Below, one piece after another: positions 1 to 64,000 of a stretch of DNA of 64,000 nucleotides; positions within the stretch are counted from its first letter, which is position 1, and every line of letters starts with the position of its first letter. This DNA comes from a virus. A program made the translations under genes and the position numbers. The notes under the pieces are model-generated. The model was not told the origin of the DNA. It made no database searches and worked only from the letters and a program-made list of their open reading frames with translations. The DNA lies in IMG/VR virus record IMGVR_UViG_3300022555_000009; one strand, written 5' to 3'.

Positions 1-78
1 AGAAGCATTGGGGAAATGCACGAACCCGCTAAGTTCGAGGCTGGGCAACCGGCAGTGGATCGTAACCACCTTATTCCG
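1..78 (+). tRNA. tRNA-Ser(GCT), 5' end outside the window
   Basis: D arm gcat/atgc; anticodon stem cgaac/gttcg with loop CC-GCT-AA; long variable arm; T-like arm gtgg-atcgtaa-ccac; 3' strand ttattcc-G. Confidence 0.65.
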
Positions 79-123
79 GCGCAACAGCAGTGGGGCATAC
101 GAGTTCGAGTCTCGTTCCTTCCG
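79..123 (+). other. Orphan tRNA 3' half (T arm plus acceptor 3' strand)
   Basis: acgag-TTCGAGT-ctcgt T arm followed by tccttcc-G; no matching 5' half inside the window. Confidence 0.5.
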
Positions 124-179
124 TAATTTAACAATATATTAATTCATGACCTTATATTAATAATGATATAGGAGTTACC

Positions 180-401
180 ATGAGTACACGTCTAAAAGTA
201 GTATTTAATTTTAAGCAGCCTTCCGAAAGAAATGGCACCATCCTTCAGTTCACTCCCGTTACTATGGGCAGCTCCGAAAACGAAGCTTTCTTCAAATTCA
301 CTCCCGGCGGTCAGATTTCTTTCTATTGTGCCAATCCTGTTGTAGCCGATGAGTTTGAGATGGGAAAGCAGTATTACGTAGATATTACGCCTGCTGAGTA
401 A
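180..401 (+). CDS. Hypothetical phage protein
   Basis: 73-aa ORF with AGGAG RBS and upstream TATATT. Confidence 0.7.
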   Translation: MSTRLKVVFNFKQPSERNGTILQFTPVTMGSSENEAFFKFTPGGQISFYCANPVVADEFEMGKQYYVDITPAE

Positions 402-603
402 TCTATGGAATATGCACTAGAAAAAATCATAGGCACGGCATTTGAAATTCTCATATCGGGATTTCTTTAGCTTGTCTTGCTAAGTACTTGTGGAATATAT
501 GGAGGAATTCATGACCTTTTGGTCTGAAATCTTAGCAATAACTCTGGGATGTTTGGGAATGGAACTCGCTCGCAGACTTGAGAAAAATCCAACCTAATTA
601 GGT

Positions 604-975
604 ATGAATAAAAGAACCATTCTTCTTGTCGAGGCTGAAGCAACAAGCATCGTAATACAGCGAAATCTTTTAGAGAGCTGTGGTTACAGCGTGGTAGTAG
701 CGGAATCAGGGGAACAAGCTATAGAAATAACCAACGTCCTAAATAAAATAGATCTTATTTTAATGGACATATTTCTACCTGGAATAGGTGGGATAGAGGC
801 AGCTAAGAAGATTTTACAAAAGAAAAAAATTCCGCTTGTGTTCCTTTCTTTTCATCCTCAGAGTTTGATGATAGAACGCCTAGAGTGTCTTTCTTATCAG
901 GGCTATATAGAAAAGCCTTTATGTCGAAATTCGATTTGCGCCTGCATTGAGAGAATTTTGAATCGACCCCACTAA
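604..975 (+). CDS. Stand-alone CheY-like response regulator receiver domain
   Basis: ILLVE(A)E, IDLILMD phosphoacceptor, PGIGG, VFLS and GYIEKP receiver motifs. Confidence 0.9.
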   Translation: MNKRTILLVEAEATSIVIQRNLLESCGYSVVVAESGEQAIEITNVLNKIDLILMDIFLPGIGGIEAAKKILQKKKIPLVFLSFHPQSLMIERLECLSYQGYIEKPLCRNSICACIERILNRPH

Positions 976-994
976 TTAAAAAGAAGAGGGCCTT

Positions 995-1432
995 ATGTTA
1001 CATACCGCTATTTCAAAGTTAACTATGAATTTTCCATCGCACCGTATTTACGCGGAAGGCGAAGGGGCATATGTTTTGAATATCGATGGTATTCCTTCAG
1101 GAGTATCATGGACTCAGACTCTTGAGCAGGAGCTGGAATCCGCTTTGGGTAAAGACCTAGCTAATAATCAGCTGTGTACTTATTTGACTTCTCTGGTATA
1201 TGAGTACTTTAACAAGTTGAGAGAAAAAGAGAAGTCTACCGCCCCTGTTCAATTTCAGACTTTTGTGCCTACGCCTTTGGAAATGAATTTGAAAGGTATG
1301 GACCAAGAAATATCAGTTAACGCCCTAACGTCCTCAGATGTTGTAACTACTATGGCTGACATTAAGAAGGACGAGGTTGTTGTAGAGGAAGTTCAGGTAA
1401 AGGATACGTCGACTTCATCTCGCAAGGGCTAA
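995..1432 (+). CDS. Hypothetical protein (putative late gene)
   Basis: 145-aa ORF preceded by ACTAATTA and GAGGG RBS, followed by a terminator. Confidence 0.7.
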   Translation: MLHTAISKLTMNFPSHRIYAEGEGAYVLNIDGIPSGVSWTQTLEQELESALGKDLANNQLCTYLTSLVYEYFNKLREKEKSTAPVQFQTFVPTPLEMNLKGMDQEISVNALTSSDVVTTMADIKKDEVVVEEVQVKDTSTSSRKG

Positions 1433-1452
1433 AGAGTAGGCTTTTGGAAAAT

Positions 1453-1482
1453 AAAAGCCTACTTGAGAAAGTAGGCTTTTTT
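1453..1482 (+). terminator. Intrinsic terminator
   Basis: aaaagcctact-tgagaa-agtaggctttttt hairpin with T tract. Confidence 0.8.
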
Positions 1483-1485
1483 AAT

Positions 1486-1570
1486 GGAGCAGTATGCTAG
1501 CGGCTATGCACGCGGCTTTGAATACCGTTTATCTCGCAAGGGATCGCAGGTTCGAGTCCTGCCTGCTCCG
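1486..1570 (+). tRNA. tRNA-Ser(TGA)
   Basis: Acceptor ggagcag/ctgctcc, G discriminator, loop TT-TGA-AT, long variable arm, GTTCGAGTC T loop. Confidence 0.85.
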
Positions 1571-1580
1571 CGGATGACTT

Positions 1581-1666
1581 GGAAGTGTGTGATAATTGGT
1601 AGTCAGCTTGATTCGAAATCAAGTGCTCCGTAAAAGGGGTTGGGGGTTCAAGTCCGCCCACTTCCG
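1581..1666 (+). tRNA. tRNA-Ser(CGA)
   Basis: Acceptor ggaagtg/cacttcc; anticodon stem cttga/tcaag with loop TT-CGA-AA; long variable arm. Confidence 0.9.
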
Positions 1667-1679
1667 TAAAAGGATTGAT

Positions 1680-1895
1680 ATGCTTGCTGTAAAAAAGTTC
1701 ATCCCCGTAAAAGGTATTAAAGTTCTACTCTATAGGCCTGATCGTCCTTGGTGGAAGTGGGAATTGGTTACTCCTTCTACCTGGTGGTGGTACCAAAAAT
1801 ATTACTTTACGAATTTTGTCAAACAATCCTCCCTGTATTATAAAATCTGGTTTTACTTTCATATTCAAAGAAAGCGTAATAAAACCACCAATTGA
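1680..1895 (+). CDS. Small Trp/Tyr-rich hypothetical protein (start moved to ATG 1680)
   Basis: AAGGA RBS before ATG 1680; the upstream part of the track ORF overlaps a tRNA. Confidence 0.55.
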   Translation: MLAVKKFIPVKGIKVLLYRPDRPWWKWELVTPSTWWWYQKYYFTNFVKQSSLYYKIWFYFHIQRKRNKTTN

Positions 1896-1905
1896 ACATA
1901 AATCT

Positions 1906-1977
1906 GCTGATATCGTATAAAGGCTATTACGAGTCCTTGGTAAGGATTAAATCATAGTTCAATTCTATGTATCAGCT
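1906..1977 (+). tRNA. tRNA-Thr(GGT)
   Basis: Acceptor gctgata/tatcagc; anticodon stem agtcc/ggatt with loop TT-GGT-AA; T arm catag-ttcaatt-ctatg. Confidence 0.85.
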
Positions 1978-1983
1978 TTCAGT

Positions 1984-2059
1984 GCCCGTATAGTTTAACT
2001 CTTTGGTAGAATTGCTGTCTCGTAAACAGCGGGTCTCCGGACAATGCGGAGTGTGGGCT
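1984..2059 (+). tRNA. tRNA-Thr(CGT) with non-canonical T loop
   Basis: Acceptor gcccgta/tgtgggc; anticodon stem gctgt/acagc with loop CT-CGT-AA; T stem ctccg/cggag with loop GACAATG. Confidence 0.75.
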
Positions 2060-2069
2060 TTTGGTTTTT

Positions 2070-2154
2070 GGAGCTGTATGTTAGCGGCTATACAACTTGC
2101 TTGGAAAGCAAGAGCTATCGTAAGGTAGCGCAGGTTCGAGTCCTGTCGGCTCCG
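2070..2154 (+). tRNA. tRNA-Ser(GGA)
   Basis: Acceptor ggagctg/cggctcc; stem cttgc/gcaag with loop TT-GGA-AA; long variable arm. Confidence 0.9.
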
Positions 2155-2253
2155 TCGATTCAAATCTATAGTGGGGATTGACTGTAATCAATACCCTTAG
2201 CGTTACAGAGCTAACCCAAAAGGTCTTTAGAAAGTAGATCAAAGTTTTTTAGT

Positions 2254-2331
2254 AAGCATGTAAGTTCTTGGCAGAACGTCGCGCGGATGTAAAGCCTGGT
2301 GGAGGAGGGGTTCAATTCCCCTGCGTGCTTC
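2254..2331 (+). ncRNA. tRNA-like RNA with irregular, extended anticodon arm
   Basis: Acceptor aagcatg/cgtgctt; D arm gttc/gaac; T arm agggg-ttcaatt-cccct; anticodon arm does not give a 5-bp stem and 7-nt loop. Confidence 0.6.
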
Positions 2332-2336
2332 TTCTT

Positions 2337-2408
2337 AGGTCCGTAGCCAAGTGGTAAGGCAGTTGACTGCAAATCCTCTATACATCGGTTCAATTCCGAT
2401 CGGGCCTT
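2337..2408 (+). tRNA. tRNA-Cys(GCA)
   Basis: Acceptor aggtccg/cgggcct with U discriminator; D arm gcc/ggc; loop CT-GCA-AA (two stem mismatches); T arm atcgg-ttcaatt-ccgat. Confidence 0.8.
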
Positions 2409-2416
2409 TTCTTTTT

Positions 2417-2492
2417 GGGAGTATATCGGCACTGTCTTCGAAACAGGAAGCACGTAATTGGATGAATGCAGGTTCGAGTCCTGTTACTCTCA
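2417..2492 (+). ncRNA. D-arm-less tRNA-like RNA with a TCG (Arg) anticodon-like loop
   Basis: Acceptor gggagta/tactctc; ctgt-CTTCGAA-acag arm only 8 nt after the acceptor; long variable region; T arm gcagg-ttcgagt-cctgt. Confidence 0.6.
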
Positions 2493-2554
2493 TATAGTAA
2501 ATCTCATATCTTTACAACTCTGTTCTAAAAAATCAACAAAAATTCGCCTTTTTC

Positions 2555-2592
2555 TCGCCACCGACATATGGGTGTCTTCTTATATTATATAC
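2555..2592 (+). promoter_or_regulatory. Putative early promoter (T(C/T)GCCA-N20-TATATT)
   Basis: Motif repeated six times in the window at the head of gene clusters. Confidence 0.7.
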
Positions 2593-2617
2593 GTAAGCAC
2601 AAGAAAAGGAGCGCGAG

Positions 2618-2791
2618 ATGCTCGATAAGGCAATCGAACATGGCAAAGAAAGGCGCAAGCCCTTCTACCGTGCAGGTAAATTCGACAGGACTTGTCGGTG
2701 TCACGGTGGATGCCCATACTGCGAGAGCAACCGCTTTCATAGTACTCGAATTCGTGAAATGAAAGCGAACGACCAACTAAAGGAAATATAA
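2618..2791 (+). CDS. Small Cys/His (CRCHGGCPYC) phage protein, 57 aa, missing from the ORF track
   Basis: AAGGAG RBS; MLDKAIEHGKERRKPFY...CRCHGGCPYCESNR; stop abuts the rIIA start. Confidence 0.75.
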   Translation: MLDKAIEHGKERRKPFYRAGKFDRTCRCHGGCPYCESNRFHSTRIREMKANDQLKEI

Positions 2792-2792
2792 A

Positions 2793-5033
2793 GTGCAGCT
2801 ACATTCTGCAGACAAGAATACTGTTCAGACCAATGTTGGTAACTCCCGCGAGTTCACCATCAAGGCGTCTGGTAAGGCGTTCGAGATTCTGTCCGCCAAT
2901 CTGTATAAGGATAAGATTGGCGCCCCGATCCGGGAGCTAGCCTGCAACGCTCTCGACGCGCACGCGATGGCGAAGAACAAGGATCCCATCGTCGTTCATC
3001 TTCCCACTACGTTTGAGCCCTACTTCAGCGTTGAGGACAAGGGCACCGGTATGACTCCTGATCAAATCGAGGACCTATACACTTCGTACTTTTCTTCTTC
3101 CAAGGAGCACAGCAACAACCAGATCGGCGCTCTTGGCCTCGGTTCGAAGTCTCCTTTCGCCTACACCGATACGTTCTCTGTGGACTCGGTCTGCGAGGGC
3201 GTGCATACTTCCTATAGTGCCGTTATCGCAAAGAACGGCACTCCTACAATCATGACTCTGAATTCAAAGCCGAGTGATGCTCACCCCGGCGTGAAGATTA
3301 CTTTTCCTGTCAAGGAGCAGGACTTCCGCACTTTCGTGAATCGCGCTGTGCACATTTTCTGGGCTTTTGACAAGAAGCCTACGTTCATCGGCGCAGTCAA
3401 GACTTACGAGGAGTATGTTAGGTCCGACAAGTCCTCCACCATCTACGAGGGCCGGGGCTGGAAGTTCTACAAGGAGTACCCCTCTTGGTGGAACGGTACT
3501 TCGAATTCGCTCATTAAAATGGGCAATATCCTGTACCCATTCAACCCTCCAGGCGACATCAGAAGTAAGCTCGCGACCAATTATGGTCTGTACCTAGACA
3601 ACAAGTTCATCATTGAGATGAAACTCGGGGAGTGCGATATCGCTCCATCCCGCGAGGAGCTCTCCTACGATGAACTTACCGTCTCTAACATCGAGAGGCG
3701 CCTTCAGATCATCAATGCTGACTTCGATGAGAAGCTTAGGAAGACCTTGGACGAAAGCCCCTCAGAGTGGGTTGCTGCACAGAAAGCTTTCGAGTTTTAC
3801 AACTCGTTCGGCTCCAGAAACTCGTATAAAGATAAAATAGTCACTTATCCTTTCACTTACAAAGGAGCTAATTACAAGTACGGCGAGGCCTTCAAGGTAG
3901 CTTTCCCAGAGAGCTATACTCAGATTACTCCTTTTAGGAGAAGGAGAGTGGCGACTTCTCTCACTGCAATAGCTATCGTCGCCGGTCAAGTTGAACTGAA
4001 GTTGGGCTCAAACGTATTCATTATTCTCGAGCCCAGGAAAGTCATTGACTGGAACTCTGCGAATACTAGGAAGAGGGTCGGCAAGTATATTACTAACAAC
4101 AAAGTATCTACTTCCGGGTTGGTCATTTACGCGATGAGGAGTCTCCCTGAGTCTCTGCGAAAGCAGCTTCATGGAATTCCTGTCGTCAATTACGATGACC
4201 TCCCGAAGAATCCCAACAACAATTACGTTTCAAAGAAATTGAGGGCGTCGAGTACCAAAATAAGGGTGACGAATTGGGAATCGGGACCGGGACCGATTTG
4301 CGAAGAGGAGTCCTCTGAGCTCAGTCAAGACAAAAAGATTTTCATCATCTCCAAGGCCAAGAAGTACTATGTTGATTGGGAAGCCCTCGAGGATGCGAAT
4401 GCCAATGCCGATCTCAAAACGTGTCAGTACCTCCGAAAACCTCTGAATGCGTTCGGAATTAGTTTGGCAAAGGTCTATGTTGTGACCAGCCTTGAGTTTA
4501 AAAGGACTCGATTGGATCTTAGTACCGATTGGATTTCCTTCAAGGATTTCATCGCTCAGAATCTTAAGGTTCTTGATGATAAGTATAAAGAATCTTACAT
4601 AGCGCGGACTAAAAATCATATCCTTAATAATTTCTACAGCCGCCTTTTGAATCAGAAAGACTCCGCTATACAATATATTAAAAGGGGTGTTGGACCCGAC
4701 AGCGACTTCACCAAGAAGTACGATCAGATTGCGCTTTTGGGAAAGATCGACAAGATGACAGAGCAGTATGGTGAACTAAAGAAATGTGTTACCGCGCATA
4801 ACTTGGTCCCTTATACTATCACCTCCAACACAATCGTCGAAAAGGATACCATAGGAATGTATGCTAAGTACCCTATGCTGAAAGTTATGCTGGAAGTTAT
4901 CCGGTACGAGAGCGATCTGGGGAGTGGGACATTACAGGTCCTTGTGACGGAAAAGAATACTTCAAATATAAAATATCTTGATCTAGTCGTTGACTATATT
5001 AAAATGGTAGACACTCGGGTCGTATCCGAGTGA
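2793..5033 (+). CDS. rIIA: rIIA-like protein (GHKL/Hsp90-like N-terminal ATPase domain)
   Basis: LYKDKIGAPIRELACNALDAH, DKGTG, IGALGLGSKSPFAY, PSREELSYD; adjacent to rIIB. Confidence 0.9.
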   Translation: MQLHSADKNTVQTNVGNSREFTIKASGKAFEILSANLYKDKIGAPIRELACNALDAHAMAKNKDPIVVHLPTTFEPYFSVEDKGTGMTPDQIEDLYTSYFSSSKEHSNNQIGALGLGSKSPFAYTDTFSVDSVCEGVHTSYSAVIAKNGTPTIMTLNSKPSDAHPGVKITFPVKEQDFRTFVNRAVHIFWAFDKKPTFIGAVKTYEEYVRSDKSSTIYEGRGWKFYKEYPSWWNGTSNSLIKMGNILYPFNPPGDIRSKLATNYGLYLDNKFIIEMKLGECDIAPSREELSYDELTVSNIERRLQIINADFDEKLRKTLDESPSEWVAAQKAFEFYNSFGSRNSYKDKIVTYPFTYKGANYKYGEAFKVAFPESYTQITPFRRRRVATSLTAIAIVAGQVELKLGSNVFIILEPRKVIDWNSANTRKRVGKYITNNKVSTSGLVIYAMRSLPESLRKQLHGIPVVNYDDLPKNPNNNYVSKKLRASSTKIRVTNWESGPGPICEEESSELSQDKKIFIISKAKKYYVDWEALEDANANADLKTCQYLRKPLNAFGISLAKVYVVTSLEFKRTRLDLSTDWISFKDFIAQNLKVLDDKYKESYIARTKNHILNNFYSRLLNQKDSAIQYIKRGVGPDSDFTKKYDQIALLGKIDKMTEQYGELKKCVTAHNLVPYTITSNTIVEKDTIGMYAKYPMLKVMLEVIRYESDLGSGTLQVLVTEKNTSNIKYLDLVVDYIKMVDTRVVSE

Positions 5034-6115
5034 GAAACAAGGTTTCCAACAAAATGGAGGTTGGTACGATGCGTATTCCCTTTGTGACTTCTAATAGTGG
5101 CCTGACGGCCTATGTCGGTGGTGAGGCCAAGATGGTCGCTAAGGACCACATCAAGTATGAGCTGATTCTCAGTAGTCTGCTCAATGACGTTCTTGACGAG
5201 GACTCGTTCAATCTCATGTACGACGCGGCATCGGCTATATTTCAGTTCTCGGATGGCAAAGTCAAGGTCGGGGGCGACAGGCTCTTCTACGACGGTGTCG
5301 AGATGCACAACGCCCTTGTTACGAGGACTATCGATTTAATCAAGAAGAATCAGTCCATTCAGAGCCTCGTCAATTTCATGAACAACCTTGTCGACAATCC
5401 GTCGTTCAGGGCTGTTACAGAGCTCTTTGACTTCCTTGACGCCTGCAGTCTGCCAATCACACCTAGTGGTTGCTTCCTCGCGTATAAGAAGGTTAACGGG
5501 GAGTATAAGTCCATTCACGCGAACCCTGACGGCACGTATCTCGATAACTCGATCGGCAAGGTCGTGGAGATGAGGCGTAATTTGGTCGACGAGAATTCCG
5601 AGCAGACCTGTTCCTCTGGCCTCCACTGTTGTTCCTTCGACTATCTGAAGAACTATGGTGACTCTTCTTGGGATAAGGTCGTTATCGTTCAGGTCAATCC
5701 TCGTGATGTTGTCGCCGTTCCTAAGGATTACGGCAACCAGAAGATGCGCGTGTGCAAGTACGTGGTTGTAGGAGAGATTCCTAACGACCAGGTCACCCAG
5801 CTTAAGGATAAGTACTCCACCTCTGACTACTCCGATGAGGATTACGATGAGGACGAGGATTATGACTGCAATCCTTGCGAGTGCGACGATCCTTGCGATT
5901 GGGTTCCTCCTGTGCCAAAGAATATTCCGCCCAAGACTCTTCCTGCTCCTGTCTCTACAGGAAATTGGATCTGCTCTGATGGTGGATTCGAGGATAAGTA
6001 CGGTAGCTGGACGACTATGGAGTACTACGGCGTTACCAAGAACCAGGCTAAGGCTGCATTCGCAAAGGAATTTGACATCGATTATATCGATGTAAGGGTG
6101 AGGAAGATTCGATAA
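5030..6115 (+). CDS. rIIB: rIIB-like protein
   Basis: NPSFRAVTELFDFL, FLAYKKV, CSSGLH, VNPRDVVAVPKDY..KMRVCKY. Confidence 0.9.
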   Translation: MRNKVSNKMEVGTMRIPFVTSNSGLTAYVGGEAKMVAKDHIKYELILSSLLNDVLDEDSFNLMYDAASAIFQFSDGKVKVGGDRLFYDGVEMHNALVTRTIDLIKKNQSIQSLVNFMNNLVDNPSFRAVTELFDFLDACSLPITPSGCFLAYKKVNGEYKSIHANPDGTYLDNSIGKVVEMRRNLVDENSEQTCSSGLHCCSFDYLKNYGDSSWDKVVIVQVNPRDVVAVPKDYGNQKMRVCKYVVVGEIPNDQVTQLKDKYSTSDYSDEDYDEDEDYDCNPCECDDPCDWVPPVPKNIPPKTLPAPVSTGNWICSDGGFEDKYGSWTTMEYYGVTKNQAKAAFAKEFDIDYIDVRVRKIR

Positions 6116-6396
6116 TGAAGAAGCACGTAATGGTGCTGATGATGGCCCTGCTTATCGTGGGGCCATCATTTGGCAAGGGTGGAAGTTCCGGTGGTCATGC
6201 AGCTAGTGCGCACTCTAGTTTTAGTGCTCACCCCTCTTCGGGCATAAGTTCTAGTCGAAGTTCAAGTATCAGTTCCAGTAAGAGTTCGGGATTCAGCAGC
6301 ACCTCTCACAGCTCTTTTACCGCTACGAGTAGTTCATCTACGAGTAGCGCCTTCACTATGTCATCCCCTTCTAAACAGAACCAGGTGAGTACCTGA
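6115..6396 (+). CDS. Signal-peptide, Ser/Gly-rich protein (possibly truncated)
   Basis: Hydrophobic N-terminus followed by low-complexity Ser-rich sequence. Confidence 0.55.
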   Translation: MKKHVMVLMMALLIVGPSFGKGGSSGGHAASAHSSFSAHPSSGISSSRSSSISSSKSSGFSSTSHSSFTATSSSSTSSAFTMSSPSKQNQVST

Positions 6397-6637
6397 AAGA
6401 GCACAGGTGTTGTATGAATGGCGGGTGGAGTCTAGGCAAAACGAACTTTGAATGCTCAAAGAGAAACAGAGAAAGCTGCTGGGGATGGGTGTTGAGTCAT
6501 CCTCTTCCTAAAGATAAGTAGAATCAACTAATTCTATATTAAAAGAAAGGAGGTTAACTCATGACGTAGGGCAAATCCAGAAGTCCTCCAAAGTATGTAA
6601 ACAATTTCAATTTTATATAACTCAAAGGAGGCAACAA

Positions 6638-7108
6638 ATGAGTGATACAATTGAGACTACAAGGAATTGGATTGTCGATCGAGATACTTATCTTACGATG
6701 CGTCAAGACCAAATAGCAATCATGGACGACGCCAGGCATAATACCCTGACGGATATATACACGGGCCTTCTCCATACTTGGATGATCTCTCAGTCCGCTC
6801 AAGTAGTGAGATTCATAGAAGGATCCAGGGGTGAAAATCCTCGTTACGCAGATTATCTTGCGAAATATAAGGCGTGGGGAGAGCTGCGACCTAAGCAACC
6901 AATTTTTCTTGGTTGGCCTAGAGAGATGAACATTGTCTACTCTATTATCAGAGGCAAGCCTTACGAAAAGATTGAAGCAAAGGTTAGAGAGCATAACGGT
7001 CCTTCACGGTATGGATTGAAAAAACTCTGTGAATATTACAAGATTGACTACGCCGCTATTGAGGCCCAGATTCAACTAGTGTTTGATTCGCGGAGCCAAG
7101 AATGGTAA
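6638..7108 (+). CDS. Hypothetical protein
   Basis: AGGAGG RBS, 156 aa. Confidence 0.75.
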   Translation: MSDTIETTRNWIVDRDTYLTMRQDQIAIMDDARHNTLTDIYTGLLHTWMISQSAQVVRFIEGSRGENPRYADYLAKYKAWGELRPKQPIFLGWPREMNIVYSIIRGKPYEKIEAKVREHNGPSRYGLKKLCEYYKIDYAAIEAQIQLVFDSRSQEW

Positions 7109-7458
7109 AGCAACTGATAGTAGTCAATATGGCTGTACCGATGGGGTTCTCTCAGCTTACGGTACAAATAGCTCACGCTTCTATGCTAGGCATATTACAT
7201 CAGGGATCTTGGGACGACGGTACATTTTGGCTCCAAGCAGATGATAACCCAGAGCTGCAAACTTGGCTCAAAGATCACTTTACATTGATTGTCTGTAAGG
7301 TTTGGGCTAAAGAAGCCATTATGAAGCTTAAAGAGGAAGCGGAGAGCTTAGGTTTAGCTACAGCGGTTATGGAAGACTACGGTATGGTAACTGCTTTATC
7401 AATAGGACCAGCAGAAGAAGATAAGCTAAAATCATTTAAGAGACTGACATTGCTCTGA
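7102..7458 (+). CDS. pth2: Peptidyl-tRNA hydrolase, Pth2 type
   Basis: KQLIVV..QIAHAS..W.....LIVCKV..ALSIGPA..LTLL pattern typical of Pth2. Confidence 0.8.
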   Translation: MVKQLIVVNMAVPMGFSQLTVQIAHASMLGILHQGSWDDGTFWLQADDNPELQTWLKDHFTLIVCKVWAKEAIMKLKEEAESLGLATAVMEDYGMVTALSIGPAEEDKLKSFKRLTLL

Positions 7459-7489
7459 AAGAATAGGGGGTTCATCAGAACCCCCTCCT

Positions 7490-7560
7490 GTATCCATAGC
7501 CTAGTGGCAAGGTGGGGATCTCTAAAATCCCACACGCGGGTCCGATTCCCGCTGGATGCA
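7490..7560 (+). tRNA. tRNA with CTA anticodon (amber suppressor)
   Basis: Acceptor gtatcca/tggatgc with A73; D arm gcct/aggt; perfect anticodon stem gggat/atccc with loop CT-CTA-AA; T arm gcggg-tccgatt-cccgc. Confidence 0.85.
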
Positions 7561-7927
7561 TATGAAGTATATTTTTGATTTGTATAAGATAGATAAAAGG
7601 TGGTTCTTTGATGACCCGTCGAAAAATATTTATCAAGAAGAATTTATTGACGGCGTACCAGAAATTATAGAAGCATATGTAGGCGATAAAGCAGTCACCG
7701 CTAAAATCATTCTAAATGATTCTGTTCCCGACGATGCCTCTGGAGAAATTCAGTACCACAGCCTTCATTATGCGGGATCTCTAGGGGAATGGACTAGATA
7801 TGAGGATACGGATTTCGATGGCAGCGAGGAGATAGTTTATGGTGAAGGTTGGTTCTGTCCTACCTTCTGGAAGTACTTTTCAAAACCCGCGCCTGAAGTC
7901 CTTTATTTCAGAATCATGGCGATGTAA
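7556..7927 (+). CDS. DUF6717-like phage protein
   Basis: WFFDD...EEFIDG...GWFCP..WKYF..APEVLY motif pattern. Confidence 0.65.
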   Translation: MHMKYIFDLYKIDKRWFFDDPSKNIYQEEFIDGVPEIIEAYVGDKAVTAKIILNDSVPDDASGEIQYHSLHYAGSLGEWTRYEDTDFDGSEEIVYGEGWFCPTFWKYFSKPAPEVLYFRIMAM

Positions 7928-8490
7928 GCATCTCGTGATCAAACACGAGAAAACTAATATAATCACTTGACACACGGCTATCGCCGGTGAGTAATTCCCA
8001 CCCCATCTTCTTTGCTATTAATCTGGAGAACCTCTCATAGAGTAGTAATCGCCCATGATCTTCTCTGGAAGAGAAAAATTCTACTCCGTCGATATCTTGC
8101 TCTTTTCTCTCAAAGAAGAGTGTCACGGCCTCAATGACTGTGTTCATAATGGTTGTGGAGGACTTGCGATCCCCTAGGTCTAGCATAGAATATTTGCCGT
8201 TAGCACTAAAGAAGATTTCCCAGATATTAAATTCAGGCTCTTCCTTATATAGCATCATTTCTAGTAGCTCGGGGTAAACAACTGACTGATAATCTACAAA
8301 CAAACCGAGAAGATCCCTGGGATCCTTTTGAGGTAGAGCTAAAGTCTACCTCAAATACCAGTATTTGATAAGCAAACGGCCCCGTCTCCGGCATAACTGT
8401 AAATGTATACATTTGCTTGAACTTTTCGTCTACTGCCAGCTCTAGATCATCGGCTTTCAACTCACCCATTTCTAATAATTGTTTTAGCAT
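7914..8490 (-). pseudogene. Single late gene broken by a 1-nt frameshift (track ORFs 8245-8490 and 7914-8303)
   Basis: Removing one T at GAC TTT AGC (~8342) fuses both ORFs into one ~191-aa frame; ACTAATTA upstream. Confidence 0.6.
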
Positions 8491-8518
8491 CGTATCTAAT
8501 TAGTCAACTAATTATATT

Positions 8519-8692
8519 ATGGATAAGCTATACAATGATTTGAATCCGGTTATGATACGTATTTTACAATTAGACGCCAATTATACAAAATTACCAGCTG
8601 CAAAGAAAGCTATGGAACAAATTGAAACTCGACAAGAGATGGACAAAGTATTCGCGGACTACCTAGGGAGGCATTTCGACGCTTTTGCTTGA
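8519..8692 (+). CDS. Small hypothetical protein (57 aa)
   Basis: ATG 4 nt after ACTAATTA; MDKLYNDLNPVM... Confidence 0.55.
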   Translation: MDKLYNDLNPVMIRILQLDANYTKLPAAKKAMEQIETRQEMDKVFADYLGRHFDAFA

Positions 8693-8702
8693 CTAATTAT
8701 CA

Positions 8703-9038
8703 ATGAGAGCAAGAGATACAAGCACCGACCAAGTAAAGAAACTCATATACTTTTTAGACGAGACTACTGTATTCGTCGTATCAGTGGTATCCATCATTTT
8801 TTCAGATGTGCTACAAAAAAGTATCCAAGGCGGAGTCCTAGTTGCACAAGATTTTAGTCATCTTTCCTGGACAAAGATAATAGTTGCTTCGTTTATTTCT
8901 ATAATATTATATGGAAACACGAACGAGAGCTTCAAGTACAACGATCGCCATAAGCCACCCTTTATGAAAAGAGTGTACAACGCAATCCTACACGGACTAG
9001 CTTGGAAGACAATCATTGGAATCGCGGGAGTTGGATGA
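8703..9038 (+). CDS. Membrane protein with 2-3 TM segments (holin candidate)
   Basis: Hydrophobic segments; late-type motif immediately upstream. Confidence 0.5.
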   Translation: MRARDTSTDQVKKLIYFLDETTVFVVSVVSIIFSDVLQKSIQGGVLVAQDFSHLSWTKIIVASFISIILYGNTNESFKYNDRHKPPFMKRVYNAILHGLAWKTIIGIAGVG

Positions 9039-9372
9039 TATGGTGGAGTTAGATGAGATCTCATTTTCCTTCCTTGCATTTGACGATAAGAATAGGTTCT
9101 TAGGACTCAGGTCGGCCATAATAGAATTTAGCGCGCCTTGGTGTGGTCCATGTAAAGTCTTGACTCCTCGCCTAGAAGAATTGTCCAGGAAATACCAAGG
9201 TAGAGTAGACATTTATTCCGTAGATGTTGATGCACATCCCGATTTAGCGAGTCGTTTCAATATCTTTTCTATACCGACAATGCTGTTCATACCGCTAAGC
9301 GGGGAGTATAAGATTACTGTGGGTTCAGTAGCAACACAGGCTATTGAAGATTTGATACAAGAAATCCTTTAA
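9016..9372 (+). CDS. trxA: Thioredoxin
   Basis: FSAPWCGPCK active site, VDVD and SIPT motifs. Confidence 0.92.
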   Translation: MESRELDDMVELDEISFSFLAFDDKNRFLGLRSAIIEFSAPWCGPCKVLTPRLEELSRKYQGRVDIYSVDVDAHPDLASRFNIFSIPTMLFIPLSGEYKITVGSVATQAIEDLIQEIL

Positions 9373-9842
9373 GGATACAAAGTATTCATTAGATTAATGA
9401 GTCCTTGTTTATCCGCATCAGTCATCTGATCAAGAGGCTTTAATTTGCCTGCTTCAATTTCCTTGTATCGCGTACTTTCTTTTATAGCTTGAGCAGTCTG
9501 CCCTTGCATGCTAGCCACGTCTTTTCTAACATCTAAATTAGCTTCTTTAAAGTTTCCAGCATGACCCAAAAGAAGATGATGATTATCCGCGGGATGTCCT
9601 TTCTCATCCTCACATAGAGTAATGAGATTTCGATCATCCAACTCAAGTTCAGGTCGTCCGAGAGCTATGACATAATGGAAGGGTATGACATGATGTACTT
9701 GTACTTTTATGTTCTTATCCATAGTGGGCCCACAAGCTTCACAATAAGGGTGTTTTAACAGATGCCTTTTTTCAGCCAATGGCCAGTGAGGGGATCTTTC
9801 GACTCCGGCTTTTTTAATTTCTTCGTTTATTGTTACTGACAT
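9369..9842 (-). CDS. HNH endonuclease family protein
   Basis: CEAC...VHHVIPF...NLITLC...HHLLLGH. Confidence 0.8.
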   Translation of the reverse strand: MSVTINEEIKKAGVERSPHWPLAEKRHLLKHPYCEACGPTMDKNIKVQVHHVIPFHYVIALGRPELELDDRNLITLCEDEKGHPADNHHLLLGHAGNFKEANLDVRKDVASMQGQTAQAIKESTRYKEIEAGKLKPLDQMTDADKQGLINLMNTLYP

Positions 9843-9925
9843 ATTAATCTCTTCTTACTAAGTTAGTAAGAGGATACCCAAAAAGGAGGACACAATGTTA
9901 TGTTTTAAGTAAAGGAGCAAACATT

Positions 9926-10219
9926 ATGTCTCGTTCACGAAAGAAGAATTGGTTCGCTAGCGTTAATTCCCGACGGGCAAAAACCTTAGCGAATAGAATC
10001 AATCGGAGACAGCTTATCTTAGCAAGGAATGGCGAAGATGAGAATTATCTCTGTGGCAAAAACACCAAGTATAAGAGGTCCTACGACAGGTGGAATATCA
10101 GAGACTATGGTGGGAGCTGGGGAGTCATTTCTTTCACTCATAATTTTGTAGATAGGAGGGACTCCCCTTACTGGGACGAAAGAAAGAAAAATTGGCACTA
10201 CTTGATGTGGATGAAGTGA
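9926..10219 (+). CDS. Basic hypothetical phage protein
   Basis: AAGGAG RBS; MSRSRKK...WNIRDY. Confidence 0.7.
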   Translation: MSRSRKKNWFASVNSRRAKTLANRINRRQLILARNGEDENYLCGKNTKYKRSYDRWNIRDYGGSWGVISFTHNFVDRRDSPYWDERKKNWHYLMWMK

Positions 10220-10467
10220 GGAAAAATATGGAGAGTGGTACTTGTGCTCTGTTGAAGGAGCGATTCCCGGGTCATTATTTTTGGATTATCATGAGTTCTA
10301 AGAAAAGAGACCTCGTGGTAGACGGGAGTATGCCAGGAATACAATGGGAAGTTGCAGAGGAGCCTAACGTTTCTTTATTGGAAGGCGTTGTGACTTCTTT
10401 CGTAGATCAAATCTCTCCGTTGTTGCAAACCTATATTTCTTTTAAGGAGAAGAAACGCGATGTATAA
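10192..10467 (+). CDS. Hypothetical protein
   Basis: Coupled ORF in an operon. Confidence 0.55.
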   Translation: MALLDVDEVRKNMESGTCALLKERFPGHYFWIIMSSKKRDLVVDGSMPGIQWEVAEEPNVSLLEGVVTSFVDQISPLLQTYISFKEKKRDV

Positions 10468-10566
10468 GTTTTTCAAGACAATTGGACTAATTATCAAAGA
10501 TGTCTGGTTTGGCGAAGACTCGCATTCCGCTAATAGATATCGCAACCAAAAGAATTTTCACTTTCC

Positions 10567-10603
10567 TCGCCACATGTGGCTCCCCTAAACTTATATTATA
10601 TAC
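10567..10603 (+). promoter_or_regulatory. Putative early promoter
   Basis: TCGCCA-N19-TATATTATATA. Confidence 0.65.
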
Positions 10604-10626
10604 ACGTACAAACGCGGAGGACATAA

Positions 10627-11079
10627 ATGCCTAAGAAAGGTCGACCTCTCTCTAAGGACCATAAAAAGAAGATGGCTGACGGGCGAGAGAAAGCGAAGTC
10701 CAAGAAAGTTTTCCAGGAGAAGGAAGTCATAACGATGGCAGGCGAAAAGCCCACCGTTATCATAACTGGCAAGGAAATGAATGGCTTCGACTTTTGGCCT
10801 TGTCTCCGCGATGCGCTTCGACCGATACATCAGTATAGGTCCTGCCGCTTGATCGAACGCGAAATCGCAGATCCCGCTGTGTGGAACAATCTTGACCTCG
10901 TCAAAAGTATGCTCTCCAAGTATGTCGTTCTTCAGGTCGGTCCTACGGTGAAGCCGAAAAAAGCGAAGAAAGAAAAAGAAAAGAAGCCAAAGAAGCCTAT
11001 GTCTGATGAGAGAAAAGCACAACTTGTGTCTCAAATGGCGAAGGCCCGCGCGGCAAAAATCGCTAAAAATACCATATAA
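10627..11079 (+). CDS. Lys-rich early protein (possible nucleic-acid binder)
   Basis: GGAGG RBS, very basic composition. Confidence 0.7.
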   Translation: MPKKGRPLSKDHKKKMADGREKAKSKKVFQEKEVITMAGEKPTVIITGKEMNGFDFWPCLRDALRPIHQYRSCRLIEREIADPAVWNNLDLVKSMLSKYVVLQVGPTVKPKKAKKEKEKKPKKPMSDERKAQLVSQMAKARAAKIAKNTI

Positions 11080-11102
11080 GTTCTAAAAAATCAGCTTTTT
11101 CT

Positions 11103-11139
11103 TTGCCGCCGACGTTTAATGCGGTCTTATATTATATAT
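11103..11139 (+). promoter_or_regulatory. Putative early promoter
   Basis: TTGCCG-N19-TATATTATATA. Confidence 0.7.
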
Positions 11140-11179
11140 GTAAGCACGGAAAACGAAAGAAATACGAGCGGAGGACCGA

Positions 11180-11653
11180 ATGGATATGAAGATGGCGAGG
11201 AAGCTGGCCGAGGTTCTGGACGATGTCTCCGGTAACGGTGATCTTGGCAGGGCCGAAGCGGCCGCAGTCCTCCTTCTTATTGAGGTCAAGCGTCTTGAGA
11301 GGGAACTCGCTCAGAAGAACGATCGCATCGAGGACCTTTCAGAAAAGGTTGCTCGCGCCCGATACGCAATAAACGCAATAAAGGTTGCGGTTCCAGTTCG
11401 AACTCCCGAGCAGTGTGCACTCGATTTCAGTAAGCAGGTCTATGAGGATCTTTGCAGGCGATACCCTTCCGGCACCGTACCCATGGAGGTTTTCAATCGT
11501 CTCGAGAACCAGATTCGTCCGTACATGCGTTCAAAGGGTCTCCGGGTCATCTATCGCGGTCCGCGCAAATCAAATAACGTCCATTCGTGGTCGAAGCCTT
11601 CAATGACTAGGCGCTGTGATGCGACTGGCGCGAGCATCGTTTACTCGAAGTAA
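11180..11653 (+). CDS. Hypothetical early protein
   Basis: GGAGG RBS; coiled coil followed by LRVIYRGPR motif. Confidence 0.7.
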   Translation: MDMKMARKLAEVLDDVSGNGDLGRAEAAAVLLLIEVKRLERELAQKNDRIEDLSEKVARARYAINAIKVAVPVRTPEQCALDFSKQVYEDLCRRYPSGTVPMEVFNRLENQIRPYMRSKGLRVIYRGPRKSNNVHSWSKPSMTRRCDATGASIVYSK

Positions 11654-11664
11654 GGGAGAGATAC

Positions 11665-11865
11665 GTGCTGACTAAGCTTGACAAGCGCACTGGACGCAGA
11701 GTTGTCATCGAGGATGGAAGTGTCTTCAGTATGACTCGCATAACTTGTTTCTGCGGCTCCGAGTTCGATCTTATTTCCGAGTGTTCTTGTCCCCGGTGCG
11801 GGGAACGGTTTAATATCTTCGGACAGAATCTCAAGTCCGATGAAGACTACGATGAGGACTACTAA
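11665..11865 (+). CDS. Small Zn-ribbon protein
   Basis: CFCG...CPRCGERFNIFGQNL. Confidence 0.7.
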   Translation: MLTKLDKRTGRRVVIEDGSVFSMTRITCFCGSEFDLISECSCPRCGERFNIFGQNLKSDEDYDEDY

Positions 11866-12506
11866 GATGAAGGAAGAGAAAGACATCACGATATGGCGGG
11901 CGGCTCTGGAGCTTATCTCTTTCTTGTTTTGTGTGCTCGTCATCTTCTCATTCGCACTATTTAGGTAATAGAAAAATTGTCTATCACAGTGACGCTCCGA
12001 CCGTGCAGGAAGGAGATGATGGTTTCCCCATAAGGAAGGCCCAGCCAAAGTAGCTCTTCTGCAAAATGGTTCACCGTGATAGATTGTTTTAAGTTGGAGA
12101 TTTTACATCGAAGCCTAGGCTAACGCCCATCAGGCAGAGCGATCTGATTTTGACGAATCGACGTCAAGAGCTTTGGTGCGAAATCTTCAAACTAGGTCCC
12201 CGTTACACTTGCTGTGGTTACACTTGCTGTGTGGCGGAGAGCAGGACTAATCACCCTGGGGCCTGGGAGGCTGATTACCTCATGAAGCGGTCTTGGTTTC
12301 CCACTTCCCGTTCTGCGCAGAAGAATGGAAAGTGGCTGAAAATACTTTGAGGCTTAGTAATCTTGTTGTGTATATCGGTACCGTAGTGCACGACCGGGTG
12401 ATAGGTGGAAATGCTGAGAAGTCGACCAGCCTAAGCCTCTGAGTATTTTCAAAGGGTAAGACGTAAAGGAGGTATCCGGGTTCAAATCCCGGGGAATAAC
12501 ACATAG

Positions 12507-12590
12507 GGGAGATTAGTGTAAGGGCAGCACGGAGGATTATGGCCTGTCTAGACGTCCACCTCCAGAGCCGGTTCGAATCCGGCACTCCCA
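12507..12590 (+). ncRNA. tRNA-like fold with a 23-nt anticodon-loop region
   Basis: gggag/ctccc acceptor; D arm gtgt/gcac; stem ggagg/cctcc enclosing 23 nt; T arm gccgg-ttcgaat-ccggc. Confidence 0.6.
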
Positions 12591-12686
12591 CATTAGACGG
12601 GTCTTATTTTCTATCCCTGGCAGGAAAAGGAGATGAGTATCGTCCTACTTTAGTTCAGAGACATGCCAGTGTTGAGAACGGAGCAG

Positions 12687-12757
12687 ATTCGCTTATTGTT
12701 AATGGTAGCAAACCTCCGGTTCAGGGGGTAGAGCAGGTTCGATTCCTGCAGCGAATA
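12687..12757 (+). ncRNA. tRNA-like fold with aberrant anticodon loop
   Basis: Perfect acceptor attcgct/agcgaat; D arm ttgt/gcaa; acctcc-GGTTCA-gggggt arm; T arm gcagg-ttcgatt-cctgc. Confidence 0.65.
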
Positions 12758-12769
12758 GAGATTACTTAC

Positions 12770-13006
12770 ATGACTGAGAAAGAAAAGAATATTCAGTTGA
12801 AAAAAATCCGCGCTAAGATAGCCAATCTTACCGAGGCGTATGAGAAGTCTGTAGGCTCCTTAGAAGATCAGCTTTATACCCTCGAGGCTGTGGTGACCGA
12901 AGAAGAAAAAGTCAGGATAGAACTTGCTGGGGTCGCCGAGGCCTACTATGATGAAGTGAAGTGGCGAAAGCACGTCGAAGAAAACCAGATTCATAATCTT
13001 TGTTAA
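12770..13006 (+). CDS. Hypothetical coiled-coil protein (start ATG 12770)
   Basis: Upstream portion of the track ORF overlaps RNA genes. Confidence 0.6.
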   Translation: MTEKEKNIQLKKIRAKIANLTEAYEKSVGSLEDQLYTLEAVVTEEEKVRIELAGVAEAYYDEVKWRKHVEENQIHNLC

Positions 13007-13016
13007 CATTATTTTT

Positions 13017-13090
13017 GGCCTTATAGTATAACTGGATAGTACGGCAGTTTCCTAAACTGTCAAGTGGGGGTTCGAGTCCTCTTAGGGCTA
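13017..13090 (+). tRNA. tRNA-Arg(CCT)
   Basis: Acceptor ggcctta/tagggct; stem gcagt/actgt with loop TT-CCT-AA; GTTCGAGTC. Confidence 0.88.
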
Positions 13091-13092
13091 TT

Positions 13093-13494
13093 TTGGGGGA
13101 TTTGATGACAAGCGAGAGAGAACAATATCTTGTCGAAATGTACTCTAAGCTTTTTCCTCCTATGCCAAATATCCGACGGTTTGGTTTCGAGCATGGCGAC
13201 GGCTGGTTTGGACTTATCGAAGGTCTCTGTAAGGAGATCGATTCCTTGGGCGATATCGGCTTCGAATTCGACCAGATCAAGGAAAAGTTCGGCTCCTTAC
13301 GCATCTACTACCACGGCGTAAATGATATGCTCAGAAGCCGACTCGTGGATTACCTAATTGATAAGTATGAGAACATGAGCAAGTCAACCTGCGAGGAATG
13401 TGGTGATGTTGCCCAGATAGAAAATGTCAACGGTTGGCTTACGACATTGTGTCCGTGTCATCTTGAATCGTTCAAGAGGGAGAGCCTCAAATGA
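13093..13494 (+). CDS. Conserved phage protein with C-terminal Zn ribbon
   Basis: GDGWF..L, QIKEKFGSLRIY, CEECG...TLC..H. Confidence 0.75.
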   Translation: MGDLMTSEREQYLVEMYSKLFPPMPNIRRFGFEHGDGWFGLIEGLCKEIDSLGDIGFEFDQIKEKFGSLRIYYHGVNDMLRSRLVDYLIDKYENMSKSTCEECGDVAQIENVNGWLTTLCPCHLESFKRESLK

Positions 13495-13817
13495 AGCGGT
13501 TGTTTTTAATTCTTACTATATCTCTTTTCTCCATGTACCTGTTTGCTCAAGATCCCTTTATCGGTAAGACATTTCGCGTAGAATGTATGCCGCCAGATTT
13601 GGTCACAGCCACGCTCATAAAGGTGTATCCAGATTGGATGCGCTTTTTGAATGACAAAGGTGTGACCAAGTCTTATCCTTATCGAGTCAGTGAAAACTTG
13701 GTGTGGATCAGCAATATGGCGTACAGGTTCAAGACTCTGAAGACAGGGGTTGAACTGGTGCCATGTTTTGATTTCGCGGAGTACAAATCTCTGAAGCTTA
13801 TTGAGGTAAAGAAGTGA
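13491..13817 (+). CDS. Putative exported protein
   Basis: MKR plus hydrophobic stretch plus LFA-QD signal peptide. Confidence 0.65.
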   Translation: MKRLFLILTISLFSMYLFAQDPFIGKTFRVECMPPDLVTATLIKVYPDWMRFLNDKGVTKSYPYRVSENLVWISNMAYRFKTLKTGVELVPCFDFAEYKSLKLIEVKK

Positions 13818-13991
13818 TCAAAGCTACTATCATTTTCGACAATAAGATGGCCTCGAGCATGGGGCATTATTACTTAACTGCAGGTCAATATGAAAATCTA
13901 GACCTACTATAAATAAAGGATTTTCAGGATGGCAACCTTAACTCGCCAGAGTTCTTTTCCAGTAAGACTTAAACCGTGTCTAGGTTCTAAA

Positions 13992-14027
13992 AATCCCGCT
14001 TCCCCTAACACGAGGCGGGATTTTTTC
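13992..14027 (+). terminator. Intrinsic terminator
   Basis: aatcccgcttc...gaggcgggatttttt. Confidence 0.75.
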
Positions 14028-14053
14028 TTTATACTAATTCAAAGAGGGTGTAA

Positions 14054-14482
14054 ATGCGAATATCTGCCGGATTGATCCTATATACAAAAAATAAAGAGAT
14101 GTTGGCATGTATACCTTACGGTAAAGCTAAGTTTAATCATAATAACCTTGACCTTCCTAAGGGTGGTATTGAACCAGGAGAATCTCCTAAGGAAGGTGTT
14201 GTTCGAGAGGTCAAGGAAGAGACAGGATTGGACGTATCGAAGTGGGACCTCGTAGACGTAGGTGAATTTCCTTACATGGAAGAGAAAAGGTTACATCTAT
14301 TTATTTGTAAGGTGCCCAATTTAAACTTTGTGTCGGCCTTGAGTTGTCACTCCACCTTTAGTTACTTTGGTCGTATAGTTCCGGAGCATGTAGGCTACCG
14401 GGTTATAAAGTTTGAAGATATAAGGACCTCCTTCTATCGGAAGTTAGTTCCTATTTTAGAGAAAATATGTCAGAAGCTGTGA
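14054..14482 (+). CDS. Nudix hydrolase
   Basis: Nudix box GGIEPGESPKEGVVREVKEETG. Confidence 0.92.
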   Translation: MRISAGLILYTKNKEMLACIPYGKAKFNHNNLDLPKGGIEPGESPKEGVVREVKEETGLDVSKWDLVDVGEFPYMEEKRLHLFICKVPNLNFVSALSCHSTFSYFGRIVPEHVGYRVIKFEDIRTSFYRKLVPILEKICQKL

Positions 14483-14497
14483 GGATATAATATATTT

Positions 14498-14782
14498 ATG
14501 AAGCCCATACACGACGTCTACCGCGATTTTATCAATGACCCCAGAACCCTGACCAACTTGACAGCCATGGGATTCTCCCATGTGTGTGAACAAAAGCAGC
14601 AGGGGTTTACTACTATGGAATTTGTTCCAGGACAAGGATTGGTGGAAGTAACGTCCTTCGATTATGGGAGTAGATATAAAGCCTTAACTTCGATGCTGTT
14701 GACTCTTATTCAGACCGAGTACCCGGAGTTCCTTGTATCTCCAGAGGATTTAAAAAGTGACAGTTCTAATAGATCTGGATAA
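14498..14782 (+). CDS. Hypothetical protein
   Basis: ORF within an operon. Confidence 0.6.
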   Translation: MKPIHDVYRDFINDPRTLTNLTAMGFSHVCEQKQQGFTTMEFVPGQGLVEVTSFDYGSRYKALTSMLLTLIQTEYPEFLVSPEDLKSDSSNRSG

Positions 14783-15308
14783 TACTTGTAATGATTTCAC
14801 CGGCTTGTTTATCAAGTGGGTCGAAAAATTAGGTTACGAGTTTGATTATGATAAATACGATTCCTGGGATATTGAGGATGCTATCGTCGCAGATAATCCC
14901 AGGAAAGTTTTAGCTGAGATTCTTGACAATCTTAAGTTCTGGGATGAGCTGACGCCCCTGCCTGGGTGTGTCGAAGCCATGAGAAAAATCAATAGCAAGT
15001 ATACTGTAAAAATAGTCACGATCCCCTGGAAGCCTGAATCTGCGTTTCAAAATCAAAAGAAAAAATGGGTCCGCAAGTACTTCCCCTTCATATCAAATAA
15101 TCAAATCTCTTTCGAATCTAAAAAATGGTTAGTAGATGGCGATGTCATTATAGACGATAAACCTGCTATTCTTAAAAAATCTGCCGACCTAAAACTAACT
15201 ATAAAGCACATACAGCCTTACAACGAAGATACTGACACGGACTATGAATTTTCTAACTGGTCTGAGGTTCCTAGCATTCTAAGAAAAGCTGAGAAGGACT
15301 TGGCATAA
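14757..15308 (+). CDS. 5'(3')-deoxyribonucleotidase (HAD family, NT5C-like)
   Basis: IDLDNT, KKKWVRKYFP, DVIIDDKP, PYN motifs. Confidence 0.85.
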   Translation: MTVLIDLDNTCNDFTGLFIKWVEKLGYEFDYDKYDSWDIEDAIVADNPRKVLAEILDNLKFWDELTPLPGCVEAMRKINSKYTVKIVTIPWKPESAFQNQKKKWVRKYFPFISNNQISFESKKWLVDGDVIIDDKPAILKKSADLKLTIKHIQPYNEDTDTDYEFSNWSEVPSILRKAEKDLA

Positions 15309-15352
15309 TTTTCTACAAATCTCTCTATATTAAAAATTAAGAGGATATACTC

Positions 15353-15628
15353 ATGGTCAAAGACAGCTCCGGTATGCACTTCGATTCTTGGGATCGAGCT
15401 ATAGATTACTTATCTCAAAATAACATAGGGCTAAAAATCAATAGAAATAAGTACTTATGGGTATGGAATGAAAACACTGAGTCCATAAGTTACTTAGGTG
15501 AAGAAGGGGACGACGATAATCTCCTACGAGCTCTGGAAAGAGCTATAGACAACCTCTTCTATAAGGTAGAAACAGGTCGACTAGGAAAAACAATTGGTGA
15601 AGATATTTCAGGAGAAATAAATGTATAA
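15353..15628 (+). CDS. Hypothetical protein
   Basis: GAGGA RBS. Confidence 0.6.
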   Translation: MVKDSSGMHFDSWDRAIDYLSQNNIGLKINRNKYLWVWNENTESISYLGEEGDDDNLLRALERAIDNLFYKVETGRLGKTIGEDISGEINV

Positions 15629-16166
15629 TATTACGAAAGAGTTTGAATTCGCCTACGCTCATAGAATCTGGAATCAGAAATTAAATGGCCCACAAAGTCT
15701 CAATGCTAAGCCTAAGTGTAGAAACATACACGGACATAATGCTAGAGTTATTGTGGCCCTAAGTTCGCCAGGACTACAAAGCCATGGTGTGGTCCTGGAT
15801 TATAACGAGCTAAACTTCTTCAAGAAGTTCCTAGATGAGGTTCTTGATCACAAGTACATCATCGATGAGTCAGACCCTCTTCTTCCTCAAGATGTGCTTA
15901 TGAGAAATAAGTCTTCCTACAAAGTATTCGACACCTCTAATTTTCGAGAGAGCTGGGGGCGTGATGTAGATGATTTCGATCAGCCCCATCTAGAGTATCT
16001 CGAGTCCTTTGTAATTGTTCCTTTCGTTCCTACCTCTGAAAACTTGGCCAAATGGTTGTTTGAGAACATTGAGCAGTATTTGGGCAAGATGGTGGCTAGT
16101 GTTACGTTCTCTGAGTCTGCAAAGACGACAGCAACTTACTTCAAAGATATATCGGCAGGAGCTTAA
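15621..16166 (+). CDS. queD: 6-carboxy-tetrahydropterin synthase / PTPS family
   Basis: FEFAYAHR, CRNIHGHN, LDHK, PTSENLA, terminal E. Confidence 0.88.
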   Translation: MYNITKEFEFAYAHRIWNQKLNGPQSLNAKPKCRNIHGHNARVIVALSSPGLQSHGVVLDYNELNFFKKFLDEVLDHKYIIDESDPLLPQDVLMRNKSSYKVFDTSNFRESWGRDVDDFDQPHLEYLESFVIVPFVPTSENLAKWLFENIEQYLGKMVASVTFSESAKTTATYFKDISAGA

Positions 16167-16167
16167 A

Positions 16168-16449
16168 ATGAGTAAAAATACAGCAGATCAACTAGTGAAG
16201 TGTCCTGTGTGCAACGCGATGTCTTATCCCTTGGTTAATAAATCTCAAATAGATTTTCTTAAGGATGGCGAAGAGATTCTTCTTATGTGTGGAGCCTGTA
16301 AGCGGATCATGAATCCCTTCTTCAAATTGTTTCAGAAGTATGCTGCAGAGTTTGAGGAGCTGAAGAAAGCAACAGATCCTGAACCAGAGGAAAAGCAAGA
16401 GGAATTTGAAAAGACCGAAGAGGCAAAGGTAGCTACTACCGATGTTTGA
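16168..16449 (+). CDS. Small Zn-finger protein (start ATG 16168)
   Basis: CPVC...CGAC; AGGAG RBS. Confidence 0.6.
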   Translation: MSKNTADQLVKCPVCNAMSYPLVNKSQIDFLKDGEEILLMCGACKRIMNPFFKLFQKYAAEFEELKKATDPEPEEKQEEFEKTEEAKVATTDV

Positions 16450-17269
16450 GCATAATATGCCTCCAGTGAGGTTTGCATTCATAGAGGGATATGAATCTTT
16501 TCCTCCTAGAAGAGGAACACCTGATTCTGCAGGGATGGATGTATATATTCCAATGTTTAACGACGCTTTCAATTTTGAATTCTTGGACAAGAATCAAGAT
16601 CACAATAAAAGAGCTTTAATCGTTTCTTCAGCCGACAAGATTATAGTAAAGGCTGGTGGACATATTCTTATCCCCACAGGGTTGAAATTAGATATTCCCA
16701 AAGGCACATATATTGACGTGTGCACCAAGTCAGGTCACTTCGCTAATTTCGGGATGAAGGTTGGCAGTCATGTTATCGATGCCGACTACCAGGGACAAGT
16801 TTACATATCCTTGTTTAATACCAACCCATACGAAGTACTTTTAGTACCAGGCAAAGCATGCGCCCAACTTATACATAAGCCCTGCATTATTCAAGACTGG
16901 GAGTTTACCACTGAAGACCACTTACATGAAGTCACGTCAGTGAGAGGCACTGGGGGTTTCGGTAGCACAGGAGAATCGGGCGGGAACGATGGAAGTTTCG
17001 ATCCTTCAGCTTTACCAAATCACCTGAGGCGAGCGCCGTCTCTAAAGAATACTCTCGGCAAACCAGTGAAAGAACAGCGAGAAACTCCTGCTGACAAATT
17101 AAGACCTCCTCCTGATACTCCGGAGGAGATTCGAAAAGCCCTCGCGAATAAAAAGGGATCTAATATGGTTGATGGGGTTGATATTAGTTCGTGGGAAGGT
17201 TCGTGGGAAGAGGAAGATCAGCTAAGCCAAGATATAGACTGGGCTGACGAAGCTCGTCGGGTACTCTGA
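16442..17269 (+). CDS. dut: Trimeric dUTPase with a long C-terminal extension
   Basis: SAGMD, IPTG, KSG, VIDADYQG, AQLI, RGTGGFGSTG. Confidence 0.9.
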   Translation: MFEHNMPPVRFAFIEGYESFPPRRGTPDSAGMDVYIPMFNDAFNFEFLDKNQDHNKRALIVSSADKIIVKAGGHILIPTGLKLDIPKGTYIDVCTKSGHFANFGMKVGSHVIDADYQGQVYISLFNTNPYEVLLVPGKACAQLIHKPCIIQDWEFTTEDHLHEVTSVRGTGGFGSTGESGGNDGSFDPSALPNHLRRAPSLKNTLGKPVKEQRETPADKLRPPPDTPEEIRKALANKKGSNMVDGVDISSWEGSWEEEDQLSQDIDWADEARRVL

Positions 17270-18072
17270 TGGGAGCTTCCTACAGCTACAGTAAGATAGG
17301 AACTTTTGAGTCTTGCCCTCTTGCCTATGATCTGCAGTACGTCAGAAAAATTAAGTTGCTAAAAGACTTCGACTACGACGTCATTAAGGGAATAATCTTT
17401 CATCATTACGCAGAAGTATACAAGGGAAATTCTAGGGAGGCAGCAGATAAAGCTTTCCATGAACCAGAAGAAGTAAAGCCAGAGTTTCTTCAAATGATAA
17501 CTCCAGTACAGCACAAGGCTATACAAGAAGCATTCGCCTCTTTTAATCACTTTTATGATACCTTCTTAAAGTCCCGAGAAAACTTTACCATGAAGGAATT
17601 TAGAATTTCTAGTAAGACTCCAAAAGGTCATACCTTCACGGGCTTCTTAGACCTAGTGGTCTTGCAGCCTAAGGAATACTGGATTATAGATTATAAGACT
17701 CCGAAGGGGTCAAAAGCTTCCTTTTATTCAGGCCAGCTGTACACGTATATCCATTACATTATGGAGAAGTATAAGATACCAGTAGAAGAAGTGCGAGCTG
17801 GAGTATTCTTTCCTTTCGCTACGGATGTCAAAAGTGATGATGATAGATTTAAAGAAATAAAAGTCACAGGCAAAAAGATAGAGGAGCAGATAACCAAATT
17901 AGACGACACCATTGCTTTATTGGAGTCGCCCGATAGATCCAAGGAAGCTAATATGCAATGGCTTTGTAACTACTGCCAGTATAAAGGTGTCCAAGAATTG
18001 TGTCCTCTATCAGTAATCGCAGGCGCCAGGCCTGTGAAGCACTATGACGAAATTACAAAAACTCTAACCTGA
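17269..18072 (+). CDS. PD-(D/E)xK nuclease, Cas4/RecB-like with Fe-S type Cys
   Basis: SYSKI..F..CP, G..FH, GFLD..IIDYKT, QL..Y, CNYC..C. Confidence 0.85.
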   Translation: MGASYSYSKIGTFESCPLAYDLQYVRKIKLLKDFDYDVIKGIIFHHYAEVYKGNSREAADKAFHEPEEVKPEFLQMITPVQHKAIQEAFASFNHFYDTFLKSRENFTMKEFRISSKTPKGHTFTGFLDLVVLQPKEYWIIDYKTPKGSKASFYSGQLYTYIHYIMEKYKIPVEEVRAGVFFPFATDVKSDDDRFKEIKVTGKKIEEQITKLDDTIALLESPDRSKEANMQWLCNYCQYKGVQELCPLSVIAGARPVKHYDEITKTLT

Positions 18073-18100
18073 TTTGTACTGTCGCACTGGCTAAGTCAGG

Positions 18101-18131
18101 AAGGTCCCTAGCAATACTAGGGACCTTTTTT
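18101..18131. terminator. Terminator between convergent genes
   Basis: aaggtcccta-gcaatac-tagggacctttttt. Confidence 0.75.
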
Positions 18132-21100
18132 ATGCTGGTGCTCCTTCCGAAAGAACAAATCCTATTTTAGATATAAAGGCCTGAGCGCTATCTTTCAATT
18201 GTTTGGGAGTCAAAATAATATTATTGTCATCCCACACCTGAGTTAAACATCGAGGTTCCGTCGCTAATTTCATCCTAGCCAAGTACACTGCCCCGGCTAC
18301 AGCGTCTGAGACGTCCTTCGCATTTATACCTAAAAGTGAGGTGTCCCAGTTTGTATCTGCGCCATTGGGATTAATAGTATCTCCTGGAGTATGATCTACT
18401 TTTAAAGTCCTTGTTTCCTTTCGCTGGACAATACGTAAGCTACGTAAATTATTCTTAAAGAAAATATTACGCCCTATTTTTAAATTACCTTGTTCGATTA
18501 ATTGAGTCAAGAACAAGTAAGGATCCATAGTCTTATCTACTGACAACTGTTCCATCTCTACACCATAACGCTCCAGGAACTGAATATTAGCCTCTGACTG
18601 AAAACTATCAAAGGAACCAAATTCTATTGGCATATTGCCTTCAGATATAAAATCAGTTATGCATTCCTTAATGGAGTCCAGATTAATTCGGCCACCAAAA
18701 GGATGGATAGGTATAACAGCATCAATAACATATACGAGATCAGTTAATAAATCAAAAGCTTTTCCAGTAACTGCAGAGTCATATTTCTTTTCGACATGAC
18801 AAAAAGCTATGGCTGCCATGTCTCCCGATATAGCTTGGTCAACATGAAATACTCTGGGAATTGTAGGCTTATAGTAGAAGTAATATCTATCACCAGATTT
18901 AATGAAGAAGGTATTTTTGACCTGATTCCATATCAATTTCTGCGGTGCCATTTTAGCATCGGATTTGATACAGGTATAGAGAGATTTTAATTGGTCAAAG
19001 AAACAATTCTCTATCTTATCCACTTGATAGAATAATTTATCTATGGAGCCTTGAGGAATACCTGCAGTGTTCTTTAAAGCCTCGACTATATTATCCTTAA
19101 ACAACTGCTCAATCTCTCTGGGCACCATTATAATGTCAGAAGGGTCGTATCCTTCTGTTGAATATAGTATCTCTGGCGGCTTACCATTACTACCCTTAAA
19201 TACAGGGAACTTGTCATCTAAGTTTTTAAAGTCCTCAGGGGCCCATTCCCATCTAGACCCCTTCACTACGTAATTGGTTTTATCTTTGCTCGCTTCAAAC
19301 ATGCAATACTTATCAATAGGAGACTCGAGATCGTTAGGAGAGGAGTCCAAGATAGACCGGCCCCAGAATTTACCGAGAGGCGTCTTATCCATACGAGAAC
19401 CAATACGTTCTTTTAATGACGTATAGAATTTCATTATGTATTCGTCACTGTTGGATGTAACAATAAAGTCATTAGCTAAAAATAGATGATCTTCATCCTC
19501 TATAGTGATGCATTGAGTTTCTTCCGACTCAATCTCTTTAATAGAGGAAAGTCTTAAGATCTGGCGATGACTCCGCTGCTTGCCTCTCCAGTACTCATCT
19601 ATCCTTTTTTGTTTTCTACTCATCTTGAATAGAGGGATAGAGTTATCTTTAAAATGAATACAAACATGGTAGCCGTCGAAAAATATCTGCTCTCTTTTCT
19701 TTTGCATACTTAAAGTTGCAAAAGCCCCCAAACTTCTAGCTAAATATACCACGTCTTCGGCCAAGGTTTTTGATACTGAGGAGAATACACCGCCTCCCTT
19801 GTTGACAGATCCATCGGTATCCATTAAGCCCTGCAATAATTCTATTCGATTAAGAATGGAATCATATAGATATTCTTTGGGGATAAATTTATCATTGCTT
19901 CTCTTGTCGACCAGCCCTAATTTAATTATTTCTTCAGCATACAAATTTTTAATCTTAGTATTTTTTTCTTTTTTAATTATTCTAATATATCTACTAGGAT
20001 ATCCGCTGAAAGACCAGGTATAGTCTTTATTCAGGTCTTTTGATACATTTAAAATACTCTCTTCCCTATCACCGTCAGAGCCCACGGACAAGATAAAAGT
20101 ATTGTGTCTAAAACTCCCGTCTCCTAAGGCAAACCCCATAATATATGGGGCTATGAAGTGACTTTTTTCGTTAAAGGGGGCGGGCTTAGACAGAGGAATA
20201 CCCCACATATTTTTTAGGTTTGTAGATCCTTCAAATATTTCTTGAGTTGTTTTTTTATACCAGTATCTATCTTTTTTTATTATCCACTCGTGTTCTGGAT
20301 TTGCTTTTATTTCTCTTCCATCTGAAAATACTAGTTTAAAGACTCTCGTTTTTCCCTGGGGGATTACTCGGGAAACTTTTGAGACAGTACCCTTATGGGT
20401 AAGAACACTGTCTCCTACTTGTATATCTCTCATCAATGTAAATCCAGACGGAGTGATTACTTCACTATCCATTGATAGTGCTTTGCCTGCCTCCCTGAAG
20501 AAGGCTAACTCCGTCATTGTTCCTGCGACAACCGTCAATCCTAAGAGATTATGTACGGATGATATGAGTTTAATATTTGTATTGTTGCTAAATTGTATAG
20601 CTGAAGTACCATTAGGAGAAGCTGTTGTCCAATAGATTCTATCGATAGAAGTTTTTCGCTGATAATCCTTTTCCATCTTAATCATGTCTTCTTTTGTTCT
20701 TACTTTTTCGAAGAAATCAGATACTTCTAGAAGACTTGTAAATGGCTCCAAGAGTACTTCTGAGGCCTTCTTCAGGGAGTAAGACGCTAAGACTATAGCT
20801 AGCTGAGCAGAGGGTGCCTGAGCGAATGTCCTCTTAGCGTCTCTCATCATAGAAAGATGTGTTATGATGTATAAGTTTATAAGAACGGCGAGGGTAGAGT
20901 TATGTGTTACGGTATAATCGTCGACAAGAAATAGTTTTTCGTCTCCGCTTACCTCTATGCACAGACCCTCATCGTTAGGAGTTCGCTCAATCTTTTTTAG
21001 ATAAAGATACATAGGCTTTCTTTTAATTCGGCTTCTATTGAAGTGATTGTCGATCAGTATTTGCTTTCTAAGAAGTGAGAAGATAGGAAAACTATTAGTT

Positions 21101-22371
21101 GGAAAAGTAATAAAAATTACATACCCCTCTTTTCCATTTTCACAGTGGGGCCGCTTTCTGCTGTCTACATGATATGAAGATTTGCCTCCGAGGCCTCGAA
21201 CCAAAGTAAGCATATTATCTCTTAAAAAGGGACTGGTAGTATAATAAGAGGCGAGTCCTGATCTCTTCGACACAGTTCCATCTGTGTCCATCAGACCTTG
21301 TAATAGTGCTATTCTATTGGCTAGGCTATCATACAAGTATTCTTCGGGAATAAACTTAGTATGACTTCGAGTACGCCTCAAATCCAATCTCTCTAGTTCT
21401 ACTTTATAAAGATTCAGAGTAGATTTTTCCTGAACCAAAGTTGTTATATAATTACAAGACGCATTAGGTCGCGTGTGAGTAAAAACTCCCTCAGGCACTT
21501 CAGATTTGATTCTAGAATGGATTTCCAGGTCATCCCCACAAAGAAATAGCGTGTTACCAAAATGACCGCCACCGAGGAGTGCTCCTAGGGTGTAAGAAGG
21601 TATGACGTGAATCCGCTGCTTATGTTCTACAGGATTCGTGAGAGGAATAAACCACCGTGCCTTGGGATTTTTTTCAATATCTTTTAGGATTTCACGAGAT
21701 GATATTATTTTCCAACAAGGTTCCGGATACGCTGTTTTTATATATTTTTTTTGAGATGAGTCCCATCTCTTTGTATTATATGATTTTGCGGCTTTCCAAT
21801 AGTGATCCAGTCCCGATGAGACCGATCGCCCATCTGCAAACTGCATATCGCAGAACTCATCATTAGACCAAGTCGCCCTGTTTATAACTCGGGCGATGTC
21901 GCCAGCAGGGGTACAAACTTCATCTCCCACACGTATATCATCTGCGATCTTATAGCCCTCAGGAGTACAAATCTTTGTCTTATAACGATTTATTTCTTTC
22001 CCCCAACCGATGTGAGGATACAAGACAGCATTTCTATATGAAGATTTAGGGTCCAAGAATTCTTGGAAGCATCTACTGATCTTAGGTTGTACCATAGGAG
22101 CCATTCTACCGATATACTTATCGGTAAGAAATTCCTCTGGCGCTGGTGGCCTATCTCTATAATTGATTCTCCAACTATTAGACATCAGGTATAACTTTTG
22201 CTGATTTGATAATTTGGGGTTATTTAGTATAAAATCTAAAGCTAATCCTATTTTCCTAAGATCCACGTTTTCAAATACTTGGTATTTATCAAGTAAACTA
22301 GTATCTCCAGATATAACATCTATTAAAACAGGAATGAGTTCTTTTTTATTGGTAATACGAGAAGCTTCCAT
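18130..22371 (-). CDS. terL: Terminase large subunit with two inteins (about 703 aa mature)
   Basis: Walker A GWGK|S, LDSSP coupling motif, RNase H-like FHVDQA..D, FDSFQS and KDVSDA nuclease motifs. Confidence 0.85.
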   Translation of the reverse strand: MEASRITNKKELIPVLIDVISGDTSLLDKYQVFENVDLRKIGLALDFILNNPKLSNQQKLYLMSNSWRINYRDRPPAPEEFLTDKYIGRMAPMVQPKISRCFQEFLDPKSSYRNAVLYPHIGWGKEINRYKTKICTPEGYKIADDIRVGDEVCTPAGDIARVINRATWSNDEFCDMQFADGRSVSSGLDHYWKAAKSYNTKRWDSSQKKYIKTAYPEPCWKIISSREILKDIEKNPKARWFIPLTNPVEHKQRIHVIPSYTLGALLGGGHFGNTLFLCGDDLEIHSRIKSEVPEGVFTHTRPNASCNYITTLVQEKSTLNLYKVELERLDLRRTRSHTKFIPEEYLYDSLANRIALLQGLMDTDGTVSKRSGLASYYTTSPFLRDNMLTLVRGLGGKSSYHVDSRKRPHCENGKEGYVIFITFPTNSFPIFSLLRKQILIDNHFNRSRIKRKPMYLYLKKIERTPNDEGLCIEVSGDEKLFLVDDYTVTHNSTLAVLINLYIITHLSMMRDAKRTFAQAPSAQLAIVLASYSLKKASEVLLEPFTSLLEVSDFFEKVRTKEDMIKMEKDYQRKTSIDRIYWTTASPNGTSAIQFSNNTNIKLISSVHNLLGLTVVAGTMTELAFFREAGKALSMDSEVITPSGFTLMRDIQVGDSVLTHKGTVSKVSRVIPQGKTRVFKLVFSDGREIKANPEHEWIIKKDRYWYKKTTQEIFEGSTNLKNMWGIPLSKPAPFNEKSHFIAPYIMGFALGDGSFRHNTFILSVGSDGDREESILNVSKDLNKDYTWSFSGYPSRYIRIIKKEKNTKIKNLYAEEIIKLGLVDKRSNDKFIPKEYLYDSILNRIELLQGLMDTDGSVNKGGGVFSSVSKTLAEDVVYLARSLGAFATLSMQKKREQIFFDGYHVCIHFKDNSIPLFKMSRKQKRIDEYWRGKQRSHRQILRLSSIKEIESEETQCITIEDEDHLFLANDFIVTSNSDEYIMKFYTSLKERIGSRMDKTPLGKFWGRSILDSSPNDLESPIDKYCMFEASKDKTNYVVKGSRWEWAPEDFKNLDDKFPVFKGSNGKPPEILYSTEGYDPSDIIMVPREIEQLFKDNIVEALKNTAGIPQGSIDKLFYQVDKIENCFFDQLKSLYTCIKSDAKMAPQKLIWNQVKNTFFIKSGDRYYFYYKPTIPRVFHVDQAISGDMAAIAFCHVEKKYDSAVTGKAFDLLTDLVYVIDAVIPIHPFGGRINLDSIKECITDFISEGNMPIEFGSFDSFQSEANIQFLERYGVEMEQLSVDKTMDPYLFLTQLIEQGNLKIGRNIFFKNNLRSLRIVQRKETRTLKVDHTPGDTINPNGADTNWDTSLLGINAKDVSDAVAGAVYLARMKLATEPRCLTQVWDDNNIILTPKQLKDSAQAFISKIGFVLSEGAPA
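19450..20481 (-). mobile_element. Intein 2 in TerL (class 3 type, 344 aa, LAGLIDADG domain)
   Basis: Starts ALSMDSEVITPSG; EHEW, TQCITI, VTSN|S; MGFALGDG and LQGLMDTDG. Confidence 0.85.
20899..21996 (-). mobile_element. Intein 1 in TerL Walker A (class 3 type, 366 aa, LAGLIDADG domain)
   Basis: Starts EINRYKTKICTPEG; DHYW (block B), GLCIEV (F), VTHN|S (G); LQGLMDTDG. Confidence 0.85.
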
Positions 22372-22381
22372 TTAATGTCCC

Positions 22382-22399
22382 ACTAATTATATAGTTAGT
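22382..22399. promoter_or_regulatory. Opposed pair of putative late promoters (ACTAATTA forward, ACTAACTA reverse)
   Basis: Lies between terL and the scaffold-like gene; motif recurs about 20 times before late genes. Confidence 0.65.
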
Positions 22400-22527
22400 G
22401 ATTCTTTTATTCCGCCTCATATAGGCACATCTAAATCTCAAATTATCTATATATGACTTGAGAAGAGCAATGTCTTTTATTTAAGAATTGCGAGAAGCAT
22501 AACAAACAATCTAAATGGAGGATTGCA

Positions 22528-24093
22528 ATGTCAGGTTATAGAACTTTTAAGCGGAAGCTTGAGTGGTGGAGAGAGGCGGGCGAGAGGCCGGCCGATACAA
22601 GAATTACAGAAGGAACTAATACGGATAGTCATCCCTTGAGTGTTAATGAAACTTATAGTGGTGTGGCTACGAAACCTGGTTGGGACGGAGTAGGCGGTGC
22701 CAAGCTCAAGTATGCAAGTGGCAAGGGCGCTGTCAGAGGGTCCGGCCAGCCTAGTTTCGGCAAGGATGGATACAACGCTTCTAAGGGTGTGGATATGAAA
22801 GACAACACCAAGAAGAAAGTTTCCTTGAAGAAGAAAGTAATCAAAGAAATGTTCGGAGATGAGGAACCAGAAGAGGACGAGTTTGAGCCTGCTGGTGGTG
22901 AATTTGAAGATCCCGATATGGGTGGAGATATGGAAGGGATGGAAGGGATGGAAGGCGGCGATGAGCTTCCTCCTGATCTAGAGAATCCCGATGAGCTCGA
23001 GGGCGGCATGGGCGACGAAGTTAATCCAGAAGATATCGTTATTACTATTAACGGCGTGGATTACGGAGTTACTCCTCTTCCTGGAGCTGGTGCAGAAGGC
23101 ATCGGCGGAGAGGGAGAATTCGAGGACGGGGGCGAGATGCCTGGCGAGGATATGGGTATGGGCGATGAAGACGACATGCCTGGCGAAGGCGAGGAAATGG
23201 AGTCTCCTGAGGAAGAAGAAGAGGAGCATCAGTTCGAGTCTCGCAAGAAAGTACAGAAGAGAGTTAAGGAAGCTAACAAGGTTGCTGAACTTCCCGACGG
23301 CGCACTATCAGGCACTGGTGACGGCCAGGTTCCCGAAGTTGCGGTTATGGGTAACCAGGCCTCAATGACTAAAGAATCAAGGAAGATTCTCATAAAGAGG
23401 AAGCTTGAGACTATTAGGAGAAAGAAAGTCCTAGAGAAGATCGCTCGGGCTAAGGAAGAGCGAGATACTCTGGGCGGCAAGAGAATCATGATATCTACAG
23501 AAGATGATACTCTTGAGAATGATACGGGTAAGCATGGCGATTGGGGCCAGGCGCCAAGAACACAAGGCGCGGCTTCCAAGAGGTCTGCTGTAAAGTTCTC
23601 TAAGTCCTCAGGTCAGCAAGAGCCCGGTGGAAATGGTGTTGGTCAGAAGGCCTCCGAGTCCACGAAGAAGCAGACTGCTGAGCAGAAGGAATTCAATGAG
23701 GCCCTTGCTAAGATTCGAGCTCGCAAGGCTCTGAAGGAGAAGGATCTAGATAACCTGGAGCTGAGGGATGGCAACGGCACCGGAACTGTTAATAATAAAC
23801 TTCTTCACCAGTTAGGCGATCTTCCTTTCGACGTGGGAGCAGATCAGGGAACAGTAACAACACCTAAGAGTGCTTCCGGTGGAAATTATGCTGACTCTGA
23901 TACAACTGTGAGGCACATGGTTACCGAGGCTAACTTCGATATGCGCGTAGATCCCAGCGTTGCTAGGAGAATCGAGAATATTCGAATTCGTCGAGAGCAG
24001 AGAGTCACGGAATCCAAAGCTGCCCCTAAGGCTGAGGAGACTTTGAACTTCAAGAAGCTTTTAGAGAACGGTTATAGCGGCTCAAAGAGATAA
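22528..24093 (+). CDS. Prohead core/scaffold-like or inner head protein
   Basis: Disordered acidic and basic blocks with repeated hydrophobic-X-E sites (ITE, VNE, IKE, VKE, VTE); late motif upstream; terminator downstream. Confidence 0.55.
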   Translation: MSGYRTFKRKLEWWREAGERPADTRITEGTNTDSHPLSVNETYSGVATKPGWDGVGGAKLKYASGKGAVRGSGQPSFGKDGYNASKGVDMKDNTKKKVSLKKKVIKEMFGDEEPEEDEFEPAGGEFEDPDMGGDMEGMEGMEGGDELPPDLENPDELEGGMGDEVNPEDIVITINGVDYGVTPLPGAGAEGIGGEGEFEDGGEMPGEDMGMGDEDDMPGEGEEMESPEEEEEEHQFESRKKVQKRVKEANKVAELPDGALSGTGDGQVPEVAVMGNQASMTKESRKILIKRKLETIRRKKVLEKIARAKEERDTLGGKRIMISTEDDTLENDTGKHGDWGQAPRTQGAASKRSAVKFSKSSGQQEPGGNGVGQKASESTKKQTAEQKEFNEALAKIRARKALKEKDLDNLELRDGNGTGTVNNKLLHQLGDLPFDVGADQGTVTTPKSASGGNYADSDTTVRHMVTEANFDMRVDPSVARRIENIRIRREQRVTESKAAPKAEETLNFKKLLENGYSGSKR

Positions 24094-24113
24094 GTCCAAA
24101 TCTCTTTAAATAT

Positions 24114-24140
24114 AAAGTCCTCTCGAAAGAGAGGACTTTT
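24114..24140 (+). terminator. Intrinsic terminator
   Basis: aaagtcctctc-gaaa-gagaggactttt. Confidence 0.8.
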
Positions 24141-24183
24141 CTTTTTATTTGCAATTAAAAGTTGGACTAATCATATATTATAT

Positions 24184-24963
24184 ATGAGAGGTAACATGAC
24201 ACTTATACTGACATCAGATATACACTATGGCCACAGCACTCTCGGCGATAAGTCCTTGTTTAAGGTGATCGATGAAATCAAGACTAAAAGTCCAGATGTT
24301 CTTATTATAGCGGGTGACTTTGGGTCCTCCTCCGAAGCAGAGCGAGCGGACTTTCTCCGAAGAATGAGAGAGGACCATGAGTTCAGTGCTCCTGTAGGTA
24401 TTGTAAATGGGAATCATGATTTTTGGGACTGGGATGGAGTTCGAACTAGCGCTGAAGAAGTATCGGCAATAAATGATTCCTTTTTTCTTCATAGGAATAT
24501 CACTCATCTTCAAGAGAAGGATATGGTTACCGGTAATGTAGTCATTACCGGATTCGACGGTTGGTACTCGAGTGATCCTCCCGTCAACGACCCCAGGTAT
24601 ATTCCAGGCTATTCTCGAGGAGGAAAGGAGTGGCTTAGGACTCGGGCTGAGACGGGCTTTGCTAGATGCCTAGGTACTTGTGCGGCAGCTAAGGCAGGTG
24701 GAAAAACTACTGTCATAGTTACGCACTTTGGATTCTTCGATCACATAAAGGATTGGAAGTCTGGAACTATGAGAAACTGGGGCGCCGAGCCTGACTGGTT
24801 TGGGGGAAATCCCAAGTGGGAAGATTTCCTGGGGGACGTCGATTATGTTCTCTTTGGGCATTCCCACCGAGCTTTCGATGGTCTTTCTAAGAATGGTCAC
24901 ACACGGTTGATCAATTGTGGTAGCGATTATAATAATCCCAAGTACGTAGAGATTAAGATGTGA
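24184..24963 (+). CDS. Calcineurin-like metallophosphoesterase
   Basis: SDIH, AGD, GNHD, VTH, FGHSH. Confidence 0.9.
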   Translation: MRGNMTLILTSDIHYGHSTLGDKSLFKVIDEIKTKSPDVLIIAGDFGSSSEAERADFLRRMREDHEFSAPVGIVNGNHDFWDWDGVRTSAEEVSAINDSFFLHRNITHLQEKDMVTGNVVITGFDGWYSSDPPVNDPRYIPGYSRGGKEWLRTRAETGFARCLGTCAAAKAGGKTTVIVTHFGFFDHIKDWKSGTMRNWGAEPDWFGGNPKWEDFLGDVDYVLFGHSHRAFDGLSKNGHTRLINCGSDYNNPKYVEIKM

Positions 24964-24974
24964 AGGAAAATTAG

Positions 24975-25175
24975 ATGACAGACAAAGAGTATGCTGAGGA
25001 AGCAAAGAACATAGAAGTTCATATCGATATGATGGTCGATGATACTATGAGGGCAGCTGCTTTTTGTTCTGTTGAGCATGATCTGCACTTCCAGGTATTC
25101 CGGCTTATTCAAGGTTACCGTGAGGCTCTTGAAGAGCTTGCTGAGTTGAAAAAGACCGTAAAAGATACGGTATAG
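24975..25175 (+). CDS. Hypothetical protein
   Basis: AAGGA RBS; ends in TAG. Confidence 0.6.
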   Translation: MTDKEYAEEAKNIEVHIDMMVDDTMRAAAFCSVEHDLHFQVFRLIQGYREALEELAELKKTVKDTV

Positions 25176-25232
25176 AATTTCATATATACGGAAGAAAAAG
25201 AACAAAATAATTCCAAAAAATTCGACTTTTAG

Positions 25233-25269
25233 TTGCCACCGAAGGACTTCGTAAACTTATATTATATAT
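25233..25269 (+). promoter_or_regulatory. Putative early promoter
   Basis: TTGCCA-N19-TATATTATATA. Confidence 0.7.
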
Positions 25270-25285
25270 GTAAGGGGGTCAGGAA

Positions 25286-25441
25286 ATGAAAGAGTTCACG
25301 ATTCAGTCCTTGACTGGTTGTACGCGCGGCATGGTTCAGAAAGTGTACGGCAACCGCGATTGGGTTCCTGGGCAGGAAGTCAAGCTCAACGCACTTCCGA
25401 CCGCCATTCTTTACAAAGTCATCAAGGTGGCCCAAGCATGA
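25286..25441 (+). CDS. Small early protein (51 aa), not in the track
   Basis: MKEFTIQSLTG..., directly after the promoter and RBS. Confidence 0.6.
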   Translation: MKEFTIQSLTGCTRGMVQKVYGNRDWVPGQEVKLNALPTAILYKVIKVAQA

Positions 25442-25560
25442 AACTTTACTCAATCCGGTTCGTAAAGCCCTATAAGTGGAGCATCTGGTATGAGGGATGA
25501 CTCTTGTAAAAAGGAGTTCTTCTCCATCGATCTCACTTCCATCCATAACGAGGAGCCACT

Positions 25561-25833
25561 ATGAACTCACGCAAAGGCGACTGCCCTGAGACCGACGAAG
25601 AGCTGTACCGCACTCTCGACAAAAGGAATAAGAAGCCTATGAAAATCAAGCCGTCGAAAATGTCTTTGGAAGAGTTTCTCGGGACTCTTGTTCTCGAGCG
25701 CGCCAAGTACAACGAGGACTTTAAACTCTCGGAGGTCGGATTCTGGATTGACCAGTATGAACTCTACCAGAGGGGTTTCAGGGACGGGGACATGCACGAC
25801 AGCACCCTCGTCATTCTTTCGAGAATGGAGTAA
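25561..25833 (+). CDS. Hypothetical protein
   Basis: GAGGAG RBS. Confidence 0.6.
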   Translation: MNSRKGDCPETDEELYRTLDKRNKKPMKIKPSKMSLEEFLGTLVLERAKYNEDFKLSEVGFWIDQYELYQRGFRDGDMHDSTLVILSRME

Positions 25834-25836
25834 ATT

Positions 25837-26046
25837 ATGAACGTGGCCATCACCATAAAAATCCCGTCTGAGGATGTTGCGGAGATACTGCGGACTTACT
25901 TTGCTGGCCAGTACCCAGGGTTGCGGCCGCTCGGAGCTGCGAGGATTGATATCGAGATGGTAACAGCGGACCGCCCAGGGGAGGTCGACAAGGCTATCTT
26001 CAAGGGAATCTCCATTGATTTCACGAAGAATCTTCCCGAAAGGTGA
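25837..26046 (+). CDS. Hypothetical protein
   Basis: GGAG RBS. Confidence 0.6.
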   Translation: MNVAITIKIPSEDVAEILRTYFAGQYPGLRPLGAARIDIEMVTADRPGEVDKAIFKGISIDFTKNLPER

Positions 26047-26048
26047 TC

Positions 26049-26331
26049 ATGAAAACATGGCTTCACTGTTGGTCAGCCAGCCACAATCGCGATAGGCAGC
26101 GACTCTTACCCTGCAGTCGTTGTAAGGGTTACACCTAAGACAGTCATAGTCCAGCATGTCAAGACCGGACCGAATAAGTGCCAGTGGCCTAATCAGGACT
26201 TCGAGGCCTACCTTGATCAGCCCGATGGATTCGATAAGATATTCTATAAGAACACGCGCGGCGGTTACCAGTCCGGTTGCTACCGACTTTATATTGGTCG
26301 GGCCGTGTTTTATCAGGACCCGGGCTTCTAA
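26049..26331 (+). pseudogene. Conserved small phage gene with a +1 frameshift just after its start
   Basis: ATG AAA (A) CAT GGC TTC...; frame GFTVGQPATIAIGSDSYPAVV...YQDPGF lacks its own start unless one A is removed. Confidence 0.6.
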
Positions 26332-26342
26332 GGAGTGGAGAA

Positions 26343-26690
26343 ATGAGTACACGAGCCGTTATCGTTCTCAGGGACTACTCTCAGCACGAATTGAGGTTCT
26401 ACAAACATGGTGATGGTGGCCCGTCGGATACCCTACCTACTCTCGAGAAATTTCTCGACTGGGTTGAAACCCGACGGATTCGCAGCAATCTCCAGCAGGC
26501 GGCTGGCTGGCTCGTAATCCTTGGTAATACTGAACTCGGTGGATTCAGAGAGCCGAATCCCGACGATAAGTTCATGGGCTGGAAAGCCAGTATTTTCGAA
26601 CCCATGCCCGATTATGACAGCGGCGATGATGCTAGGTTCCAGTACATCATCGACCTCGAAAAAAAGACTATTGAAGTAAAGGGAGAATAA
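26343..26690 (+). CDS. Conserved phage protein (MSTRA..FYKHGDG.P type)
   Basis: Start ATG 26343 with GGAG RBS. Confidence 0.7.
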   Translation: MSTRAVIVLRDYSQHELRFYKHGDGGPSDTLPTLEKFLDWVETRRIRSNLQQAAGWLVILGNTELGGFREPNPDDKFMGWKASIFEPMPDYDSGDDARFQYIIDLEKKTIEVKGE

Positions 26691-26692
26691 AG

Positions 26693-26896
26693 GTGAGTAA
26701 TGAGACGTCGACCTCGAATAATGGTGGTATTGGATTTACCGGGCTTTTGACGATAGTATTTATCGTCCTCAAGCTCTTGGGTAAGATAGACTGGTCCTGG
26801 TTCTGGGTGCTGAGTCCCCTTATTTTTAGCGCAGGTCTTGTAGTCCTGATTCTTATCATCGCTCTTATCATCGCTCTTCTCATCGAGCTTTCCTAA
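26693..26896 (+). CDS. Small phage membrane protein
   Basis: GGIGFTGLLTIVFIVLKL.G.IDWSW.WVLSPL. Confidence 0.75.
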   Translation: MSNETSTSNNGGIGFTGLLTIVFIVLKLLGKIDWSWFWVLSPLIFSAGLVVLILIIALIIALLIELS

Positions 26897-26944
26897 TAAT
26901 AATTCAATAGACGATCTATATTCTTAAGGTACAAGGAGACATAT

Positions 26945-27832
26945 ATGTCAGATGTTCTTAATCGTAGACTGAGGGGTTCAGATCATAGTCTGGACCCCTA
27001 TTTCTCTGTAAAAAGAGAGAGGCTACTTACTTCCAGTGGTGAGTATGTGGGATTCGATGCCCTCATCAATTCAAAACTCAACAAGACGCTCAGTGTCGTG
27101 GGAGAATCCTATCACTTCGTTCCTCACAAAACGGCATCTCAGACGGTGCATGATTTTCTCGACGCGACAAAACTTAACTACGTGATTAAGTTTATTAGAA
27201 CCGCCGCCAACGGAGCTCAGTACTTCGAGGTCATCGAATTCCCAGATCTGAAGTTCGAGGTTCTACCGAAGGGAAAGGATACGTCCTTAGACGCTGACAA
27301 GCATAAGCCAGACGAGTACGTGCCCACCATCACTGTTCGTAGCTCCTACGACAAGTCCTACCCGACTCAGTTTGCCTACGGCGCTTTCCGCTACATCTGC
27401 ATCAACGGGGTAATGGTTGGAATCGATATCAGTAAGCTTTCGATTCGTCATAATCAGAAACTCGTGGTCGGAGACGTCCAGAATAGCTTCGAGGAGAACC
27501 TCGAGAAGTCTATCGAAAGCTTGAAGGTTAGAATTCCTGAGCTCAACGAACTTGAGGGTCAGGAATTCGCTGAAGAGTTCCTTTTCAACAGGACCCTTCC
27601 TGCTAAGTTCAAGAAGGATATTGTAGAGATGGCGGGACCTGCAATCTCTAGCTACTACGACACTATGACTTCACCTTCTGGTCGCACGAAGCAGGTTCTG
27701 AAGTCCATCGATACGGACATGTCTGCTTACGCAGTCATGAATATCATCACCAGCCTTGTTTCCCATAAGGCTAAGAACGCTGCAAAGCAGCAGGGAATGT
27801 ATAATATGGTGGCTAAAGTCTTTGATCTTTAA
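26945..27832 (+). CDS. DUF932/DUF945-like protein
   Basis: LSVVG..Y..V.H, SYD, AFRYICINGV, IRH. Confidence 0.7.
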   Translation: MSDVLNRRLRGSDHSLDPYFSVKRERLLTSSGEYVGFDALINSKLNKTLSVVGESYHFVPHKTASQTVHDFLDATKLNYVIKFIRTAANGAQYFEVIEFPDLKFEVLPKGKDTSLDADKHKPDEYVPTITVRSSYDKSYPTQFAYGAFRYICINGVMVGIDISKLSIRHNQKLVVGDVQNSFEENLEKSIESLKVRIPELNELEGQEFAEEFLFNRTLPAKFKKDIVEMAGPAISSYYDTMTSPSGRTKQVLKSIDTDMSAYAVMNIITSLVSHKAKNAAKQQGMYNMVAKVFDL

Positions 27833-27843
27833 AAGGGGGTAAA

Positions 27844-28161
27844 GTGGGGCCTAACAACTACATAACAGCGAGTACAACGACTTACGCGACAAATACAGGG
27901 TATTACTATGATGCGCAGCCTCAGTATGTTTACTACGTTAATTCGGGCTTTGCAGCAAATAATCAAATATCGCCCGGGCCGATTTTCGAGCCGGTAGAGA
28001 AATCAGAACCAGAAAAACTATCGATTCGACAAACTATGATGGAGGAATTGATAAAGAGGTTGGAGTCTATATACATTAGTATAAGCAGTATTGAAATGCC
28101 TAAGCAGCGCTCAGACCTACGTGCAGACCTACGTGCCGAGCTACTACTTAGGCTAGCTTAA
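27844..28161 (+). CDS. Hypothetical protein
   Basis: ORF in an operon, GGGGG RBS. Confidence 0.5.
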   Translation: MGPNNYITASTTTYATNTGYYYDAQPQYVYYVNSGFAANNQISPGPIFEPVEKSEPEKLSIRQTMMEELIKRLESIYISISSIEMPKQRSDLRADLRAELLLRLA

Positions 28162-28176
28162 AAGTGAGGAGAGAAT

Positions 28177-28485
28177 ATGAAGATGATTGATAAGATTCGT
28201 AAGGCTACGGATGAGGTGATCGATGAGCTCAAGTGGCCTCTTCGTGTAAAGCAGATTGAGAGGGCGGCCGAGTCCTTCCAAGACACCATCGAGAGTGATC
28301 GCCTGACATCAGAGCAGAAGCTGGTCGATCTCCAGAAGAAGCTTACCGAGGTGAAGACCGAGGACGAAGCTCGGAAGATTTGGAAGAGCATCGCAGAGGC
28401 TCGTATTGCCCTCGAGGAGACTGATCGCCTTGCCCAGATCGTTAAGAAGGAGCGTGATCTCCTCTTCGGCACTGTAAAGGAGTAA
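28177..28485 (+). CDS. Coiled-coil hypothetical protein
   Basis: GAGGAG RBS. Confidence 0.7.
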   Translation: MKMIDKIRKATDEVIDELKWPLRVKQIERAAESFQDTIESDRLTSEQKLVDLQKKLTEVKTEDEARKIWKSIAEARIALEETDRLAQIVKKERDLLFGTVKE

Positions 28486-28657
28486 CATGAGGGTGCCTAA
28501 GCATATTAAATTTCAACGCAAGTTGGAAATCTACGCCAAGGTGCTACCTCTTCTCGAGGCCGGCTTGAAGCACTCCGAGGCATATAAGTGTGCTTCTCTT
28601 CTAACAGGGTATTCATACAGTACAGTATATAGATACTGCGAAATACCTAATTACTGA

Positions 28658-28689
28658 AAAAAAACCCCGTCATTGAGACGGGGTTTTTT
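28658..28689. terminator. Bidirectional terminator
   Basis: aaaaaaaccccgtc-attga-gacggggtttttt between convergent genes. Confidence 0.85.
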
Positions 28690-28694
28690 ATACG

Positions 28695-31600
28695 TTAAAA
28701 ATCTGTAATTTTTACGAATGGTGCTGATGTGTCAGTATTCTTTTTAGAGGCTATGAGCCACGACGTAGCTAGGTCATCTAATAGATTGTCATTTTTAGCC
28801 TTAGCGAATAATTCTCCATATACTAGGATTTGAAAAGTATTAAGAAAAGTTCTCATTTGATCAGGAGTTACTTTTTTAGGATTTGAGAACTGAGCAAGAT
28901 AGTCTTTCAGATCTGAAGCCTCATAGCGAACTCCCGGAAGCATTTTTTTAACAACTGAGGCTTTTTTAGAAAAATCTATCAGCACTTCTGGCGACAGTGT
29001 TTTCCACTTGGCCGTATCTACTCCATTGGGTTTATGCATCCCATACTTCGCAAACCACTCAGCAACCTCTGGAGATCCCGTTGCCTTGCCTAAAGCAGCT
29101 TGGGCTCCTTTTTTCTTAAACTCTACTGTTACAGATCTGACCTCCGAAGAATTACTACCAATTCTCACGGTGTAGTCTCCGGATCCATTTAAATCTTTCA
29201 TGACACCAGTTACTGTTACTGTTCCTAGATTAATAGGAAAAGAAATGAATTCTAGTTTAGGTAGAATGTGAGACTCTGGATCATCTCCGTACTCTACTTT
29301 TGCGGCCTTTTTAACTTTCTTTAAGCTAACCCCAATAATAGTTTTGCTCTCCAAAGCTTTAGCTAAGAAGTCATTTACTAACTGTAATTTTTCTTCTTTA
29401 GAATCGGTCGAATTTCCTATTCTCTCGAAAACACTGCGAATGTTATCTAGCTTAGTAGATTTACATATATAAATATCCGATGGATTCCAACTATCTGCAG
29501 ATTTAAATCCCAAAGAAGTGGCCATGTGTTTTACTAGGTCGTGTATATCTCCACCGGCAGTTTTTGGGAACGTTGTCCGGCCCCTAGAGTAGATATACTC
29601 TTTTCTATTTCCTATCCATTTAGTAAAAGCTCTAGCAGATTCAGTTATGGAATGATGCCACCCCTTGTCGCAATCAGGAAATAATTTCTGAAGTTCTTTC
29701 AGAGAAGCTTCTACTCCTAATTCGTTTAATTTATATAAAGCAAACGCTGTAGCAGTCTCCTGCTGCTCTGTTCTAGCCGTGGCGTCGCCCATCTTATTTC
29801 CTACTCCAGGGGTTGGTTTAAACTGGAGGGAGAAGGGATCTAAGGAAGGATCTTCTATGACAGGTCTATCACCTATTTTCATTACATGAATATGTAACTT
29901 AGCTGCAACTAAGTCAGCTGCTTCATTTCTATCAATGCCTGCGGTTGACCTAACATTCAATCTGATCTTTCCATCTTTACTATTTACCTTCTTAATAGTC
30001 TGCAGATTGTTCTTTGCTAAGAATTTATCCATTTGGTCTTGGGTCGTTTTTTCCTTTAAAGATTCGTGTACCTGCTGGAAATTCAAGGCAGAGAAAGTCA
30101 ACCTGTCTACCAGTTTTATTATATTTCCGTCGATATCAGATACGGCGAAACCCTCTTGTCCGGTCAGCTTGAATGATCCATCAGGTTCCCGTATGAAGGG
30201 AGTCACTCTAGGTAAATTATTTAACTTACCTATCAGGTAGTTCTTTAATTCAACAAGTCCAGCTTGAAACATAAGTAGGTTGCCGAATTCCTCTCGTTTT
30301 GTTTGTCCAAAGTATTCCTGCACACTCGCTATTTTAGACTTCGCTGAGTAATTTTCTGGTAGCCATTTCAAAAATTCTTCCACATATTTATTGATATCTC
30401 CGAACTGGAAATTCTGGCCTACGCCGTAATTTTCAAATCTGATCAATAGGTCTCTTAAAGTAGGCTTTGCAGCTACCTCATTAGCGAAGTCTTTACACTT
30501 TTCAAAAGCTTCTGATGTCTTGTTCTGCAATCCGACGCACTCATAGGATTCTTCTTCAGTTAAGGTTACTTTGCCAACCAGGGAAGGCAGATTAGAGTCT
30601 ACCGCAAATAATCCTTGCACAGGATTTAATTTAGATATATCTACATCTCCGAAAGACTTTGTTTCGGCTGCTGTCCTTAAGTCATTACCCCTTACGATTG
30701 TATGGAAGGCAACACCGGCATCACTAGATAAGATTCTCTGACCCAGATCCGTGTCTATTTCAACAGCGTACGTTAAGGTGTTAGGTGTAAATATAACCCA
30801 TTGCTTACCCTGCTCATCCGTTCTTTGTTCTAGGTCTTCCTTTGTGAATAAGAAATCGCCGCACCATAACTCGCCATCAGGAATTCCTAATTGAGGAATA
30901 TAATGCAAAGAGATTTTCAATTCATTAGCAAGGTTAGGCTTATCTCCATATCGTGCGTCTATCTCTTCATCAGTTTGAAAAATCTGCGGCTGCTTGGGAG
31001 AAAATGTATTCTTCATACCGACGAAAGGCCCATTGACACCAGGATAATTATTACCGAATACTGTAAAATGAGAACCATCCCATTTCATAGTAGCAGTGAC
31101 TTCTTCTTCAGGGGTGTTGCCTTGTAGCTCCGAAAATAAAGAGCCGAGGTAGCGCATAGCCTTCTCACCGCCAATGGCACCTTCGTTGTATACAAGATCC
31201 TCTATGTGAGGGATATTAGCTCCACCTTTCTCGTTGAGCTCATCTACTTTTCCAAGCCCTTGGCAATAAGAGCATTCGACTACTTCTCCGTTTAATTTTT
31301 GCCGGGTACCTTTGCCCTGGCATACAGGACACTTACCTACCATCTCTGTCAGCCCAATAGGTGCTTTCTGATGCGTCAAGAAATCGTCAACGTAAGCTCT
31401 AAAATTCTCAGCTAGATCAGGGGGGAATGTCTGCTTTACTTTATCCCAAATATATTCTAAGGGCTGCACTAAGTCTGTTGCGGTCCAGGGTTCACTAGAC
31501 TCAGAAGAAATAAGTCCTGCTACCTCATCTGGATTCGTTATCAAAGGGATAGAGGGATCTTTCTTCCCATTCGCATCTCGCTTAAAGACTCCTTGATTAT

Positions 31601-33935
31601 TTATGCCATAGCCTAGTTGTTTCATGATAGCTGCAAGAGCCCCTACTCTTCCAATAGGGCCATACTTAGACTCACCAAGGCCAAATCCAGCATACTTAAA
31701 TGACAACCAGTTAAGCTCACCTAGCATTAAGTCTATCTGAACATGCTTGTCTGTCTCATTACCGGCCTCATCGAATTGAGGAAACAATACACTCACCTGA
31801 TTAAATCCTACAGATGGTGCACACTTAAAGCCTTCTTTTTCAAAAGCTGCCGTTATAGTTTTCAGATCTAAATCGCTTTGTACGCCTAAGTCGATATCTC
31901 CATTGTCAGGTTTCTTACCTGTAGATCCGATAGGCCGGTACTCAACTCCAGGTATGAGTCTTTGAAGAAAAGGGTCGAATTTCTCCAAAGTTGGCAGAAT
32001 ATATTCTCTCTTAATCCTATCACCGGAAACGGCGTGACCGCCCTCGACATAGTTTTCTAGAGAAGTGTATAATGATAATAACTCTTTTGCAGAATGCTCC
32101 TTTAAGGACAGAGCTAAATCATACATAGGTATGGATAAAGTTTCCGAGAGGTAAGTCAGTAGCTCATTGCGGATTGCTGTAGATTCCTGCACACCTAAGC
32201 CGTCTCTTGTTGCTTCAAACATTTCCATAGCTAATTCTTTATCATCAGCTGTTATACGCTGGAATTCTTCAAAGTTACCATCCATTGCGGCGTTGCGTGC
32301 TTTCGTAGCAGAGAATCCGTTGACGTCGTTTGAGTCTGGATCTCTATCTCCGGTTGAAACGACCTGAATGGAATTAAATACGTAATATCCGTGGTTAGAT
32401 TGTACATCATTATACTTTTCACATTGTATCTTTAACTGAGCCACAGCATCTACGTCCTGGTAAATGATAAGATCAGTATACTTCTTATTGTAGAACCATA
32501 CGAGAGCCTCGAAAATCGTAGTCACTTCAGGGTCTGCTAAGACAGTTACACCTTGAGGAACCATCCTCGATAAGAAATTGACCTTCTGTTCCCAGGATAG
32601 GGGATTCTTTTTCTGATCATGAGAGTGGGTAGTCAACACATAAGCATCTGTCTGATACTTCTTAGCTGTTTCGAGAACGATATTGAAAGCCTTCATGTGC
32701 CCCTTGGTAGGAGGATTGTAGCGGCCCCAAATAAAGGTAGCTTTCTTCTTAGGCTCATCTTCGACAGCTTCATCTAAGTTTTTTGATATAACCTTTCCAT
32801 TAGGCCCATCTATATCAATATCGACTGATTTTCTATCTTTTCCATTGATATTGAATTTCTGAAGCATGTGAGGGTACTTTCCAGGATGAGCTACAGCGTC
32901 TAAACAGAACCTAGCTGCCATCTCTAGGCCGGGCTTCAAAGCATCTTTTGCGTTGGGACCTATTTTCGCCCCATATAGAAGGGATTCAACATCCTGCTTA
33001 TCTTTTGGTGTGACTTCGAATATAAAGTCCTTAGGATCAAACCCAATTCCACCCTTGGCCCAGTATGCTTTCGCCACCCCTGGTCCTAATTCTACCCAGA
33101 TCTGATTATAATCAGGTGTCACGTATCCTTTGGTGGCTTCTCGTTTTATATTGTTCATTAGTTCCCCTGGTTCCTCTTCTTGTTCCTTAGGTGCTTCTTC
33201 TGTTGGCACACCCTCTTGTTCCATTTCTACGGGCTCGGTATTCTGCTCAGGTTCTTCTACTTGCTGCTGTTCTATAGGTTGTTCCTGCTCTTGTTCGATT
33301 GGTCGCTCTTCCTCAGGTTCTTCCAAAGGAATATTTTGAGGGACTTTCTTCAGTAGGGATTGCGCAAACTGGTTGAGGTAGAAAGATAGATTTTTAACAA
33401 CTTGATAAGTATGCTTATCAAGTAAAGTACTTCCGTGCCTTGCATTCCACTTTCGCGGAGCTATAGTAGTAGGGAATAAGGATGCGTTTTTCTGAGACAA
33501 GTTATAATTAAATCCCTGATAATGGAATGAAGGGCTGTTGGACCATAGCTTAATGCTGCATTTCTTGAAGGCGTTTACCACACCCTCTTTATTTAGCTCC
33601 CACCCATTATCATTCATCGTTTTCTGCATTGGGAAAAACCCTACCCATACTTCATATAATTCGGAAGGATCATCCTGAAGTTTAAAAGTGGCATTATCCA
33701 CGTCTTTATAGTCATATTCATCCCCATACTTATGTGTGGAGTTAACTAAAATTTTGAATATGGCTAGATCTTGATCTGCGTTGTATATTGAGCTTATGAA
33801 TTTAGAAGATTTGGTCGCCGGTCCTTCTATGGTATATCTCTCATCGGATGCCATTTGTATCGCACCAGATACTGGAGAGCTCGCGATCTGATTGAGGGAC
33901 AGGTCCTCGTAGATTAAATGCATTTTACGTGTCAT
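28695..33935 (-). CDS. 1746-aa multidomain (polyvalent) late protein: HxGH nucleotidyltransferase, pol-beta NTase, Zn finger, KWDG (DUF6267-like) domain, PD-(D/E)xK-like domain
   Basis: WGRYNPPTKGH/KNPL/FSATKAR; IGSTG..GDIDL; CPVCQGKG..CSYCQGLG; HIEDL..KWDG..EGF..KLVDR; QQE..WNPSDIY..GVSLKK. Confidence 0.8.
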   Translation of the reverse strand: MTRKMHLIYEDLSLNQIASSPVSGAIQMASDERYTIEGPATKSSKFISSIYNADQDLAIFKILVNSTHKYGDEYDYKDVDNATFKLQDDPSELYEVWVGFFPMQKTMNDNGWELNKEGVVNAFKKCSIKLWSNSPSFHYQGFNYNLSQKNASLFPTTIAPRKWNARHGSTLLDKHTYQVVKNLSFYLNQFAQSLLKKVPQNIPLEEPEEERPIEQEQEQPIEQQQVEEPEQNTEPVEMEQEGVPTEEAPKEQEEEPGELMNNIKREATKGYVTPDYNQIWVELGPGVAKAYWAKGGIGFDPKDFIFEVTPKDKQDVESLLYGAKIGPNAKDALKPGLEMAARFCLDAVAHPGKYPHMLQKFNINGKDRKSVDIDIDGPNGKVISKNLDEAVEDEPKKKATFIWGRYNPPTKGHMKAFNIVLETAKKYQTDAYVLTTHSHDQKKNPLSWEQKVNFLSRMVPQGVTVLADPEVTTIFEALVWFYNKKYTDLIIYQDVDAVAQLKIQCEKYNDVQSNHGYYVFNSIQVVSTGDRDPDSNDVNGFSATKARNAAMDGNFEEFQRITADDKELAMEMFEATRDGLGVQESTAIRNELLTYLSETLSIPMYDLALSLKEHSAKELLSLYTSLENYVEGGHAVSGDRIKREYILPTLEKFDPFLQRLIPGVEYRPIGSTGKKPDNGDIDLGVQSDLDLKTITAAFEKEGFKCAPSVGFNQVSVLFPQFDEAGNETDKHVQIDLMLGELNWLSFKYAGFGLGESKYGPIGRVGALAAIMKQLGYGINNQGVFKRDANGKKDPSIPLITNPDEVAGLISSESSEPWTATDLVQPLEYIWDKVKQTFPPDLAENFRAYVDDFLTHQKAPIGLTEMVGKCPVCQGKGTRQKLNGEVVECSYCQGLGKVDELNEKGGANIPHIEDLVYNEGAIGGEKAMRYLGSLFSELQGNTPEEEVTATMKWDGSHFTVFGNNYPGVNGPFVGMKNTFSPKQPQIFQTDEEIDARYGDKPNLANELKISLHYIPQLGIPDGELWCGDFLFTKEDLEQRTDEQGKQWVIFTPNTLTYAVEIDTDLGQRILSSDAGVAFHTIVRGNDLRTAAETKSFGDVDISKLNPVQGLFAVDSNLPSLVGKVTLTEEESYECVGLQNKTSEAFEKCKDFANEVAAKPTLRDLLIRFENYGVGQNFQFGDINKYVEEFLKWLPENYSAKSKIASVQEYFGQTKREEFGNLLMFQAGLVELKNYLIGKLNNLPRVTPFIREPDGSFKLTGQEGFAVSDIDGNIIKLVDRLTFSALNFQQVHESLKEKTTQDQMDKFLAKNNLQTIKKVNSKDGKIRLNVRSTAGIDRNEAADLVAAKLHIHVMKIGDRPVIEDPSLDPFSLQFKPTPGVGNKMGDATARTEQQETATAFALYKLNELGVEASLKELQKLFPDCDKGWHHSITESARAFTKWIGNRKEYIYSRGRTTFPKTAGGDIHDLVKHMATSLGFKSADSWNPSDIYICKSTKLDNIRSVFERIGNSTDSKEEKLQLVNDFLAKALESKTIIGVSLKKVKKAAKVEYGDDPESHILPKLEFISFPINLGTVTVTGVMKDLNGSGDYTVRIGSNSSEVRSVTVEFKKKGAQAALGKATGSPEVAEWFAKYGMHKPNGVDTAKWKTLSPEVLIDFSKKASVVKKMLPGVRYEASDLKDYLAQFSNPKKVTPDQMRTFLNTFQILVYGELFAKAKNDNLLDDLATSWLIASKKNTDTSAPFVKITDF

Positions 33936-33983
33936 AGTTAATTAGTAAATTAAAAAAGCCCGACATAACATCGGGCTTTGTTT

Positions 33984-34157
33984 TCAATCTTCTACTTTAG
34001 TCTTCTTAGATCTAAACGTTGTCTTTTTAATTTCTTTTTCGCTGCTCCACGAGTCATCTTCTTGCTTGTTCGCTAGCTCTTTTTTTAGCTTAGCTATCTT
34101 GTCTTTCCATTCTTGACTCTCTGGATCCATTTTTATTATGATAGTCTTATCACTCAT
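33984..34157 (-). CDS. Small protein (57 aa), not in the track
   Basis: AAGGAG RBS; MSDKTIIIKMDPESQEWKDKIAKLKKEL... Confidence 0.6.
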   Translation of the reverse strand: MSDKTIIIKMDPESQEWKDKIAKLKKELANKQEDDSWSSEKEIKKTTFRSKKTKVED

Positions 34158-34182
34158 GTGTGAACTCCTTAAGTCGGATCAA

Positions 34183-34779
34183 TTAACCTGGTAGATTTCT
34201 CATTTGTAAAAGTGCCCAGCGCTTCCATTCTGGATTGCCTGAGGCATATACTGAACATAGTGTCTTATATAACCTAAAGGATACGCGAGGAGCGTACTTC
34301 AAATAACTTCTTAAGAATTTTAAAACTTCTTTCTTTTGTGTCATTGTAAGACTAGGCACCAGGTCAGCAAGCTGCGTCTCTATGAGGTCGGTGGCTTGCT
34401 CCTTTGTGTAGACGTATCGGATACAAGTTACACGGTCAGCTAAGGCCGTAGGAACATCCATATAGTTAGAGATAAAGATCATAAAAGATTCAAAGTAGAA
34501 CTCTACTGGAATCTCGTCATCCTCTTCAGTATCCAGATCGCTCATACCCTCGTCTTCGAATTCGCCACCACCACTAAACATATCTTCGTCATCTGGAGTT
34601 ATGGTCGCCTTCTTTTTCGGAGCTTCTATCATTCTAGATATAGAATTGCTTGGATCATGCTCTGGAAAAATCTTTTCATAGATCCGAGAAGGAACTATCT
34701 CGGATCCTGCATACTGCTCGTTTAAGTAGATATCGACGCCCCGGACATTGGCGTTTTTAATTAGGTTTACTTTCATCAT
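34183..34779 (-). CDS. C-terminal half of a split AAA+ ATPase
   Basis: IPVEFYFESFMIFISN (sensor 1), ALADR (Arg finger), helical lid. Confidence 0.6.
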   Translation of the reverse strand: MMKVNLIKNANVRGVDIYLNEQYAGSEIVPSRIYEKIFPEHDPSNSISRMIEAPKKKATITPDDEDMFSGGGEFEDEGMSDLDTEEDDEIPVEFYFESFMIFISNYMDVPTALADRVTCIRYVYTKEQATDLIETQLADLVPSLTMTQKKEVLKFLRSYLKYAPRVSFRLYKTLCSVYASGNPEWKRWALLQMRNLPG

Positions 34780-34796
34780 TTTAATTCAGTTCCTTT

Positions 34797-35867
34797 TTAG
34801 TGTCGTCTCATCTTGGTGTAAGATATTCGTCTGTCTTCTTTATCCGATTGAAGAGCTCCCTTGAGCATATTAGCCGCAGTCTGAACTTTCAATATAGCGT
34901 CATTATCATCCAGGATAACACAATAACCTTTTCTATAATCCCAAAGGATCTGCAATAAGCCAGTAAATCCAGCTATTCCTCCGGACTTATATACCGCCGG
35001 GCTATCTGTGCCATTGGAAGAACCCCATATACCTTCTCTTTTGAATACTTTTTTGACTGTGAAAGTCTTTCCAAGTCCAGGGTTACCATATACGAATAAT
35101 CCCTTTGGGACGTCTTCAAGCTGGGCACCTTGTATCTCACCTTTAATAGCTTTGGACATCCTAGTTAATTCATAATTATAGATATCCATATTATGCTTTG
35201 CTTCATCAGCGAAAACGGACTGTGCAAATAAATCTTCTTCCGATGGAGTTGTTACTTGCTGCGATGGACTAGATCCACCTCTAGTGACTTGGGCGCTACC
35301 TTCACCGTTACTCGATAGCCAGGCTTTTGCGTGTGTATTGAAAGCCATGCTGCTGATTTTTTTCTTGTCATTAATATCTGCCCATGCAAGATAAGACCGA
35401 TAGAGGTGTGCCATTTTTTTGCCATAGGCTTCATTACCTAAGGAGCTCAAAAACTCACCTACGTCGTCTTTTATCGACTCGCGAAGCGGGATAGTATGGA
35501 GAATATATTGCTCTTCTTGTACCTGAGCTACATAATTTTCTCCCGCGCCTTTCATAACTTCAGCTATCATATCCAGTTGATCCTGGGGATCAGTTGCGGA
35601 TAGGTCAATTCTAAAACCAGGTTTATCTAAGTCTCCGGGCTTAACCCACACAGAAACACCTACGATGTCGCCGTCAGAATTCAACTCCACTCGTATGGCC
35701 TGGGTGCCAGTATACCCGTAGTAGGAATCCTTTATACCTGTTCTATCCTTTATCTGGATAGCCACTGGTGAAAAGGATATCTCAGCACCCAGAGCTTGAG
35801 ATAACATTTGTATAAATGATTGAGCAGTCTGCGCAAATCGGTCACCCATTTCCTGAAGTTTTTTCAT
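34797..35867 (-). CDS. N-terminal half of a split AAA+ ATPase
   Basis: Walker A GNPGLGKT and Walker B VILDDND; ends at RRISYTKMRRH. Confidence 0.75.
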   Translation of the reverse strand: MKKLQEMGDRFAQTAQSFIQMLSQALGAEISFSPVAIQIKDRTGIKDSYYGYTGTQAIRVELNSDGDIVGVSVWVKPGDLDKPGFRIDLSATDPQDQLDMIAEVMKGAGENYVAQVQEEQYILHTIPLRESIKDDVGEFLSSLGNEAYGKKMAHLYRSYLAWADINDKKKISSMAFNTHAKAWLSSNGEGSAQVTRGGSSPSQQVTTPSEEDLFAQSVFADEAKHNMDIYNYELTRMSKAIKGEIQGAQLEDVPKGLFVYGNPGLGKTFTVKKVFKREGIWGSSNGTDSPAVYKSGGIAGFTGLLQILWDYRKGYCVILDDNDAILKVQTAANMLKGALQSDKEDRRISYTKMRRH

Positions 35868-35891
35868 ATATCATCCTTCTATTTTAATTAG

Positions 35892-36626
35892 TTAGGCGAC
35901 GTTGGCCAGTCTATTTCTCAGCTCTAAAAGAGATAAGTTCAGTATAGATTCCTCTTCCTCCTTCAGAGAGTTCACGTAAATCTTGTAGGTGCTACTTTTC
36001 CGGATAAATTGCAGCACCCCTATTACCACTTTCATCGCTGTTTTTAACGAAGACGTAGCGAAGACATCCTGAGTTACAGTTAGAGCAGATCTGATAGCGT
36101 CGTGTTCTTTGTTGAATAAGTAGTTTGCGGGATCCTCGACAGTCTTATCGTCTCCTGGCCTAAACATATACGTAAAGTTTAAGGTTTCAGCTAGGTCACC
36201 AAGCTCTATACTATTTGACTTAGTCTCTATGATGCTGTTTAAAGAAGCTACTCTATCCTCTTTCTGAAGCTTGTCGTTATACAAAGTTTCTTTAATCTTA
36301 AAGTAAAGATATCCCGCAAAAGATCTATCAATAAGAAAGCCAGGCCTATTGTACTGAGTCATTAATTTTATAGTAGAATCCACAGCTGCAGCGTCTACTA
36401 TATCTGGTGGCAAAAATATCTTTCCTTTCGTTTGTTTCAGTATAAGTGATCTTGCGTAGGGGACCATTTTTTGAAACATTTCTTTATAAAAAGGGCTTTT
36501 ATCATAATTTACAATTCTTTGATCTCCCTCAACTGTTTCAATTTTACATTCTCTCGTCGTTAAGTACTTTTCCTGTAACTCTGATAAACACACTTCAGTC
36601 ACAGGTTTGATTGCATATCTTGCCAT
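35892..36626 (-). CDS. Sigma-factor-like protein (late sigma candidate)
   Basis: Region-2-like helices: MVPYARSLILK, DSTIKLMTQY, SFAGYLYFKIK, ASLN. Confidence 0.5.
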   Translation of the reverse strand: MARYAIKPVTEVCLSELQEKYLTTRECKIETVEGDQRIVNYDKSPFYKEMFQKMVPYARSLILKQTKGKIFLPPDIVDAAAVDSTIKLMTQYNRPGFLIDRSFAGYLYFKIKETLYNDKLQKEDRVASLNSIIETKSNSIELGDLAETLNFTYMFRPGDDKTVEDPANYLFNKEHDAIRSALTVTQDVFATSSLKTAMKVVIGVLQFIRKSSTYKIYVNSLKEEEESILNLSLLELRNRLANVA

Positions 36627-36698
36627 TCGCGTTTCTCCAAAAAATAAAGGGAACCAGAAACGGTTCCCTTTTAATATAGTATCTCTTTTGAATATTAT

Positions 36699-37886
36699 TT
36701 ATCCAACGAGTTTTGCTAGATAGATTTCGAGATTACCAGCCTTAATATGAATTGCTTTCTTATCCATATCTGCTCTCAACTCCGCGGTTGTCTCCTTCTT
36801 TATCTTCCCTAAGAATTGCTTCAAAGAAGAATTAATAACGGTAACTTCGAAGTTATCAGAGTCCATTATCACAGATAACTCCCTATCAATTGAGCAAGAG
36901 CCTCCTCTCACACCAGAATCCTTTAAAAGAACTTTTAGTGTCTCCTTGTTACTCTTGTCGTATGCTAGAATAATAGGATCTAAATCTAAGGAAGAAGAAT
37001 AGAACCCGCTGAAGAAATTACTCGTGTCTCTCAGCGCGTTTACATTTATATCACATATCTTTTTCTTAGGGTATATAGCTTTGAGGTCATCTTCTGCAGG
37101 CGGCGCCACATTAGACATTGCGTTATTAAAAACACATTTCATTACGCTAGTTTCCAGGTAGGCTTTATTTCTATTTTCAAACACTATGAAATTTACCACT
37201 AAGCCACTTGAGAAGGCCTGCACAAAAACCCTCGCGATCTTTTTATGCAGAGGAATGTACTCCTTTTTAAGGACTCCTGTCTCCAAGCCCCCATAAATGT
37301 ATACGTGGGTTCTGTCATTAACAATAATCTTATCTCCGTATATACTAAGAGCATTATTCTTCTTTTCGTCAGAAGATATAAAAGGGAGGCAGGAACCAAT
37401 AGCCTCCCCGAACTCAGCCGAATTCTTTATGCTCACTAGGGACAGATCATAATTTTTGACTTTCATACTGTCTACTAACTGATCATGCAACTCTGAGATT
37501 TCAAAGAGTTGGCTGTCCTCCATAAGAATATGGGGGAGTGAAAGTTTATCCTTACCTACCTTAATATCGAAAGTCGAGTTGTCTCCATCTTGAGTTACTG
37601 CAATAGTCATTAGAGCGAGGTCATCGACTAGATAGCTATGCAGAATGTAAAAGAACTTTTGAGACTCGAGACGAATTCCTACGGGAGTCTTAAAGTCCTC
37701 AACCTCGCAGGGAATATCAAGTTCCACATATGCAGTCGAGTCCTTAACGACTAAGGTAACTGTCTTCTCATTTTGAATCCACAGGTTTAAGTTGAGAATA
37801 TCTGCTGCGTCGAATTCGAACCCACTTAGGATTTTTTCGTGATCAAACAGACCTTTAAAATCTATATTCTTTATCCTTAGGTTCAT
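36699..37886 (-). CDS. Putative DNA sliding clamp (beta-clamp-like)
   Basis: 395 aa with three-fold alpha/beta pattern; KIIVNDRTHV resembles the DnaN vatDghrl motif. Confidence 0.45.
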   Translation of the reverse strand: MNLRIKNIDFKGLFDHEKILSGFEFDAADILNLNLWIQNEKTVTLVVKDSTAYVELDIPCEVEDFKTPVGIRLESQKFFYILHSYLVDDLALMTIAVTQDGDNSTFDIKVGKDKLSLPHILMEDSQLFEISELHDQLVDSMKVKNYDLSLVSIKNSAEFGEAIGSCLPFISSDEKKNNALSIYGDKIIVNDRTHVYIYGGLETGVLKKEYIPLHKKIARVFVQAFSSGLVVNFIVFENRNKAYLETSVMKCVFNNAMSNVAPPAEDDLKAIYPKKKICDINVNALRDTSNFFSGFYSSSLDLDPIILAYDKSNKETLKVLLKDSGVRGGSCSIDRELSVIMDSDNFEVTVINSSLKQFLGKIKKETTAELRADMDKKAIHIKAGNLEIYLAKLVG

Positions 37887-37932
37887 TTGTGCTCCTTCAT
37901 TAAATGAATATATGAGTTAATACCGTTTTTTA

Positions 37933-37966
37933 TTGCCACGACTCCTAGGACCTATCTTATATTATT
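37933..37966 (+). promoter_or_regulatory. Putative early promoter
   Basis: TTGCCA-N19-TATATT. Confidence 0.65.
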
Positions 37967-37989
37967 TGTGAACTATAAAAGGGGAATAC

Positions 37990-38601
37990 ATGCTAGAATA
38001 TGATGTCGTGATGAAGTGCAAAGAAGGTCATAAGCCCTCTCTTCAGGCCCTATATTTTAAGTACATACCATTTATCAACAAACACTACTACAAGATGCAG
38101 AAGCAATTCTACTTCAAAATTCCCATGGAGCGAGAGGACTTCGAGGTCGAGGGGTATGCAGCTTTGGTCAAGGCTATCGAGTATGTGGACCCTGATAAGA
38201 TTACCGATAAGGAGAAGTGGCTTTTTATCGGTGTGTTCGGTTACTACCTTAACATGCTACGTAAGTCCTGTGTCATGTCATATATGCATCAGCAGGCAAA
38301 TGAAACTCCTCTTTATGTCAAGTCCAGGAGCAGCAGCGACGAGTACTGTGTAGCAGATAATTACGCGGAAAATGAAAGTCGAGATATGACCAGGGGCATT
38401 GAGGAGGAGACTTTCATAGATCAGTTTAGATCTAATCTGAATGACTTTGAGAGACTAATTCTTAGTAAGCGTTTGGAAATTAGGGAAGAGGGCAAGCCTC
38501 GATCACTGCAGTCTATAGCTGGTGAGCTCGGGTGCTCTTTTTCTAAAATTCAGTCCGCAAATAAAAGAATCGAGACTATCTATAGAACTATGAGGGAATA
38601 A
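37990..38601 (+). CDS. Sigma-70-family RNA polymerase sigma factor
   Basis: LYFKYIPFI, EREDFEVEGYAALVKAIE (region 2); LNDFERLIL..SLQSIAGELG (region 4 HTH). Confidence 0.75.
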   Translation: MLEYDVVMKCKEGHKPSLQALYFKYIPFINKHYYKMQKQFYFKIPMEREDFEVEGYAALVKAIEYVDPDKITDKEKWLFIGVFGYYLNMLRKSCVMSYMHQQANETPLYVKSRSSSDEYCVADNYAENESRDMTRGIEEETFIDQFRSNLNDFERLILSKRLEIREEGKPRSLQSIAGELGCSFSKIQSANKRIETIYRTMRE

Positions 38602-39261
38602 ATGGAATGGGCGAAGAAAGTAAACCAGCTACTGGAGAAAAGATCAAAGGGATTCTTAAGATCGCAAAAACCGCCGCTGACTTCATTGGTAAGATCAAAG
38701 AATTGCCTCGTATTATTCATGCTATTATTCTTGCCGTTGCTTGCTTGGGCGCAGGCGGTGCCAGTGCCGTCTACGTTACCGAAAGAAGTGCTGATACAGA
38801 AGTTAAACGAATGCAATCAACAATTGCAAGTCTCGATAAGTCAATTGCAGACCTCCAAGCAAACAATCGACAGCTTATTGCTGACAAAGACGGACTTGTT
38901 GCAACAAATAAGTCTCTTGCAACAGAATCAGATAAACAAAGACAAACAATTACAACTCTTACAACAGAGCTTGGACAGCAGCACGGCATTATTGACCTCC
39001 TTACAGCAGAGTCAAAACGAAACCAACAAATTATTAGCGACCTTGCAGCAGCAGGAAGACAGTTTGACGAAGGACTTGGATCAGCAGGTACTGATATACA
39101 ATCAACTATTAAAAGACTCCAACTTACTCAAAGTACAATTGCAAAGCTTATCGCTCAAATTAACAGCTCTCGAATTCAGTAATAAAGTAAAAGATTATGT
39201 TCTTGTGGGTAGTGGCGTTGCTATAGTACTAGAGACCGTATATATTATACTTAGGAAGTGA
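38602..39261 (+). CDS. Exported coiled-coil protein with C-terminal hydrophobic anchor (spanin-like candidate)
   Basis: Hydrophobic stretch ending AWA-QA, Gln/Leu heptads, C-terminal VLVGSGVAIVLETVYIIL. Confidence 0.55.
   Translation: MEWAKKVNQLLEKRSKGFLRSQKPPLTSLVRSKNCLVLFMLLFLPLLAWAQAVPVPSTLPKEVLIQKLNECNQQLQVSISQLQTSKQTIDSLLLTKTDLLQQISLLQQNQINKDKQLQLLQQSLDSSTALLTSLQQSQNETNKLLATLQQQEDSLTKDLDQQVLIYNQLLKDSNLLKVQLQSLSLKLTALEFSNKVKDYVLVGSGVAIVLETVYIILRK
38607..39182 (+). CDS. Inner-membrane coiled-coil protein (i-spanin-like), nested in an alternate frame
   Basis: TM IIHAIILAVACLGAG followed by a long coiled coil. Confidence 0.6.
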   Translation: MGEESKPATGEKIKGILKIAKTAADFIGKIKELPRIIHAIILAVACLGAGGASAVYVTERSADTEVKRMQSTIASLDKSIADLQANNRQLIADKDGLVATNKSLATESDKQRQTITTLTTELGQQHGIIDLLTAESKRNQQIISDLAAAGRQFDEGLGSAGTDIQSTIKRLQLTQSTIAKLIAQINSSRIQ

Positions 39262-39327
39262 ACTACCCTGAAACTAAAAAAGATTTCGAGGTTTTCTTGC
39301 GATGAAAAGTATAAATAGGAGAATACA

Positions 39328-39507
39328 ATGGATGCAGTTTCTAGTTTTAAAATGTGGATTGCTGAACAATTAGAGGAAGGCTCCCTTGTCACTTCCTGGG
39401 ATGAAAGCTTAATGGGCCTTGGCGAGGAGTATATGGTTGATGAAAGTGAAATGGATGCCGTGATACAATTCGCCGCTAGGTTGGCTCAGAGTCTTCGGCG
39501 AAAGTAA
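39328..39507 (+). CDS. Small putative internal head protein (59 aa), not in the track
   Basis: AGGAG RBS; N-terminal SFKMWIAE resembles the T4 capsid-targeting sequence; TATAAATA upstream. Confidence 0.55.
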   Translation: MDAVSSFKMWIAEQLEEGSLVTSWDESLMGLGEEYMVDESEMDAVIQFAARLAQSLRRK

Positions 39508-39508
39508 G

Positions 39509-40054
39509 ATGACTATTCTAATCGAAGGTGTTCCAGAGGATGCTCTAGTAACAGCTACCAGGGCTCACTCTGGACAATTTAGAAGAGGAGGCGCTCCTTA
39601 CATATCTCACCCCGCACGAGTTGCTCAGCATGTACAACGTGTGAAAGGCGACTCTCATAAAGCTGATGACTTAATAGCTGCGGCCTATCTTCACGACACC
39701 CTCGAAGATACAGATATGACCGAAAAGCAGATTCTCGATCAATTTGGTCCTAACGTCCTTAATCTCGTATTTGAATTGACTTCCGATGAGGAAGAGCTGA
39801 AACGGCTAGGTAAAACTGCATATTTACAAAAGAAGTTTTCGGGTATCAGTAGCTGGGCTTTAGTTATCAAATTGAGTGATCGCTTAGATAATGTGTCGGA
39901 TCTTCTTGACGCTGATTACGACTGGGCTCTGAAGTATGCCAAGCAAACCCAAGACATACTAATTTACTTGATCGAGCATAGAAAACTAACGAGCACACAA
40001 AAAAGATTAGTAGGAGAGATACAGGAGATTTTAGACGAATTTTATAAGAAATAA
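39509..40054 (+). CDS. HD-domain (p)ppGpp hydrolase-like protein (SpoT/Mesh1-type small alarmone hydrolase)
   Basis: AHSGQFRRGGAPYISHP, AAYLHDTLEDT, KLSDRLDN. Confidence 0.85.
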   Translation: MTILIEGVPEDALVTATRAHSGQFRRGGAPYISHPARVAQHVQRVKGDSHKADDLIAAAYLHDTLEDTDMTEKQILDQFGPNVLNLVFELTSDEEELKRLGKTAYLQKKFSGISSWALVIKLSDRLDNVSDLLDADYDWALKYAKQTQDILIYLIEHRKLTSTQKRLVGEIQEILDEFYKK

Positions 40055-40153
40055 TCAACACACTAATTATCTATAATGAAGTAAATAACGCGTTCCGTAT
40101 GGAAGCGTAGATGTATTTCAGGCCGTATAAAAGGCCACGTAAAGGAGAAGGTC

Positions 40154-40630
40154 ATGACGACTTCAAGAGGTTTCAGGGTGCGTGGAGATGACATTTTATT
40201 TCCATTGCAGGAGGTTGCAGAGACAATGAGCGGATGGTTCGATTTGCTTAGTGGTTGGGAGGCGCCGGTTTCCAAGCTTCCTCATTCCTTGGCTACAGGA
40301 TCTTCGTTCCCGCCTTGCAACTGGTATTCAGATGAACAAAATAATCTATATTATGAGTTCGCTGTGGCAGGCTTCAGTAAGGATGAAATCAATCTTTCGT
40401 TAAACGACGATCTGTTGATTCTAACAATCATTCCACTACCTGCAAAAGAAAAGGACACTAGAAAGCAACTACAGAAAGGCATCAAGCGATGTGAGTCTGT
40501 GAGCCAGTACAGAATTCCACTATCTAAGTACAATCTACAGAAGGTAGAATCAAAGCTAGAAAACGGAATTTTGTCCGTTATGATTCCTGCAAAGGAAGAC
40601 ACAAAGCCGATTAAAATAAATATCGGTTAA
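40154..40630 (+). CDS. Small heat-shock protein (Hsp20)
   Basis: FPPCN, EFAVAGFSKDEI, KGI, LENGILSV.IP. Confidence 0.9.
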   Translation: MTTSRGFRVRGDDILFPLQEVAETMSGWFDLLSGWEAPVSKLPHSLATGSSFPPCNWYSDEQNNLYYEFAVAGFSKDEINLSLNDDLLILTIIPLPAKEKDTRKQLQKGIKRCESVSQYRIPLSKYNLQKVESKLENGILSVMIPAKEDTKPIKINIG

Positions 40631-40634
40631 AAAG

Positions 40635-40661
40635 AAAGCCACTCTGAAAAGAGTGGCTTTT
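40635..40661. terminator. Bidirectional terminator
   Basis: aaagccactc-tgaaaa-gagtggctttt. Confidence 0.8.
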
Positions 40662-40668
40662 ATTTTGC

Positions 40669-41376
40669 TTAAATTATTACTGCGATATCATCGGGATAAT
40701 TGCGATAAGCGTGATCTCCGAATAATTCTACGTCATGCATGTCTCTCGGTTGCCTTCTCAAGGCCCACCAGATAGCTAAAAGAGTGTTGCCCAGTACCTG
40801 CAGTACTTTTCTTGGGCCAAAATGAAGCATTTGGATACCTTTATATCCGAATAGCCTGGGCGGTACAAAGTGAACAATATCAGCACCATAATATATAGCT
40901 AAGAATCTCACTCTCTTCTCAAAGCTCTTAACAAAAGCCGCGTTGCCTACCCTCGGGGAAGAGCCTGGCAAGCAAAATATACTACATCCATCAAAATTAT
41001 ACTGCACGTCTAGGCTACATATAGTTGCCAAGGCGCCACCATACGAATGGCCGGTGACGACGACAGTACCTGCTGGTTTTCTATCGTAGAATTCTCGAGC
41101 CCGATTGAGAATCACATCTCTCACGCCACTCTGCTTGTATTGATCTAACCAACCGAAATGAATGCGAACTTTTGAGTCCGTATTATCATAAGGTATAACT
41201 GCGGTATCGAAAAGCATATGATTCCACCAATCTAATGTTGAATCAGATGATCTGAATACTACAAAAAGGGATTCCTCGTCCTCTTTAAAAATAGCCTGTA
41301 CGGTACCTTTATCAATGTCGGCCCTATCCGAAGACTCCGCAAATAATTCTTTGAAAAACTTCAGATCATATGTCAT
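40669..41376 (-). CDS. Class 3 lipase / alpha-beta hydrolase (start ATG 41376)
   Basis: VVFRSS, IHFGW, VTGHSYGGALA, SPRVGN, DIV..VP, DH. Confidence 0.85.
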   Translation of the reverse strand: MTYDLKFFKELFAESSDRADIDKGTVQAIFKEDEESLFVVFRSSDSTLDWWNHMLFDTAVIPYDNTDSKVRIHFGWLDQYKQSGVRDVILNRAREFYDRKPAGTVVVTGHSYGGALATICSLDVQYNFDGCSIFCLPGSSPRVGNAAFVKSFEKRVRFLAIYYGADIVHFVPPRLFGYKGIQMLHFGPRKVLQVLGNTLLAIWWALRRQPRDMHDVELFGDHAYRNYPDDIAVII

Positions 41377-41436
41377 TTTTATCCCCACATAATTAGTCAC
41401 TAATTTTATATCGCATGTACACAAAGGAGCTTCCCA

Positions 41437-41700
41437 ATGATGGCAATTACACTACACGACTGGAAGACTATTCGAGAACTGAGACTATGTACTGCTGCTG
41501 GTTTATTAAATCCCATGGAATTCAAGATACTGCTAGCTCCTATGGTTTTTTTGGATCAAGGAGACGCGGGCGATGATGAAGAGGATAGTATTGCTGACGA
41601 CCTACGACAAATAAAAAAGAATAAAAAAAGCTCCTCTGAAAAAGAGGAGCTTCCACCTGCTATAGGCTTTCATGTAGACTCAGAGGAAGAGGACGACTAA
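41437..41700 (+). CDS. Small acidic hypothetical protein
   Basis: AAGGAG RBS; late-type motif upstream. Confidence 0.55.
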   Translation: MMAITLHDWKTIRELRLCTAAGLLNPMEFKILLAPMVFLDQGDAGDDEEDSIADDLRQIKKNKKSSSEKEELPPAIGFHVDSEEEDD

Positions 41701-43289
41701 CATTTTGACCATCCACACATACACGTGACACATCCCTCTTTATACATAAAGCCATCTTTACTACCACAAGAGGGACATTCCATAGATGTCTTTACTTGCT
41801 CGCCGTTCTTGATGTATCCTTTAAGAACTCTCGCTAAGGATTTTGACCAGGAACCGAAACCATCGCTTTTACCTAGCTGTTCAACGATGAACTCGATAGG
41901 TGTTCCGTGCCTCAGAGCTGTACTCAGTAGACGCGTTGGTCCTTCGTACTCGTGATTGAATGTTTGGGCAATATTCTCAATTACGACCTTATCTACTCCG
42001 TTAGGAATAATGAGGTCGTAATTGCCTTTGCCCTTCTTACGAATGATACCTGTGTCTTTATCCTTTAGATAACTCCATTCTTCTCTTTGTTCAGATATGA
42101 ATGTCTCATATATGGATCCGCTGTACTTGCCGATTAGAGTTAGAAACTTTTGTCCCTTAATAGAAGTGACATAAATATCACACTCCAAGTCCTTAGGTCT
42201 TTTTGGCGCACCAGACCTCTCAATGTACTCAGGTCTCTTATAGCATACTTCTTTCTTCACTGGCTTAGTAGATAATATTCCCTTCATACTTCCCTGTGGA
42301 TTAAATGAAGTGAATCCTTTTAAGCCTTGCTTATAAGCAAACATGAAAAGATCTTTATAGGCCTCCAAAGTATATCCTTCGGGTAGGTTAGCTGTCTTAG
42401 ATATAGAGTGATCTATGTATTTTTGAAAAGCAGCCTGTACTCTTACCCCATCATAAGGATTCACTTCATTTGAAGTTATGAAGTACTCGGGAATTTTAGG
42501 TTCAAGCCCCGTCGATGTCATATGTGCTTTTGTATCATCGTAAGGGGTGTGAAGATATTCTAGCCAGGCCTTATCATACACAGTTTCTTTACGAGTCTCG
42601 TCTCCTTTTCCCGTCCTGATAGTTCTATCATACTGGAGAGCAAAGATGGGCTCAATACCTGAAGAGCAATTATTACCAACTGTCAATGAAATTGTTCCTG
42701 TTGGCGCACAAGTTAATATACCTATGTTCCTTAGACCACTTGCCCATATATCTTCATATAATTCCTCGGGGAGTGAGGTAATAAAAGAAGACTGATTAAG
42801 TCTTTTATCAAATGCAGGAAAGGTACCCTTTTCTCTCGCTAACTCAGCAGATTCACTGTATGCTTCGTCACGGAGTATTCTACCTATTCCGTCTGCAAGA
42901 TCTATACTTTCTTGGCTACCGTATTTTATTTTCATCATGGCACAGACGTCACCAAAACCCGTGAAGCCTAGTCCTATCCGCCTCCACTGTTTGGAAAAAT
43001 CTTCTATCCTCTTAAGAGGATATTTAGTTACATCTAAAACGTCATCAAGAAATCTAACTGCTGTGCGAATAGTTTTCGATAGAAGATCCTGATTAATCAT
43101 CGGGGAATCTCCAAAAGCCCCTGTCACAAAGGAAGGTAGGTTTAAGGATCCTAGACAGCATAAACTATATGCTGGCATCGAAATTTCGCCACAATTTTTA
43201 ATAACAGTGCCATTTGCATAAAAATTATGAGTATTCTCCACTGTTATATCATATACATCTTCGTTATCAGATGTTTCTATAATTAGCAT
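41697..43289 (-). CDS. nrdJ: Class II ribonucleotide reductase, C-terminal fragment preceded by split-intein IntC
   Basis: EDVYDITVENTHNFYANGTVIKN|CGEI, CCLGSLNL, RRIGLG, APTGTIS, SSGIEP, ISKT.N, C-terminal CPSC/EGC..C.CGWSKC. Confidence 0.9.
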   Translation of the reverse strand: MLIIETSDNEDVYDITVENTHNFYANGTVIKNCGEISMPAYSLCCLGSLNLPSFVTGAFGDSPMINQDLLSKTIRTAVRFLDDVLDVTKYPLKRIEDFSKQWRRIGLGFTGFGDVCAMMKIKYGSQESIDLADGIGRILRDEAYSESAELAREKGTFPAFDKRLNQSSFITSLPEELYEDIWASGLRNIGILTCAPTGTISLTVGNNCSSGIEPIFALQYDRTIRTGKGDETRKETVYDKAWLEYLHTPYDDTKAHMTSTGLEPKIPEYFITSNEVNPYDGVRVQAAFQKYIDHSISKTANLPEGYTLEAYKDLFMFAYKQGLKGFTSFNPQGSMKGILSTKPVKKEVCYKRPEYIERSGAPKRPKDLECDIYVTSIKGQKFLTLIGKYSGSIYETFISEQREEWSYLKDKDTGIIRKKGKGNYDLIIPNGVDKVVIENIAQTFNHEYEGPTRLLSTALRHGTPIEFIVEQLGKSDGFGSWSKSLARVLKGYIKNGEQVKTSMECPSCGSKDGFMYKEGCVTCMCGWSKC

Positions 43290-43634
43290 TTTTAAACGTC
43301 TCCTCTGTTAATTCCTCTAGTCATGGATTAACTCATCAGTTGGTTGAAGGTGCTGTGCTTCTACCCATCCTCTATTTTTTGTAAGTATTTTGTGATCCGG
43401 AGTACATTTGATCTGATTGCCAGTGGAGGTATCTGTTATCCTGATTATTTTCGTATTTTTTCTAGTGAGAAGAGCATTTGTTACTTTTTGGTATTCAGTT
43501 TGACGAGTCTCTTCGTTGAGAGACTTCGCAAATACTTCTTCCCCAGAAACTACCAATTCTACTAAGTCCTTCATTCTTATTTTTTGATTTACGCCCTTGA
43601 AAGAAATATCTACAACGGTATCTCCTGTTACGCA
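43194..43634 (-). mobile_element. Naturally split mini-intein (IntN 105 aa, IntC 32 aa), no endonuclease
   Basis: Blocks A and B in the upstream gene, F and G in the downstream gene; stop codons and a GAGGAG RBS lie between them. Confidence 0.88.
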
Positions 43635-44423
43635 AGGATTGACCGAATCTATATTAAAGGCGTACCAGCCGTTGTTATACCTATTTACTGTATCAATATT
43701 AAAGATGCCTGGTTCATTGTGCTCGAAGGCATTCTTGGCCAGGAGATCATAAAGATACTTAGCTTTAACTATTTTATAAACTTGCCCTTCCCAAACAAGA
43801 GGCCATTCACTATCTTCTTCTACAGCCCTGATAAATTCGTCTGTGAGAACTACAGAGAGGTTGAATTGGTCTAAAGCTTTTTTCTCGTCTCCGTGTTTTA
43901 CTGTAATGAACTCTTCGATGTCAGGGTGATCTATGTTCATCAGAGCAATATGAGCAGATCGACGACCTCCTCCAGTCTGTATGACTTTTGCAGACTCGTT
44001 GAATATTTTAAGGAAAGAAATAGGCCCGGATGACTTGCCTCCCTTTTTAATAGCAGCATCTTTAGGTCTCAAGTACGAAATATTAAAGCCAACGCCTCCC
44101 CCTGAAGCACTGATCATGGCATCATCGTGGAGAGCTCCGAAAATGCCCTCCATGCTATCTCCAACAGCTATAGTATAACAATTATTATAGTACTTCATTT
44201 TAGAATCCGGACGAGCATTAGCTAGGATTCTTCCACCGGGGATAAATAAGCCTTTTTCCATAATGTCAAGAAATTCGTGTTCCCACTGAGCTCTTACTTT
44301 CGGTTTTTCAGCCATCGCTATTTCAGTCGCAACACCCCTAAATACATCCTCAGGGGTTTTTTCGCCGTTAATCATATACTTCTGGCGAAAGATTTCTTCG
44401 GAGATAGATTGAGAGAACATCAT
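43317..44423 (-). CDS. nrdJ: Class II ribonucleotide reductase, N-terminal fragment ending in split-intein IntN
   Basis: PGGRIL, NC, GGGVG..S.LRP, QTGGGRR, HPDIEEFI..K, EPG, NP|CVTGDT...CTPDH..TKNRGWVEAQHL. Confidence 0.9.
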   Translation of the reverse strand: MMFSQSISEEIFRQKYMINGEKTPEDVFRGVATEIAMAEKPKVRAQWEHEFLDIMEKGLFIPGGRILANARPDSKMKYYNNCYTIAVGDSMEGIFGALHDDAMISASGGGVGFNISYLRPKDAAIKKGGKSSGPISFLKIFNESAKVIQTGGGRRSAHIALMNIDHPDIEEFITVKHGDEKKALDQFNLSVVLTDEFIRAVEEDSEWPLVWEGQVYKIVKAKYLYDLLAKNAFEHNEPGIFNIDTVNRYNNGWYAFNIDSVNPCVTGDTVVDISFKGVNQKIRMKDLVELVVSGEEVFAKSLNEETRQTEYQKVTNALLTRKNTKIIRITDTSTGNQIKCTPDHKILTKNRGWVEAQHLQPTDELIHD

Positions 44424-44457
44424 ATGGTTTTTACCTTCCTTTTATGCGTATGGCTAA

Positions 44458-44667
44458 TTAGTTGATCATCTCCTTTTTAAAGAATTTACGATAGCTCTTG
44501 AGGTAGGGCGCTAGCTTTTCGTCCATCTCCTTAAAGATAGCTGTGATTTTAGCAGCCTCCTCAGAATTCAACTTTGATAAATCGATGCCTTCGACATGAG
44601 TCTCATCATGATTCATAACAATCACCTTCCTGGGCTCGTTATGATAAGTAAACTCCATTAACTTCAT
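44458..44667 (-). CDS. Small WYL-like protein
   Basis: FTY...R.V......VEGIDL...YRKF. Confidence 0.5.
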   Translation of the reverse strand: MKLMEFTYHNEPRKVIVMNHDETHVEGIDLSKLNSEEAAKITAIFKEMDEKLAPYLKSYRKFFKKEMIN

Positions 44668-45125
44668 TTTCTCTCCTTTATTAGCTGTGTATTATAGTCT
44701 TCGATTTGTTTCGGGGAAAAGTCTTTAGATGGTAAGGTGAGTTTCATCATCGTTACTAGACTCTCGAATAGTGCTATTTTCGCTGATCTATCAAGTATAG
44801 CCGTATCTTTGAGTATTGCTTTCACTGCTCTCGTCGCAAACACCCAGGCAGGAAACTCTTGTGGATGCACTGGTATAAAATTAACTTTGCCAAACTTCAA
44901 ATCTATCCAAAACCCTGAATTATAGTTCGAGGGAGCTCGAACGAGGCCGGTAGTCAAAGAGTTTATTTTACTATCATTATGCACACTGTATACAAGATCC
45001 CAATCACTGTCTGGGCGTTCCGTGCCAAACGCCCTACTTCCTGTTAGATAACACAGGTTTAAAAGGTCTTCAATTGGTATATCTTTATTTTTTTTAATAA
45101 GACCTTCGAAAAGCTCATCAAACAT
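44664..45125 (-). CDS. Pol-beta superfamily nucleotidyltransferase
   Basis: LTGSRAFG...DSDWD. Confidence 0.75.
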   Translation of the reverse strand: MFDELFEGLIKKNKDIPIEDLLNLCYLTGSRAFGTERPDSDWDLVYSVHNDSKINSLTTGLVRAPSNYNSGFWIDLKFGKVNFIPVHPQEFPAWVFATRAVKAILKDTAILDRSAKIALFESLVTMMKLTLPSKDFSPKQIEDYNTQLIKERK

Positions 45126-45186
45126 GATTTTCTCCTTTTTATAATATAGCTAAACCTCTCACTAATTATGGTGAGGGACAAAAATA

Positions 45187-45639
45187 ATGCCTACACCTTC
45201 TTCTATGGAATACCTTAGTTTATTATACAAGGAATTGACTCGAAAACTGGAAACTATTCATAAATACATAGATGCCATCGACAATCAGGTCGGTGACATA
45301 TACCAGTCAGCTTATGAAGGCGTTTATATCTGTAAGCGCAAGTATGAGATCGTAGAAGACTATAAAGAAACAACTCCGAAGATTCATCCTCAAACTGAGT
45401 TCGCTTTTGAGCCGAGGCCCAATAAGCCTAAAAAAGGCGACACTGGACAGGATGTTCAGGAAACTATAGAAGACCTCAACGAAGATTTGAAATCTACCTT
45501 CGCTGAGATCAATTTCCGATTCTCTAAGCAGCAAGGAAACCTAGACAACCTAGGAAAGGTCCACTTAGAGTTACAGAATATTATTAATGAAATATTCCAA
45601 AATTGGAAAACCTTAAATGGAGATGAAGACAAGTTTTAA
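45187..45639 (+). CDS. Hypothetical late protein
   Basis: ACTAATTA upstream; GAGG RBS. Confidence 0.6.
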   Translation: MPTPSSMEYLSLLYKELTRKLETIHKYIDAIDNQVGDIYQSAYEGVYICKRKYEIVEDYKETTPKIHPQTEFAFEPRPNKPKKGDTGQDVQETIEDLNEDLKSTFAEINFRFSKQQGNLDNLGKVHLELQNIINEIFQNWKTLNGDEDKF

Positions 45640-47768
45640 CGCTTAATTACCAGGGTATCTGTTTCCTTTAGATTCCTCGCCTTCACTTCTTCTGTCTTCT
45701 CACCCCTTTTAACTTTTACTGTCTCGTCGGCAAAGAATACATATTCTTTGCCGTCTTGATTTATAATGACTTCATTAATTTCAAATTCTTTATTCCTGCA
45801 GAAGACATTCCAACCCGTCGTACTATGTACATCAGCGTTAGGATCTGTTTTATAGGCCTTCAGAAGGAACGCATCATTACCGTCCAAAGCTGCGAGCCTT
45901 AGTTGAAGCCCACTATAATCCATGGTTACTAGTTTACAGTGTTCTATATCAGGTACACTTACAATTTCTTTGACCAGATCAGATCCCAACGAATGAGATG
46001 GCAAATTCGTCCAATTAGGTTCTCGACAAGTATTGCGCCCGGTTTCCGCACCCATGACATTATATACAGGGTGGAGTTTGGACTTACCCAGATCCTCGTG
46101 AAACTTCAAGTGTTGTCTCCAACCCATATTCGTATCTGGTAGTCCTAAGAACGTCTTCTGCAACGTCTTGTATGCTCGGAGCTTCTTAAGAATAGTCGCT
46201 TCAGGTCTTCCCAATTGTTCCCACTGAGTTAACTGCTCGTCGCCTGTTAAATAATAGCCAGACTTAGACATACCACAATTTTCCCACCCAAGCCACTTAA
46301 GTATTTCACCTAATTGCTTACCACTATTAAAATTAGACTCGGGGTCATCTTCATCCGCGCAATCATCAAAGAAGCTATGAAAATCTAGACTCATTACCTT
46401 TAGTCCATGGCCGCCTAAGAATTCTTGTACCTTCAGCTTCTCGCTCAATTCTCTTTGAAGATCCTTCATCTCCTTATCTACATCGAGAGAATTCTTATCC
46501 CAAATATCCATGTCTACTTCGATACCCTGTATTTCAACAGGCACAAACATTTTCATCGCTGGCATTCTTTTCTTTTCAAAGTACTCGCGCACAGTCCACC
46601 AACCCTCTACAGGCGGAGGCCAAGCGAGGTCAATCCAGTTTATTCTTTTCTCCATCGCTTCATACACCTGGAAATTAATGATAGCGTCCATAGTCGCGTA
46701 TTGTGATAAGATTTTTTCAGGTATGTCCAAGTACGTCTTTGGATTGTATCTTTTTTTATAGTCGTCTAAGTCTCTATCATAACCTCCAAATTGCGTATAA
46801 TAGAAAGCTAAAGACTTCAAACTATTAGATCGAGACTCATTCAAAGTCTGTGCCATGGGTAGAGTATCAATATCAATTTTCGCTGTAGATATGCCTGCAT
46901 TCAAAAGAAACTTGACATCGAATTTTAAATTTTGTCCTATCTGGATCTTATTTCTAAAAAACTCGGTAAGTAGATTCTTATCTATTAGATACCAGGGAAT
47001 ATAGAAGCCTTCCCTGCCATCAAAAGACATCGTAATGCAACCTATGCGGTCATTAACAAAATCAAACCCTGATGTTTCCAAGTCCCAGCATACCTTACAT
47101 GATACGGGAGTCCAAGCTTTAAGAAAATTATCAGCCTCATCTGCTTCCATAAGCTTGGTTATTTTTAAGCGCGTGGGACAAGGAGGTTCACTCAAGCCAT
47201 CGTAATTTTTTAAAATCTTTTTGATTTGTATTTCTGCGAAATGCATTCTAAAAGAATCTCTGGGCAAAATTCCCATTGGAGTTATTTTAAATATGTCTTC
47301 TAGAGCGTCAATAGGAAATACGTTACACTCATATTCTCTCGAGTAAAAGTATGTTTGCGTGAACACTATGTCATAAAAACTATTTATGTGAATATTAGAA
47401 TCGCCGGTTATACCATAAATGGCACGACCGGACGTTATCATGATAGTCTTGTCTGTCATGTATGAAAGAATATTCGCTGCGTTTCTCTTATAGTACTCCG
47501 CGACTCCCTCTTTTTTTATCTCTTCTGAAGTCTTGCTGTACTTCGAAAGACTCACAATTCTATAATTGTAGCCTTGAGGTATCTGCCTGTCTAACCATTT
47601 TGTAAAGGCATCCAAGTGCCTTTGATTAGGGAATGTCTCTAAGACAATAATGAGATGAGTCTCATCGTTACTATGAGCTCTCTCGTACAGAAGAGCTCCT
47701 TTTGTTTCCAAGCCGCTCCCCTTTTTAGAAGAGCCTAAAGATACATCGCCGAATGTGAATGCTGCCAT
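45636..47768 (-). CDS. polA: Family A DNA polymerase, N-terminal fragment (3'-5' exonuclease plus motif A; motifs B and C absent)
   Basis: WDLETSG, GQNLKFD, YATMDA, TGR...PNWTNLP, DYSGLQLR, DVHSTT; then a short tail and stop. Confidence 0.85.
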   Translation of the reverse strand: MAAFTFGDVSLGSSKKGSGLETKGALLYERAHSNDETHLIIVLETFPNQRHLDAFTKWLDRQIPQGYNYRIVSLSKYSKTSEEIKKEGVAEYYKRNAANILSYMTDKTIMITSGRAIYGITGDSNIHINSFYDIVFTQTYFYSREYECNVFPIDALEDIFKITPMGILPRDSFRMHFAEIQIKKILKNYDGLSEPPCPTRLKITKLMEADEADNFLKAWTPVSCKVCWDLETSGFDFVNDRIGCITMSFDGREGFYIPWYLIDKNLLTEFFRNKIQIGQNLKFDVKFLLNAGISTAKIDIDTLPMAQTLNESRSNSLKSLAFYYTQFGGYDRDLDDYKKRYNPKTYLDIPEKILSQYATMDAIINFQVYEAMEKRINWIDLAWPPPVEGWWTVREYFEKKRMPAMKMFVPVEIQGIEVDMDIWDKNSLDVDKEMKDLQRELSEKLKVQEFLGGHGLKVMSLDFHSFFDDCADEDDPESNFNSGKQLGEILKWLGWENCGMSKSGYYLTGDEQLTQWEQLGRPEATILKKLRAYKTLQKTFLGLPDTNMGWRQHLKFHEDLGKSKLHPVYNVMGAETGRNTCREPNWTNLPSHSLGSDLVKEIVSVPDIEHCKLVTMDYSGLQLRLAALDGNDAFLLKAYKTDPNADVHSTTGWNVFCRNKEFEINEVIINQDGKEYVFFADETVKVKRGEKTEEVKARNLKETDTLVIKR

Positions 47769-47779
47769 ACGAAATTATA

Positions 47780-47915
47780 TGTTTTTTATTATGTAAATAT
47801 TCGCTTGAAGAAAGATATGAGTTTCTAGATATTTGAATTTCGCATAACTAGAGGTTCGAATTTCGCACATCTATTAATATAAAAATAAGTAATATAAAAT
47901 ATATAAATATTAAGC
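47780..47915. other. AT-rich intergenic tract with GAATTTCGCA repeats (origin candidate)
   Basis: GAATTTCGCA twice, near-pure A/T tract at 47870-47912, located at a strand switch. Confidence 0.35.
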
Positions 47916-48066
47916 CTTGCAGGCTAATTGTAAAAAGCCAGTATTAAGACCTATCATTCTCTTCTTTTTGTATTATTATTCCGCGAAAAGGAACAGACCC
48001 GGACTTTTCGTAGGTATGATTTTTCCTATATACGCAGAAAAAAGAACAAAAGAATCCGCAAAATAC

Positions 48067-48104
48067 TTGCCACCGAGCACACAGCAAATGCTTATATTAT
48101 ATAC
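48067..48104 (+). promoter_or_regulatory. Putative early promoter
   Basis: TTGCCA-N20-TATATTATATA. Confidence 0.7.
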
Positions 48105-48139
48105 GTAAGCAAGAAACGAAGAACGCAAGGAGCCAAGAA

Positions 48140-48364
48140 ATGGCACGAATCGCAATCGCGACCGGCAACAAAACCACGAATCACAGGACCGCACGGTCCG
48201 TCGTCACCCAGTACGACGTGAATTCGAAGGAGTGGCAGGACCGCATTACCAATCTTAATCGGGATCTCGATCGCAAGAACGACGGCTCGATTTCCAGGCT
48301 TCCCAACGGCAATACTCCGATGGTCGTCCCCGGCTACCGGACTCGAAGCATCTCCAGTTTCTGA
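48140..48364 (+). CDS. Small early protein
   Basis: AAGGAG RBS. Confidence 0.7.
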   Translation: MARIAIATGNKTTNHRTARSVVTQYDVNSKEWQDRITNLNRDLDRKNDGSISRLPNGNTPMVVPGYRTRSISSF

Positions 48365-48392
48365 ACCTGCACTCTAAAAGGAGAGTTTATAG

Positions 48393-49031
48393 ATGTCAAT
48401 CAACGTGTGTTCCTATAAGATTACCGAGGCTGGTAGTCTTACGAATCCCGAGCCGGCTTCGTTTGCCGAGGTGTCCAAGCCCGACATGAGTCTCCGCAAG
48501 GGAATCACGGTTTACTTCGATACGAAGAAGTATACGGTTCTCGGTCAGGCGCCCATCTACGCGCTTATCAGCGAGGCAGGGGAGGACGTGGCAATTCGAG
48601 TGCGCAAGAAGCACCTCTACGTCCCGAACGACGTTCTCAACGGCACCGCGATCGTGAAGATGGCGGCTCCTGCGAAAGTCAAGGTCGCCAAGGTCAAGGT
48701 CGAGAAGGCTCCTAAGGAGCCCAAGGCTCCGAAGGCGAAGAAGACACTCATTCCTGCTGTCGTGCAGGGTGCGTTCGAGACGCGCATGGCAGAGTTCCGT
48801 ACCGACAGTGGTCGGAGCATCAAGGGCCTTCGCATCGAGAACACGGACGGTGCATCCTTCCGCGTCATTGTCGTGGATCCTACTAAGTCTGGCTGGGTTC
48901 TCATGGCCTCAGATAAGTGGGACATTGGAGCCTACAAGTTCTACAACATCGATACCATGGCGTCGAGAGATTTCGATCGCGCGGCCGATAAGCCGGGCCC
49001 TGGCGATTCCTCGATTGTGTGGCCGAAGTGA
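48393..49031 (+). CDS. Hypothetical early protein with Lys/Ala/Pro linker
   Basis: AAGGAG RBS; hairpin downstream. Confidence 0.7.
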   Translation: MSINVCSYKITEAGSLTNPEPASFAEVSKPDMSLRKGITVYFDTKKYTVLGQAPIYALISEAGEDVAIRVRKKHLYVPNDVLNGTAIVKMAAPAKVKVAKVKVEKAPKEPKAPKAKKTLIPAVVQGAFETRMAEFRTDSGRSIKGLRIENTDGASFRVIVVDPTKSGWVLMASDKWDIGAYKFYNIDTMASRDFDRAADKPGPGDSSIVWPK

Positions 49032-49076
49032 AATAGAGGGGGACCTTAGGTCCCCCTCTTAGGTGGAGAACATTAA

Positions 49077-49434
49077 ATGCGTAAGACGATTGACATTACG
49101 ATGATGGACGGACAGGTGATCAAGGCTCCGCTGTGCCTGGTGTGGTGTGATATCAACGATACCCATACCGAACTCTATTTCGTATGGAAAACACCATATG
49201 GATGGATGCTTGTGTCTTAATGAAGACAGATATCCATCCCTATGGGACCACGCCGAGCCCATCGAGTTCCCGGACGTGTGGACGTTCGGCAAGGCGTGGG
49301 ACGACGAACCAAATAATTTCGTATGGGGATATTTTAAGCTGGACGATAATGGCAATTGGTTTCGCAAGAATAAGCGGGGTTCGTGGATCAACTTCACGCC
49401 CGGCCTCCCGCCCGCGACCATAGAGGGGGAATGA
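49077..49434 (+). pseudogene. Gene broken by a 4-nt tandem duplication (ATGG repeat near 49197-49208)
   Basis: MRKTIDITMMDG...KTPYG joins CLCLNEDRY...TIEGE if one repeat unit is removed. Confidence 0.55.
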
Positions 49435-49817
49435 TGGACAGGTACACCGAGACGGCGCGGAAGATAATTGGGATTATTGACTACAACCGTGACGAAGGAA
49501 GCTACACCGATCCATCAAAAGTAGCCGCCATCCTCCGCGAGGAGTTCCCCGAGCCCGCGCAGGACGCAATGGGTGTTGCTCGGCAGATAGCGCCTATATT
49601 TTGCTATCCTGTCGATTATCCCGGTATCGACGAAGCCGCCGCCCTCATCGAAGCCTACGCTCGCAAGCGCGTGGGGGGGGCGGCGGATAGGGCAGGGACA
49701 TGGCTGAATACGCAATTCGGTGGTGGTGGGTTTGAAGATAATCCGGCAATCCAGCGGCTACGCAGCAGACAGCATATTTTCCTGCGCGCCGCGATCATCG
49801 GCAAGGAGGAAGTATGA
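49431..49817 (+). CDS. Hypothetical protein (start ATG 49431)
   Basis: GAGGGG RBS; translationally coupled. Confidence 0.6.
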   Translation: MMDRYTETARKIIGIIDYNRDEGSYTDPSKVAAILREEFPEPAQDAMGVARQIAPIFCYPVDYPGIDEAAALIEAYARKRVGGAADRAGTWLNTQFGGGGFEDNPAIQRLRSRQHIFLRAAIIGKEEV

Positions 49818-50239
49818 CCAGGGATCAGATCGACAAGGTGCGCAATGCGATTGCATACGGCAAATGTCTGTCGGAACGCGAAAATGGTGAGCGATGTACT
49901 GTTACAGAGCTTTTTACGGAGGCCCTCGCCCTCCTCGACGCTGAGGCCGCGCAGGACAACGTAGACCGACATGTCTACAAGCTGACTGTGCAGCAACGTG
50001 ATCTTGCATGGACGCAACTCAGGACAGCCGAGGTTGTGGAACGAGAGCTTGAGGCAAGAATCAAGGATTGCGAGACCCGCGAGAAGGCGCTCAGGGAGGC
50101 GCTTGACAACGCGGCGGCACAAATCGAATCACTAGCGCTATCATTTCAAAGCCACGGCATCATGGAGCATTACGACCGGGCTTTGAAATGCGCCTACGCT
50201 GCCCGTTCCGCCTTGCTCGGCCCAGGAGGCGAGGGATGA
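49814..50239 (+). CDS. Hypothetical coiled-coil protein
   Basis: AGGAGG RBS; coupled start. Confidence 0.65.
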   Translation: MTRDQIDKVRNAIAYGKCLSERENGERCTVTELFTEALALLDAEAAQDNVDRHVYKLTVQQRDLAWTQLRTAEVVERELEARIKDCETREKALREALDNAAAQIESLALSFQSHGIMEHYDRALKCAYAARSALLGPGGEG

Positions 50240-50261
50240 TCAGATAGATACATAACTTTCA

Positions 50262-50292
50262 AAAAGTCCTCTCTAAGAGAGGACTTTTTTTT
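50262..50292 (+). terminator. Intrinsic terminator
   Basis: aaaagtcctctc-taa-gagaggacttttttt. Confidence 0.8.
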
Positions 50293-50400
50293 ATGCCCGT
50301 ATAGCTCTCCAAAGCGCCTTAGGTCCTCTCGTTATAACTCAATTTTCCTAGTAAGAAGAGAGAATTTATGCCGTTACACTAATTGATAAGGAGCCTCAGA

Positions 50401-50997
50401 ATGTATATCGATGAGTATCAACCTATGTCAGAAATGCACACATGGATGAAGGGACGTGGAGTTGATGTAAATGTATACATATGCATTCAATCGGTGCTGA
50501 GTTTGGGAGACGAACGAAAAAAAGATCTTGACGTCTTTTTAAAAACATTCGGAGGACCATTCACTCTCCAGCATAATGGATCTTTTCATGAATACGATTG
50601 GAATATTTACACGAAGCCTAGCATAGGATACTATTACAATAAATACTTAGCCAGCGGCCCAGGGTATGATAATCCCGGAAAGCTTTACACTATAGATTTA
50701 AAAGATGGATCCTATGCATCAGAGCACACGCATGTTTTTATCAAAACAGCTTTATATGAAGTTTTAAAAAGACATGAGGATCTTCATTGGTATATCGTCA
50801 ATGATTTCATGGACTCAGACTCCGGACCCTCTAATTCTAAATTCAGAGGCCATGAAGTTCTATCGACGGAAGAAGTAAAACCGTTTCTTGAAGATGAGCT
50901 GGTCAAAGCGGTTGCGTCGTGGAAGATGAGCAAAGAGAATTATAATGAAGGTGGGGCCGGACAAATGCCAAGAATGATTAAGTTAGGCCTATTATGA
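50401..50997 (+). CDS. Hypothetical protein (start ATG 50401)
   Basis: AAGGAG RBS; ACTAATT upstream. Confidence 0.65.
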   Translation: MYIDEYQPMSEMHTWMKGRGVDVNVYICIQSVLSLGDERKKDLDVFLKTFGGPFTLQHNGSFHEYDWNIYTKPSIGYYYNKYLASGPGYDNPGKLYTIDLKDGSYASEHTHVFIKTALYEVLKRHEDLHWYIVNDFMDSDSGPSNSKFRGHEVLSTEEVKPFLEDELVKAVASWKMSKENYNEGGAGQMPRMIKLGLL

Positions 50998-51476
50998 TTG
51001 ATGTAGATTTTCTATATGCAGTATTCCAGCCCTGCCCTCCTCGTAACATAGTATGGTATTGGTTAGACCCTCAAAAACAAAGTTACAAACGAGTATCTAA
51101 AATTGATTCTTTCATAGAATTTGTTGAGAATAAAAATAGAAAAGTGCTACCTCAGATGAAGGAGGCCCTATGCACGTACTCTTTTTGGATGTGGAATCAA
51201 GTCGACAATAGGGTGATTTTATTACATCCTTCCGATGCACAAGACCGCACCTATAGAGATCCGCTCGCCAGTTACTTTAAGAAGGGGCTAAAAGGGCAGG
51301 ACCCCTTTGCACCAGAAGAGCAAGATCCTTTGAGTCACTTATATAAACTCGGCTTTCAGATGCCCAATGAAGATGATATTAAAAATCTCAGAGTCAGAAT
51401 GACCCCTACAAAACAAAAATCTTTTTTGGCGCGCATAGGAAACATCTTACCAGGAAATACCTCGCGAAAAAAATAG
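50994..51476 (+). CDS. Hypothetical protein
   Basis: Coupled ORF ending in TAG. Confidence 0.65.
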   Translation: MIDVDFLYAVFQPCPPRNIVWYWLDPQKQSYKRVSKIDSFIEFVENKNRKVLPQMKEALCTYSFWMWNQVDNRVILLHPSDAQDRTYRDPLASYFKKGLKGQDPFAPEEQDPLSHLYKLGFQMPNEDDIKNLRVRMTPTKQKSFLARIGNILPGNTSRKK

Positions 51477-51488
51477 CTATATTCTAGT

Positions 51489-52469
51489 ATGAGGAATCAT
51501 CCATATAGTACAGATCAAATAAAGTTAGCCCTGCGAAAACTCGGCGTCAAGTTTCCCTCGAGCATCGACTCTAAAGATAGAGCCATGGCTCATTGTCCTT
51601 TCCACTCTGACAGTACAGCTTCGATGTCTATCGATTTTACACGTGGAATCTTTCACTGCTTCTCTTGTGACGCATCCGGCTCCATCAACACCTTATCTGA
51701 AAAAATGACAGGAAGAAAACTCGATGTTCTTCTAGGCGTCGATACTTCTTTCTCCATGTTTTCAGGTCATATAAAACAAGAGTACACCCCAAAACCAATT
51801 AATGAAGAAGATGTCACGATTGATGTGCGAGGCATCGTCGCTCCTTGGACCCATGTGCCAGAAGCTATTGGGTATGTAAAATCTAGATTCATACCTCCAA
51901 GAATAGCAACGGCGATGCAAATGGGGTTCATCAAAGAAGCGTATGTGAATGGCACGTACTATGAGGATCGCTTAGTGATTCCTATCTATGGAAAATCTGG
52001 CAAGCTTATCAATCTTGAAGGTAGGGACGTGACAGGAACTCATAAACTAAAGTGCTTATATCCTCACGGTATAACGAAGACAATCTATGAATGGTATAAG
52101 CTTGACAAAGAGAAGCCTTTATATGTCGTTGAGGGACTGACGAAGATGGCTTGTCTTCGCGGCGATGATTATTTTGCGAATTCGACCACTATCTTCGGGG
52201 CATCCGTAACCGCATATCAGATGGATTTACTTAGCGAATTTAAGAAGGTCGTGTTAATACCGGACAATGATGAGCCTGGAAAAAAGGTTATCGATACCTT
52301 TAAAAATAGATTAAGAACTAAATTCGATGTTATGAGAATACAGGATACAGCAGCAAAAGATATTGATGAGATTCCTCGTAAGCTTGGTCTCGGCGTCGAG
52401 GAATACAGAAAGAAGGGCGGATTTCTCATACAAGGTTTCACTTCTTTTCTTTTCGGGGAATTTGCCTGA
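51489..52469 (+). CDS. dnaG: DNA primase (CHC2 Zn finger plus TOPRIM)
   Basis: CPFH..FHCFSC, RLVIPI, EGR, VVEG, PDNDEPG, KDIDE. Confidence 0.88.
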   Translation: MRNHPYSTDQIKLALRKLGVKFPSSIDSKDRAMAHCPFHSDSTASMSIDFTRGIFHCFSCDASGSINTLSEKMTGRKLDVLLGVDTSFSMFSGHIKQEYTPKPINEEDVTIDVRGIVAPWTHVPEAIGYVKSRFIPPRIATAMQMGFIKEAYVNGTYYEDRLVIPIYGKSGKLINLEGRDVTGTHKLKCLYPHGITKTIYEWYKLDKEKPLYVVEGLTKMACLRGDDYFANSTTIFGASVTAYQMDLLSEFKKVVLIPDNDEPGKKVIDTFKNRLRTKFDVMRIQDTAAKDIDEIPRKLGLGVEEYRKKGGFLIQGFTSFLFGEFA

Positions 52470-52494
52470 CTAATTTAAATGAAGGAGATCAAAC

Positions 52495-52776
52495 ATGATC
52501 GAAGAGACTAAGATAGTCGAGCTCGTAGAGGTATTTGAGGACGCGTACGACAAACAAGAATCTGCATCCGTCTTAACCAAGGAAGCAAGAGAGGAATTAA
52601 AAAGCTACGCAGAAAATAGTGAAATGGATCCTAAAGCCATTTCAGAGATTTATTCTACTTATGCAAAATGGAGGCGAGGTAAGTTTCACTGGGGTCCAGA
52701 AGGAGACGCAGACGACTTCACAGATATTCTTGTGGCCGTAATGGACAGAGTAACTGGTGTAGATAAGGGAGTGTAA
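52495..52776 (+). CDS. Small helical protein, possible dsDNA-binding (DsbA/GapR-like)
   Basis: Size and EAREELKSYAE..MDPKAI pattern. Confidence 0.4.
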   Translation: MIEETKIVELVEVFEDAYDKQESASVLTKEAREELKSYAENSEMDPKAISEIYSTYAKWRRGKFHWGPEGDADDFTDILVAVMDRVTGVDKGV

Positions 52777-52781
52777 CATAA

Positions 52782-53345
52782 ATGTTATGTGAAAAAATAG
52801 ACTCGCAATCGTATATGGAGGATTTTAAAAAGAGGTTTGTAAACTTCGTAGAAAAATCTCCTGTTAAGCTAAGCATCATAATCACACCGACTGAAGTGCA
52901 AGTCATTGATGAGTATACACAACAAGGGCACGCGTTCACCTGGGACTTCTCAATTCCGGTTAAGTCCTTTATTCACGGCATTAAGCAAATCCTAGTAGAA
53001 AGATGCTACCCGGTGATTCATAAGGTAGAACATATCGAGGTTCCTGTTTCTGAGAAGGAGCAGATTGAACTTGCAAGCAAGGGCTTGCCTCTCGATAATA
53101 TTCCTACGCGAGTATACAAAAAGAGAGTAACGGAGTATCTCATAGACAAGGTAGTTATATACAAGGATATGTTTATTCTTGTGGACCGTGCAACAGGGCA
53201 ATCCTATAGGTATAAATTAAATAAGAGCTCTGTGTTCTTCTTGAAGGATTTACGGAGTAAGAAGTTCAATAGGGAGACTGCAGGTGATTTCTTTTTTGCT
53301 AATGCAACTCTTATGAACGAGATTCACCAGAAAGAGAGTTTTTAG
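52782..53345 (+). CDS. Hypothetical protein
   Basis: 187-aa ORF in the replication operon. Confidence 0.65.
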   Translation: MLCEKIDSQSYMEDFKKRFVNFVEKSPVKLSIIITPTEVQVIDEYTQQGHAFTWDFSIPVKSFIHGIKQILVERCYPVIHKVEHIEVPVSEKEQIELASKGLPLDNIPTRVYKKRVTEYLIDKVVIYKDMFILVDRATGQSYRYKLNKSSVFFLKDLRSKKFNRETAGDFFFANATLMNEIHQKESF

Positions 53346-53752
53346 TGGTGGCAAAAAGGTCCTCACAAGATCCAAAATGGGTAGAACTAAAAAAGAAAGT
53401 ACGTAAGAGAGATAAGTCGTGTAGGTTGATGAAAATACTATCTGCAAAAGAAATGATTCTTTTGGCGAAGCATGCTCCCCGAGCTCAGCTGATGACTTGC
53501 GACACTGCTCACTGCTTTGGTGTTGGACCATACCCCCATATGTGTTACAACATAGAGAATACAGTTCTCTTAAATAGATTCAGTCATGAGTGCTTAGATT
53601 CTTTTAAGAGTCCTGTCACTGGGGAGAAGATAGAGGAAAGAGAAGTTGAGCTTTGGTGGGGTCGAATTCTTGGTGGCGGTATTTATTTAAAATTAAAAGA
53701 GGAGTCGACCTCACATAAAGTTAAGGAGACCATAAATGAGAGTGAAGCATAA
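53345..53752 (+). CDS. HNH/NinG-like nuclease
   Basis: VRKRD..C, DTAH, YNIEN..LLN...H. Confidence 0.55.
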   Translation: MVAKRSSQDPKWVELKKKVRKRDKSCRLMKILSAKEMILLAKHAPRAQLMTCDTAHCFGVGPYPHMCYNIENTVLLNRFSHECLDSFKSPVTGEKIEEREVELWWGRILGGGIYLKLKEESTSHKVKETINESEA

Positions 53753-54011
53753 GTTTGATGACAGCTTAGAATTAGAAGCGAGGCGGTATGCCGGCGGGGA
53801 GTTCGAGCCTGGCTTTCCCAAAGAATGGGTGCGCCTAGGTAATTTTGATTTTGGTCTAGATGGATCATATCTAATAGCGCCTGTATTCAATGGCAATATA
53901 AGAGTAGAGAAAGGAGATTGGATTCTTCACAATAGGGATGGTAATTTTCTTTTTATGACGGATAGCGAATTCAAATTGCAGCACAATGAGGTAATGTATG
54001 GAACAGATTAA
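53736..54011 (+). CDS. Hypothetical phage protein
   Basis: GNIRVEKGDWIL...G.F....F pattern. Confidence 0.6.
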   Translation: MRVKHKFDDSLELEARRYAGGEFEPGFPKEWVRLGNFDFGLDGSYLIAPVFNGNIRVEKGDWILHNRDGNFLFMTDSEFKLQHNEVMYGTD

Positions 54012-54147
54012 AGAAACAGTGGTCCTTGACAATAAGGAAGTCACTAAGGACGAGCTTCAGGAAGCCAAAAAGCAAGATACTCCCACTCAGAAAATCTTGG
54101 AAGTGAACCCAGGTACCTTCAAGACTCTGAAGAGACTTCAGGAATAA
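53998..54147 (+). CDS. Small protein (49 aa), not in the track
   Basis: GAGGT RBS; MEQIKETVVLD... Confidence 0.5.
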   Translation: MEQIKETVVLDNKEVTKDELQEAKKQDTPTQKILEVNPGTFKTLKRLQE

Positions 54148-54178
54148 CCGCTCATATAATATCATATATTATAGTTAA

Positions 54179-55144
54179 ATGATATTATATGATGTGTTAA
54201 TTTTCGACAGTTTAAATTTTCTGTACCGAGTGAGAAGTGATAAGAATGTAGACTGCAGCAATCTTGTGAAGATAAGCAATAAGGTTGTTATGGTTGATCT
54301 CATTAGAGCCTACCTCGATACAGTCTTTTACTTAGAACAAAAATACCTGGCCTCTGATGGTCGGGTATTTTTGTTGTTTGATAATGCCACTAGTAGGGAC
54401 GAACTCAAGAAGATGTTCGCTCCTCTTGCGCCCACTAAGTCAAGAAAAGAAGTAGATAATGCCTACAAGGAAAATAGAATGACGGAGTCGAGAGAGTTTT
54501 ATAATACTCTCGATTTAATCAAATACTATTACATGGTGTCTTCTTCAAAGTATCGTACGGCTCGCATACAGGGACTGGAAGCAGATGACTTAGTTAAGCC
54601 TTGTATTGATTCTATTCCCAATAGTAAAATTTTAATGATTACTAATGACTCTGATTGGGCGAGATACTTAGATAGCAACACCCATTATCTTCCTCACACA
54701 TTCGAGCCTCCTGTAACTGATGTGATGTTTCAAGCTAAGCGAGGGTTCTATCCAACTGAGGAGAAGATTATTTTAGATAAGATTCTTTTCGGTGACTCCG
54801 CTGATAATGTAAAAGAGGTCTTGCCTGAGCTACCGAAGGCTCTGAGAGAACAGATTCGCAGCGATTTCGATTGCATTCAAAATTTTATTCTAAATTATGA
54901 ATTATATACACCGTTAAAAGAATACGTGACCTTAGTGAGAGATAGACTACCAGAATTGCGAATCGCATATCAGATGGTGGCTACAATTCCTGTAAGTGAC
55001 AAGCACTTTTTTTACAGTTGTTCAATAGGCCGGGATTCTAAGGTTCAGCGAACAGCTATAGAATCTGTCTTGAAGATAAACAATGTTAATGTCACATTTG
55101 AGTTCGGCGATATAAAGGTTCCGAGGGTTAATCCAGTTGGGTAA
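54179..55144 (+). CDS. 5'-3' exonuclease / T4 RNase H (FEN family)
   Basis: LIFDS.N, FD, YKENR, EADD, TNDSD, GDSADN. Confidence 0.85.
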   Translation: MILYDVLIFDSLNFLYRVRSDKNVDCSNLVKISNKVVMVDLIRAYLDTVFYLEQKYLASDGRVFLLFDNATSRDELKKMFAPLAPTKSRKEVDNAYKENRMTESREFYNTLDLIKYYYMVSSSKYRTARIQGLEADDLVKPCIDSIPNSKILMITNDSDWARYLDSNTHYLPHTFEPPVTDVMFQAKRGFYPTEEKIILDKILFGDSADNVKEVLPELPKALREQIRSDFDCIQNFILNYELYTPLKEYVTLVRDRLPELRIAYQMVATIPVSDKHFFYSCSIGRDSKVQRTAIESVLKINNVNVTFEFGDIKVPRVNPVG

Positions 55145-56123
55145 GATAGTATGTTTTGGCGATCTTCATCTTAGCGATAATAGACCGTGGTCTTTGGATG
55201 TTGCCAAAGAAATAGTGAAGTATTTATGCTCCCTGGAACATAATAATGAAGATAACACCGGTGTCTTTTTAGGTGACATGACAGAGTCCGTTATCAACTC
55301 GGGTGAGGTAGTACAGCAATTATTAGAGCTCTTAACTTGTTTAAGGCTCAAAGAAACGTATGTTATCATGGGTAACCATGATCTTAAAATGAAGAAAGGT
55401 AAGATGACCTCGCCTCTGTCTTTCCTGAATGAGAAGGGTTTAGTACCTAAGAATATTCACCTTGTTAGAACCATGAGCACTGTGGTACTAGAAGGAATGA
55501 CAGTTCTTATGTTACCACATATTCATAATGACGGCATTCATTCAGTAAAAGATTATGAAGACATTACCGCGTCAGTGCCTGTCGATATTGTCATGGGCCA
55601 TTTTGCGGACGAGTCTGACAAGGCTATGAGGGAAATCCTAGTAAATATTAGCAATATAAATCCTAAGTATAGGTGTTTGGGGCACATACACTCCGCTATA
55701 ACGCCTTCGTACACCGGGTCTTTAGTACCTAACTCTGTGTCCGAGAAAGGTAGAAATCGACATATTAGAATTTATGAGAAAGACAGGGAGCCTATCAATG
55801 AAGCTATACCTGTCATATGTGACTACTATGATGTAGAATATCCTAAAGCACTGCCGAAAGTAGATGCTATTATACCTATATGGACTGTTTATAAATGTAA
55901 GGACCCCTTCATAGCAAGACAAACTTACGGAGATATTTTCATCAGAAAATGTGTATATGATATAGGAATTGATCTCACGAATTTCCATGAGTACTGTTCT
56001 TTAGGAAAATCCACGAATAAGAAAACAGTTAAGGATCTCATAGAATCCTTCCTGGACGAAAATCCCGAGGAAACTCCGGACGAAATAAAAGCAAAAATCC
56101 TGGAGTACTGTCCCACATACTAA
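55137..56123 (+). CDS. Mre11/SbcD-like recombination nuclease (gp47-like)
   Basis: GDLH, LGD, GNHD, GHF, LGHIH, YTGS. Confidence 0.85.
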   Translation: MGKIVCFGDLHLSDNRPWSLDVAKEIVKYLCSLEHNNEDNTGVFLGDMTESVINSGEVVQQLLELLTCLRLKETYVIMGNHDLKMKKGKMTSPLSFLNEKGLVPKNIHLVRTMSTVVLEGMTVLMLPHIHNDGIHSVKDYEDITASVPVDIVMGHFADESDKAMREILVNISNINPKYRCLGHIHSAITPSYTGSLVPNSVSEKGRNRHIRIYEKDREPINEAIPVICDYYDVEYPKALPKVDAIIPIWTVYKCKDPFIARQTYGDIFIRKCVYDIGIDLTNFHEYCSLGKSTNKKTVKDLIESFLDENPEETPDEIKAKILEYCPTY

Positions 56124-56132
56124 CTATGAATA

Positions 56133-57209
56133 ATGGAAATCGTTGCCGATAGATTCTTTGATCAATCTAAATTCGCCAGTACTATTGCCATAGTAAGAAT
56201 GAACCTCGAACAATTCCTCGCAAATAATATCTTGCGAGAGGATGGTTCGAGGATTTTTTATGCATCGAAGTCCTGGGCTTTTCGACAGAGAATCAATCTG
56301 CTGAATATGAACTCTAGTCCTGACTACTCCTCCCTGAATTTTCCTTTTTGTGCTTATTACCGGAATGGTAATTGGACAGTAGGTCCTGAAGTAGCGCCAG
56401 GCGTACCGGCAGCAGATGCTGCTATACTGGGCACAACCGATCTAGGACCTAATGTACGATTCTTCAATGCTCAGTTCCCTTTCAGCGTCGTCTTCTTTTT
56501 TAACAGAGAAGACGACGCTCAATTAGCCTACGAGGCCTTAATGTGGATTAAGCATCCTAGGCCTATTCAAACAACAGCCCCTGGCTTGGTGTATAAGGAC
56601 ACAGCTATTGATATACCTATACGATATAAGATAGAAGATATTCAATTTGCTCCCGAGTATAAAGAAAAAAATTGGCTGGAAATGAATCGCGTATTCCCTA
56701 TTGAGGTCTCCTTGAAGGTAGACTCAGTAATAATACGAGCTCAGCCTCAGACTCCGAATGCTTTATATCCTACAGACGACGATACTATTTACATTACGAA
56801 GAAGGTCATTTTAGATTTCTTGTCCTTCAAAAACGATATGCTAGTGGATTCGGATGGGGTACAAGAGATTCTTTTGGGCTCTTTCATTCCAGACCCCGAT
56901 TTAAATGGAACCTTCACAGCAGGAGTCTCAACAGACACAAGCGTAACTCTACATTGGACCTATAATCCTCTGTGTACGGCCCTGTATGAGCCGAATGTGA
57001 CTATTCTTTGCAATAATGGTACTTCTGTGCAAGTTCCAAAGACAGCGCTGACTGCAACCATAAGTGGATTGAATTTAGGCTCCACATATACATTTAAAAT
57101 TCAATTTTTTGCTTTATCAGGAGCCATAAATCAATACTCAGTAACTGCGCTCACAACTGGTAGTCAATCCAATCTCAATCTCAAGGGAATGATAGGATAC
57201 ACCTGGTAA
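56133..57209 (+). CDS. Tail terminator/completion-like protein with C-terminal FN3-like domain
   Basis: Directly upstream of the sheath; SVTLHW..ATISGLNLGSTYTFKI FN3 signature. Confidence 0.55.
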   Translation: MEIVADRFFDQSKFASTIAIVRMNLEQFLANNILREDGSRIFYASKSWAFRQRINLLNMNSSPDYSSLNFPFCAYYRNGNWTVGPEVAPGVPAADAAILGTTDLGPNVRFFNAQFPFSVVFFFNREDDAQLAYEALMWIKHPRPIQTTAPGLVYKDTAIDIPIRYKIEDIQFAPEYKEKNWLEMNRVFPIEVSLKVDSVIIRAQPQTPNALYPTDDDTIYITKKVILDFLSFKNDMLVDSDGVQEILLGSFIPDPDLNGTFTAGVSTDTSVTLHWTYNPLCTALYEPNVTILCNNGTSVQVPKTALTATISGLNLGSTYTFKIQFFALSGAINQYSVTALTTGSQSNLNLKGMIGYTW

Positions 57210-57264
57210 TAGCCAGAAGACTAATTAGATATGGTGTTATTTACTATAATAGAGAGGCTGCAAG

Positions 57265-59400
57265 GTGGAAAGTAATAGACTTATATTCACTACAGTTGAT
57301 ACAAGTGTATCAACGACCCAGAGTTCTAATAAAACGGGGTTGACAGTAGTTAAAGCTCCCAAGGGAACCTCGACTCCTATATTCTTTTCGAAGAATTCGT
57401 CTGACGCAATACAGTCAGTGATTGGATCCCCTTCTTCTACGTACCCGGGCATAAGAGAAGCCATAGAATTCAATCAAAATTATGGCTTATGGATTTCTGC
57501 TCCTGAAGGGGCAAAGACAAGTTACTCAAATTACTACGGCGGCGTTTATTTTATCGCTCCTGGAATTATTAAGCCCTTCTACCAGGTGACGGATCCTACA
57601 ACTCCGAATTTCTTGACTGAGGCTTTTTGTGCAGGAACCTCCCTTTTAGAGTCTACATACAATGGCTCCGGCGTTATCACATCAACTGCTCAAGCTACTG
57701 TGACAGGAGCTTCTCCTAACACAGTAATTACTACCAGCAATGTGCCCACAGCCTACTTCACAAAGTATACTCCTCTTTACGTCAATCTTTATTATCCAGG
57801 GAACGGAACAACAGTTCCCTCCGCGGGAAGAGTTTCTTTGAAATGCGTAGCCAATGGGCCGGACTGGATTCTTAAGACTCCAACAAACAATATCGTAGTC
57901 GGATCCATTACAACAAGCACAGCAACTATTCAGATAACCGGCACTACTACAAACCAGTCAGACCCTGAGGTTATGGTGGTTGGGTGGAATTTTAATGCTG
58001 CCTTAAATACTTATATCAAGTCAGGCACGGGAGGAGCTTTCACAGACAAGCTCTCCGGAGTCCCCGGAGCCACACTCAGCTGGGTACTACAAACTCAAAC
58101 TGATACTCTGATGACCTTGTATCAGACTTCCCCCAGATCAAATGTTACCACTTTAACAGTAACCGATGTAAATGTTTTAGTGTCGCCTAATAACTTATTG
58201 TTTAACTCCGTAACATTCTCCATGTCAGAGACGGCTTACAGTAATGTCATAAGGACACAAACTTTCACAGTAAGCCCAGACGTAAATGCGGTAGATGGTT
58301 ACAACTCTTCATTGTATGTAGAAAACGTTCTATCAGGAAACTACTTCATTAACGGACTGTCTTACGGTAACTTCACAAGGACCTCAGGTTCCAGCCCAGG
58401 ATATGATCCCTGGGAGCTTATTAACGGCTTGACAGGAGCTACTCCATTCATTATAAGCCCCTATGGTTCACGGGTAATGGACGCCATAGTCTCAACAAAT
58501 GATAGCGCAAGCCTAATAACGTCTCTTCTATCCGGCTGGACAGCTAGCTCTACTAGCTTATTCTCTGACGTATCGATATTCTTTAATCCAGAGTTGACAA
58601 TGGGTGATTTCCAGATTGCTACGCAAATGGGAAATATGAGAACATCTACGTTCAAGAGAGCAACCTATATAGCAGGCTTGCGAGTAGCTGCTTCAGACGC
58701 CATTACTGCTATGAGTCAGTACGTAACGGCAAGATCATCTCTACCTAAGATAACTGGCTTGGCATTCTACATCAATGAGTTCCTGGTTCAGACAGGAAGC
58801 ACGAAGTTCTGGACAGTACCTATTGGTTCCGTAGCTACAATGCTTTGTCAGATTATGGACATCAAGAGAGGCGGCGCTGCTCCCATGTGGGTCAACACCT
58901 CCGACGGATTAGGCGGCCAGATTAATACTTCAGTGTTGAAGGCAAAATACGACTTTACAGCCGATCAGCTAGACACTTTAGATTTAACTCTAGGACTTAA
59001 TCCTATCATTAAGGATAACACATACGGTTTGATGATCACTAGTCAGCGAACCGCACAAGATCCTCTAATGTTGACGGATTGGTCTAAGCTAGGTCATCAG
59101 ATGTCCTTCGATCTCTTCATGAAGGACGTCAAGACAAATGTTATGACGCCTCAGATCGGCAAGCCTATCAACGCGGATTACATGCGCTTGAGGAAACGAC
59201 AAACTCAAGATATTCTTTCTCTAAGATTATCAGGGCCTACAGCAATATGGGATTCTGGCAAGGTACTTGTTGAGGAAGTCAATACTGATATAACAAGGGC
59301 AGCTAATACGTTCGTTATTAAGGTTCGGGTAAAAGTAAATCCATTTGCCGAGTACGTTGAATTAATTTTTCAAAATGTAAGTCAGTCGGATACGGTGTAA
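57265..59400 (+). CDS. Contractile tail sheath protein
   Basis: VKAPKG, APMW..GG, GLNPI..GLMITSQRT, VKVNP..EYVEL C-terminal sheath pattern. Confidence 0.85.
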   Translation: MESNRLIFTTVDTSVSTTQSSNKTGLTVVKAPKGTSTPIFFSKNSSDAIQSVIGSPSSTYPGIREAIEFNQNYGLWISAPEGAKTSYSNYYGGVYFIAPGIIKPFYQVTDPTTPNFLTEAFCAGTSLLESTYNGSGVITSTAQATVTGASPNTVITTSNVPTAYFTKYTPLYVNLYYPGNGTTVPSAGRVSLKCVANGPDWILKTPTNNIVVGSITTSTATIQITGTTTNQSDPEVMVVGWNFNAALNTYIKSGTGGAFTDKLSGVPGATLSWVLQTQTDTLMTLYQTSPRSNVTTLTVTDVNVLVSPNNLLFNSVTFSMSETAYSNVIRTQTFTVSPDVNAVDGYNSSLYVENVLSGNYFINGLSYGNFTRTSGSSPGYDPWELINGLTGATPFIISPYGSRVMDAIVSTNDSASLITSLLSGWTASSTSLFSDVSIFFNPELTMGDFQIATQMGNMRTSTFKRATYIAGLRVAASDAITAMSQYVTARSSLPKITGLAFYINEFLVQTGSTKFWTVPIGSVATMLCQIMDIKRGGAAPMWVNTSDGLGGQINTSVLKAKYDFTADQLDTLDLTLGLNPIIKDNTYGLMITSQRTAQDPLMLTDWSKLGHQMSFDLFMKDVKTNVMTPQIGKPINADYMRLRKRQTQDILSLRLSGPTAIWDSGKVLVEEVNTDITRAANTFVIKVRVKVNPFAEYVELIFQNVSQSDTV

Positions 59401-59413
59401 GGAGTTTTAGAAA

Positions 59414-60079
59414 ATGGGTACAGGAATGATAACAACGCTCCTAAGTTCCGGAGCTGATACTTTTACTAATCTGTTTGATGTTGAGGTAACCTTCCCTACC
59501 TTCTTAGCGGACGATCCTATTATTATAGGGAATACGACGAATGCCATCACAATGTCTGTCAGGGCCCAGGGATTTACTCCTCCAACGGGATTTACGGTAC
59601 CGGAATATGAAGTCAAGTATAAAGCAGTAACTATAAAAAAGCCCGGCGCGACCATACAAGGCGACAGAACATTTTCTTTAAAATTCAGGGCCAACGCGAC
59701 TCTGGGGCTATACGATTCTTTCATGAAATGGAAACATTTATTAGTTGATCCTTCGGGCGAAAGCAATCTAGCTTTAAATATTTTTTATACCAATCAATCC
59801 GGCGATGCTCGGGGGGGGAAGTACGTAGGTCACGTAGAAGTCAAAGCTCTTTTTCCAGATGACACTGCTTTTACAAGTGATCCTAATACCAGTGATTCCT
59901 GGATCTTTAGTAAAGTTCTTGTTTTAGATGTTACCTTAGATCCCTTCTCCAGGGATGGAGGAAATACGCCTCAAACTTTTGATGTTAAATTTATGTATGT
60001 GTATATGTCTGAGCCTGGGCATAATCCCGATGTTAATGTAGATGATACCGTAGTTCCGGTCGTAGCTCTGAACTCCTAA
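59414..60079 (+). CDS. Tail tube protein
   Basis: Follows the sheath; NLFDV, P...V.Y...KKPG, terminal F.VKF.Y. Confidence 0.75.
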   Translation: MGTGMITTLLSSGADTFTNLFDVEVTFPTFLADDPIIIGNTTNAITMSVRAQGFTPPTGFTVPEYEVKYKAVTIKKPGATIQGDRTFSLKFRANATLGLYDSFMKWKHLLVDPSGESNLALNIFYTNQSGDARGGKYVGHVEVKALFPDDTAFTSDPNTSDSWIFSKVLVLDVTLDPFSRDGGNTPQTFDVKFMYVYMSEPGHNPDVNVDDTVVPVVALNS

Positions 60080-60098
60080 TTAGAAACTTTTAAAAGTA

Positions 60099-60134
60099 AA
60101 TAACCCGAAGATGAATTTCTTCGGGTTATTTTTT
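60099..60134 (+). terminator. Intrinsic terminator
   Basis: aataacccgaaga...tcttcgggttattttt. Confidence 0.8.
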
Positions 60135-60146
60135 GACTAATTAACT

Positions 60147-60677
60147 ATGGCGATAGCAGCTCTCAAAAACGAAACTTATAGTGTGGTAGGTAAGCTATCC
60201 ACACTTATGTCCTGGAAGCCATCCTGGTCTAATTTATTTACGGTAGATATAGATCCAAATAATACTGGCATAGCGGGGCTCCTAGTAAAGTCTATAGATT
60301 TTGGTGGATACTCCTTGGAATGGGAGTACAATCAGGCGATGAGAAAACATGCTTTGAAGCTAGCAAAGTATGACACTGAAGCTACTATGACGATACGAGA
60401 AACAGACGTATATGACGTCAAAAAATACTTCTATGATTGGTTTAGTCTTTTTTGGAACAATGGAATTTATCAGGCAGGAGATTCGGGGCCTTTAAAAAAG
60501 AAAAGAGACATAGAGATATATACTCCTAAAGGTGGAGTCTACGTCGCTTTCGCGAAATTGAATGGCTGTGTAATGACAAAGCAGCCAACACCGAAATTTT
60601 CCTGGGACAGCTCGGCTCCTATTGAATATACAATCTCTTTAAAAGTAGATTCTCAAACTTGGGAAACTTTAGCATGA
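60147..60677 (+). CDS. Tube-like baseplate/tail initiator protein
   Basis: Tube-fold pattern; ACTAATTAACTATG start context. Confidence 0.55.
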   Translation: MAIAALKNETYSVVGKLSTLMSWKPSWSNLFTVDIDPNNTGIAGLLVKSIDFGGYSLEWEYNQAMRKHALKLAKYDTEATMTIRETDVYDVKKYFYDWFSLFWNNGIYQAGDSGPLKKKRDIEIYTPKGGVYVAFAKLNGCVMTKQPTPKFSWDSSAPIEYTISLKVDSQTWETLA

Positions 60678-61087
60678 TATATACTTATTTAAATACTCTT
60701 GTAGATTATGGAGATATCCATTACAAAGGGTATCTGACAACAGGTGGCACAACTCCCGATGGCCAACCATTCTTTCTTCAGCAAGAAGATGCAATTAATA
60801 ACGCACTCAAGTTATACCTACTGAGCAAAAAAGGGGATTACGGTAGGTATGTGTCTAAAGGCGGCCCTCTCTTCGAGATCTTAAATTCTCCAGCAGACTT
60901 AAACACACAGGCTAAAATCAAAGAAGTTATTATAAAATCTTTGGCAATATACTCCAATATTCAAGTACAAGATGTCATTGTGACTACGGATGTCACTGGT
61001 GAAAAATGGAAAATTAAGGTTCAGTATATAGACCTTTATCATAAGATGACATCATCCACTTCGATTACCCTAGTACAGAGGACTTAA
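60674..61087 (+). CDS. gp25-like baseplate wedge protein (start ATG 60674)
   Basis: DAINNALKLYLLSKKGD..GG.L..L. Confidence 0.7.
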   Translation: MIYTYLNTLVDYGDIHYKGYLTTGGTTPDGQPFFLQQEDAINNALKLYLLSKKGDYGRYVSKGGPLFEILNSPADLNTQAKIKEVIIKSLAIYSNIQVQDVIVTTDVTGEKWKIKVQYIDLYHKMTSSTSITLVQRT

Positions 61088-61090
61088 ATA

Positions 61091-63205
61091 ATGAAGCAAT
61101 TTGATCAAGCCAGCATTCAAACCAGACTTGAAACCTTTCTTAAAGCACAGCCCGGATTTGCCCAGGTACTGAAGGACTCTGCAGTAGAAAGTGTTCTTTA
61201 CTCCGTATCGGAGTCCGAGGCAGAACTAGCCCGTTACTTTGAGTACCTTTTTCAAGAATCGAAGTGGGAAACCGCTCAGAATGTATCCTCACTTATTTCT
61301 GCAGGTAAATTCCTAGGATACTCTCCTAAACGTCAGATAAGTGCTATGGGAAATATTTATATATCCCATGATTCCTTATTGAGCCAAGCGGGAACCTCTC
61401 TCATATTTGATTCTTCTGATCTTGCAAATGCAGGCTTATCTTCTTACCCCAATACAAGCTTTCTTATTCCCGCTCTAACAGCCGTAGTGTCATCCACAGG
61501 AATCCAATTCGTAACAATGTCTGACACCACGTATTATGGGCCAAATGACTTGTCTGGAAACGCAGCCTCAAAGTACGTAGAAGTACCAGTCATACAAGGT
61601 ATCATACGAACTTTCAGGACCACATCTGGAGCAACTAGCACTGCATTTGAATCTATTAAGATTCCTAATCCCGGGATCGAGGCCGCATACACTTCCCTAT
61701 CATCTCCGTTTTTTCAGGTGACCATATATCCCTCAGGAAACTCCAATCTAAATTATGCCTTGACCGAAGCTGCTGGAGATGTGGTCAGATACTCTGATAT
61801 TAGACTGGCATCCGAAACAGAGTATGCCTACGACATTACTACCTTAGACGATTACTCCGGAGTCATTATTCGATTCGGCGACGGGAATTCTGGTAGACTT
61901 CTGCCTCCAGGAGCTCTAGTAGCTGTTCGCTACTTGGAAACTTTAGGAACTAGTGGAAATCTTAATCAGAGATACTCCACAACGAGATTCGTAGTGCCCC
62001 TCTCCTCCACTCAAACTTTCTATGTTACCAATCTAGATCCTATTTTAGGTGGATTAGGTAATGAGGGCATTGAAGAAATAAGAGTCAACGCTCCTAACGA
62101 GTATCTCATAGGTGGAAGCGTCATTACTACTGCTGACTACAAAGCCACCTTGAAACAAATTCCTAATATCCTAAAATCAAATGCTTACGCAGGAGATTAT
62201 ACGGGGTCTGATAGTATAACTAGAAGAGTTATCTACTTGACAGCTTTGGATTCCACACAGAATATTCCAGACGCAGCTACGTTAAATCAGAATATTTTAA
62301 ATATTATTCTCGATAATAAATCTCCTTTGGATTTACTACAAGTTATAGACCCCAGTATCATAGAGTTAAAGCTACAAGCCAAAATAACATCTTCTGCTGA
62401 TCAAGCATCCTTTTCTAATTTAGCAACAACTTTGGAAACAAGCACACTTAATTCCTTCGGAGTTCCTGCCTTTGATTTCACAAAGAGCTTCTATTCCTCT
62501 GATTTTATTACCTTGTTGAAGAACAATAAGACAGTACAGCAAGTATCACCCCTCCTCGAATCCGTTATAAATATCAAACCCAGTACCTTCCTTTCATCAG
62601 GAACTCACCCAGGATACTACTTCACTAACTTCACTTTTAATCCTATTCTGAGTCCTTTGTTAGATTTAAGTGGAACACGAAGCGACGGATACTGTTTAAA
62701 AATTAATATAATCTTTAATTGCGTAGCCTGCGAAGGTAGTAGTAGAACTTTAATGGTTAGACAGGATCCGCTGCATCCTGGAGTTCCCATAGATATGCAA
62801 GCTTATTCTGCAGGAACTCATGGAGGACTCGTCCTTAAACAGTACGCGCACATCTCAAGTATAACAGACCAGAGTTTCATAACAAATTCAATTGACACTT
62901 CAATAGTCCCTGAAATATTGTCATCTGCAGGCGCAACATACATTCCATTCCTTCTAGACTTTACTTACTCCAATTTATCTAATTCTAGTAACTTAGGGCA
63001 TGGAACTTTATACATTCCTCTCTACAAGAGCGACGGCACTTTGTATGCCGGCTTCACTTCTTTAGATTCTGTAACCTTGGATGAAACCATAACAGTGGAA
63101 ATCATAGCTCAGCCAAGCTCAGCAAATATTACGCCTCAGAATGAAAATGAATTTATAAAAGTAGGAACAAATGACGTTAGCGTTGAGGTGTATACAACAC
63201 TATGA
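61091..63205 (+). CDS. Baseplate wedge subunit (gp6/J-like)
   Basis: ETAQ..SL...LGY.P, IRFGDG..G..P, YL.T.G..GN, GG...EGIEEIR..AP, VIT..DY. Confidence 0.85.
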   Translation: MKQFDQASIQTRLETFLKAQPGFAQVLKDSAVESVLYSVSESEAELARYFEYLFQESKWETAQNVSSLISAGKFLGYSPKRQISAMGNIYISHDSLLSQAGTSLIFDSSDLANAGLSSYPNTSFLIPALTAVVSSTGIQFVTMSDTTYYGPNDLSGNAASKYVEVPVIQGIIRTFRTTSGATSTAFESIKIPNPGIEAAYTSLSSPFFQVTIYPSGNSNLNYALTEAAGDVVRYSDIRLASETEYAYDITTLDDYSGVIIRFGDGNSGRLLPPGALVAVRYLETLGTSGNLNQRYSTTRFVVPLSSTQTFYVTNLDPILGGLGNEGIEEIRVNAPNEYLIGGSVITTADYKATLKQIPNILKSNAYAGDYTGSDSITRRVIYLTALDSTQNIPDAATLNQNILNIILDNKSPLDLLQVIDPSIIELKLQAKITSSADQASFSNLATTLETSTLNSFGVPAFDFTKSFYSSDFITLLKNNKTVQQVSPLLESVINIKPSTFLSSGTHPGYYFTNFTFNPILSPLLDLSGTRSDGYCLKINIIFNCVACEGSSRTLMVRQDPLHPGVPIDMQAYSAGTHGGLVLKQYAHISSITDQSFITNSIDTSIVPEILSSAGATYIPFLLDFTYSNLSNSSNLGHGTLYIPLYKSDGTLYAGFTSLDSVTLDETITVEIIAQPSSANITPQNENEFIKVGTNDVSVEVYTTL

Positions 63206-64000
63206 GTAATTACGTTTGGTTAGAACCTAATAGTCTTTACGTCCCTGTAATCTCCGGTAGCGTTAATATTGCTAACACGTCTAGCATTGCCTGGACCCTA
63301 ACTCTTACTATGGCCAACGCAACTGTTTATAATTTAGGCATTGCTGCTGCCTCTACTGGAGCCGGTATTGTATCTCAAATAAATAGCGCTCTAAGTGGAG
63401 CTTTATTAAATAAGTATATTGCGGCCTCTCTTACTGCAACAACTAATCATTTAACTTTTACAGGGACTACCTTAGGTTTAGTAGATAGTATTTATGGCTA
63501 TGACCCGGTGACTACAATATCCACTGGTATAACTTTAACGGGAACAAACTTAAGTGCTTTGATGGATAATACTCCTGGTCCGTGGTTGTTATATGGTATT
63601 GCTACAGCTACGGATATAGAATTGTACTCCGTAGATGTCGTGGATGATAACACAAGGAACTTTACGACAGGCTTCGAATTCTACCCCACTATAAAAGGAC
63701 CCGTCGAGAATCTGCACTCAATAATGCAAACTACGTTTTATAAACAATTGATGGATTCTTTTAGAGAAGAATATCAGACATTCATAGATTATGTTCAACA
63801 ATTGGGATCTTTATTTAAATTAGAGAACTTCCTGGGCGACTTAAATGAATTCAATTCTCGAACAGGAAATATATCAAATTATATGGCTTTCGAAGTTCCG
63901 CTAGCTTTAAAAAATTACTTCCTTGATATAACTAGAGGTAATAATTGGGTAAGAGGTATCTTAGAATCTTTAGGCAAGCAAAGACAATGGGCCGGAAGTT
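63202..64000 (+). CDS. Baseplate/tail protein, runs off the window end
   Basis: ATGA-coupled to the gp6-like gene; open to the end of the window. Confidence 0.6.
   Translation, partial: MSNYVWLEPNSLYVPVISGSVNIANTSSIAWTLTLTMANATVYNLGIAAASTGAGIVSQINSALSGALLNKYIAASLTATTNHLTFTGTTLGLVDSIYGYDPVTTISTGITLTGTNLSALMDNTPGPWLLYGIATATDIELYSVDVVDDNTRNFTTGFEFYPTIKGPVENLHSIMQTTFYKQLMDSFREEYQTFIDYVQQLGSLFKLENFLGDLNEFNSRTGNISNYMAFEVPLALKNYFLDITRGNNWVRGILESLGKQRQWAGS

Follow-up and report, generated by a model that had tools for sequence, protein, structure and literature searches.

Tandem predicted RNA modules and tRNA look-alikes in a phage genome, a possible analogue of T4 rnaC and rnaD

RNAC (species 1) and RNAD (species 2) of bacteriophage T4, known since the 1970s, are the products of the rnaC and rnaD genes, which sit in the T4 tRNA cluster (NC_000866, 70908-71171). 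Besides a T arm (CCGGGUUCGAAUCCCGG), the rnaC fold has a hairpin, a long rod and a stem that resembles an acceptor. The roles of both RNAs are still unknown after 50 years (PMC3014915, PMC9697503). Two families of large ornate RNAs from phages and prophages, GOLLD (RF01998) and ROOL (RF03087), are often encoded near tRNA islands, and the GOLLD linker sometimes contains tRNAs (PMC12286853). Bacterial and phage Y RNAs are about 100 nt long, have their ends paired in a long stem, carry tRNA-like domains and may occur several per precursor (PMC4201824).

The window (the whole stretch of 64,000 nucleotides analysed here) corresponds to bases 82701-146700 of a 170,592-bp IMG/VR phage record, which is flanked by direct terminal repeats. 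The phage uses the standard genetic code, its longest ORF having 1746 aa, and its genes include rIIA/rIIB, an intein-bearing terminase and a family A polymerase; no reverse transcriptase gene was found in it. ARAGORN identified 26 tRNAs, of which the majority form an island that lies 10-24 kb upstream of the RNA locus that is the subject of this work. This locus is bordered by a small ORF ending at 11968 and by a gene for a 78-aa protein starting at 12770, and its GC content is 49%, compared to 42% for the genome. The possibility of a replication origin was considered and rejected, as the GC skew makes no turn at the locus. The features referred to below are the following (z denotes folding energy relative to shuffled sequences, p the ensemble probability of pairing):

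11103-11147, + strand: promoter-like module with the repeated motif TATATTATATAyGTAAGCAC at 11128
11973-12090, + strand: module (a), bulged rod with 20-nt inverted arms (MFE -38.1 kcal/mol; inverted repeat I9)
12092-12193, + strand: module (b), four-way junction with a 4+9+9-bp closing stem (22 bp) that contains G:U pairs
12194-12281, + strand: segment (c), weakly structured (z -1.35)
12276-12299 / 12453-12474, + strand: irregular helix, closing a three-way junction that contains (d) and (e) (pair 12276:12474, p 0.95)
12301-12335, + strand: module (d), 13-bp hairpin (p 0.97)
12337-12451, + strand: module (e), 11+9-bp closing stem with two inner arms (MFE -45.9 kcal/mol; inverted repeat I3)
12476-12492, + strand: element (f), lone tRNA-type T arm, CCGGG-UUCAAAU-CCCGG
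12507-12590, + strand: tRNA look-alike 1 (Rfam tRNA, 31.9 bits, E 2e-4)
12591-12686, + strand: spacer that separates the tRNA look-alikes (z -1.8)
12687-12757, + strand: tRNA look-alike 2 (Rfam tRNA, 36.9 bits, E 8e-6; MFE cloverleaf, z -4.0)
13016-13091, + strand: tRNA-Arg(CCT), canonical (ARAGORN; Rfam, 54.8 bits)
13989-14030, + strand: intrinsic terminator-like hairpin with T run (inverted repeat I23, and the sequence itself)

By analogy, the RNA locus resembles T4 rnaC/rnaD in context and partly in design. Both would comprise small structured non-coding RNAs that share a transcription unit with phage tRNA genes, and the T arm of T4 rnaC (CCGGGUUCGAAUCCCGG) is one base off element (f). However, RNAC has a 7-bp acceptor-like stem adjoining its T arm, whereas (f) is without a convincing acceptor, and RNAC is further set apart by its invariant complementary loops UUGACG and CGUCAA; compared to RNAC and RNAD, the present locus has more and larger modules, each with a two-turn closing stem. 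The covariance model of rnaC, derived from an alignment of five members of the family with covariation at 19 of 46 pairs and run with filters off, matched only the three T arms in the window (11.1, 9.9 and 8.0 bits), the best of these matches being that of its T-arm part to element (f). Since nothing but T arms is matched, the RNA locus is not a member of the rnaC family.

The earlier note had named a comparison with Rfam as a check, and no described family fits: in searches against Rfam 15 on both strands at E<=10, no family matched 11975-12500, and there were no matches of 6S RNA, SRP RNA, group I/II introns or self-cleaving ribozymes. Neither ARAGORN nor Rfam reported a tmRNA, and this candidate was dismissed, with no tag-like frame in the three + frames and no acceptor pairing. 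An SRP-like motif in (a) was likewise rejected as a by-eye resemblance without an Rfam match. YrlA and other Y RNAs (RF02553) are similar to the modules described here in being units of about 100 nt with a long terminal stem and tRNA-like domains, but their exact 5' motif GNCGAAN0-1G is missing, (b) having AUCGAAG instead; the YrlA model has no match at the RNA locus and six weak ones elsewhere in the genome (best 19.6 bits, versus a cut-off of 69). A Ro60 handle (hairpin and ACNGCAA) is present upstream in the genome and, on inspection by eye, absent at the RNA locus.

The statement of the earlier note that the locus contains no credible ORF holds for 11969-12769, with codon usage that is ambiguous in 12539-12769. 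The longest + strand ORF in 11969-12538 encodes 66 aa from a TTG start at 12150. According to a codon-usage score trained on long genes of this phage (means per 40 codons: +4.6 for in-frame genes, -3.0 for open off-frames), this ORF reaches -4.1 per 40 codons, a typical non-coding value. No ORF longer than 97 aa was opened at the locus by reading TAG as Q or by code 4 (TGA as W), and the gene callers left 11866-12538 without calls in seven metagenome copies. The frame of the 78-aa gene is open for 77 further codons upstream (12539-12769), across both tRNA look-alikes, with an ambiguous score of -0.14 per 40 codons, which we count against an array of non-coding RNAs. One may thus consider a hidden recoded or frameshifted protein, or a genuine 155-aa form of ORF 12539-13006: this longer frame is open throughout, an SD-like GGAGG lies immediately 5' of its ATG, the ENA and Logan gene callers both report the 155-aa form, and the phage possesses a tRNA with the anticodon CUA. 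Nonetheless, ORFs of up to 1746 aa are readable under code 11, the two alternative codes open no frame beyond 97 aa at the locus, and the strain-specific substitutions at 12645 and 12670 would be radical in this frame (Pro to Arg and Ser to Arg, codons read by eye). At 12770 the codon score rises abruptly, from -0.14 to +5.2 per 40 codons, and two tandem matches to the tRNA model lie within the 12539-13006 frame; because of these two findings we read 12539-12769 as non-coding, and we give hidden coding hardly any credence.

Comparison with shuffled controls, which the earlier note had proposed, revealed that 11975-12500 (526 nt) folds on the + strand at -199.5 kcal/mol, versus a shuffle mean of -161.3 (z -5.37), while three coding controls of equal length gave z of +1.2, -0.5 and -2.5. 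On the - strand the same region folds at -161 kcal/mol (z -3.4), i.e. the + strand is more stable by 38 kcal/mol, an advantage due to G:U pairs. The individual modules that had been read from the letters are recovered by the calculation: the long bulged rod (a) (z -3.5 on + and -2.6 on -), the long GU-containing stem of (b) (22 bp) around three hairpins (z -4.5 and -2.2; pair probabilities 0.99; one of the hairpins is capped by a GCGA tetraloop), the hairpin (d) (z -4.1 and -3.7) and the closing stem of (e), previously estimated at about 19 bp and here 11+9 bp, with its inner arms (z -6.0 and -5.0). The better z on the + strand for (a), (b), (d) and (e) agrees with the previous suggestion that GU-rich pairing indicates a + strand RNA.

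The stems that close (a), (b) and (e) also stand out genome-wide. When the 170.6-kb genome was searched for stems with 17 or more pairs around 30-130 nt, the + strand yielded 39, among which the stems of (e), (b) and (a) rank first, second and about eighth by score, and all three fall within 480 nt. A coarse genome scan with unaligned 120-nt windows did not place the RNA locus among the 40 most extreme windows (its best window has z -2.6), because the windows and the modules do not share a register; we count this outcome against the array.

Three units of about 100-118 bp bounded by inverted repeats of about 20-21 nt, together with one 15-bp direct repeat, could also suggest a feature of the DNA rather than of an RNA, such as MITE-like inverted-repeat insertions, an iteron origin or protein-binding palindromes, and minus-strand folds likewise beat their shuffles. 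However, the steady advantage of the + strand (38 kcal/mol through G:U pairs for the region, and z -4.5 against -2.2 for (b)) argues for RNA and against a DNA palindrome; moreover, the units are single-copy in the phage and their arm sequences have only chance matches in 185,579 genomes. We consider such a DNA-level explanation very unlikely.

The earlier note had proposed either a new large RNA class or a processed array of small RNAs, and the anatomy of the locus speaks for the array. Modules (a), (b) and (e) are each about 100-118 nt long and self-closing, with pair probabilities of 0.8-0.99; their closing stems of 20-22 bp contain one or two mismatches and enclose 78, 55 and 73 nt, respectively. 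The predicted ensemble contains no long-range helices that would join (a), (b) or (c) to the rest, which implies a beads-on-a-string layout. This lack of joining helices, together with the possession of its own 20-22-bp stem by each module, leads us to favour a processed array. The alternative is one large ornate RNA of about 520-790 nt, representing a new class similar to GOLLD and ROOL in scale and context. It would agree with the size of the locus, with its position in a phage beside tRNA genes, and with the folding of the whole 526 nt at z -5.4; in addition, the helices 12254-12261 / 12487-12494 (p 0.54) and 12276-12299 / 12453-12474 span about 200-240 nt. The latter helix (probability of the pair 12276:12474 taken from the ensemble of 11975-12600) stops 1 nt short of the T arm (f). 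The likeness to GOLLD and ROOL, i.e. several hundred densely structured nt encoded in a phage beside tRNA genes, stands as far as scale and context are concerned, but neither covariance model matches: GOLLD, ROOL, OLE and raiA have no match at E<=10 in 11850-13150 on either strand. Furthermore, GOLLD and ROOL have one multi-junction core, whereas (a), (b) and (c) are self-contained, with neither a core junction nor a joining long-range helix, and the present locus differs from both families in having chance-level loop complementarity and no family of homologs. A single large RNA is therefore unlikely by our estimate. There is a small chance that the first 520 nt, perhaps together with the tRNA look-alikes as a part of the RNA or embedded in it, encode a third kind of phage tRNA-island RNA, which might self-assemble into a higher-order particle or have the tRNA mimics as its cargo.

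Segment (c) differs from the neighbouring modules in its folding. Its exact 15-nt tandem duplication (12202-12231; TRF score 60, two copies, 100% match), noticed earlier, is real and lies in a hairpin tip, and the helix 12200-12208 / 12229-12237 has p 0.96; on the other hand, the proposed stem AGGTCCC/GGGGCCT has an ensemble probability of 0.06, and the segment folds no better than its shuffles (z -1.35). Folding at chance level, found for both (c) and the spacer 12591-12686, is counted against an array of structured RNAs. The kissing loops that had been proposed require one of several competing folds of (c), and they did not withstand comparison with chance: over the MFE loops, a single pair of complementary 6-mers was found, a number reached by 34 of 500 shuffles. 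Palindromic hairpin tips were considered separately as dimerisation sites and discarded, since 8-nt palindromes occur in about the number expected by chance (hand count).

The lone T arm reported as element (f) is present in the sequence at 12476-12492, but its predicted fold is weak, with an ensemble probability of only about 0.19; it is disfavoured by the energy model, which ignores tertiary contacts. No convincing acceptor partner was found for it, the best candidates being mismatched or G:U-rich. For 12493-12499 these are UUGUUUU at 12084 (7/7 pairs, including three G:U) and UGGUUUC at 12294 (6/7), the latter pairing costing 17 kcal/mol when forced. Both the low probability of (f) and its lack of an acceptor count against the array.

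The two tRNA-like folds noted previously are confirmed as look-alikes of canonical tRNA (RF00005). Both possess acceptor, D and T arms and score above the Rfam cut-off of 29 bits (31.9 and 36.9 bits; detected with permissive filters and missed at the default ones), both form cloverleaves de novo as MFE structures, and both retain U8, the D-loop GG and the T loop. Look-alike 1 has intact D arm, T arm and elbow residues and one bulged base in its acceptor stem, while look-alike 2 has D and T arms and a perfect 7-bp acceptor stem. They depart from canonical tRNA in the anticodon arm, which has 33 nt in look-alike 1 (about 16-19 nt beyond the standard 17) and 18 nt, i.e. one extra, in look-alike 2, where it folds as 6 bp with a 6-nt loop. 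Neither has a 5-bp stem with a 7-nt anticodon loop bearing U33 and a purine at position 37, and the modelled anticodon arms are unable to decode. ARAGORN calls neither of them, and neither has a close paralog among the 26 tRNAs of the phage.

The RNA locus is contained in 7 other assemblies with 99.8-100% identity, the copies (L034-L040 and L092) being identical or 2 SNPs apart. The copy L040 has 2 SNPs in 2573 nt, at 12645 and 12670, both in the spacer 12591-12686. Variation among the strain copies is confined to this unstructured spacer, which is apparently the least constrained part of the locus, and we count this in favour of an array of RNAs. Beyond the strain copies, the closest relatives of the neighbouring proteins are at most 47% identical (among 5.8 billion protein clusters), and by this sequence comparison the phage lineage is isolated. 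The search of 11900-12800 against INPHARED (50,697 phages) with blastn returned no match, nor did nhmmer against 25 loci with the 133-aa neighbour protein in common, in which there is no synteny and there are no tRNAs. Using rIIB as an anchor, we found one relative (39%), on a 6-kb contig; the 157-aa neighbour protein yielded no relatives, and P0010, a 42% relative, has only coding neighbours. Three mixed exact/RY patterns derived from (b), (e) and (f) had 0 matches in IMG/VR. An 18-mer matched 16 times in JGI metagenomes and a 17-mer 26 times in GTDB genomes, with similarity that never extended further, and one match of 22 nt, in a Bdellovibrionales MAG, is surrounded by what resembles ordinary sequence. 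The RNA island is known from a single lineage, and the claims made here for its structure rest on thermodynamic prediction.

The absence of conserved relatives in any search would be consistent with a more modest explanation, according to which the locus consists of cis-acting hairpins that process or stabilise the mRNA and set its upstream part apart from the genes downstream, plus tRNA pseudogenes at several stages of decay, with nothing acting in trans. RNase III-type sites occur between the early genes of phage T7, and the closing stems of 20-22 bp match the length of RNase III substrates. The tRNA-related elements can be arranged in a graded series, from the intact tRNA-Arg through look-alike 2 (one extra base in the anticodon arm) and look-alike 1 (an insertion and a bulge in the acceptor) to the bare T arm (f), and the exact 15-nt duplication in (c) shows that insertions are tolerated. 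However, one processing site would be sufficient, yet there are three elaborate tandem modules; (b) and (e) are well folded inside their closing stems too, and the G:U pairs there can form on the + strand alone; the look-alikes keep U8, the D-loop GG, the T loop and paired acceptors, unlike sequences in free decay; and the GC content is 49%, against 42% in the genome. We regard this explanation as possible, though doubtful.

Analysis of the surroundings suggests that the RNA island belongs to a longer transcription unit. The promoter proposed in the earlier note at 11103 gains support from its repetition in the genome: the 20-nt motif found at 11128 has further copies at 2581 and 48093 and a weaker one at 25258 (0.02 occurrences expected by chance), and about 100 nt around it are similar to five other genomic sites. 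To judge from this repetition, the module at 11103-11147 probably drives the unit that contains the RNA island. The terminator-like hairpin at 13989-14030, missed by the consensus terminator scan because of its 9-nt loop, is probably the end of the unit, and no terminators were detected between the promoter module at about 11128 and 13989. Given the repeated promoter and the lack of an earlier terminator, the RNA island probably shares one transcript with the three ORFs that precede it and with the 78-aa gene, tRNA-Arg(CCT) and two other genes.

We favour, with about even confidence in its being correct, the explanation that the locus encodes small stable RNAs, each folding on its own, together with tRNA mimics, all of which are co-transcribed, released by host RNases and bound by proteins, in analogy to T4 RNAC and RNAD. 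The transcription, processing and function of the RNA island that we infer are as follows. Transcription would start at the repeated promoter module near 11128, and the transcript would cross the ORFs 11180-11653, 11665-11865 and 11867-11968, followed by about 800 nt of non-coding RNA; it would then cover the 78-aa gene, tRNA-Arg(CCT) and two genes, and stop near 14030. Host enzymes of tRNA and rRNA processing could cut this transcript into separate small stable RNAs, with RNase P generating the 5' ends of the tRNA look-alikes, RNase III cleaving within the two-turn closing stems, and RNase E in the A/U-rich linkers. Such processing would parallel that of the T4 tRNA operon, the source of the stable RNAC and RNAD. 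Neither RNase III nor RtcB nor TROVE/Ro60 was found to be encoded by the phage, which is counted against the array. The released RNAs may bind proteins instead of pairing with mRNAs, and we speculate that they could act on host factors recognising tRNA elbows or long RNA duplexes, either as decoys or as scaffolds; this putative protein-binding function is the weakest step of the explanation.

Phage tRNA clusters have long been known for extra stable RNAs of unsolved purpose. The RNA locus is a large, unrelated and unusually regular example, with three predicted two-turn-stem modules and tRNA mimics that have intact elbows and apparently do not decode. Should the modules be released and prove to bind host factors, they would provide the phage with a means of tampering with the machinery or the defences that recognise tRNAs or duplex RNA. 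If the locus instead encodes one RNA, it would add a new class to the giant ornate RNAs, very few of which are known.

The folded RNA island (11969-12769, + strand) is bordered upstream by a candidate short gene, and a tRNA gene lies further upstream:

7489-7561, well-formed tRNA (anticodon CUA, 56 bits)
11867-11968, candidate 33-aa membrane peptide, hydrophobic in its C-terminal half, immediately before the RNA island

The genome reads normally under code 11, and a Pth2-type gene ends 31 nt before the CUA tRNA. The reality of the 33-aa peptide is uncertain, because the codon score of its frame is non-coding-like and the gene callers applied to metagenomes do not call it.

At the downstream edge of the island, the frame of the 78-aa gene that starts at 12770 stays open for 77 further codons upstream (the extended frame covers 12539-13006), across both tRNA look-alikes, and the anticodon arm of the first of them contains an SD-like GGAGG together with an AUG. 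The ENA and Logan gene callers report a protein of 155 aa, whereas IMG reports 78 aa; the longer version is probably an annotation artefact. A metagenome strain copy of the locus (L040) differs by just two SNPs across 2573 nt, at 12645 (C>G) and 12670 (T>G), both within the 96-nt spacer that separates the tRNA look-alikes.

In the T4 rnaC family (L045, T4 NC_000866, 70908-71046; alignment A1, five members) two loops, UUGACG on the rod and CGUCAA on the hairpin, are mutually complementary and do not vary, which suggests a loop-loop contact in these RNAs. The same two hexamers form the strands of the hairpin 12150-12167 in module (b), the four-way junction of the island; since such a match has a chance probability of ~0.2, it is no evidence of kinship between module (b) and T4 rnaC.

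The proposed end of the transcription unit is marked by a hairpin:

13989-14030, strong hairpin resembling an intrinsic terminator, with a T run, usable from either strand

Owing to its 9-nt loop, this hairpin escaped the consensus terminator scan.

The genome also carries further long-range inverted repeats, whose 16-30-nt arms flank 56-123 nt, and a phage-specific promoter-like motif:

genome 27554-27692 and 17429-17587 (outside the window), window 56370-56461 and 3596-3684, long-range inverted repeats
window 2581-2600, 11128-11147, 48093-48112 and 25258-25277, promoter-like motif TATATTATATAyGTAAGCAC

The repeats at genome 27554 and 17429, the two whose context was inspected, overlap long ORFs. 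The promoter-like motif sits within a larger module of ~70-100 nt, which sequences at 63.3 kb and 70.4 kb of the genome also resemble, and this module is probably a marker of one temporal class of transcription units.

What the first reader, a model, noticed from the sequence alone, without database searches (positions are those of the whole stretch)
28695..33935. 1746-aa late polyprotein: an enzyme toolkit apparently cut apart by the prohead protease
Seen: domains in order are a SWIM-like domain with its Cys ligands lost (WSNSPSF..LDKH), an acidic linker, a small domain, an HxGH cytidylyl/adenylyl-transferase (~32740-32200), a pol-beta NTase (~32046-31350), a DnaJ-type Zn finger, a KWDG ligase-like/DUF6267 domain (~31230-30080) and a PD-(D/E)xK-like nuclease (C-terminal ~450 aa). 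Nearly every boundary has a hydrophobic-X-E motif: IYE, LDE|A, VQE|S, YVE|GG, LTE|M, LNE|K, LKE|K. Known: T4 gp21 cleaves head proteins after L/I-X-E. Inference: the protein is packaged, cleaved during maturation and injected as three nucleotidyl-transfer enzymes plus a nuclease, perhaps for RNA/tRNA repair, NAD or nucleotide-signal manipulation, or counter-defence.
Basis: partly seen in the sequence, partly recalled or inferred. Interest (0 to 1): 0.8.

Follow-up and report, generated by a model that had tools for sequence, protein, structure and literature searches.

The report
Phage multi-enzyme polyprotein, probably packaged and cut
One 1746-residue gene of an uncultured 170-kb lake phage strings together a small DNA polymerase, a ligase, a probable nuclease and an NAD-type adenylyltransferase, and comparison with relatives suggests it is loaded into the phage head, cut at Leu-x-Glu sites and injected with the DNA.

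Summary

**Domains found**
- The "pol-beta NTase" is a minimal family-X DNA polymerase, palm plus thumb (Foldseek E 5e-8).
- The C-terminal domain carries a conserved E...PSD...SLK...E signature, but its fold was not confirmed.

**Cleavage motifs**
Within this protein alone, hydrophobic-x-Glu motifs are no commoner than chance (40 observed, 40.2 expected). Across the family they are not random:
- All 37 internal DUF6267 junctions have [LIVMF]-x-E just upstream (10.6 expected).
- 21 of 96 stand-alone DUF6267 proteins start with a leader that mimics the T4 capsid-targeting sequence MKTYQEFIAE (0.8 expected).

**Virion evidence from relatives**
The same modules are separate, leader-bearing genes in T4-like cyanophages. 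Published proteomics found the transferase homologue in purified virions. The GenBank record of phage S-SCSM1 labels a stand-alone relative of the C-terminal domain "virion protein".

**Verdict**
Packaging and cleavage are therefore plausible (about 0.45) but untested for this phage, and its protease type is unresolved. The most likely function is gap-filling and sealing of the incoming genome, which is inferred. The scan has no earlier report of this on other DNA.

The parts
33939..33946 (-). ACTAATTA promoter-like motif, 11 nt before the ATG with no Shine-Dalgarno sequence between them
   Evidence: The motif occurs 13 times in upstream regions against 0.6 expected. The same 11-nt spacing to the ATG is seen at six genes. 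This supports M1 as the start codon.
33952..33978 (-). Hairpin plus T-run terminator of the upstream gene
   Evidence: Read directly from the sequence.
33906..33935 (-). 10-residue N-terminal leader MTRKMHLIYE, a candidate capsid-targeting and cleavage leader
   Evidence: It has the same length as the T4 CTS and has I at position 8 and E at position 10, the T4 processing positions (PMC9026906). Relatives start MKTITQQFIE or MKLLLE. pLDDT is below 50 for aa 1-8.
33345..33905 (-). N-terminal domain (aa 11-197), possibly a SWIM-derived nucleic-acid-binding module
   Evidence: pLDDT is about 90. It also occurs as stand-alone 205-aa proteins and fused to the transferase. The SWIM link is only a language-model lead.
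33174..33344 (-). Acidic disordered linker (aa 198-254)
   Evidence: pLDDT is 29-40. It is absent from relatives.
32751..33173 (-). Insert domain (aa 255-395) of unknown fold, ending in NLDE|A
   Evidence: Low-confidence model. Shared only with P0023.
32175..32750 (-). HIGH-motif (TKGH) nucleotidyltransferase, NMN/NaMN-adenylyltransferase-like (aa 396-587), ending in VQE|S
32043..32174 (-). Helical connector (aa 588-631), ending in YVE|GG
   Evidence: E631-G632-G633 is invariant.
31344..32042 (-). Minimal family-X DNA polymerase-like domain, palm plus thumb (aa 632-864), ending in LTE|M
31230..31343 (-). Linker carrying two CxxCxGxG zinc-ribbon repeats (aa 865-902), ending in LNE|K
   Evidence: Pfam DnaJ_CXXCXGXG E 0.025. 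The insertion is unique to this protein. pLDDT is below 50.
30051..31229 (-). DUF6267, a polynucleotide ligase-like adenylyltransferase domain (aa 903-1295), ending in LKE|K
29814..30050 (-). Small alpha/beta module (aa 1296-1374)
28698..29813 (-). C-terminal domain (aa 1375-1746), a candidate PD-(D/E)xK-type nuclease
   Evidence: E1393, H1465, WNPSD1487, N1521, G1535, SLK1539, E1605 and G1616 are invariant; E1548 is near-invariant (14 of 16). D1487 and K1539 sit at strand ends in the model. Language-model lead to RE_HpaII, score 0.87. A stand-alone homologue, SSCSM1_90, is labelled 'virion protein' in GenBank.
28657..28689 (-). Hairpin plus T-run terminator after the stop codon
   Evidence: Read directly from the sequence.

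Best explanation
The gene encodes a capsid-targeted 'ejection' polyprotein.

**Proposed sequence of events**
1. A 10-residue N-terminal leader takes the protein into the prohead.
2. The head-maturation protease cuts after Glu in L/I/V-x-E sites that precede each module. The predicted cuts are after E10, E389, E587, E631, E864, E902 and E1295.
3. The pieces are injected with the DNA.

**The pieces**
- A SWIM-like binding domain.
- An NMN-adenylyltransferase-like enzyme.
- A minimal family-X DNA polymerase.
- An RNA-ligase-type polynucleotide ligase (DUF6267).
- A PD-(D/E)xK-like domain.

Together they most likely trim, fill and seal breaks or gaps in the incoming genome before any phage gene is expressed. 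The transferase may supply the nucleotide cofactor, possibly NAD+.

**Shown versus inferred**
- Shown: the folds and the catalytic motifs; the conservation of the junction motifs; the CTS-like leaders in relatives.
- From the literature: virion detection of the transferase homologue. From a GenBank record: the 'virion protein' label on a C-domain relative.
- Inferred: packaging and cleavage of this particular protein; substrates; biological role.
For: **Folds**
- Catalytic residues are invariant.

**Module shuffling among 150 representatives**
- DUF6267-Cterm, PolX-DUF6267, DUF6267-CTase, Ndom-CTase-Cterm and Cterm-DUF6267 all occur.
- In IMG/VR loci the modules are adjacent genes.
- P0046 fuses DUF6267 to ART-PolyVal, a marker of polyvalent injected proteins (PMC5512222).

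**Junction motif**
- 37 of 37 internal DUF6267 starts have [LIVMF]-x-E within 17 aa upstream, against 10.6 +/- 2.8 expected.
- The motif is specific for Glu: E 37, D 7, K 9. P3 is mostly Leu or Ile, and P1' is most often Ala.
- 10 of 11 internal transferase starts have it, against 4.0 +/- 1.6 expected.
- Every PolX-first protein begins M-x(1-13)-h-x-E-GG.

**Leaders**
- 21 of 96 DUF6267-first proteins match M..[FY]..[FY][LI].E, against 0.78 in shuffles.
- The T4 CTS is MKTYQEFIAE (PMC8442874). Its targeting residues are 4 and 7 and its processing residues are 8 and 10 (PMC9026906).

**Virions**
- Transferase homologues were detected in CsCl-purified virions of S-SZBM1 (PMC9146016), S-CREM2 (PMC10665884), and S-SCSM1 and S-CBWM1 (PMC9602691).
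- Their N-termini are MRFRQFIIE|A, MKSFLQFLKE|A and the like.
- The S-SCSM1 stand-alone C-domain homologue is labelled 'virion protein' in GenBank.

**Disorder**
The linkers holding the predicted sites are disordered in the models.
Against: - There are no virion or expression data for this uncultured phage.
- The Pfam S77 (gp21) protease was not found. The only protease candidate rests on a PHROG hit of 3.9e-11, with no BLAST or PDB support.
- This protein's own leader lacks the aromatic residues at positions 4 and 7.
- h-x-E is not enriched within this protein once composition is taken into account.
- The invariant EGG and HxxHxED motifs could be structural parts of the domains rather than cleavage determinants.
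- The gene is a separate transcription unit away from recognised head genes. Cyanophage homologues sit beside replication genes.
- The authors of the proteomics papers warn that abundant soluble proteins may co-purify with virions.
- The phage already has a conventional ATP-dependent DNA ligase, so the need for a second sealing enzyme is unexplained.
- The nuclease fold is unconfirmed.
Confidence: 0.45

Rival explanations
1. An intracellular, uncleaved multi-domain repair enzyme. The protein is made during infection and works in the cytoplasm as one polypeptide, like bacterial LigD. It would fill and seal gaps in replicating or damaged phage DNA and would never enter the capsid.
For: - It is a monocistronic unit between two terminators, away from identified head genes.
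- Homologous gene clusters lie beside gp41, UvsX and MazG in cyanophages.
- Motif density within the protein equals chance.
- No gp21-family protease was found.
- Fusion of cooperating enzymes needs no proteolysis.
Against: - CTS-like leaders are 27-fold enriched in stand-alone relatives.
- The Glu-specific junction motif is present in 37 of 37 cases.
- Several virion proteomes contain the transferase homologue, and GenBank labels a C-domain homologue 'virion protein' (PMC9602691, PMC9146016, PMC10665884).
Confidence: 0.25
2. Packaged but not dismantled. Only the N-terminal leader is removed, and a single giant multi-enzyme protein is ejected with the DNA, like an N4 vRNAP-type or polyvalent protein.
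For: - The evidence for packaging is the same as for the best explanation.
- Polyvalent proteins are often delivered intact (PMC5512222).
- Fusion keeps polymerase, ligase and nuclease together at one DNA end.
- The invariant EGG at the PolX start may be needed in the mature domain.
Against: - Internal L-x-E|A sites are conserved in otherwise variable, disordered linkers at variable distance (2-14 aa) from the domain start. This conservation is hard to explain unless the sites are used.
- A fused junction (QLIE|SKEGKNL in P0084) is nearly identical to the leaders of stand-alone proteins (YLSE|SKEGKNL in P0105).
Confidence: 0.2
3. A different job for the same parts. The kit would act on RNA (tRNA or mRNA repair after host anticodon nucleases) or on NAD+ and nucleotide pools (countering NAD-depleting defences), not on phage DNA.
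For: - The transferase is closest to NMN/NaMN adenylyltransferases.
- The genome already has a DNA ligase.
- Cyanophage authors proposed a role in NAD metabolism (PMC9602691).
Against: - The partner domain is a family-X DNA polymerase with palm and thumb, not a CCA-adding enzyme or TUTase. Only about 93 aa align to those, against about 166 aa to pol beta.
- The protein has no kinase or phosphatase end-healing module.
- No Nampt gene is present.
Confidence: 0.2

Closest known systems
T4 internal proteins IPI-III and Alt (capsid-targeting sequence plus gp21 processing)
   Same: A short N-terminal leader ends in (L/I)-x-E. Relatives copy the T4 pattern of an aromatic residue at positions 4 and 7, an aliphatic residue at 8 and Glu at 10 (PMC8442874, PMC9026906). 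Like Alt, an enzyme is carried in the head and injected.
   Different: This protein is a 195-kDa chain of five or more modules with internal sites, not a small basic protein. Its own leader lacks the aromatics. No gp21-family protease was recognised in this genome.
Polyvalent proteins of phages and conjugative elements (Iyer et al. 2017, PMC5512222)
   Same: Many enzymatic domains sit in one phage polypeptide that is predicted to be packaged, processed and injected. A relative (P0046) joins DUF6267 to ART-PolyVal.
   Different: There is no in-cis peptidase. In the term searches run on that paper, the PolX, DUF6267 and NMNAT-like set did not come up. The domains here look like one pathway rather than disparate weapons.
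Virion-associated NMNAT-like 'cytidylyltransferases' of T4-like cyanophages (S-SCSM1 ORF91, S-SZBM1 ORF140, S-CREM2 ORF154)
   Same: The transferase domain is homologous (E 1e-50 to 1e-62 against my domain HMM). In S-SZBM1 the gene lies next to the DUF6267 gene and in S-SCSM1 next to a C-domain gene.
   Different: In those phages the modules are separate genes, each with its own leader. Here they are fused, with a PolX-like domain added.
Bacterial LigD (polymerase, phosphoesterase and ligase in one protein); ASFV Pol X plus ligase repair set (from my own knowledge)
   Different: LigD uses an AEP-type polymerase and a DNA ligase with an OB domain. Here the parts are a family-X polymerase, an Rnl-like ligase without OB, and a different nuclease-like domain.
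Naegleria gruberi RNA ligase (Rnl5) and T4 Rnl2 and Rnl1
   Different: No sequence-level relationship was detected: no PDB hit with the family profile, and 1 of 60 members gave a weak RNA_lig_T4_1 hit. DUF6267 carries a large helical insert, aa 1127-1238.
phiKZ, 201phi2-1 and SPN3US ejection proteins cut after Glu
   Same: Many head-internal proteins are cleaved C-terminal to Glu by a diverged gp21-like protease (PMC9026906).
   Different: Those phages use small residues at P3 (S, A or G; my own knowledge). Here P3 is Leu or Ile, as in T4.

Membership tests
Family X DNA polymerases | Pol-beta palm with GS ... DxD ... third Asp | tested here: met
   G670, S671, D680, D682 and D735 are invariant in relatives. 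The Ser-to-Asp spacing matches pol beta as I recall it.
Family X DNA polymerases | Palm plus thumb fold | tested here: met
Family X DNA polymerases | 8-kDa and HhH DNA-binding subdomains | tested here: inconclusive
   Relatives that start with this domain have nothing upstream of EGG. The helices at aa 543-627 of this protein were covered by long Foldseek alignments, but with rmsd of about 14 A.
Family X DNA polymerases | Match to a curated sequence family | tested here: not met
   No Pfam polymerase or NTase family matched at E up to 1.
Covalent nucleotidyltransferases (polynucleotide ligases) | Motif I lysine, KxDG | tested here: met
   K951-W-D-G. K, D and G are each at least 90% conserved in 60 sequences.
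Covalent nucleotidyltransferases (polynucleotide ligases) | Adenylyltransferase fold | tested here: met
Covalent nucleotidyltransferases (polynucleotide ligases) | Motifs III, IV and V | tested here: inconclusive
   Invariant D1027 (GDFLF), E1261-G1262 (EGFAVS) and K1274 (KLVDR) lie in the expected order. Residue-level superposition was not available.
Covalent nucleotidyltransferases (polynucleotide ligases) | OB domain with motif VI (DNA ligases and capping enzymes) | tested here: not met
   The domain ends about 15 aa after motif V, and the next module is a small alpha/beta fold.
HIGH-motif nucleotidyltransferases (NMNAT, NadD, PPAT) | (T/H)xGH motif and the C-terminal SxTxxR motif | tested here: met
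   GRYNPPTKGH at aa 404-413 and FSATKAR.
HIGH-motif nucleotidyltransferases (NMNAT, NadD, PPAT) | Rossmann-like fold of the family | tested here: met
HIGH-motif nucleotidyltransferases (NMNAT, NadD, PPAT) | Pfam CTP_transf_like above its cut-off | tested here: inconclusive
   17.2 bits against a cut-off of 21. PHROG cytidyltransferase 2.5e-42.
HIGH-motif nucleotidyltransferases (NMNAT, NadD, PPAT) | NMN or NaMN as substrate | not testable with these tools
   NMNAT and PPAT score within 1 Z unit of each other.
PD-(D/E)xK nucleases | Catalytic signature on adjacent strands | tested here: inconclusive
   Invariant E1393, PSD1487 and SLK1539, plus near-invariant E1548 (14 of 16). D and K lie at strand ends in the model. 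The S-x-K plus downstream E variant resembles Cfr10I and NgoMIV as I recall them.
PD-(D/E)xK nucleases | Restriction-endonuclease-like fold | tested here: inconclusive
   No listed row covers aa 1375-1746 in the whole-model searches. The only lead is RE_HpaII at 0.87 from the language model.
T4-type capsid-targeted, gp21-processed head proteins | About 10-aa N-terminal leader ending (L/I)-x-E | tested here: met
   MTRKMHLIYE. M1 is supported by the fixed ACTAATTA-to-ATG spacing.
T4-type capsid-targeted, gp21-processed head proteins | Targeting residues (aromatic at positions 4 and 7) | tested here: not met
   This protein has K4 and L7. The feature is met in 21 of 96 stand-alone DUF6267 relatives and in cyanophage transferases.
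T4-type capsid-targeted, gp21-processed head proteins | gp21-family protease in the genome | tested here: inconclusive
   Pfam S77 gave no match, and its control search was also silent. phrog_207 'head maturation protease' scored 3.9e-11 at genome 41409-43034. There were no BLAST or PDB hits.
T4-type capsid-targeted, gp21-processed head proteins | Presence in virions in cleaved form | not testable with these tools
   Only homologues have virion evidence: the transferase by published mass spectrometry (PMC9146016, PMC9602691, PMC10665884) and the C-domain relative by its GenBank label.
Polyvalent proteins (Iyer et al. 2017) | Several unrelated catalytic domains in one phage polypeptide | tested here: met
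   The relative P0046 carries ART-PolyVal.
Polyvalent proteins (Iyer et al. 2017) | Associated processing peptidase domain | tested here: not met
   No peptidase domain was found in the protein.
SWIM zinc finger | CxCxnCxH metal ligands | tested here: not met
   The Cys positions are Ser or Asn (WSNSPSF ... LDKH). There is no Pfam hit.
DnaJ-type CR zinc finger | Repeated CxxCxGxG | tested here: met
   CPVCQGKG and CSYCQGLG. The Pfam score of 15.3 is below the 32.7 cut-off.

The most novel reading that the evidence does not exclude
Many aquatic myoviruses may carry a ready-made DNA repair machine inside the capsid and inject it with the genome. These include the abundant T4-like cyanophages and pelagiphages. 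The machine would comprise a family-X polymerase, an Rnl-like ligase, a nuclease and an NAD-type adenylyltransferase. Nicks, gaps or broken ends could then be mended before any phage gene is read. Such damage could come from sunlight, packaging or host nucleases. The window's 1746-aa gene would be the fully fused polyprotein form, dismantled by the head protease at conserved Leu-x-Glu sites.
Probability: 0.3. Interest if true: 0.85.

Novelty: new variant of a known kind. Interest (0 to 1): 0.74.

Why it matters
DUF6267 and the cyanophage "cytidylyltransferase" are core genes of very abundant marine and freshwater phages, and their function is unexplained.

This window suggests four things about them:
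- They belong to one module, together with a minimal family-X polymerase and a nuclease-like domain.
- Family members carry T4-type capsid-targeting leaders.
- The modules can be fused into one polyprotein whose junctions keep protease-type sites.
- The likely product is an injected set of nucleic-acid repair enzymes.

If this holds, it adds a new class of cargo to phage heads. It would explain repeated and puzzling proteomics hits. It would also assign a fold and a probable activity to a Pfam family of unknown function with about 1,600 cluster representatives. Finally, it offers small natural polymerase and ligase scaffolds.

Tried and rejected
**Searches that found nothing**
- A nucleotide search of the phage collection gave no match.
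- phmmer of the whole protein against PDB sequences, and a profile of the DUF6267-plus-Cterm alignment, gave no true PDB hit.
- Foldseek on the 847-aa model gave only weak rows. The ligase fold needed VIA-align.
- Whole-model searches never tested the C-terminal 370 aa or the N-domain properly.
- Pfam scans of 17 long relatives added only ART-PolyVal, DUF5662 and CTP_transf_like to DUF6267.
- A full-text search for DUF6267 found no paper.

**Ideas tested and dropped**
- T4 late promoter: TATAAATA is not enriched in the window and is not upstream of the gene.
- "DUF6267 is the phage's missing replicative ligase": dropped because a normal ATP-dependent DNA ligase is present.
- NAD-salvage operon: no Nampt and no LigA.
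- S-SZBM1 ORF139 as a C-domain homologue: not detected.
- My own early reading, that EGG and HxxHxED invariance argues against cleavage: weakened once stand-alone proteins were seen to start with leaders ending at exactly these Glu residues.

**Tools and targets that failed**
- The head-protease candidate could not be typed.
Full report
**1. The object**

The minus-strand ORF 28695-33935 encodes 1746 residues. It is a separate unit. A hairpin plus T-run terminator ends the upstream gene at 33952-33978, and another follows the stop codon at 28657-28689.

There is no Shine-Dalgarno sequence. The octamer ACTAATTA lies 11 nt before the ATG. This octamer is the most enriched word in upstream regions of the genome (13 occurrences, 0.6 expected). 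It has the same 11-nt spacing to the ATG at six genes, which supports M1 as the start.

The octamer also precedes the head-protease candidate, baseplate genes, a ribonucleotide reductase gene and a transposase gene. It therefore does not time the gene as "late". The T4 late box TATAAATA is neither enriched nor present upstream.

The window lies in a 170,592-bp virus record with terminal repeats. That record carries rIIA/rIIB, intein-bearing terminase and UvsX genes, and a conventional ATP-dependent DNA ligase.

**2. Domains**

Two AlphaFold models were built on alignments of natural relatives:
- aa 900-1746, mean pLDDT 90.6.
- aa 1-905, mean pLDDT 77.9, with confident domains and disordered linkers.

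The domains, in order:
- **aa 1296-1374.** This is a small alpha/beta module.
- **aa 1375-1746.** This has invariant E1393, H1465, WNPSD1487, N1521 and G-x-SLK1539, and near-invariant E1548. D1487 and K1539 lie at strand ends. That fits a PD...SxK...E nuclease variant. A protein language model points to HpaII-type endonucleases at a lead-level score of 0.87. No fold search tested this part adequately.
- **aa 11-197 (N-domain).** This folds confidently. Its only link to SWIM is a lead.
- **Insertions.** The acidic linker, the insert domain (aa 255-395) and the double CxxCxGxG finger (aa 865-897) are insertions. They are absent from the closest full-length relatives, which share 37-46% identity.

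**3. Family and architecture**

An exhaustive HMMER search with aa 900-1746 found 1,596 cluster representatives. Among the best 150, and the other relatives fetched, the five modules occur in many combinations:
- DUF6267 alone.
- DUF6267-Cterm.
- Cterm-DUF6267.
- PolX-DUF6267.
- DUF6267-transferase.
- Ndom-transferase-Cterm.
- Stand-alone Ndom.
- Stand-alone PolX.

In two IMG/VR contigs, a PolX-DUF6267 protein is followed by a transferase-like gene.

In cultured T4-like cyanophages, a pelagiphage, Methylophilales phages and a Stenotrophomonas phage, DUF6267 and the transferase are adjacent or fused genes. They sit next to gp41, UvsX and MazG.

One relative, P0046, joins DUF6267 to ART-PolyVal. 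ART-PolyVal is a marker of the "polyvalent proteins" that Iyer et al. predicted to be packaged, processed and injected (PMC5512222).

**4. The cleavage idea**

Within this protein the motif proves nothing.
- [LIVMFY]-x-E occurs 40 times against 40.2 +/- 5.1 in shuffles.
- The 10 copies in disordered linkers match the 8.3 +/- 2.2 expected from the Glu-rich linker composition, P = 0.30.

The picture changes across the family.
- Every one of 37 internal DUF6267 domains has [LIVMF]-x-E within 17 residues upstream of its HxxHxED start, against 10.6 +/- 2.8 for random windows.
- The third position is Glu in 37 windows, Asp in 7 and Lys in 9. P3 is Leu (22) or Ile (8), and P1' is mostly Ala.
- The distance to the domain start varies from 2 to 14 residues. 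This argues against a fixed structural element.
- Ten of 11 internal transferase domains show the same motif, against 4.0 +/- 1.6 expected.
- All PolX-first proteins start with a short leader ending h-x-E, followed by the invariant GG.

Stand-alone DUF6267 proteins very often begin M-K-x-[FY]-x-x-[FY]-[LI]-x-E.
- 21 of 96 match a strict pattern, against 0.78 in shuffled N-termini and 0.9% of this genome's ORFs.
- The T4 capsid-targeting sequence is MKTYQEFIAE (PMC8442874). Its targeting determinants are at positions 4 and 7 and its processing determinants at 8 and 10 (PMC9026906). These are the positions conserved here.
- A fused junction can be almost identical to a stand-alone leader. P0084 has QLIE|SKEGKNL internally, and P0105 has YLSE|SKEGKNL at its N-terminus.

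**5. Virions**

Published LC-MS of CsCl-purified particles found the transferase homologue in four cyanophages:
- S-SZBM1 ORF140 (PMC9146016).
- S-CREM2 ORF154 (PMC10665884).
- S-SCSM1 ORF91 and S-CBWM1 (PMC9602691).

All these papers carry the authors' caveat about co-purification.

I confirmed homology and read the N-termini:
- S-SZBM1_140 starts MRFRQFIIE|A.
- SSCSM1_91 starts MKSFLQFLKE|A.
- P-SSM2 and S-SM1 homologues start MKSFSQFLTE and MKKFSAFLNE.
- S-SZBM1_141, the DUF6267 protein, has no leader and is not named in that paper's text or tables (a term search found no occurrence).
- SSCSM1_90 matches my C-domain HMM at 1.2e-21. Its GenBank record calls it "virion protein".
- Neighbouring genes in HTVC008M and DLP_6 also carry such leaders.

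**6. Reading**

The best-supported account is that this family consists of head-internal, protease-processed ejection enzymes. The window's gene would be a fully fused version that keeps a processing site before each module.

For this phage the account rests on inference:
- Its leader (MTRKMHLIYE) has the right length and has the I8 and E10 processing residues, but not the aromatics.
- The protease candidate is known only from a PHROG hit.
- The Pfam gp21 family was not found.

As to function, a family-X polymerase, a ligase and a nuclease-like domain in one product most resemble break and gap repair sets such as LigD or the ASFV Pol X plus ligase pair. I therefore propose trimming, filling and sealing of the incoming genome. 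The transferase may make the ligase's nucleotide cofactor.

The RNA-ligase-like shape of DUF6267 and the NMNAT-like shape of the transferase keep RNA repair and NAD+ replenishment open as alternatives.

**7. Novelty**

These elements are already known:
- Capsid-targeting leaders.
- Glu-specific head proteases.
- Polyvalent proteins.
- The proteomic detection of cyanophage "cytidylyltransferase".

I found no description of the following:
- The ligase fold of DUF6267. No paper mentions the family.
- Its pairing with a minimal PolX and a nuclease-like domain.
- The CTS-like leaders of this gene cluster.
- The conserved junction sites of the fused forms.

This is a new variant of a known kind.

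Noticed in passing
window 33939-33946 and about 50 other sites in the genome (for example window 60136, 35892, 8692; L004:13839): ACTAATTA is a phage-wide promoter-like motif. At six genes it sits exactly 11 nt before the ATG with no ribosome-binding site, which suggests leaderless mRNAs. Elsewhere it lies 24-45 nt upstream, with a Shine-Dalgarno sequence in between.
   Followed up: partly
window 39328-39507 and 39509-40054; L007:8434-9054: Three other ORFs of this phage start with capsid-targeting-like leaders. They are a 59-aa ORF (MDAVSSFKMWIAE|Q), an HD hydrolase (MTILIE|G) and a 206-aa ORF (MTLLVEFNQFLKE|Q). They are candidate further head-internal proteins.
   Followed up: partly
L011 (genome 63784-65073): A conventional ATP-dependent DNA ligase (Pfam DNA_ligase_A_M, 2.2e-20) is encoded elsewhere in the genome. 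The DUF6267 ligase-like domain is therefore a second, specialised enzyme.
   Followed up: yes
L002 (Pelagibacter phage HTVC008M gp126-gp132), L003 (DLP_6 gp066, gp068), L016 (S-SM1 gene 192): Several neighbours of the DUF6267 and transferase genes in cultured phages also begin with CTS-like leaders, for example MLSFTGYSNLSE|A, MTRYTKTMAE|A and MLSFKELQE|K. The whole cluster may encode internal head proteins.
   Followed up: partly
L004:13850-15097: A transposase gene (phrog_506, 1.6e-109) sits behind the same ACTAATTA motif with the 11-nt spacing. It looks like a mobile element adapted to phage transcription.
   Followed up: no
P0046 (1921 aa, metagenomic relative): A polyvalent protein combines DUF5662, ART-PolyVal, DUF6267 and part of the C-domain.
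   Followed up: partly
window 24184-24963 and 26945-27832: A metallophosphoesterase (phrog_1649, 3.9e-22) and a DUF932 protein lie a few kb downstream on the other strand. The phosphoesterase could be an end-healing partner for the ligase.
   Followed up: no
L015:5340-5876 (Prochlorococcus phage P-SSM2): A gene annotated 'tRNA ligase' lies 2 kb downstream of the P-SSM2 transferase homologue.
   Followed up: no

Follow-up and report, generated by a model that had tools for sequence, protein, structure and literature searches.

What becomes of a family A DNA polymerase (PolA) whose reading frame ends before motifs B and C is the question raised by a gene in the stretch of DNA analysed here, hereafter the window, which comprises 64,000 nt of the 170.6-kb genome, with terminal repeats, of a large uncultured phage. 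The gene (45636-47768, minus strand, from the ORF listing) encodes 710 aa with matches to PF01612, PF00476 and PHROG 17, and its product consists of an N-terminal domain to which no family is assigned, a 3'-5' exonuclease domain, a thumb and palm with motif A, and a 54-aa tail. The exonuclease domain covers residues 212-376 (46641-47135, minus strand; Pfam DNA_pol_A_exo1, PF01612, E 2.8e-14) and motif A, DYSGLQLR with the catalytic Asp617, covers residues 617-624 (45897-45920, minus strand), and it is the occurrence of both in one chain that identifies the protein as a family A DNA polymerase. The last polymerase segment ahead of the break reads DVHSTTGWNVF in the ORF translation (residues 646-656; 45801-45833, minus strand), and in unsplit relatives motif B lies some 21-25 residues downstream of the equivalent segment. 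D617, Q622 and R624 as well as D646, H648 and T651 are invariant in our alignment A3. The DNA_pol_A match (PF00476, E 6.8e-19) covers residues 477-659 and only profile positions 29-198 of 381, and motifs B and C are therefore absent from this protein. DVHSTTGWNVF is directly followed by the tail, which runs from CRNKEF to ETDTLVIKR and a stop codon, and that stop codon is overlapped by the stop of a convergent ORF of 150 aa on the opposite strand (45187-45639, plus strand) for which no Pfam or PHROG family match was found. A six-frame PF00476 search of the whole genome gave no other polymerase piece within the window, and likewise no polymerase-like frame in any frame downstream of the stop. 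On all of these points, namely the early end, the tail, the opposite-strand neighbour and the lack of a motif B or C frame in the window, a preceding sequence-only reading of the locus had been correct.

That reading had also suggested looking for a C-terminal gene elsewhere in the genome, and such a gene is indeed found, intact, 38 kb from the N-half. It encodes 265 aa (G000:C1:168655-169452, minus strand, equal to L002:1426-2223, minus strand) and contains both motif B, RQMAKAVNFG within RQMAKAVNFGFLFG, and motif C, MVHDSVDF. The C-half matches PF00476 at profile positions 200-376, and since the N-half occupies positions 535-1043 and the C-half positions 1051-1227 of the PHROG 17 profile, so that the two segments abut, the halves make up one complete polymerase. 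The start of the C-half is ambiguous, as the gene caller took the second ATG, which gives 257 aa, and the first is not preceded by a clear Shine-Dalgarno sequence, but when read from the first ATG the protein begins with a head of 8-10 residues (MKITHRKV...), after which polymerase sequence resumes. We can conclude that the PolA of this phage is produced as two separate proteins, the genes of which lie 38 kb from each other.

A polymerase that is truncated and then followed by a gene on the opposite strand could of course be a pseudogene, a misassembly, or a gene broken by an intron or a recoding site. This explanation is exceedingly improbable, given that the same stop and a conserved tail recur in independent assemblies, that an intact partner gene exists in the same genome and that the catalytic residues are invariant in N-half and C-half families alike. 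Rfam, even at permissive thresholds, furthermore finds no intron or other RNA near the ends of either gene, which together with the lack of a polymerase-like frame past the stop speaks against an intron or recoding site, and RNA trans-splicing was rejected because of the same Rfam result. Nor is the tail a chance sequence, since it is present on a relative that is 64% identical and stops at the same position, and on about 28 further N-halves. Among the 150 best cluster representatives, no fewer than 27 carry it, and the alignment of the tail family comprises 29 tails. Stand-alone C-halves number around 30, are 255-278 aa long and share a head of the form M-x-I-x-K/R...R-x-I-T-x-E-F, and in two further cases both halves occur in the same record, 33 kb and 4.5 kb apart. 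Logan and ENA assemblies supplied most of these relatives; alignment-based scans of IMG/VR gave only a few, scans of IMG/VR for exact patterns from single proteins gave none, and tblastn against cultured phages returned only distant PolAs (<27% identity) with matches that end around residue 656, the tail being present in none of them. There are also contiguous relatives (P0051, P0179, P0056 and P0078) in which tail and head form a single in-frame insertion, and one nested relative, P0038, which is contiguous and has lost the insertion. Judged from these sequences the split is evidently old and widespread, and the tree suggests that it is ancestral and that the halves were occasionally re-fused, the module having even been lost.

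The nature of the tail (residues 657-710 and the stop codon; 45636-45800, minus strand) is best appreciated from profile comparisons. Aligned by hhalign against seven N-inteins (IntN) of inteins occurring in the same polymerase clade, the 29 tails give a probability of 96.7 (P 3e-10) and a score of 52.5, where 150 column shuffles reach no more than 18.2, with tail columns 9-55 matching IntN columns 58-104, and the homologous IntN segment is itself recognized by the Pfam family Intein_splicing (E 2.7e-6). In phmmer searches of the PDB the best match of the tail is the Aes123 PolB1 split intein (9hth; tail positions 14-52 against 81-119, E 0.012), and the NrdJ-1 intein is likewise among the best (E 0.019), although these matches are individually weak; isolated tails match no Hint family in Pfam at E values up to 10, and the homology is seen only with profiles. 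An AF2 model of the tail of the window alone has four strands at a pLDDT of 85 and loses confidence in the first 10 residues, as is to be expected if a partner strand is absent, and Foldseek gives no significant match to this model, only 9hth standing out (45% identity over a 33-column core). The contiguous 75-aa insertion is modelled by AF2 with a pLDDT of 93.9, and in this model the sheet includes a long strand, residues 52-64, that is formed by the head. Foldseek ranks 1-31 for this model are nearly all Hint proteins (inteins and Hedgehog), albeit at E values of only 0.15-1, and VIA-align places Hint proteins in 49 of 50 rows with Z scores of at most 7.7, which is under 8, and TMq values of 0.43-0.61, the model covering only part of the fold, from roughly residues 20-40 to 115-150 of mini-inteins. 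Taken together, the hhalign profiles, the PDB sequence matches and the structural neighbours of the modelled domain lead us to conclude that the tail is derived from a Hint domain or intein, in agreement with the intein-like character first proposed for it. It retains a vestigial Cys1 together with the part of IntN from block B to its end, and the break, as seen in an alignment checked by eye (A4) and in the structural comparisons, separates the last strand of IntN from the first one of the C-intein (IntC), which is the canonical split-intein site. In an hhalign comparison with a thin profile, tail plus head are colinear with three full inteins through this site into the first IntC strand (P 7.6e-4, probability 25). 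An equivalence of the head with the initial C-intein strand is thus tentatively suggested by its 8-10 residues, the AF2 model and this thin alignment.

Could such an element nevertheless splice? The tail of the window does begin with a Cys at the exact junction with the polymerase (Cys657, 45798-45800), the genome harbours inteins that look functional (the NrdJ split intein, one in a 1413-aa ORF and one more), and splicing in the absence of the block B His has been reported for certain inteins (PMC6333167), all of which could be taken to favour a split intein that is atypical but has stayed active and joins the halves by protein trans-splicing. The first tail residue is however Cys in only about 8 of the 29 tails, being otherwise mostly Ala, Val or Phe, occasionally Ser, or unaligned. 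Block B reads FFADETVKV in the window against VTADHSVMV in 9hth, so that both the Thr and the His are lost (to Phe and Glu, respectively), and across the tail family F-A/P-H-E or L-G-G-E/Q takes the place of TxxH. The absence of TxxH and of most of block A had already been pointed out for the tail of the window, and both observations stand; FADET is found in place of TxxH, most of the N-terminal part of IntN is missing, and a C-terminal splice junction is lacking as well. No Asn or Gln is conserved ahead of a nucleophile in the heads, none of them contains an Asn/Gln plus Cys/Ser/Thr junction, and their 8-10 residues leave no room for blocks F and G, while the T/S that is conserved in R-x-I-T is part of the polymerase itself, namely of its (I/M)(T/S)LEEF segment, which is also present in unsplit relatives. 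Tail and head together make up some 65 residues, or roughly half a Hint domain, and the contiguous forms carry the insertion in frame. The features of a splicing-competent class 1 intein, a conserved nucleophile at position 1, TxxH in block B, and blocks F and G with a C-terminal Asn (or Gln) and a Cys, Ser or Thr at +1, are thus not found, and since Cys1 is not conserved and TxxH, blocks F and G, the terminal Asn and the +1 nucleophile are missing, no splicing is expected from the tail and head as judged from their sequences. Trans-splicing of the polymerase is accordingly very improbable. The NrdJ gene is truly split in the same window, as the sequence-only reading had stated, whereas the fractured AAA+ ATPase that it also listed was not found among the ORFs scanned.

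The reading we favour, and which is probably correct, is that of a two-subunit PolA, the halves of which are clipped together by a splicing-dead remnant of a split intein, where we infer both the binding of tail to head and the need of this binding for assembly. An ancestral split intein would once have been situated in the polymerase fingers, with the present break falling within the small β-domain that it left behind. Subunit 1 (710 aa) would then contribute the exonuclease, the thumb and palm motif A, and subunit 2 (265 aa) the remaining fingers with motif B and the O-helix as well as palm motif C, the tail of the former supplying Cys1 and the part of the N-intein from block B to its C-terminus and the head of the latter the first C-intein strand. 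With the splicing chemistry lost, no peptide bond would be formed between the halves; instead the basic strand of the head most likely docks on the acidic sheet of the tail, much like the strand complementation of true split inteins, and would hold the halves together non-covalently, a single active site being thereby built from motifs A, B and C. The tails have an average net charge of -3.5 and the heads of +3.5, and such opposite charges are compatible with a non-covalent complementation of strands, from which binding may be inferred.

It may alternatively be argued that the insertion is an accessory domain, for example for binding DNA or a replisome partner, and that the fingers reassemble by themselves, tail and head not being what holds the halves together. 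Contiguous relatives indeed retain the whole insertion even though they need no clasp, and in the Aeh1 NrdA system the tails are reported to be dispensable for the heterodimer and needed only for higher-order assembly (PMC3045599). Furthermore, the existence of contiguous forms with the insertion and of P0038 without it means that the insertion is dispensable for the polymerase fold, and the helices of the fingers might therefore join the halves without a clasp. On the other hand, the break is found exactly at the canonical split-intein site, the charges of tails and heads are distributed as in true split inteins (PMC2677866), and P0038 dropped the insertion only once contiguous, and a purely accessory role consequently seems unlikely. 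We lean towards the view that a whole clade of large-phage PolAs has exapted a decayed split intein for permanent heterodimerisation, the module of some 65 residues consisting of an acidic sheet (54 aa) and a basic strand (about 10 aa).

The arrangement is reminiscent of several known systems. Dassa et al. (2009; PMC2677866) described, for phage-like fractured genes (gp41-1, NrdJ-1 and IMPDH-1), naturally split inteins with an acidic N part and a basic C part, as is also the case here, and these, like Aes123 PolB1 (9hth), share with the present polymerase a replication enzyme made from two genes, an IntN-type tail, an IntC-type head and the canonical break. True split inteins are however around 100 plus 35-40 residues long, as opposed to 54 plus about 10, or about half a Hint domain, in this case. 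The halves in this genome also differ from fractured genes in being 38 kb apart with no endonuclease family in the neighbouring ORFs, but the relative G005 resembles them in having a free-standing, SegE-like GIY-YIG endonuclease gene just upstream of the C-half, inside the 4-kb stretch between its halves. The NrdA-a/NrdA-b pair of Aeromonas phage Aeh1, with tails derived from mobE (Crona et al. 2011, PMC3045599), is likewise an essential phage enzyme split by a mobile element and rebuilt without RNA or protein splicing, but it is a ribonucleotide reductase with adjacent genes, and its tails are unique sequences arising from an endonuclease insertion rather than intein remnants. The PolA of S-SBP1-type T7-like cyanophages (Czernecki et al. 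2023, PMC10201439) also consists of two gene products, predicted to reassociate, but is split between the exonuclease and polymerase domains, with plain solvent-exposed termini and adjacent genes, whereas here the cut passes through the polymerase domain itself, within an intein-derived insertion located between motifs A and B. The DNAP-N and DNAP-C of PhiKZ (Basu et al. 2026 preprint, PMC13648687) form a stable 1:1 complex of separately encoded halves of a phage replicative polymerase, but this polymerase belongs to family B, and the abstract of the preprint mentions no intein-derived module. A search of the literature for natural split-intein clasps that do not splice found no description of any.

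The usual view of inteins is that of selfish elements whose failure to splice out is fatal to the host protein. In the present case the splicing machinery is gone, and the binding interface of the split intein has apparently been retained. If true, this would explain how an essential polymerase survives a cut between motifs A and B with its halves scattered in the genome, and it would provide an evolutionary route from a fractured gene to a stable multi-subunit enzyme. The known types of PolA splits are widened as well, the one published split of a PolA gene that we found being that between the exonuclease and polymerase domains. Tail and head would, if the proposed docking is true, also constitute a small natural pair that forms no covalent bond and hence a candidate tool for protein engineering. 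A selfish element would then have been exapted into a structural protein-protein "Velcro", and the genes of an essential enzyme may sit tens of kilobases apart.

The PolA N-half is encoded by a 710-residue ORF at 45636-47768 (-), in which the 3'-5' exonuclease domain (residues 212-376; Pfam) is followed, at residues 477-659, by a match to the first half only of the Pfam profile for family A polymerases (29-198 of 381), with motif A, DYSGLQLR, at residues 617-624 and DVHSTTGWNVF after it. Phe656 is succeeded by a tail of 54 residues, CRNKEF...ETDTLVIKR, and the stop (45636-45800, -), exactly the position and content assigned to it by a sequence-only reading of this DNA, and the next gene (45187-45639, +) overlaps the stop. 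Approximately the first 200 residues (47169-47768, -) are conserved across the clade and match no Pfam family; UDG-like domains are incorporated into some PolAs (Czernecki et al. 2023, PMC10201439). Searching all six frames of the genome with PF00476 gave no further polymerase match within the window, in agreement with the earlier claim that no ORF with motif B or C is present there. The record containing the window comprises 170,592 bp with direct terminal repeats, and PF00476 profile positions 200-376 match at G000:C1:168730-169383 (-) of this genome; the search for an ORF with motif B and VHD outside the window, as suggested by the same reading, yielded a C-half, MKITHRKVMRPITEIEF...RQMAKAVNFGFLFG (motif B)...MVHDSVDF (motif C), at L002:1426-2223 (-), on the same strand and 38.2 kb from the N-half. 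In terms of PHROG 17, the N-half represents profile positions 535-1043 and the C-half 1051-1227, and judged by sequence the two account for all polymerase parts, the surplus being the 54-residue tail and the first ~10 residues of the C-half, here called the head. The gene caller placed the C-half start at the second ATG, but since the residues 5' of it (MKITHRKV) resemble the heads of the family (MIEIRKRKV and MIEIQRRTV), translation probably begins at the first ATG.

Damage or misassembly could also truncate an N-half. However, P0002, a 704-residue homologue from another sample with 64% identity, has the same stop point and a conserved tail, and an exhaustive HMMER search of 1.84 billion cluster representatives returned, among the 150 best matches examined, at least 27 N-halves of ~660-730 residues with the same tail, next to a second population of full-length polymerases of 850-1000 residues. 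A word-indexed search with the C-half likewise gave ~30 stand-alone C-halves (255-278 residues), all starting with the head M-x-I-x-(K/R)...R-x-I-T-x-E-F followed by motif B, and two further virus records contain both halves, 33 kb and 4.5 kb apart. Since the split is kept across relatives, the truncation is, as far as these homologues tell, due to neither damage nor misassembly. There can hardly be any doubt that the split is real and that the partner gene exists, and the original observation of a split polymerase is thus confirmed by the N-half stop, the partner gene and the conserved tail, which lend support to the reading built upon it.

Most full-length relatives have ~21-25 residues between D-x-H-S-x-T...F and motif B. 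In P0051 (from a 239-kb contig), P0179, P0056 and P0078 there are 70-80, consisting of the tail followed directly by the head in a single chain, and in the remaining relatives the break falls just past the terminal E-T-D-x-L of the tail. A FastTree tree calculated with the tail columns left out groups 26 split forms, 3 contiguous forms with the insertion and 1 contiguous insert-free form (P0038) into a single clade (local support 99), indicating that the insertion arose once. With the contiguous forms nested among the split ones, parsimony favours an ancestral split, and the contiguous forms seem to be re-fusions, although this is a reading of a FastTree tree and the order of events is unproven. 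Of the insertion, P0038 (910 residues) retains AKGKKFDID, ~9 residues from the start of the tail, and REISLAEF, from the end of the head, but not the beta core; it looks like a re-fusion from which the remnant was then deleted.

The tail is very probably derived from an intein. The same polymerase clade carries ordinary inteins at another site, inside motif B (AK|C...), complete in P0106 (a mini-intein) and split in P0065, P0069, P0129, P0131 and P0161, the IntN of P0069 being matched by Pfam Intein_splicing (E 2.7e-6). Profile-profile comparison of 29 tails with 7 IntN from this site gave a probability of 96.7, P 3e-10 and a score of 52.5, as compared with 18.2 for the best of 150 column shuffles and 14.7 for the reversed control, and aligned tail columns 9-55 with IntN columns 58-104 of 108, that is from block B to the IntN end. 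Among all PDB sequences the window's tail alone best matched the Aes123 PolB1 split intein (9hth, E 0.012; tail 14-52 with intein 81-119, INQDGKEYVFFADETVKVKRGEKTEEVKARNLKETDTLV opposite IKAGGKEVIVTADHSVMVKRDGKIIDVKPTEMKQTDRVV), and the top match of a 7-tail profile was the NrdJ-1 intein (E 0.019). The AlphaFold2 model of a contiguous insertion (L008:4108-4332, alignment A4; mean pLDDT 93.9) has four short strands and a long one (residues 52-64), the latter being the head, and spans roughly residues 20-40 to 115-150 of mini-inteins. In a Foldseek search of 350,542 PDB chains, ranks 1-31 were taken almost entirely by inteins and by Hint domains of Hedgehog and BIL type, with E only 0.15-1 and probability up to 0.99. 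The VIA-align Z of up to 7.7 is below 8 and inconclusive alone, and derives its weight from the near-exclusive presence of Hint proteins (49 of the 50 listed entries) and from the sequence statistics. The profile comparison thus bears out the proposal that the tail derives from a Hint domain, and the structural matches point the same way.

Splicing, on the other hand, has most likely been lost. The window's tail begins with Cys, a residue found at this position in ~8 of 29 family members, the others having mostly Ala, Val or Phe. Where 9hth has TADH for the block B motif T-x-x-H, the window's tail reads FADE, and its relatives have F-A/P-H-E or L-G-G-E/Q. The head, at 8-10 residues, conserves neither Asn nor Gln and leaves no room for blocks F and G, and the conserved T/S of its R-x-I-T is part of the (I/M)(T/S)LEEF segment native to the polymerase, which is present in unsplit relatives too. 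In addition, the insertion stays in frame in contiguous relatives. That the fragment is "probably non-splicing", as had been suggested, therefore holds on account of the non-conserved Cys1, the missing TxxH and the absence of blocks F and G from the head. In the 64%-identical relative a split intein at the motif B site interrupts the C-half once more, resulting in a three-piece PolA (L005:4744-5184 and 5206-6027); its middle piece has 146 residues with AKS|CFSKGTEIL..., and its IntC apparently ends ...SQGQ|CNFG, which would put Gln, preceded by Gly, at the terminus in place of His-Asn.

In G005, a 285-kb relative, the halves are ~4 kb apart with six genes between them (L155:1990-3777, G005:C1), namely a SegE-like GIY-YIG endonuclease directly upstream of the C-half, an SPFH/Band 7 protein and four small ORFs, a layout that resembles the 'fractured gene' arrangement. 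No endonuclease family was detected beside the PolA halves of the window's genome with Pfam or PHROG, and here the halves have drifted 38 kb apart. This genome is intein-rich, with a split NrdJ intein, an intein with LAGLIDADG at approximately residues 634-971 of a 1413-residue ORF (18130-22371, -; Hint_2, Intein_splicing, LAGLIDADG_3, Hom_end) and one more outside the window. The NrdJ pieces (41697-43289 and 43317-44423, both -) are divided by a canonical split intein: the N piece bears an IntN with TPDH, and the IntC of the C piece terminates in ...GTVIKN|C. The ORFs share a frame, and the 27 nt between them hold two stop codons and no endonuclease. The same site in the 64%-identical relative is occupied by a contiguous intein that includes a LAGLIDADG endonuclease (L004:2988-6893, 1301 residues). 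A fractured AAA+ ATPase, previously counted as a third such enzyme, was not located in 34183-37886 or 50383-63205; the former stretch (-) holds four consecutive ORFs (198, 356, 244 and 395 residues) matching no Pfam family. At 48001-50000 the G+C content is 0.54 against ~0.38-0.42 in the adjoining stretches, the ORFs (e.g. 48393-49031, 212 residues) match no Pfam family, and the region may be a recently acquired island.

The position of the break is the canonical one for split inteins, with the last IntN strand on one side and the first IntC strand on the other. The tails have a mean net charge of -3.5 (26 of 29 negative, one neutral) and the heads one of +3.5 (all positive), an acidic-basic polarity also described for NrdJ-1, NrdA-2 and IMPDH-1 (Dassa et al., PMC2677866), and the first 10 residues of the tail fall to pLDDT ~60 when it is modelled alone, whereas they are confident in the contiguous model with the head strand. 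From these three features we predict that tail and head probably work as a non-covalent clasp, in which the head strand would complete the sheet of the tail and thereby place motifs B and C beside motif A. The architecture is common to true split inteins, but these splice; phage Aeh1 NrdA is rebuilt by tails of non-intein origin (PMC3045599), and the two-subunit polymerase of PhiKZ is of the B-family. The word 'intein' does not occur in the text of Czernecki et al. (PMC10201439), and our literature searches yielded no account of a split-intein clasp that occurs naturally and is splicing-dead, which, given incomplete literature coverage, is absence of evidence only. The data support the prediction that this family A polymerase contains a split intein of which a docking module is left.
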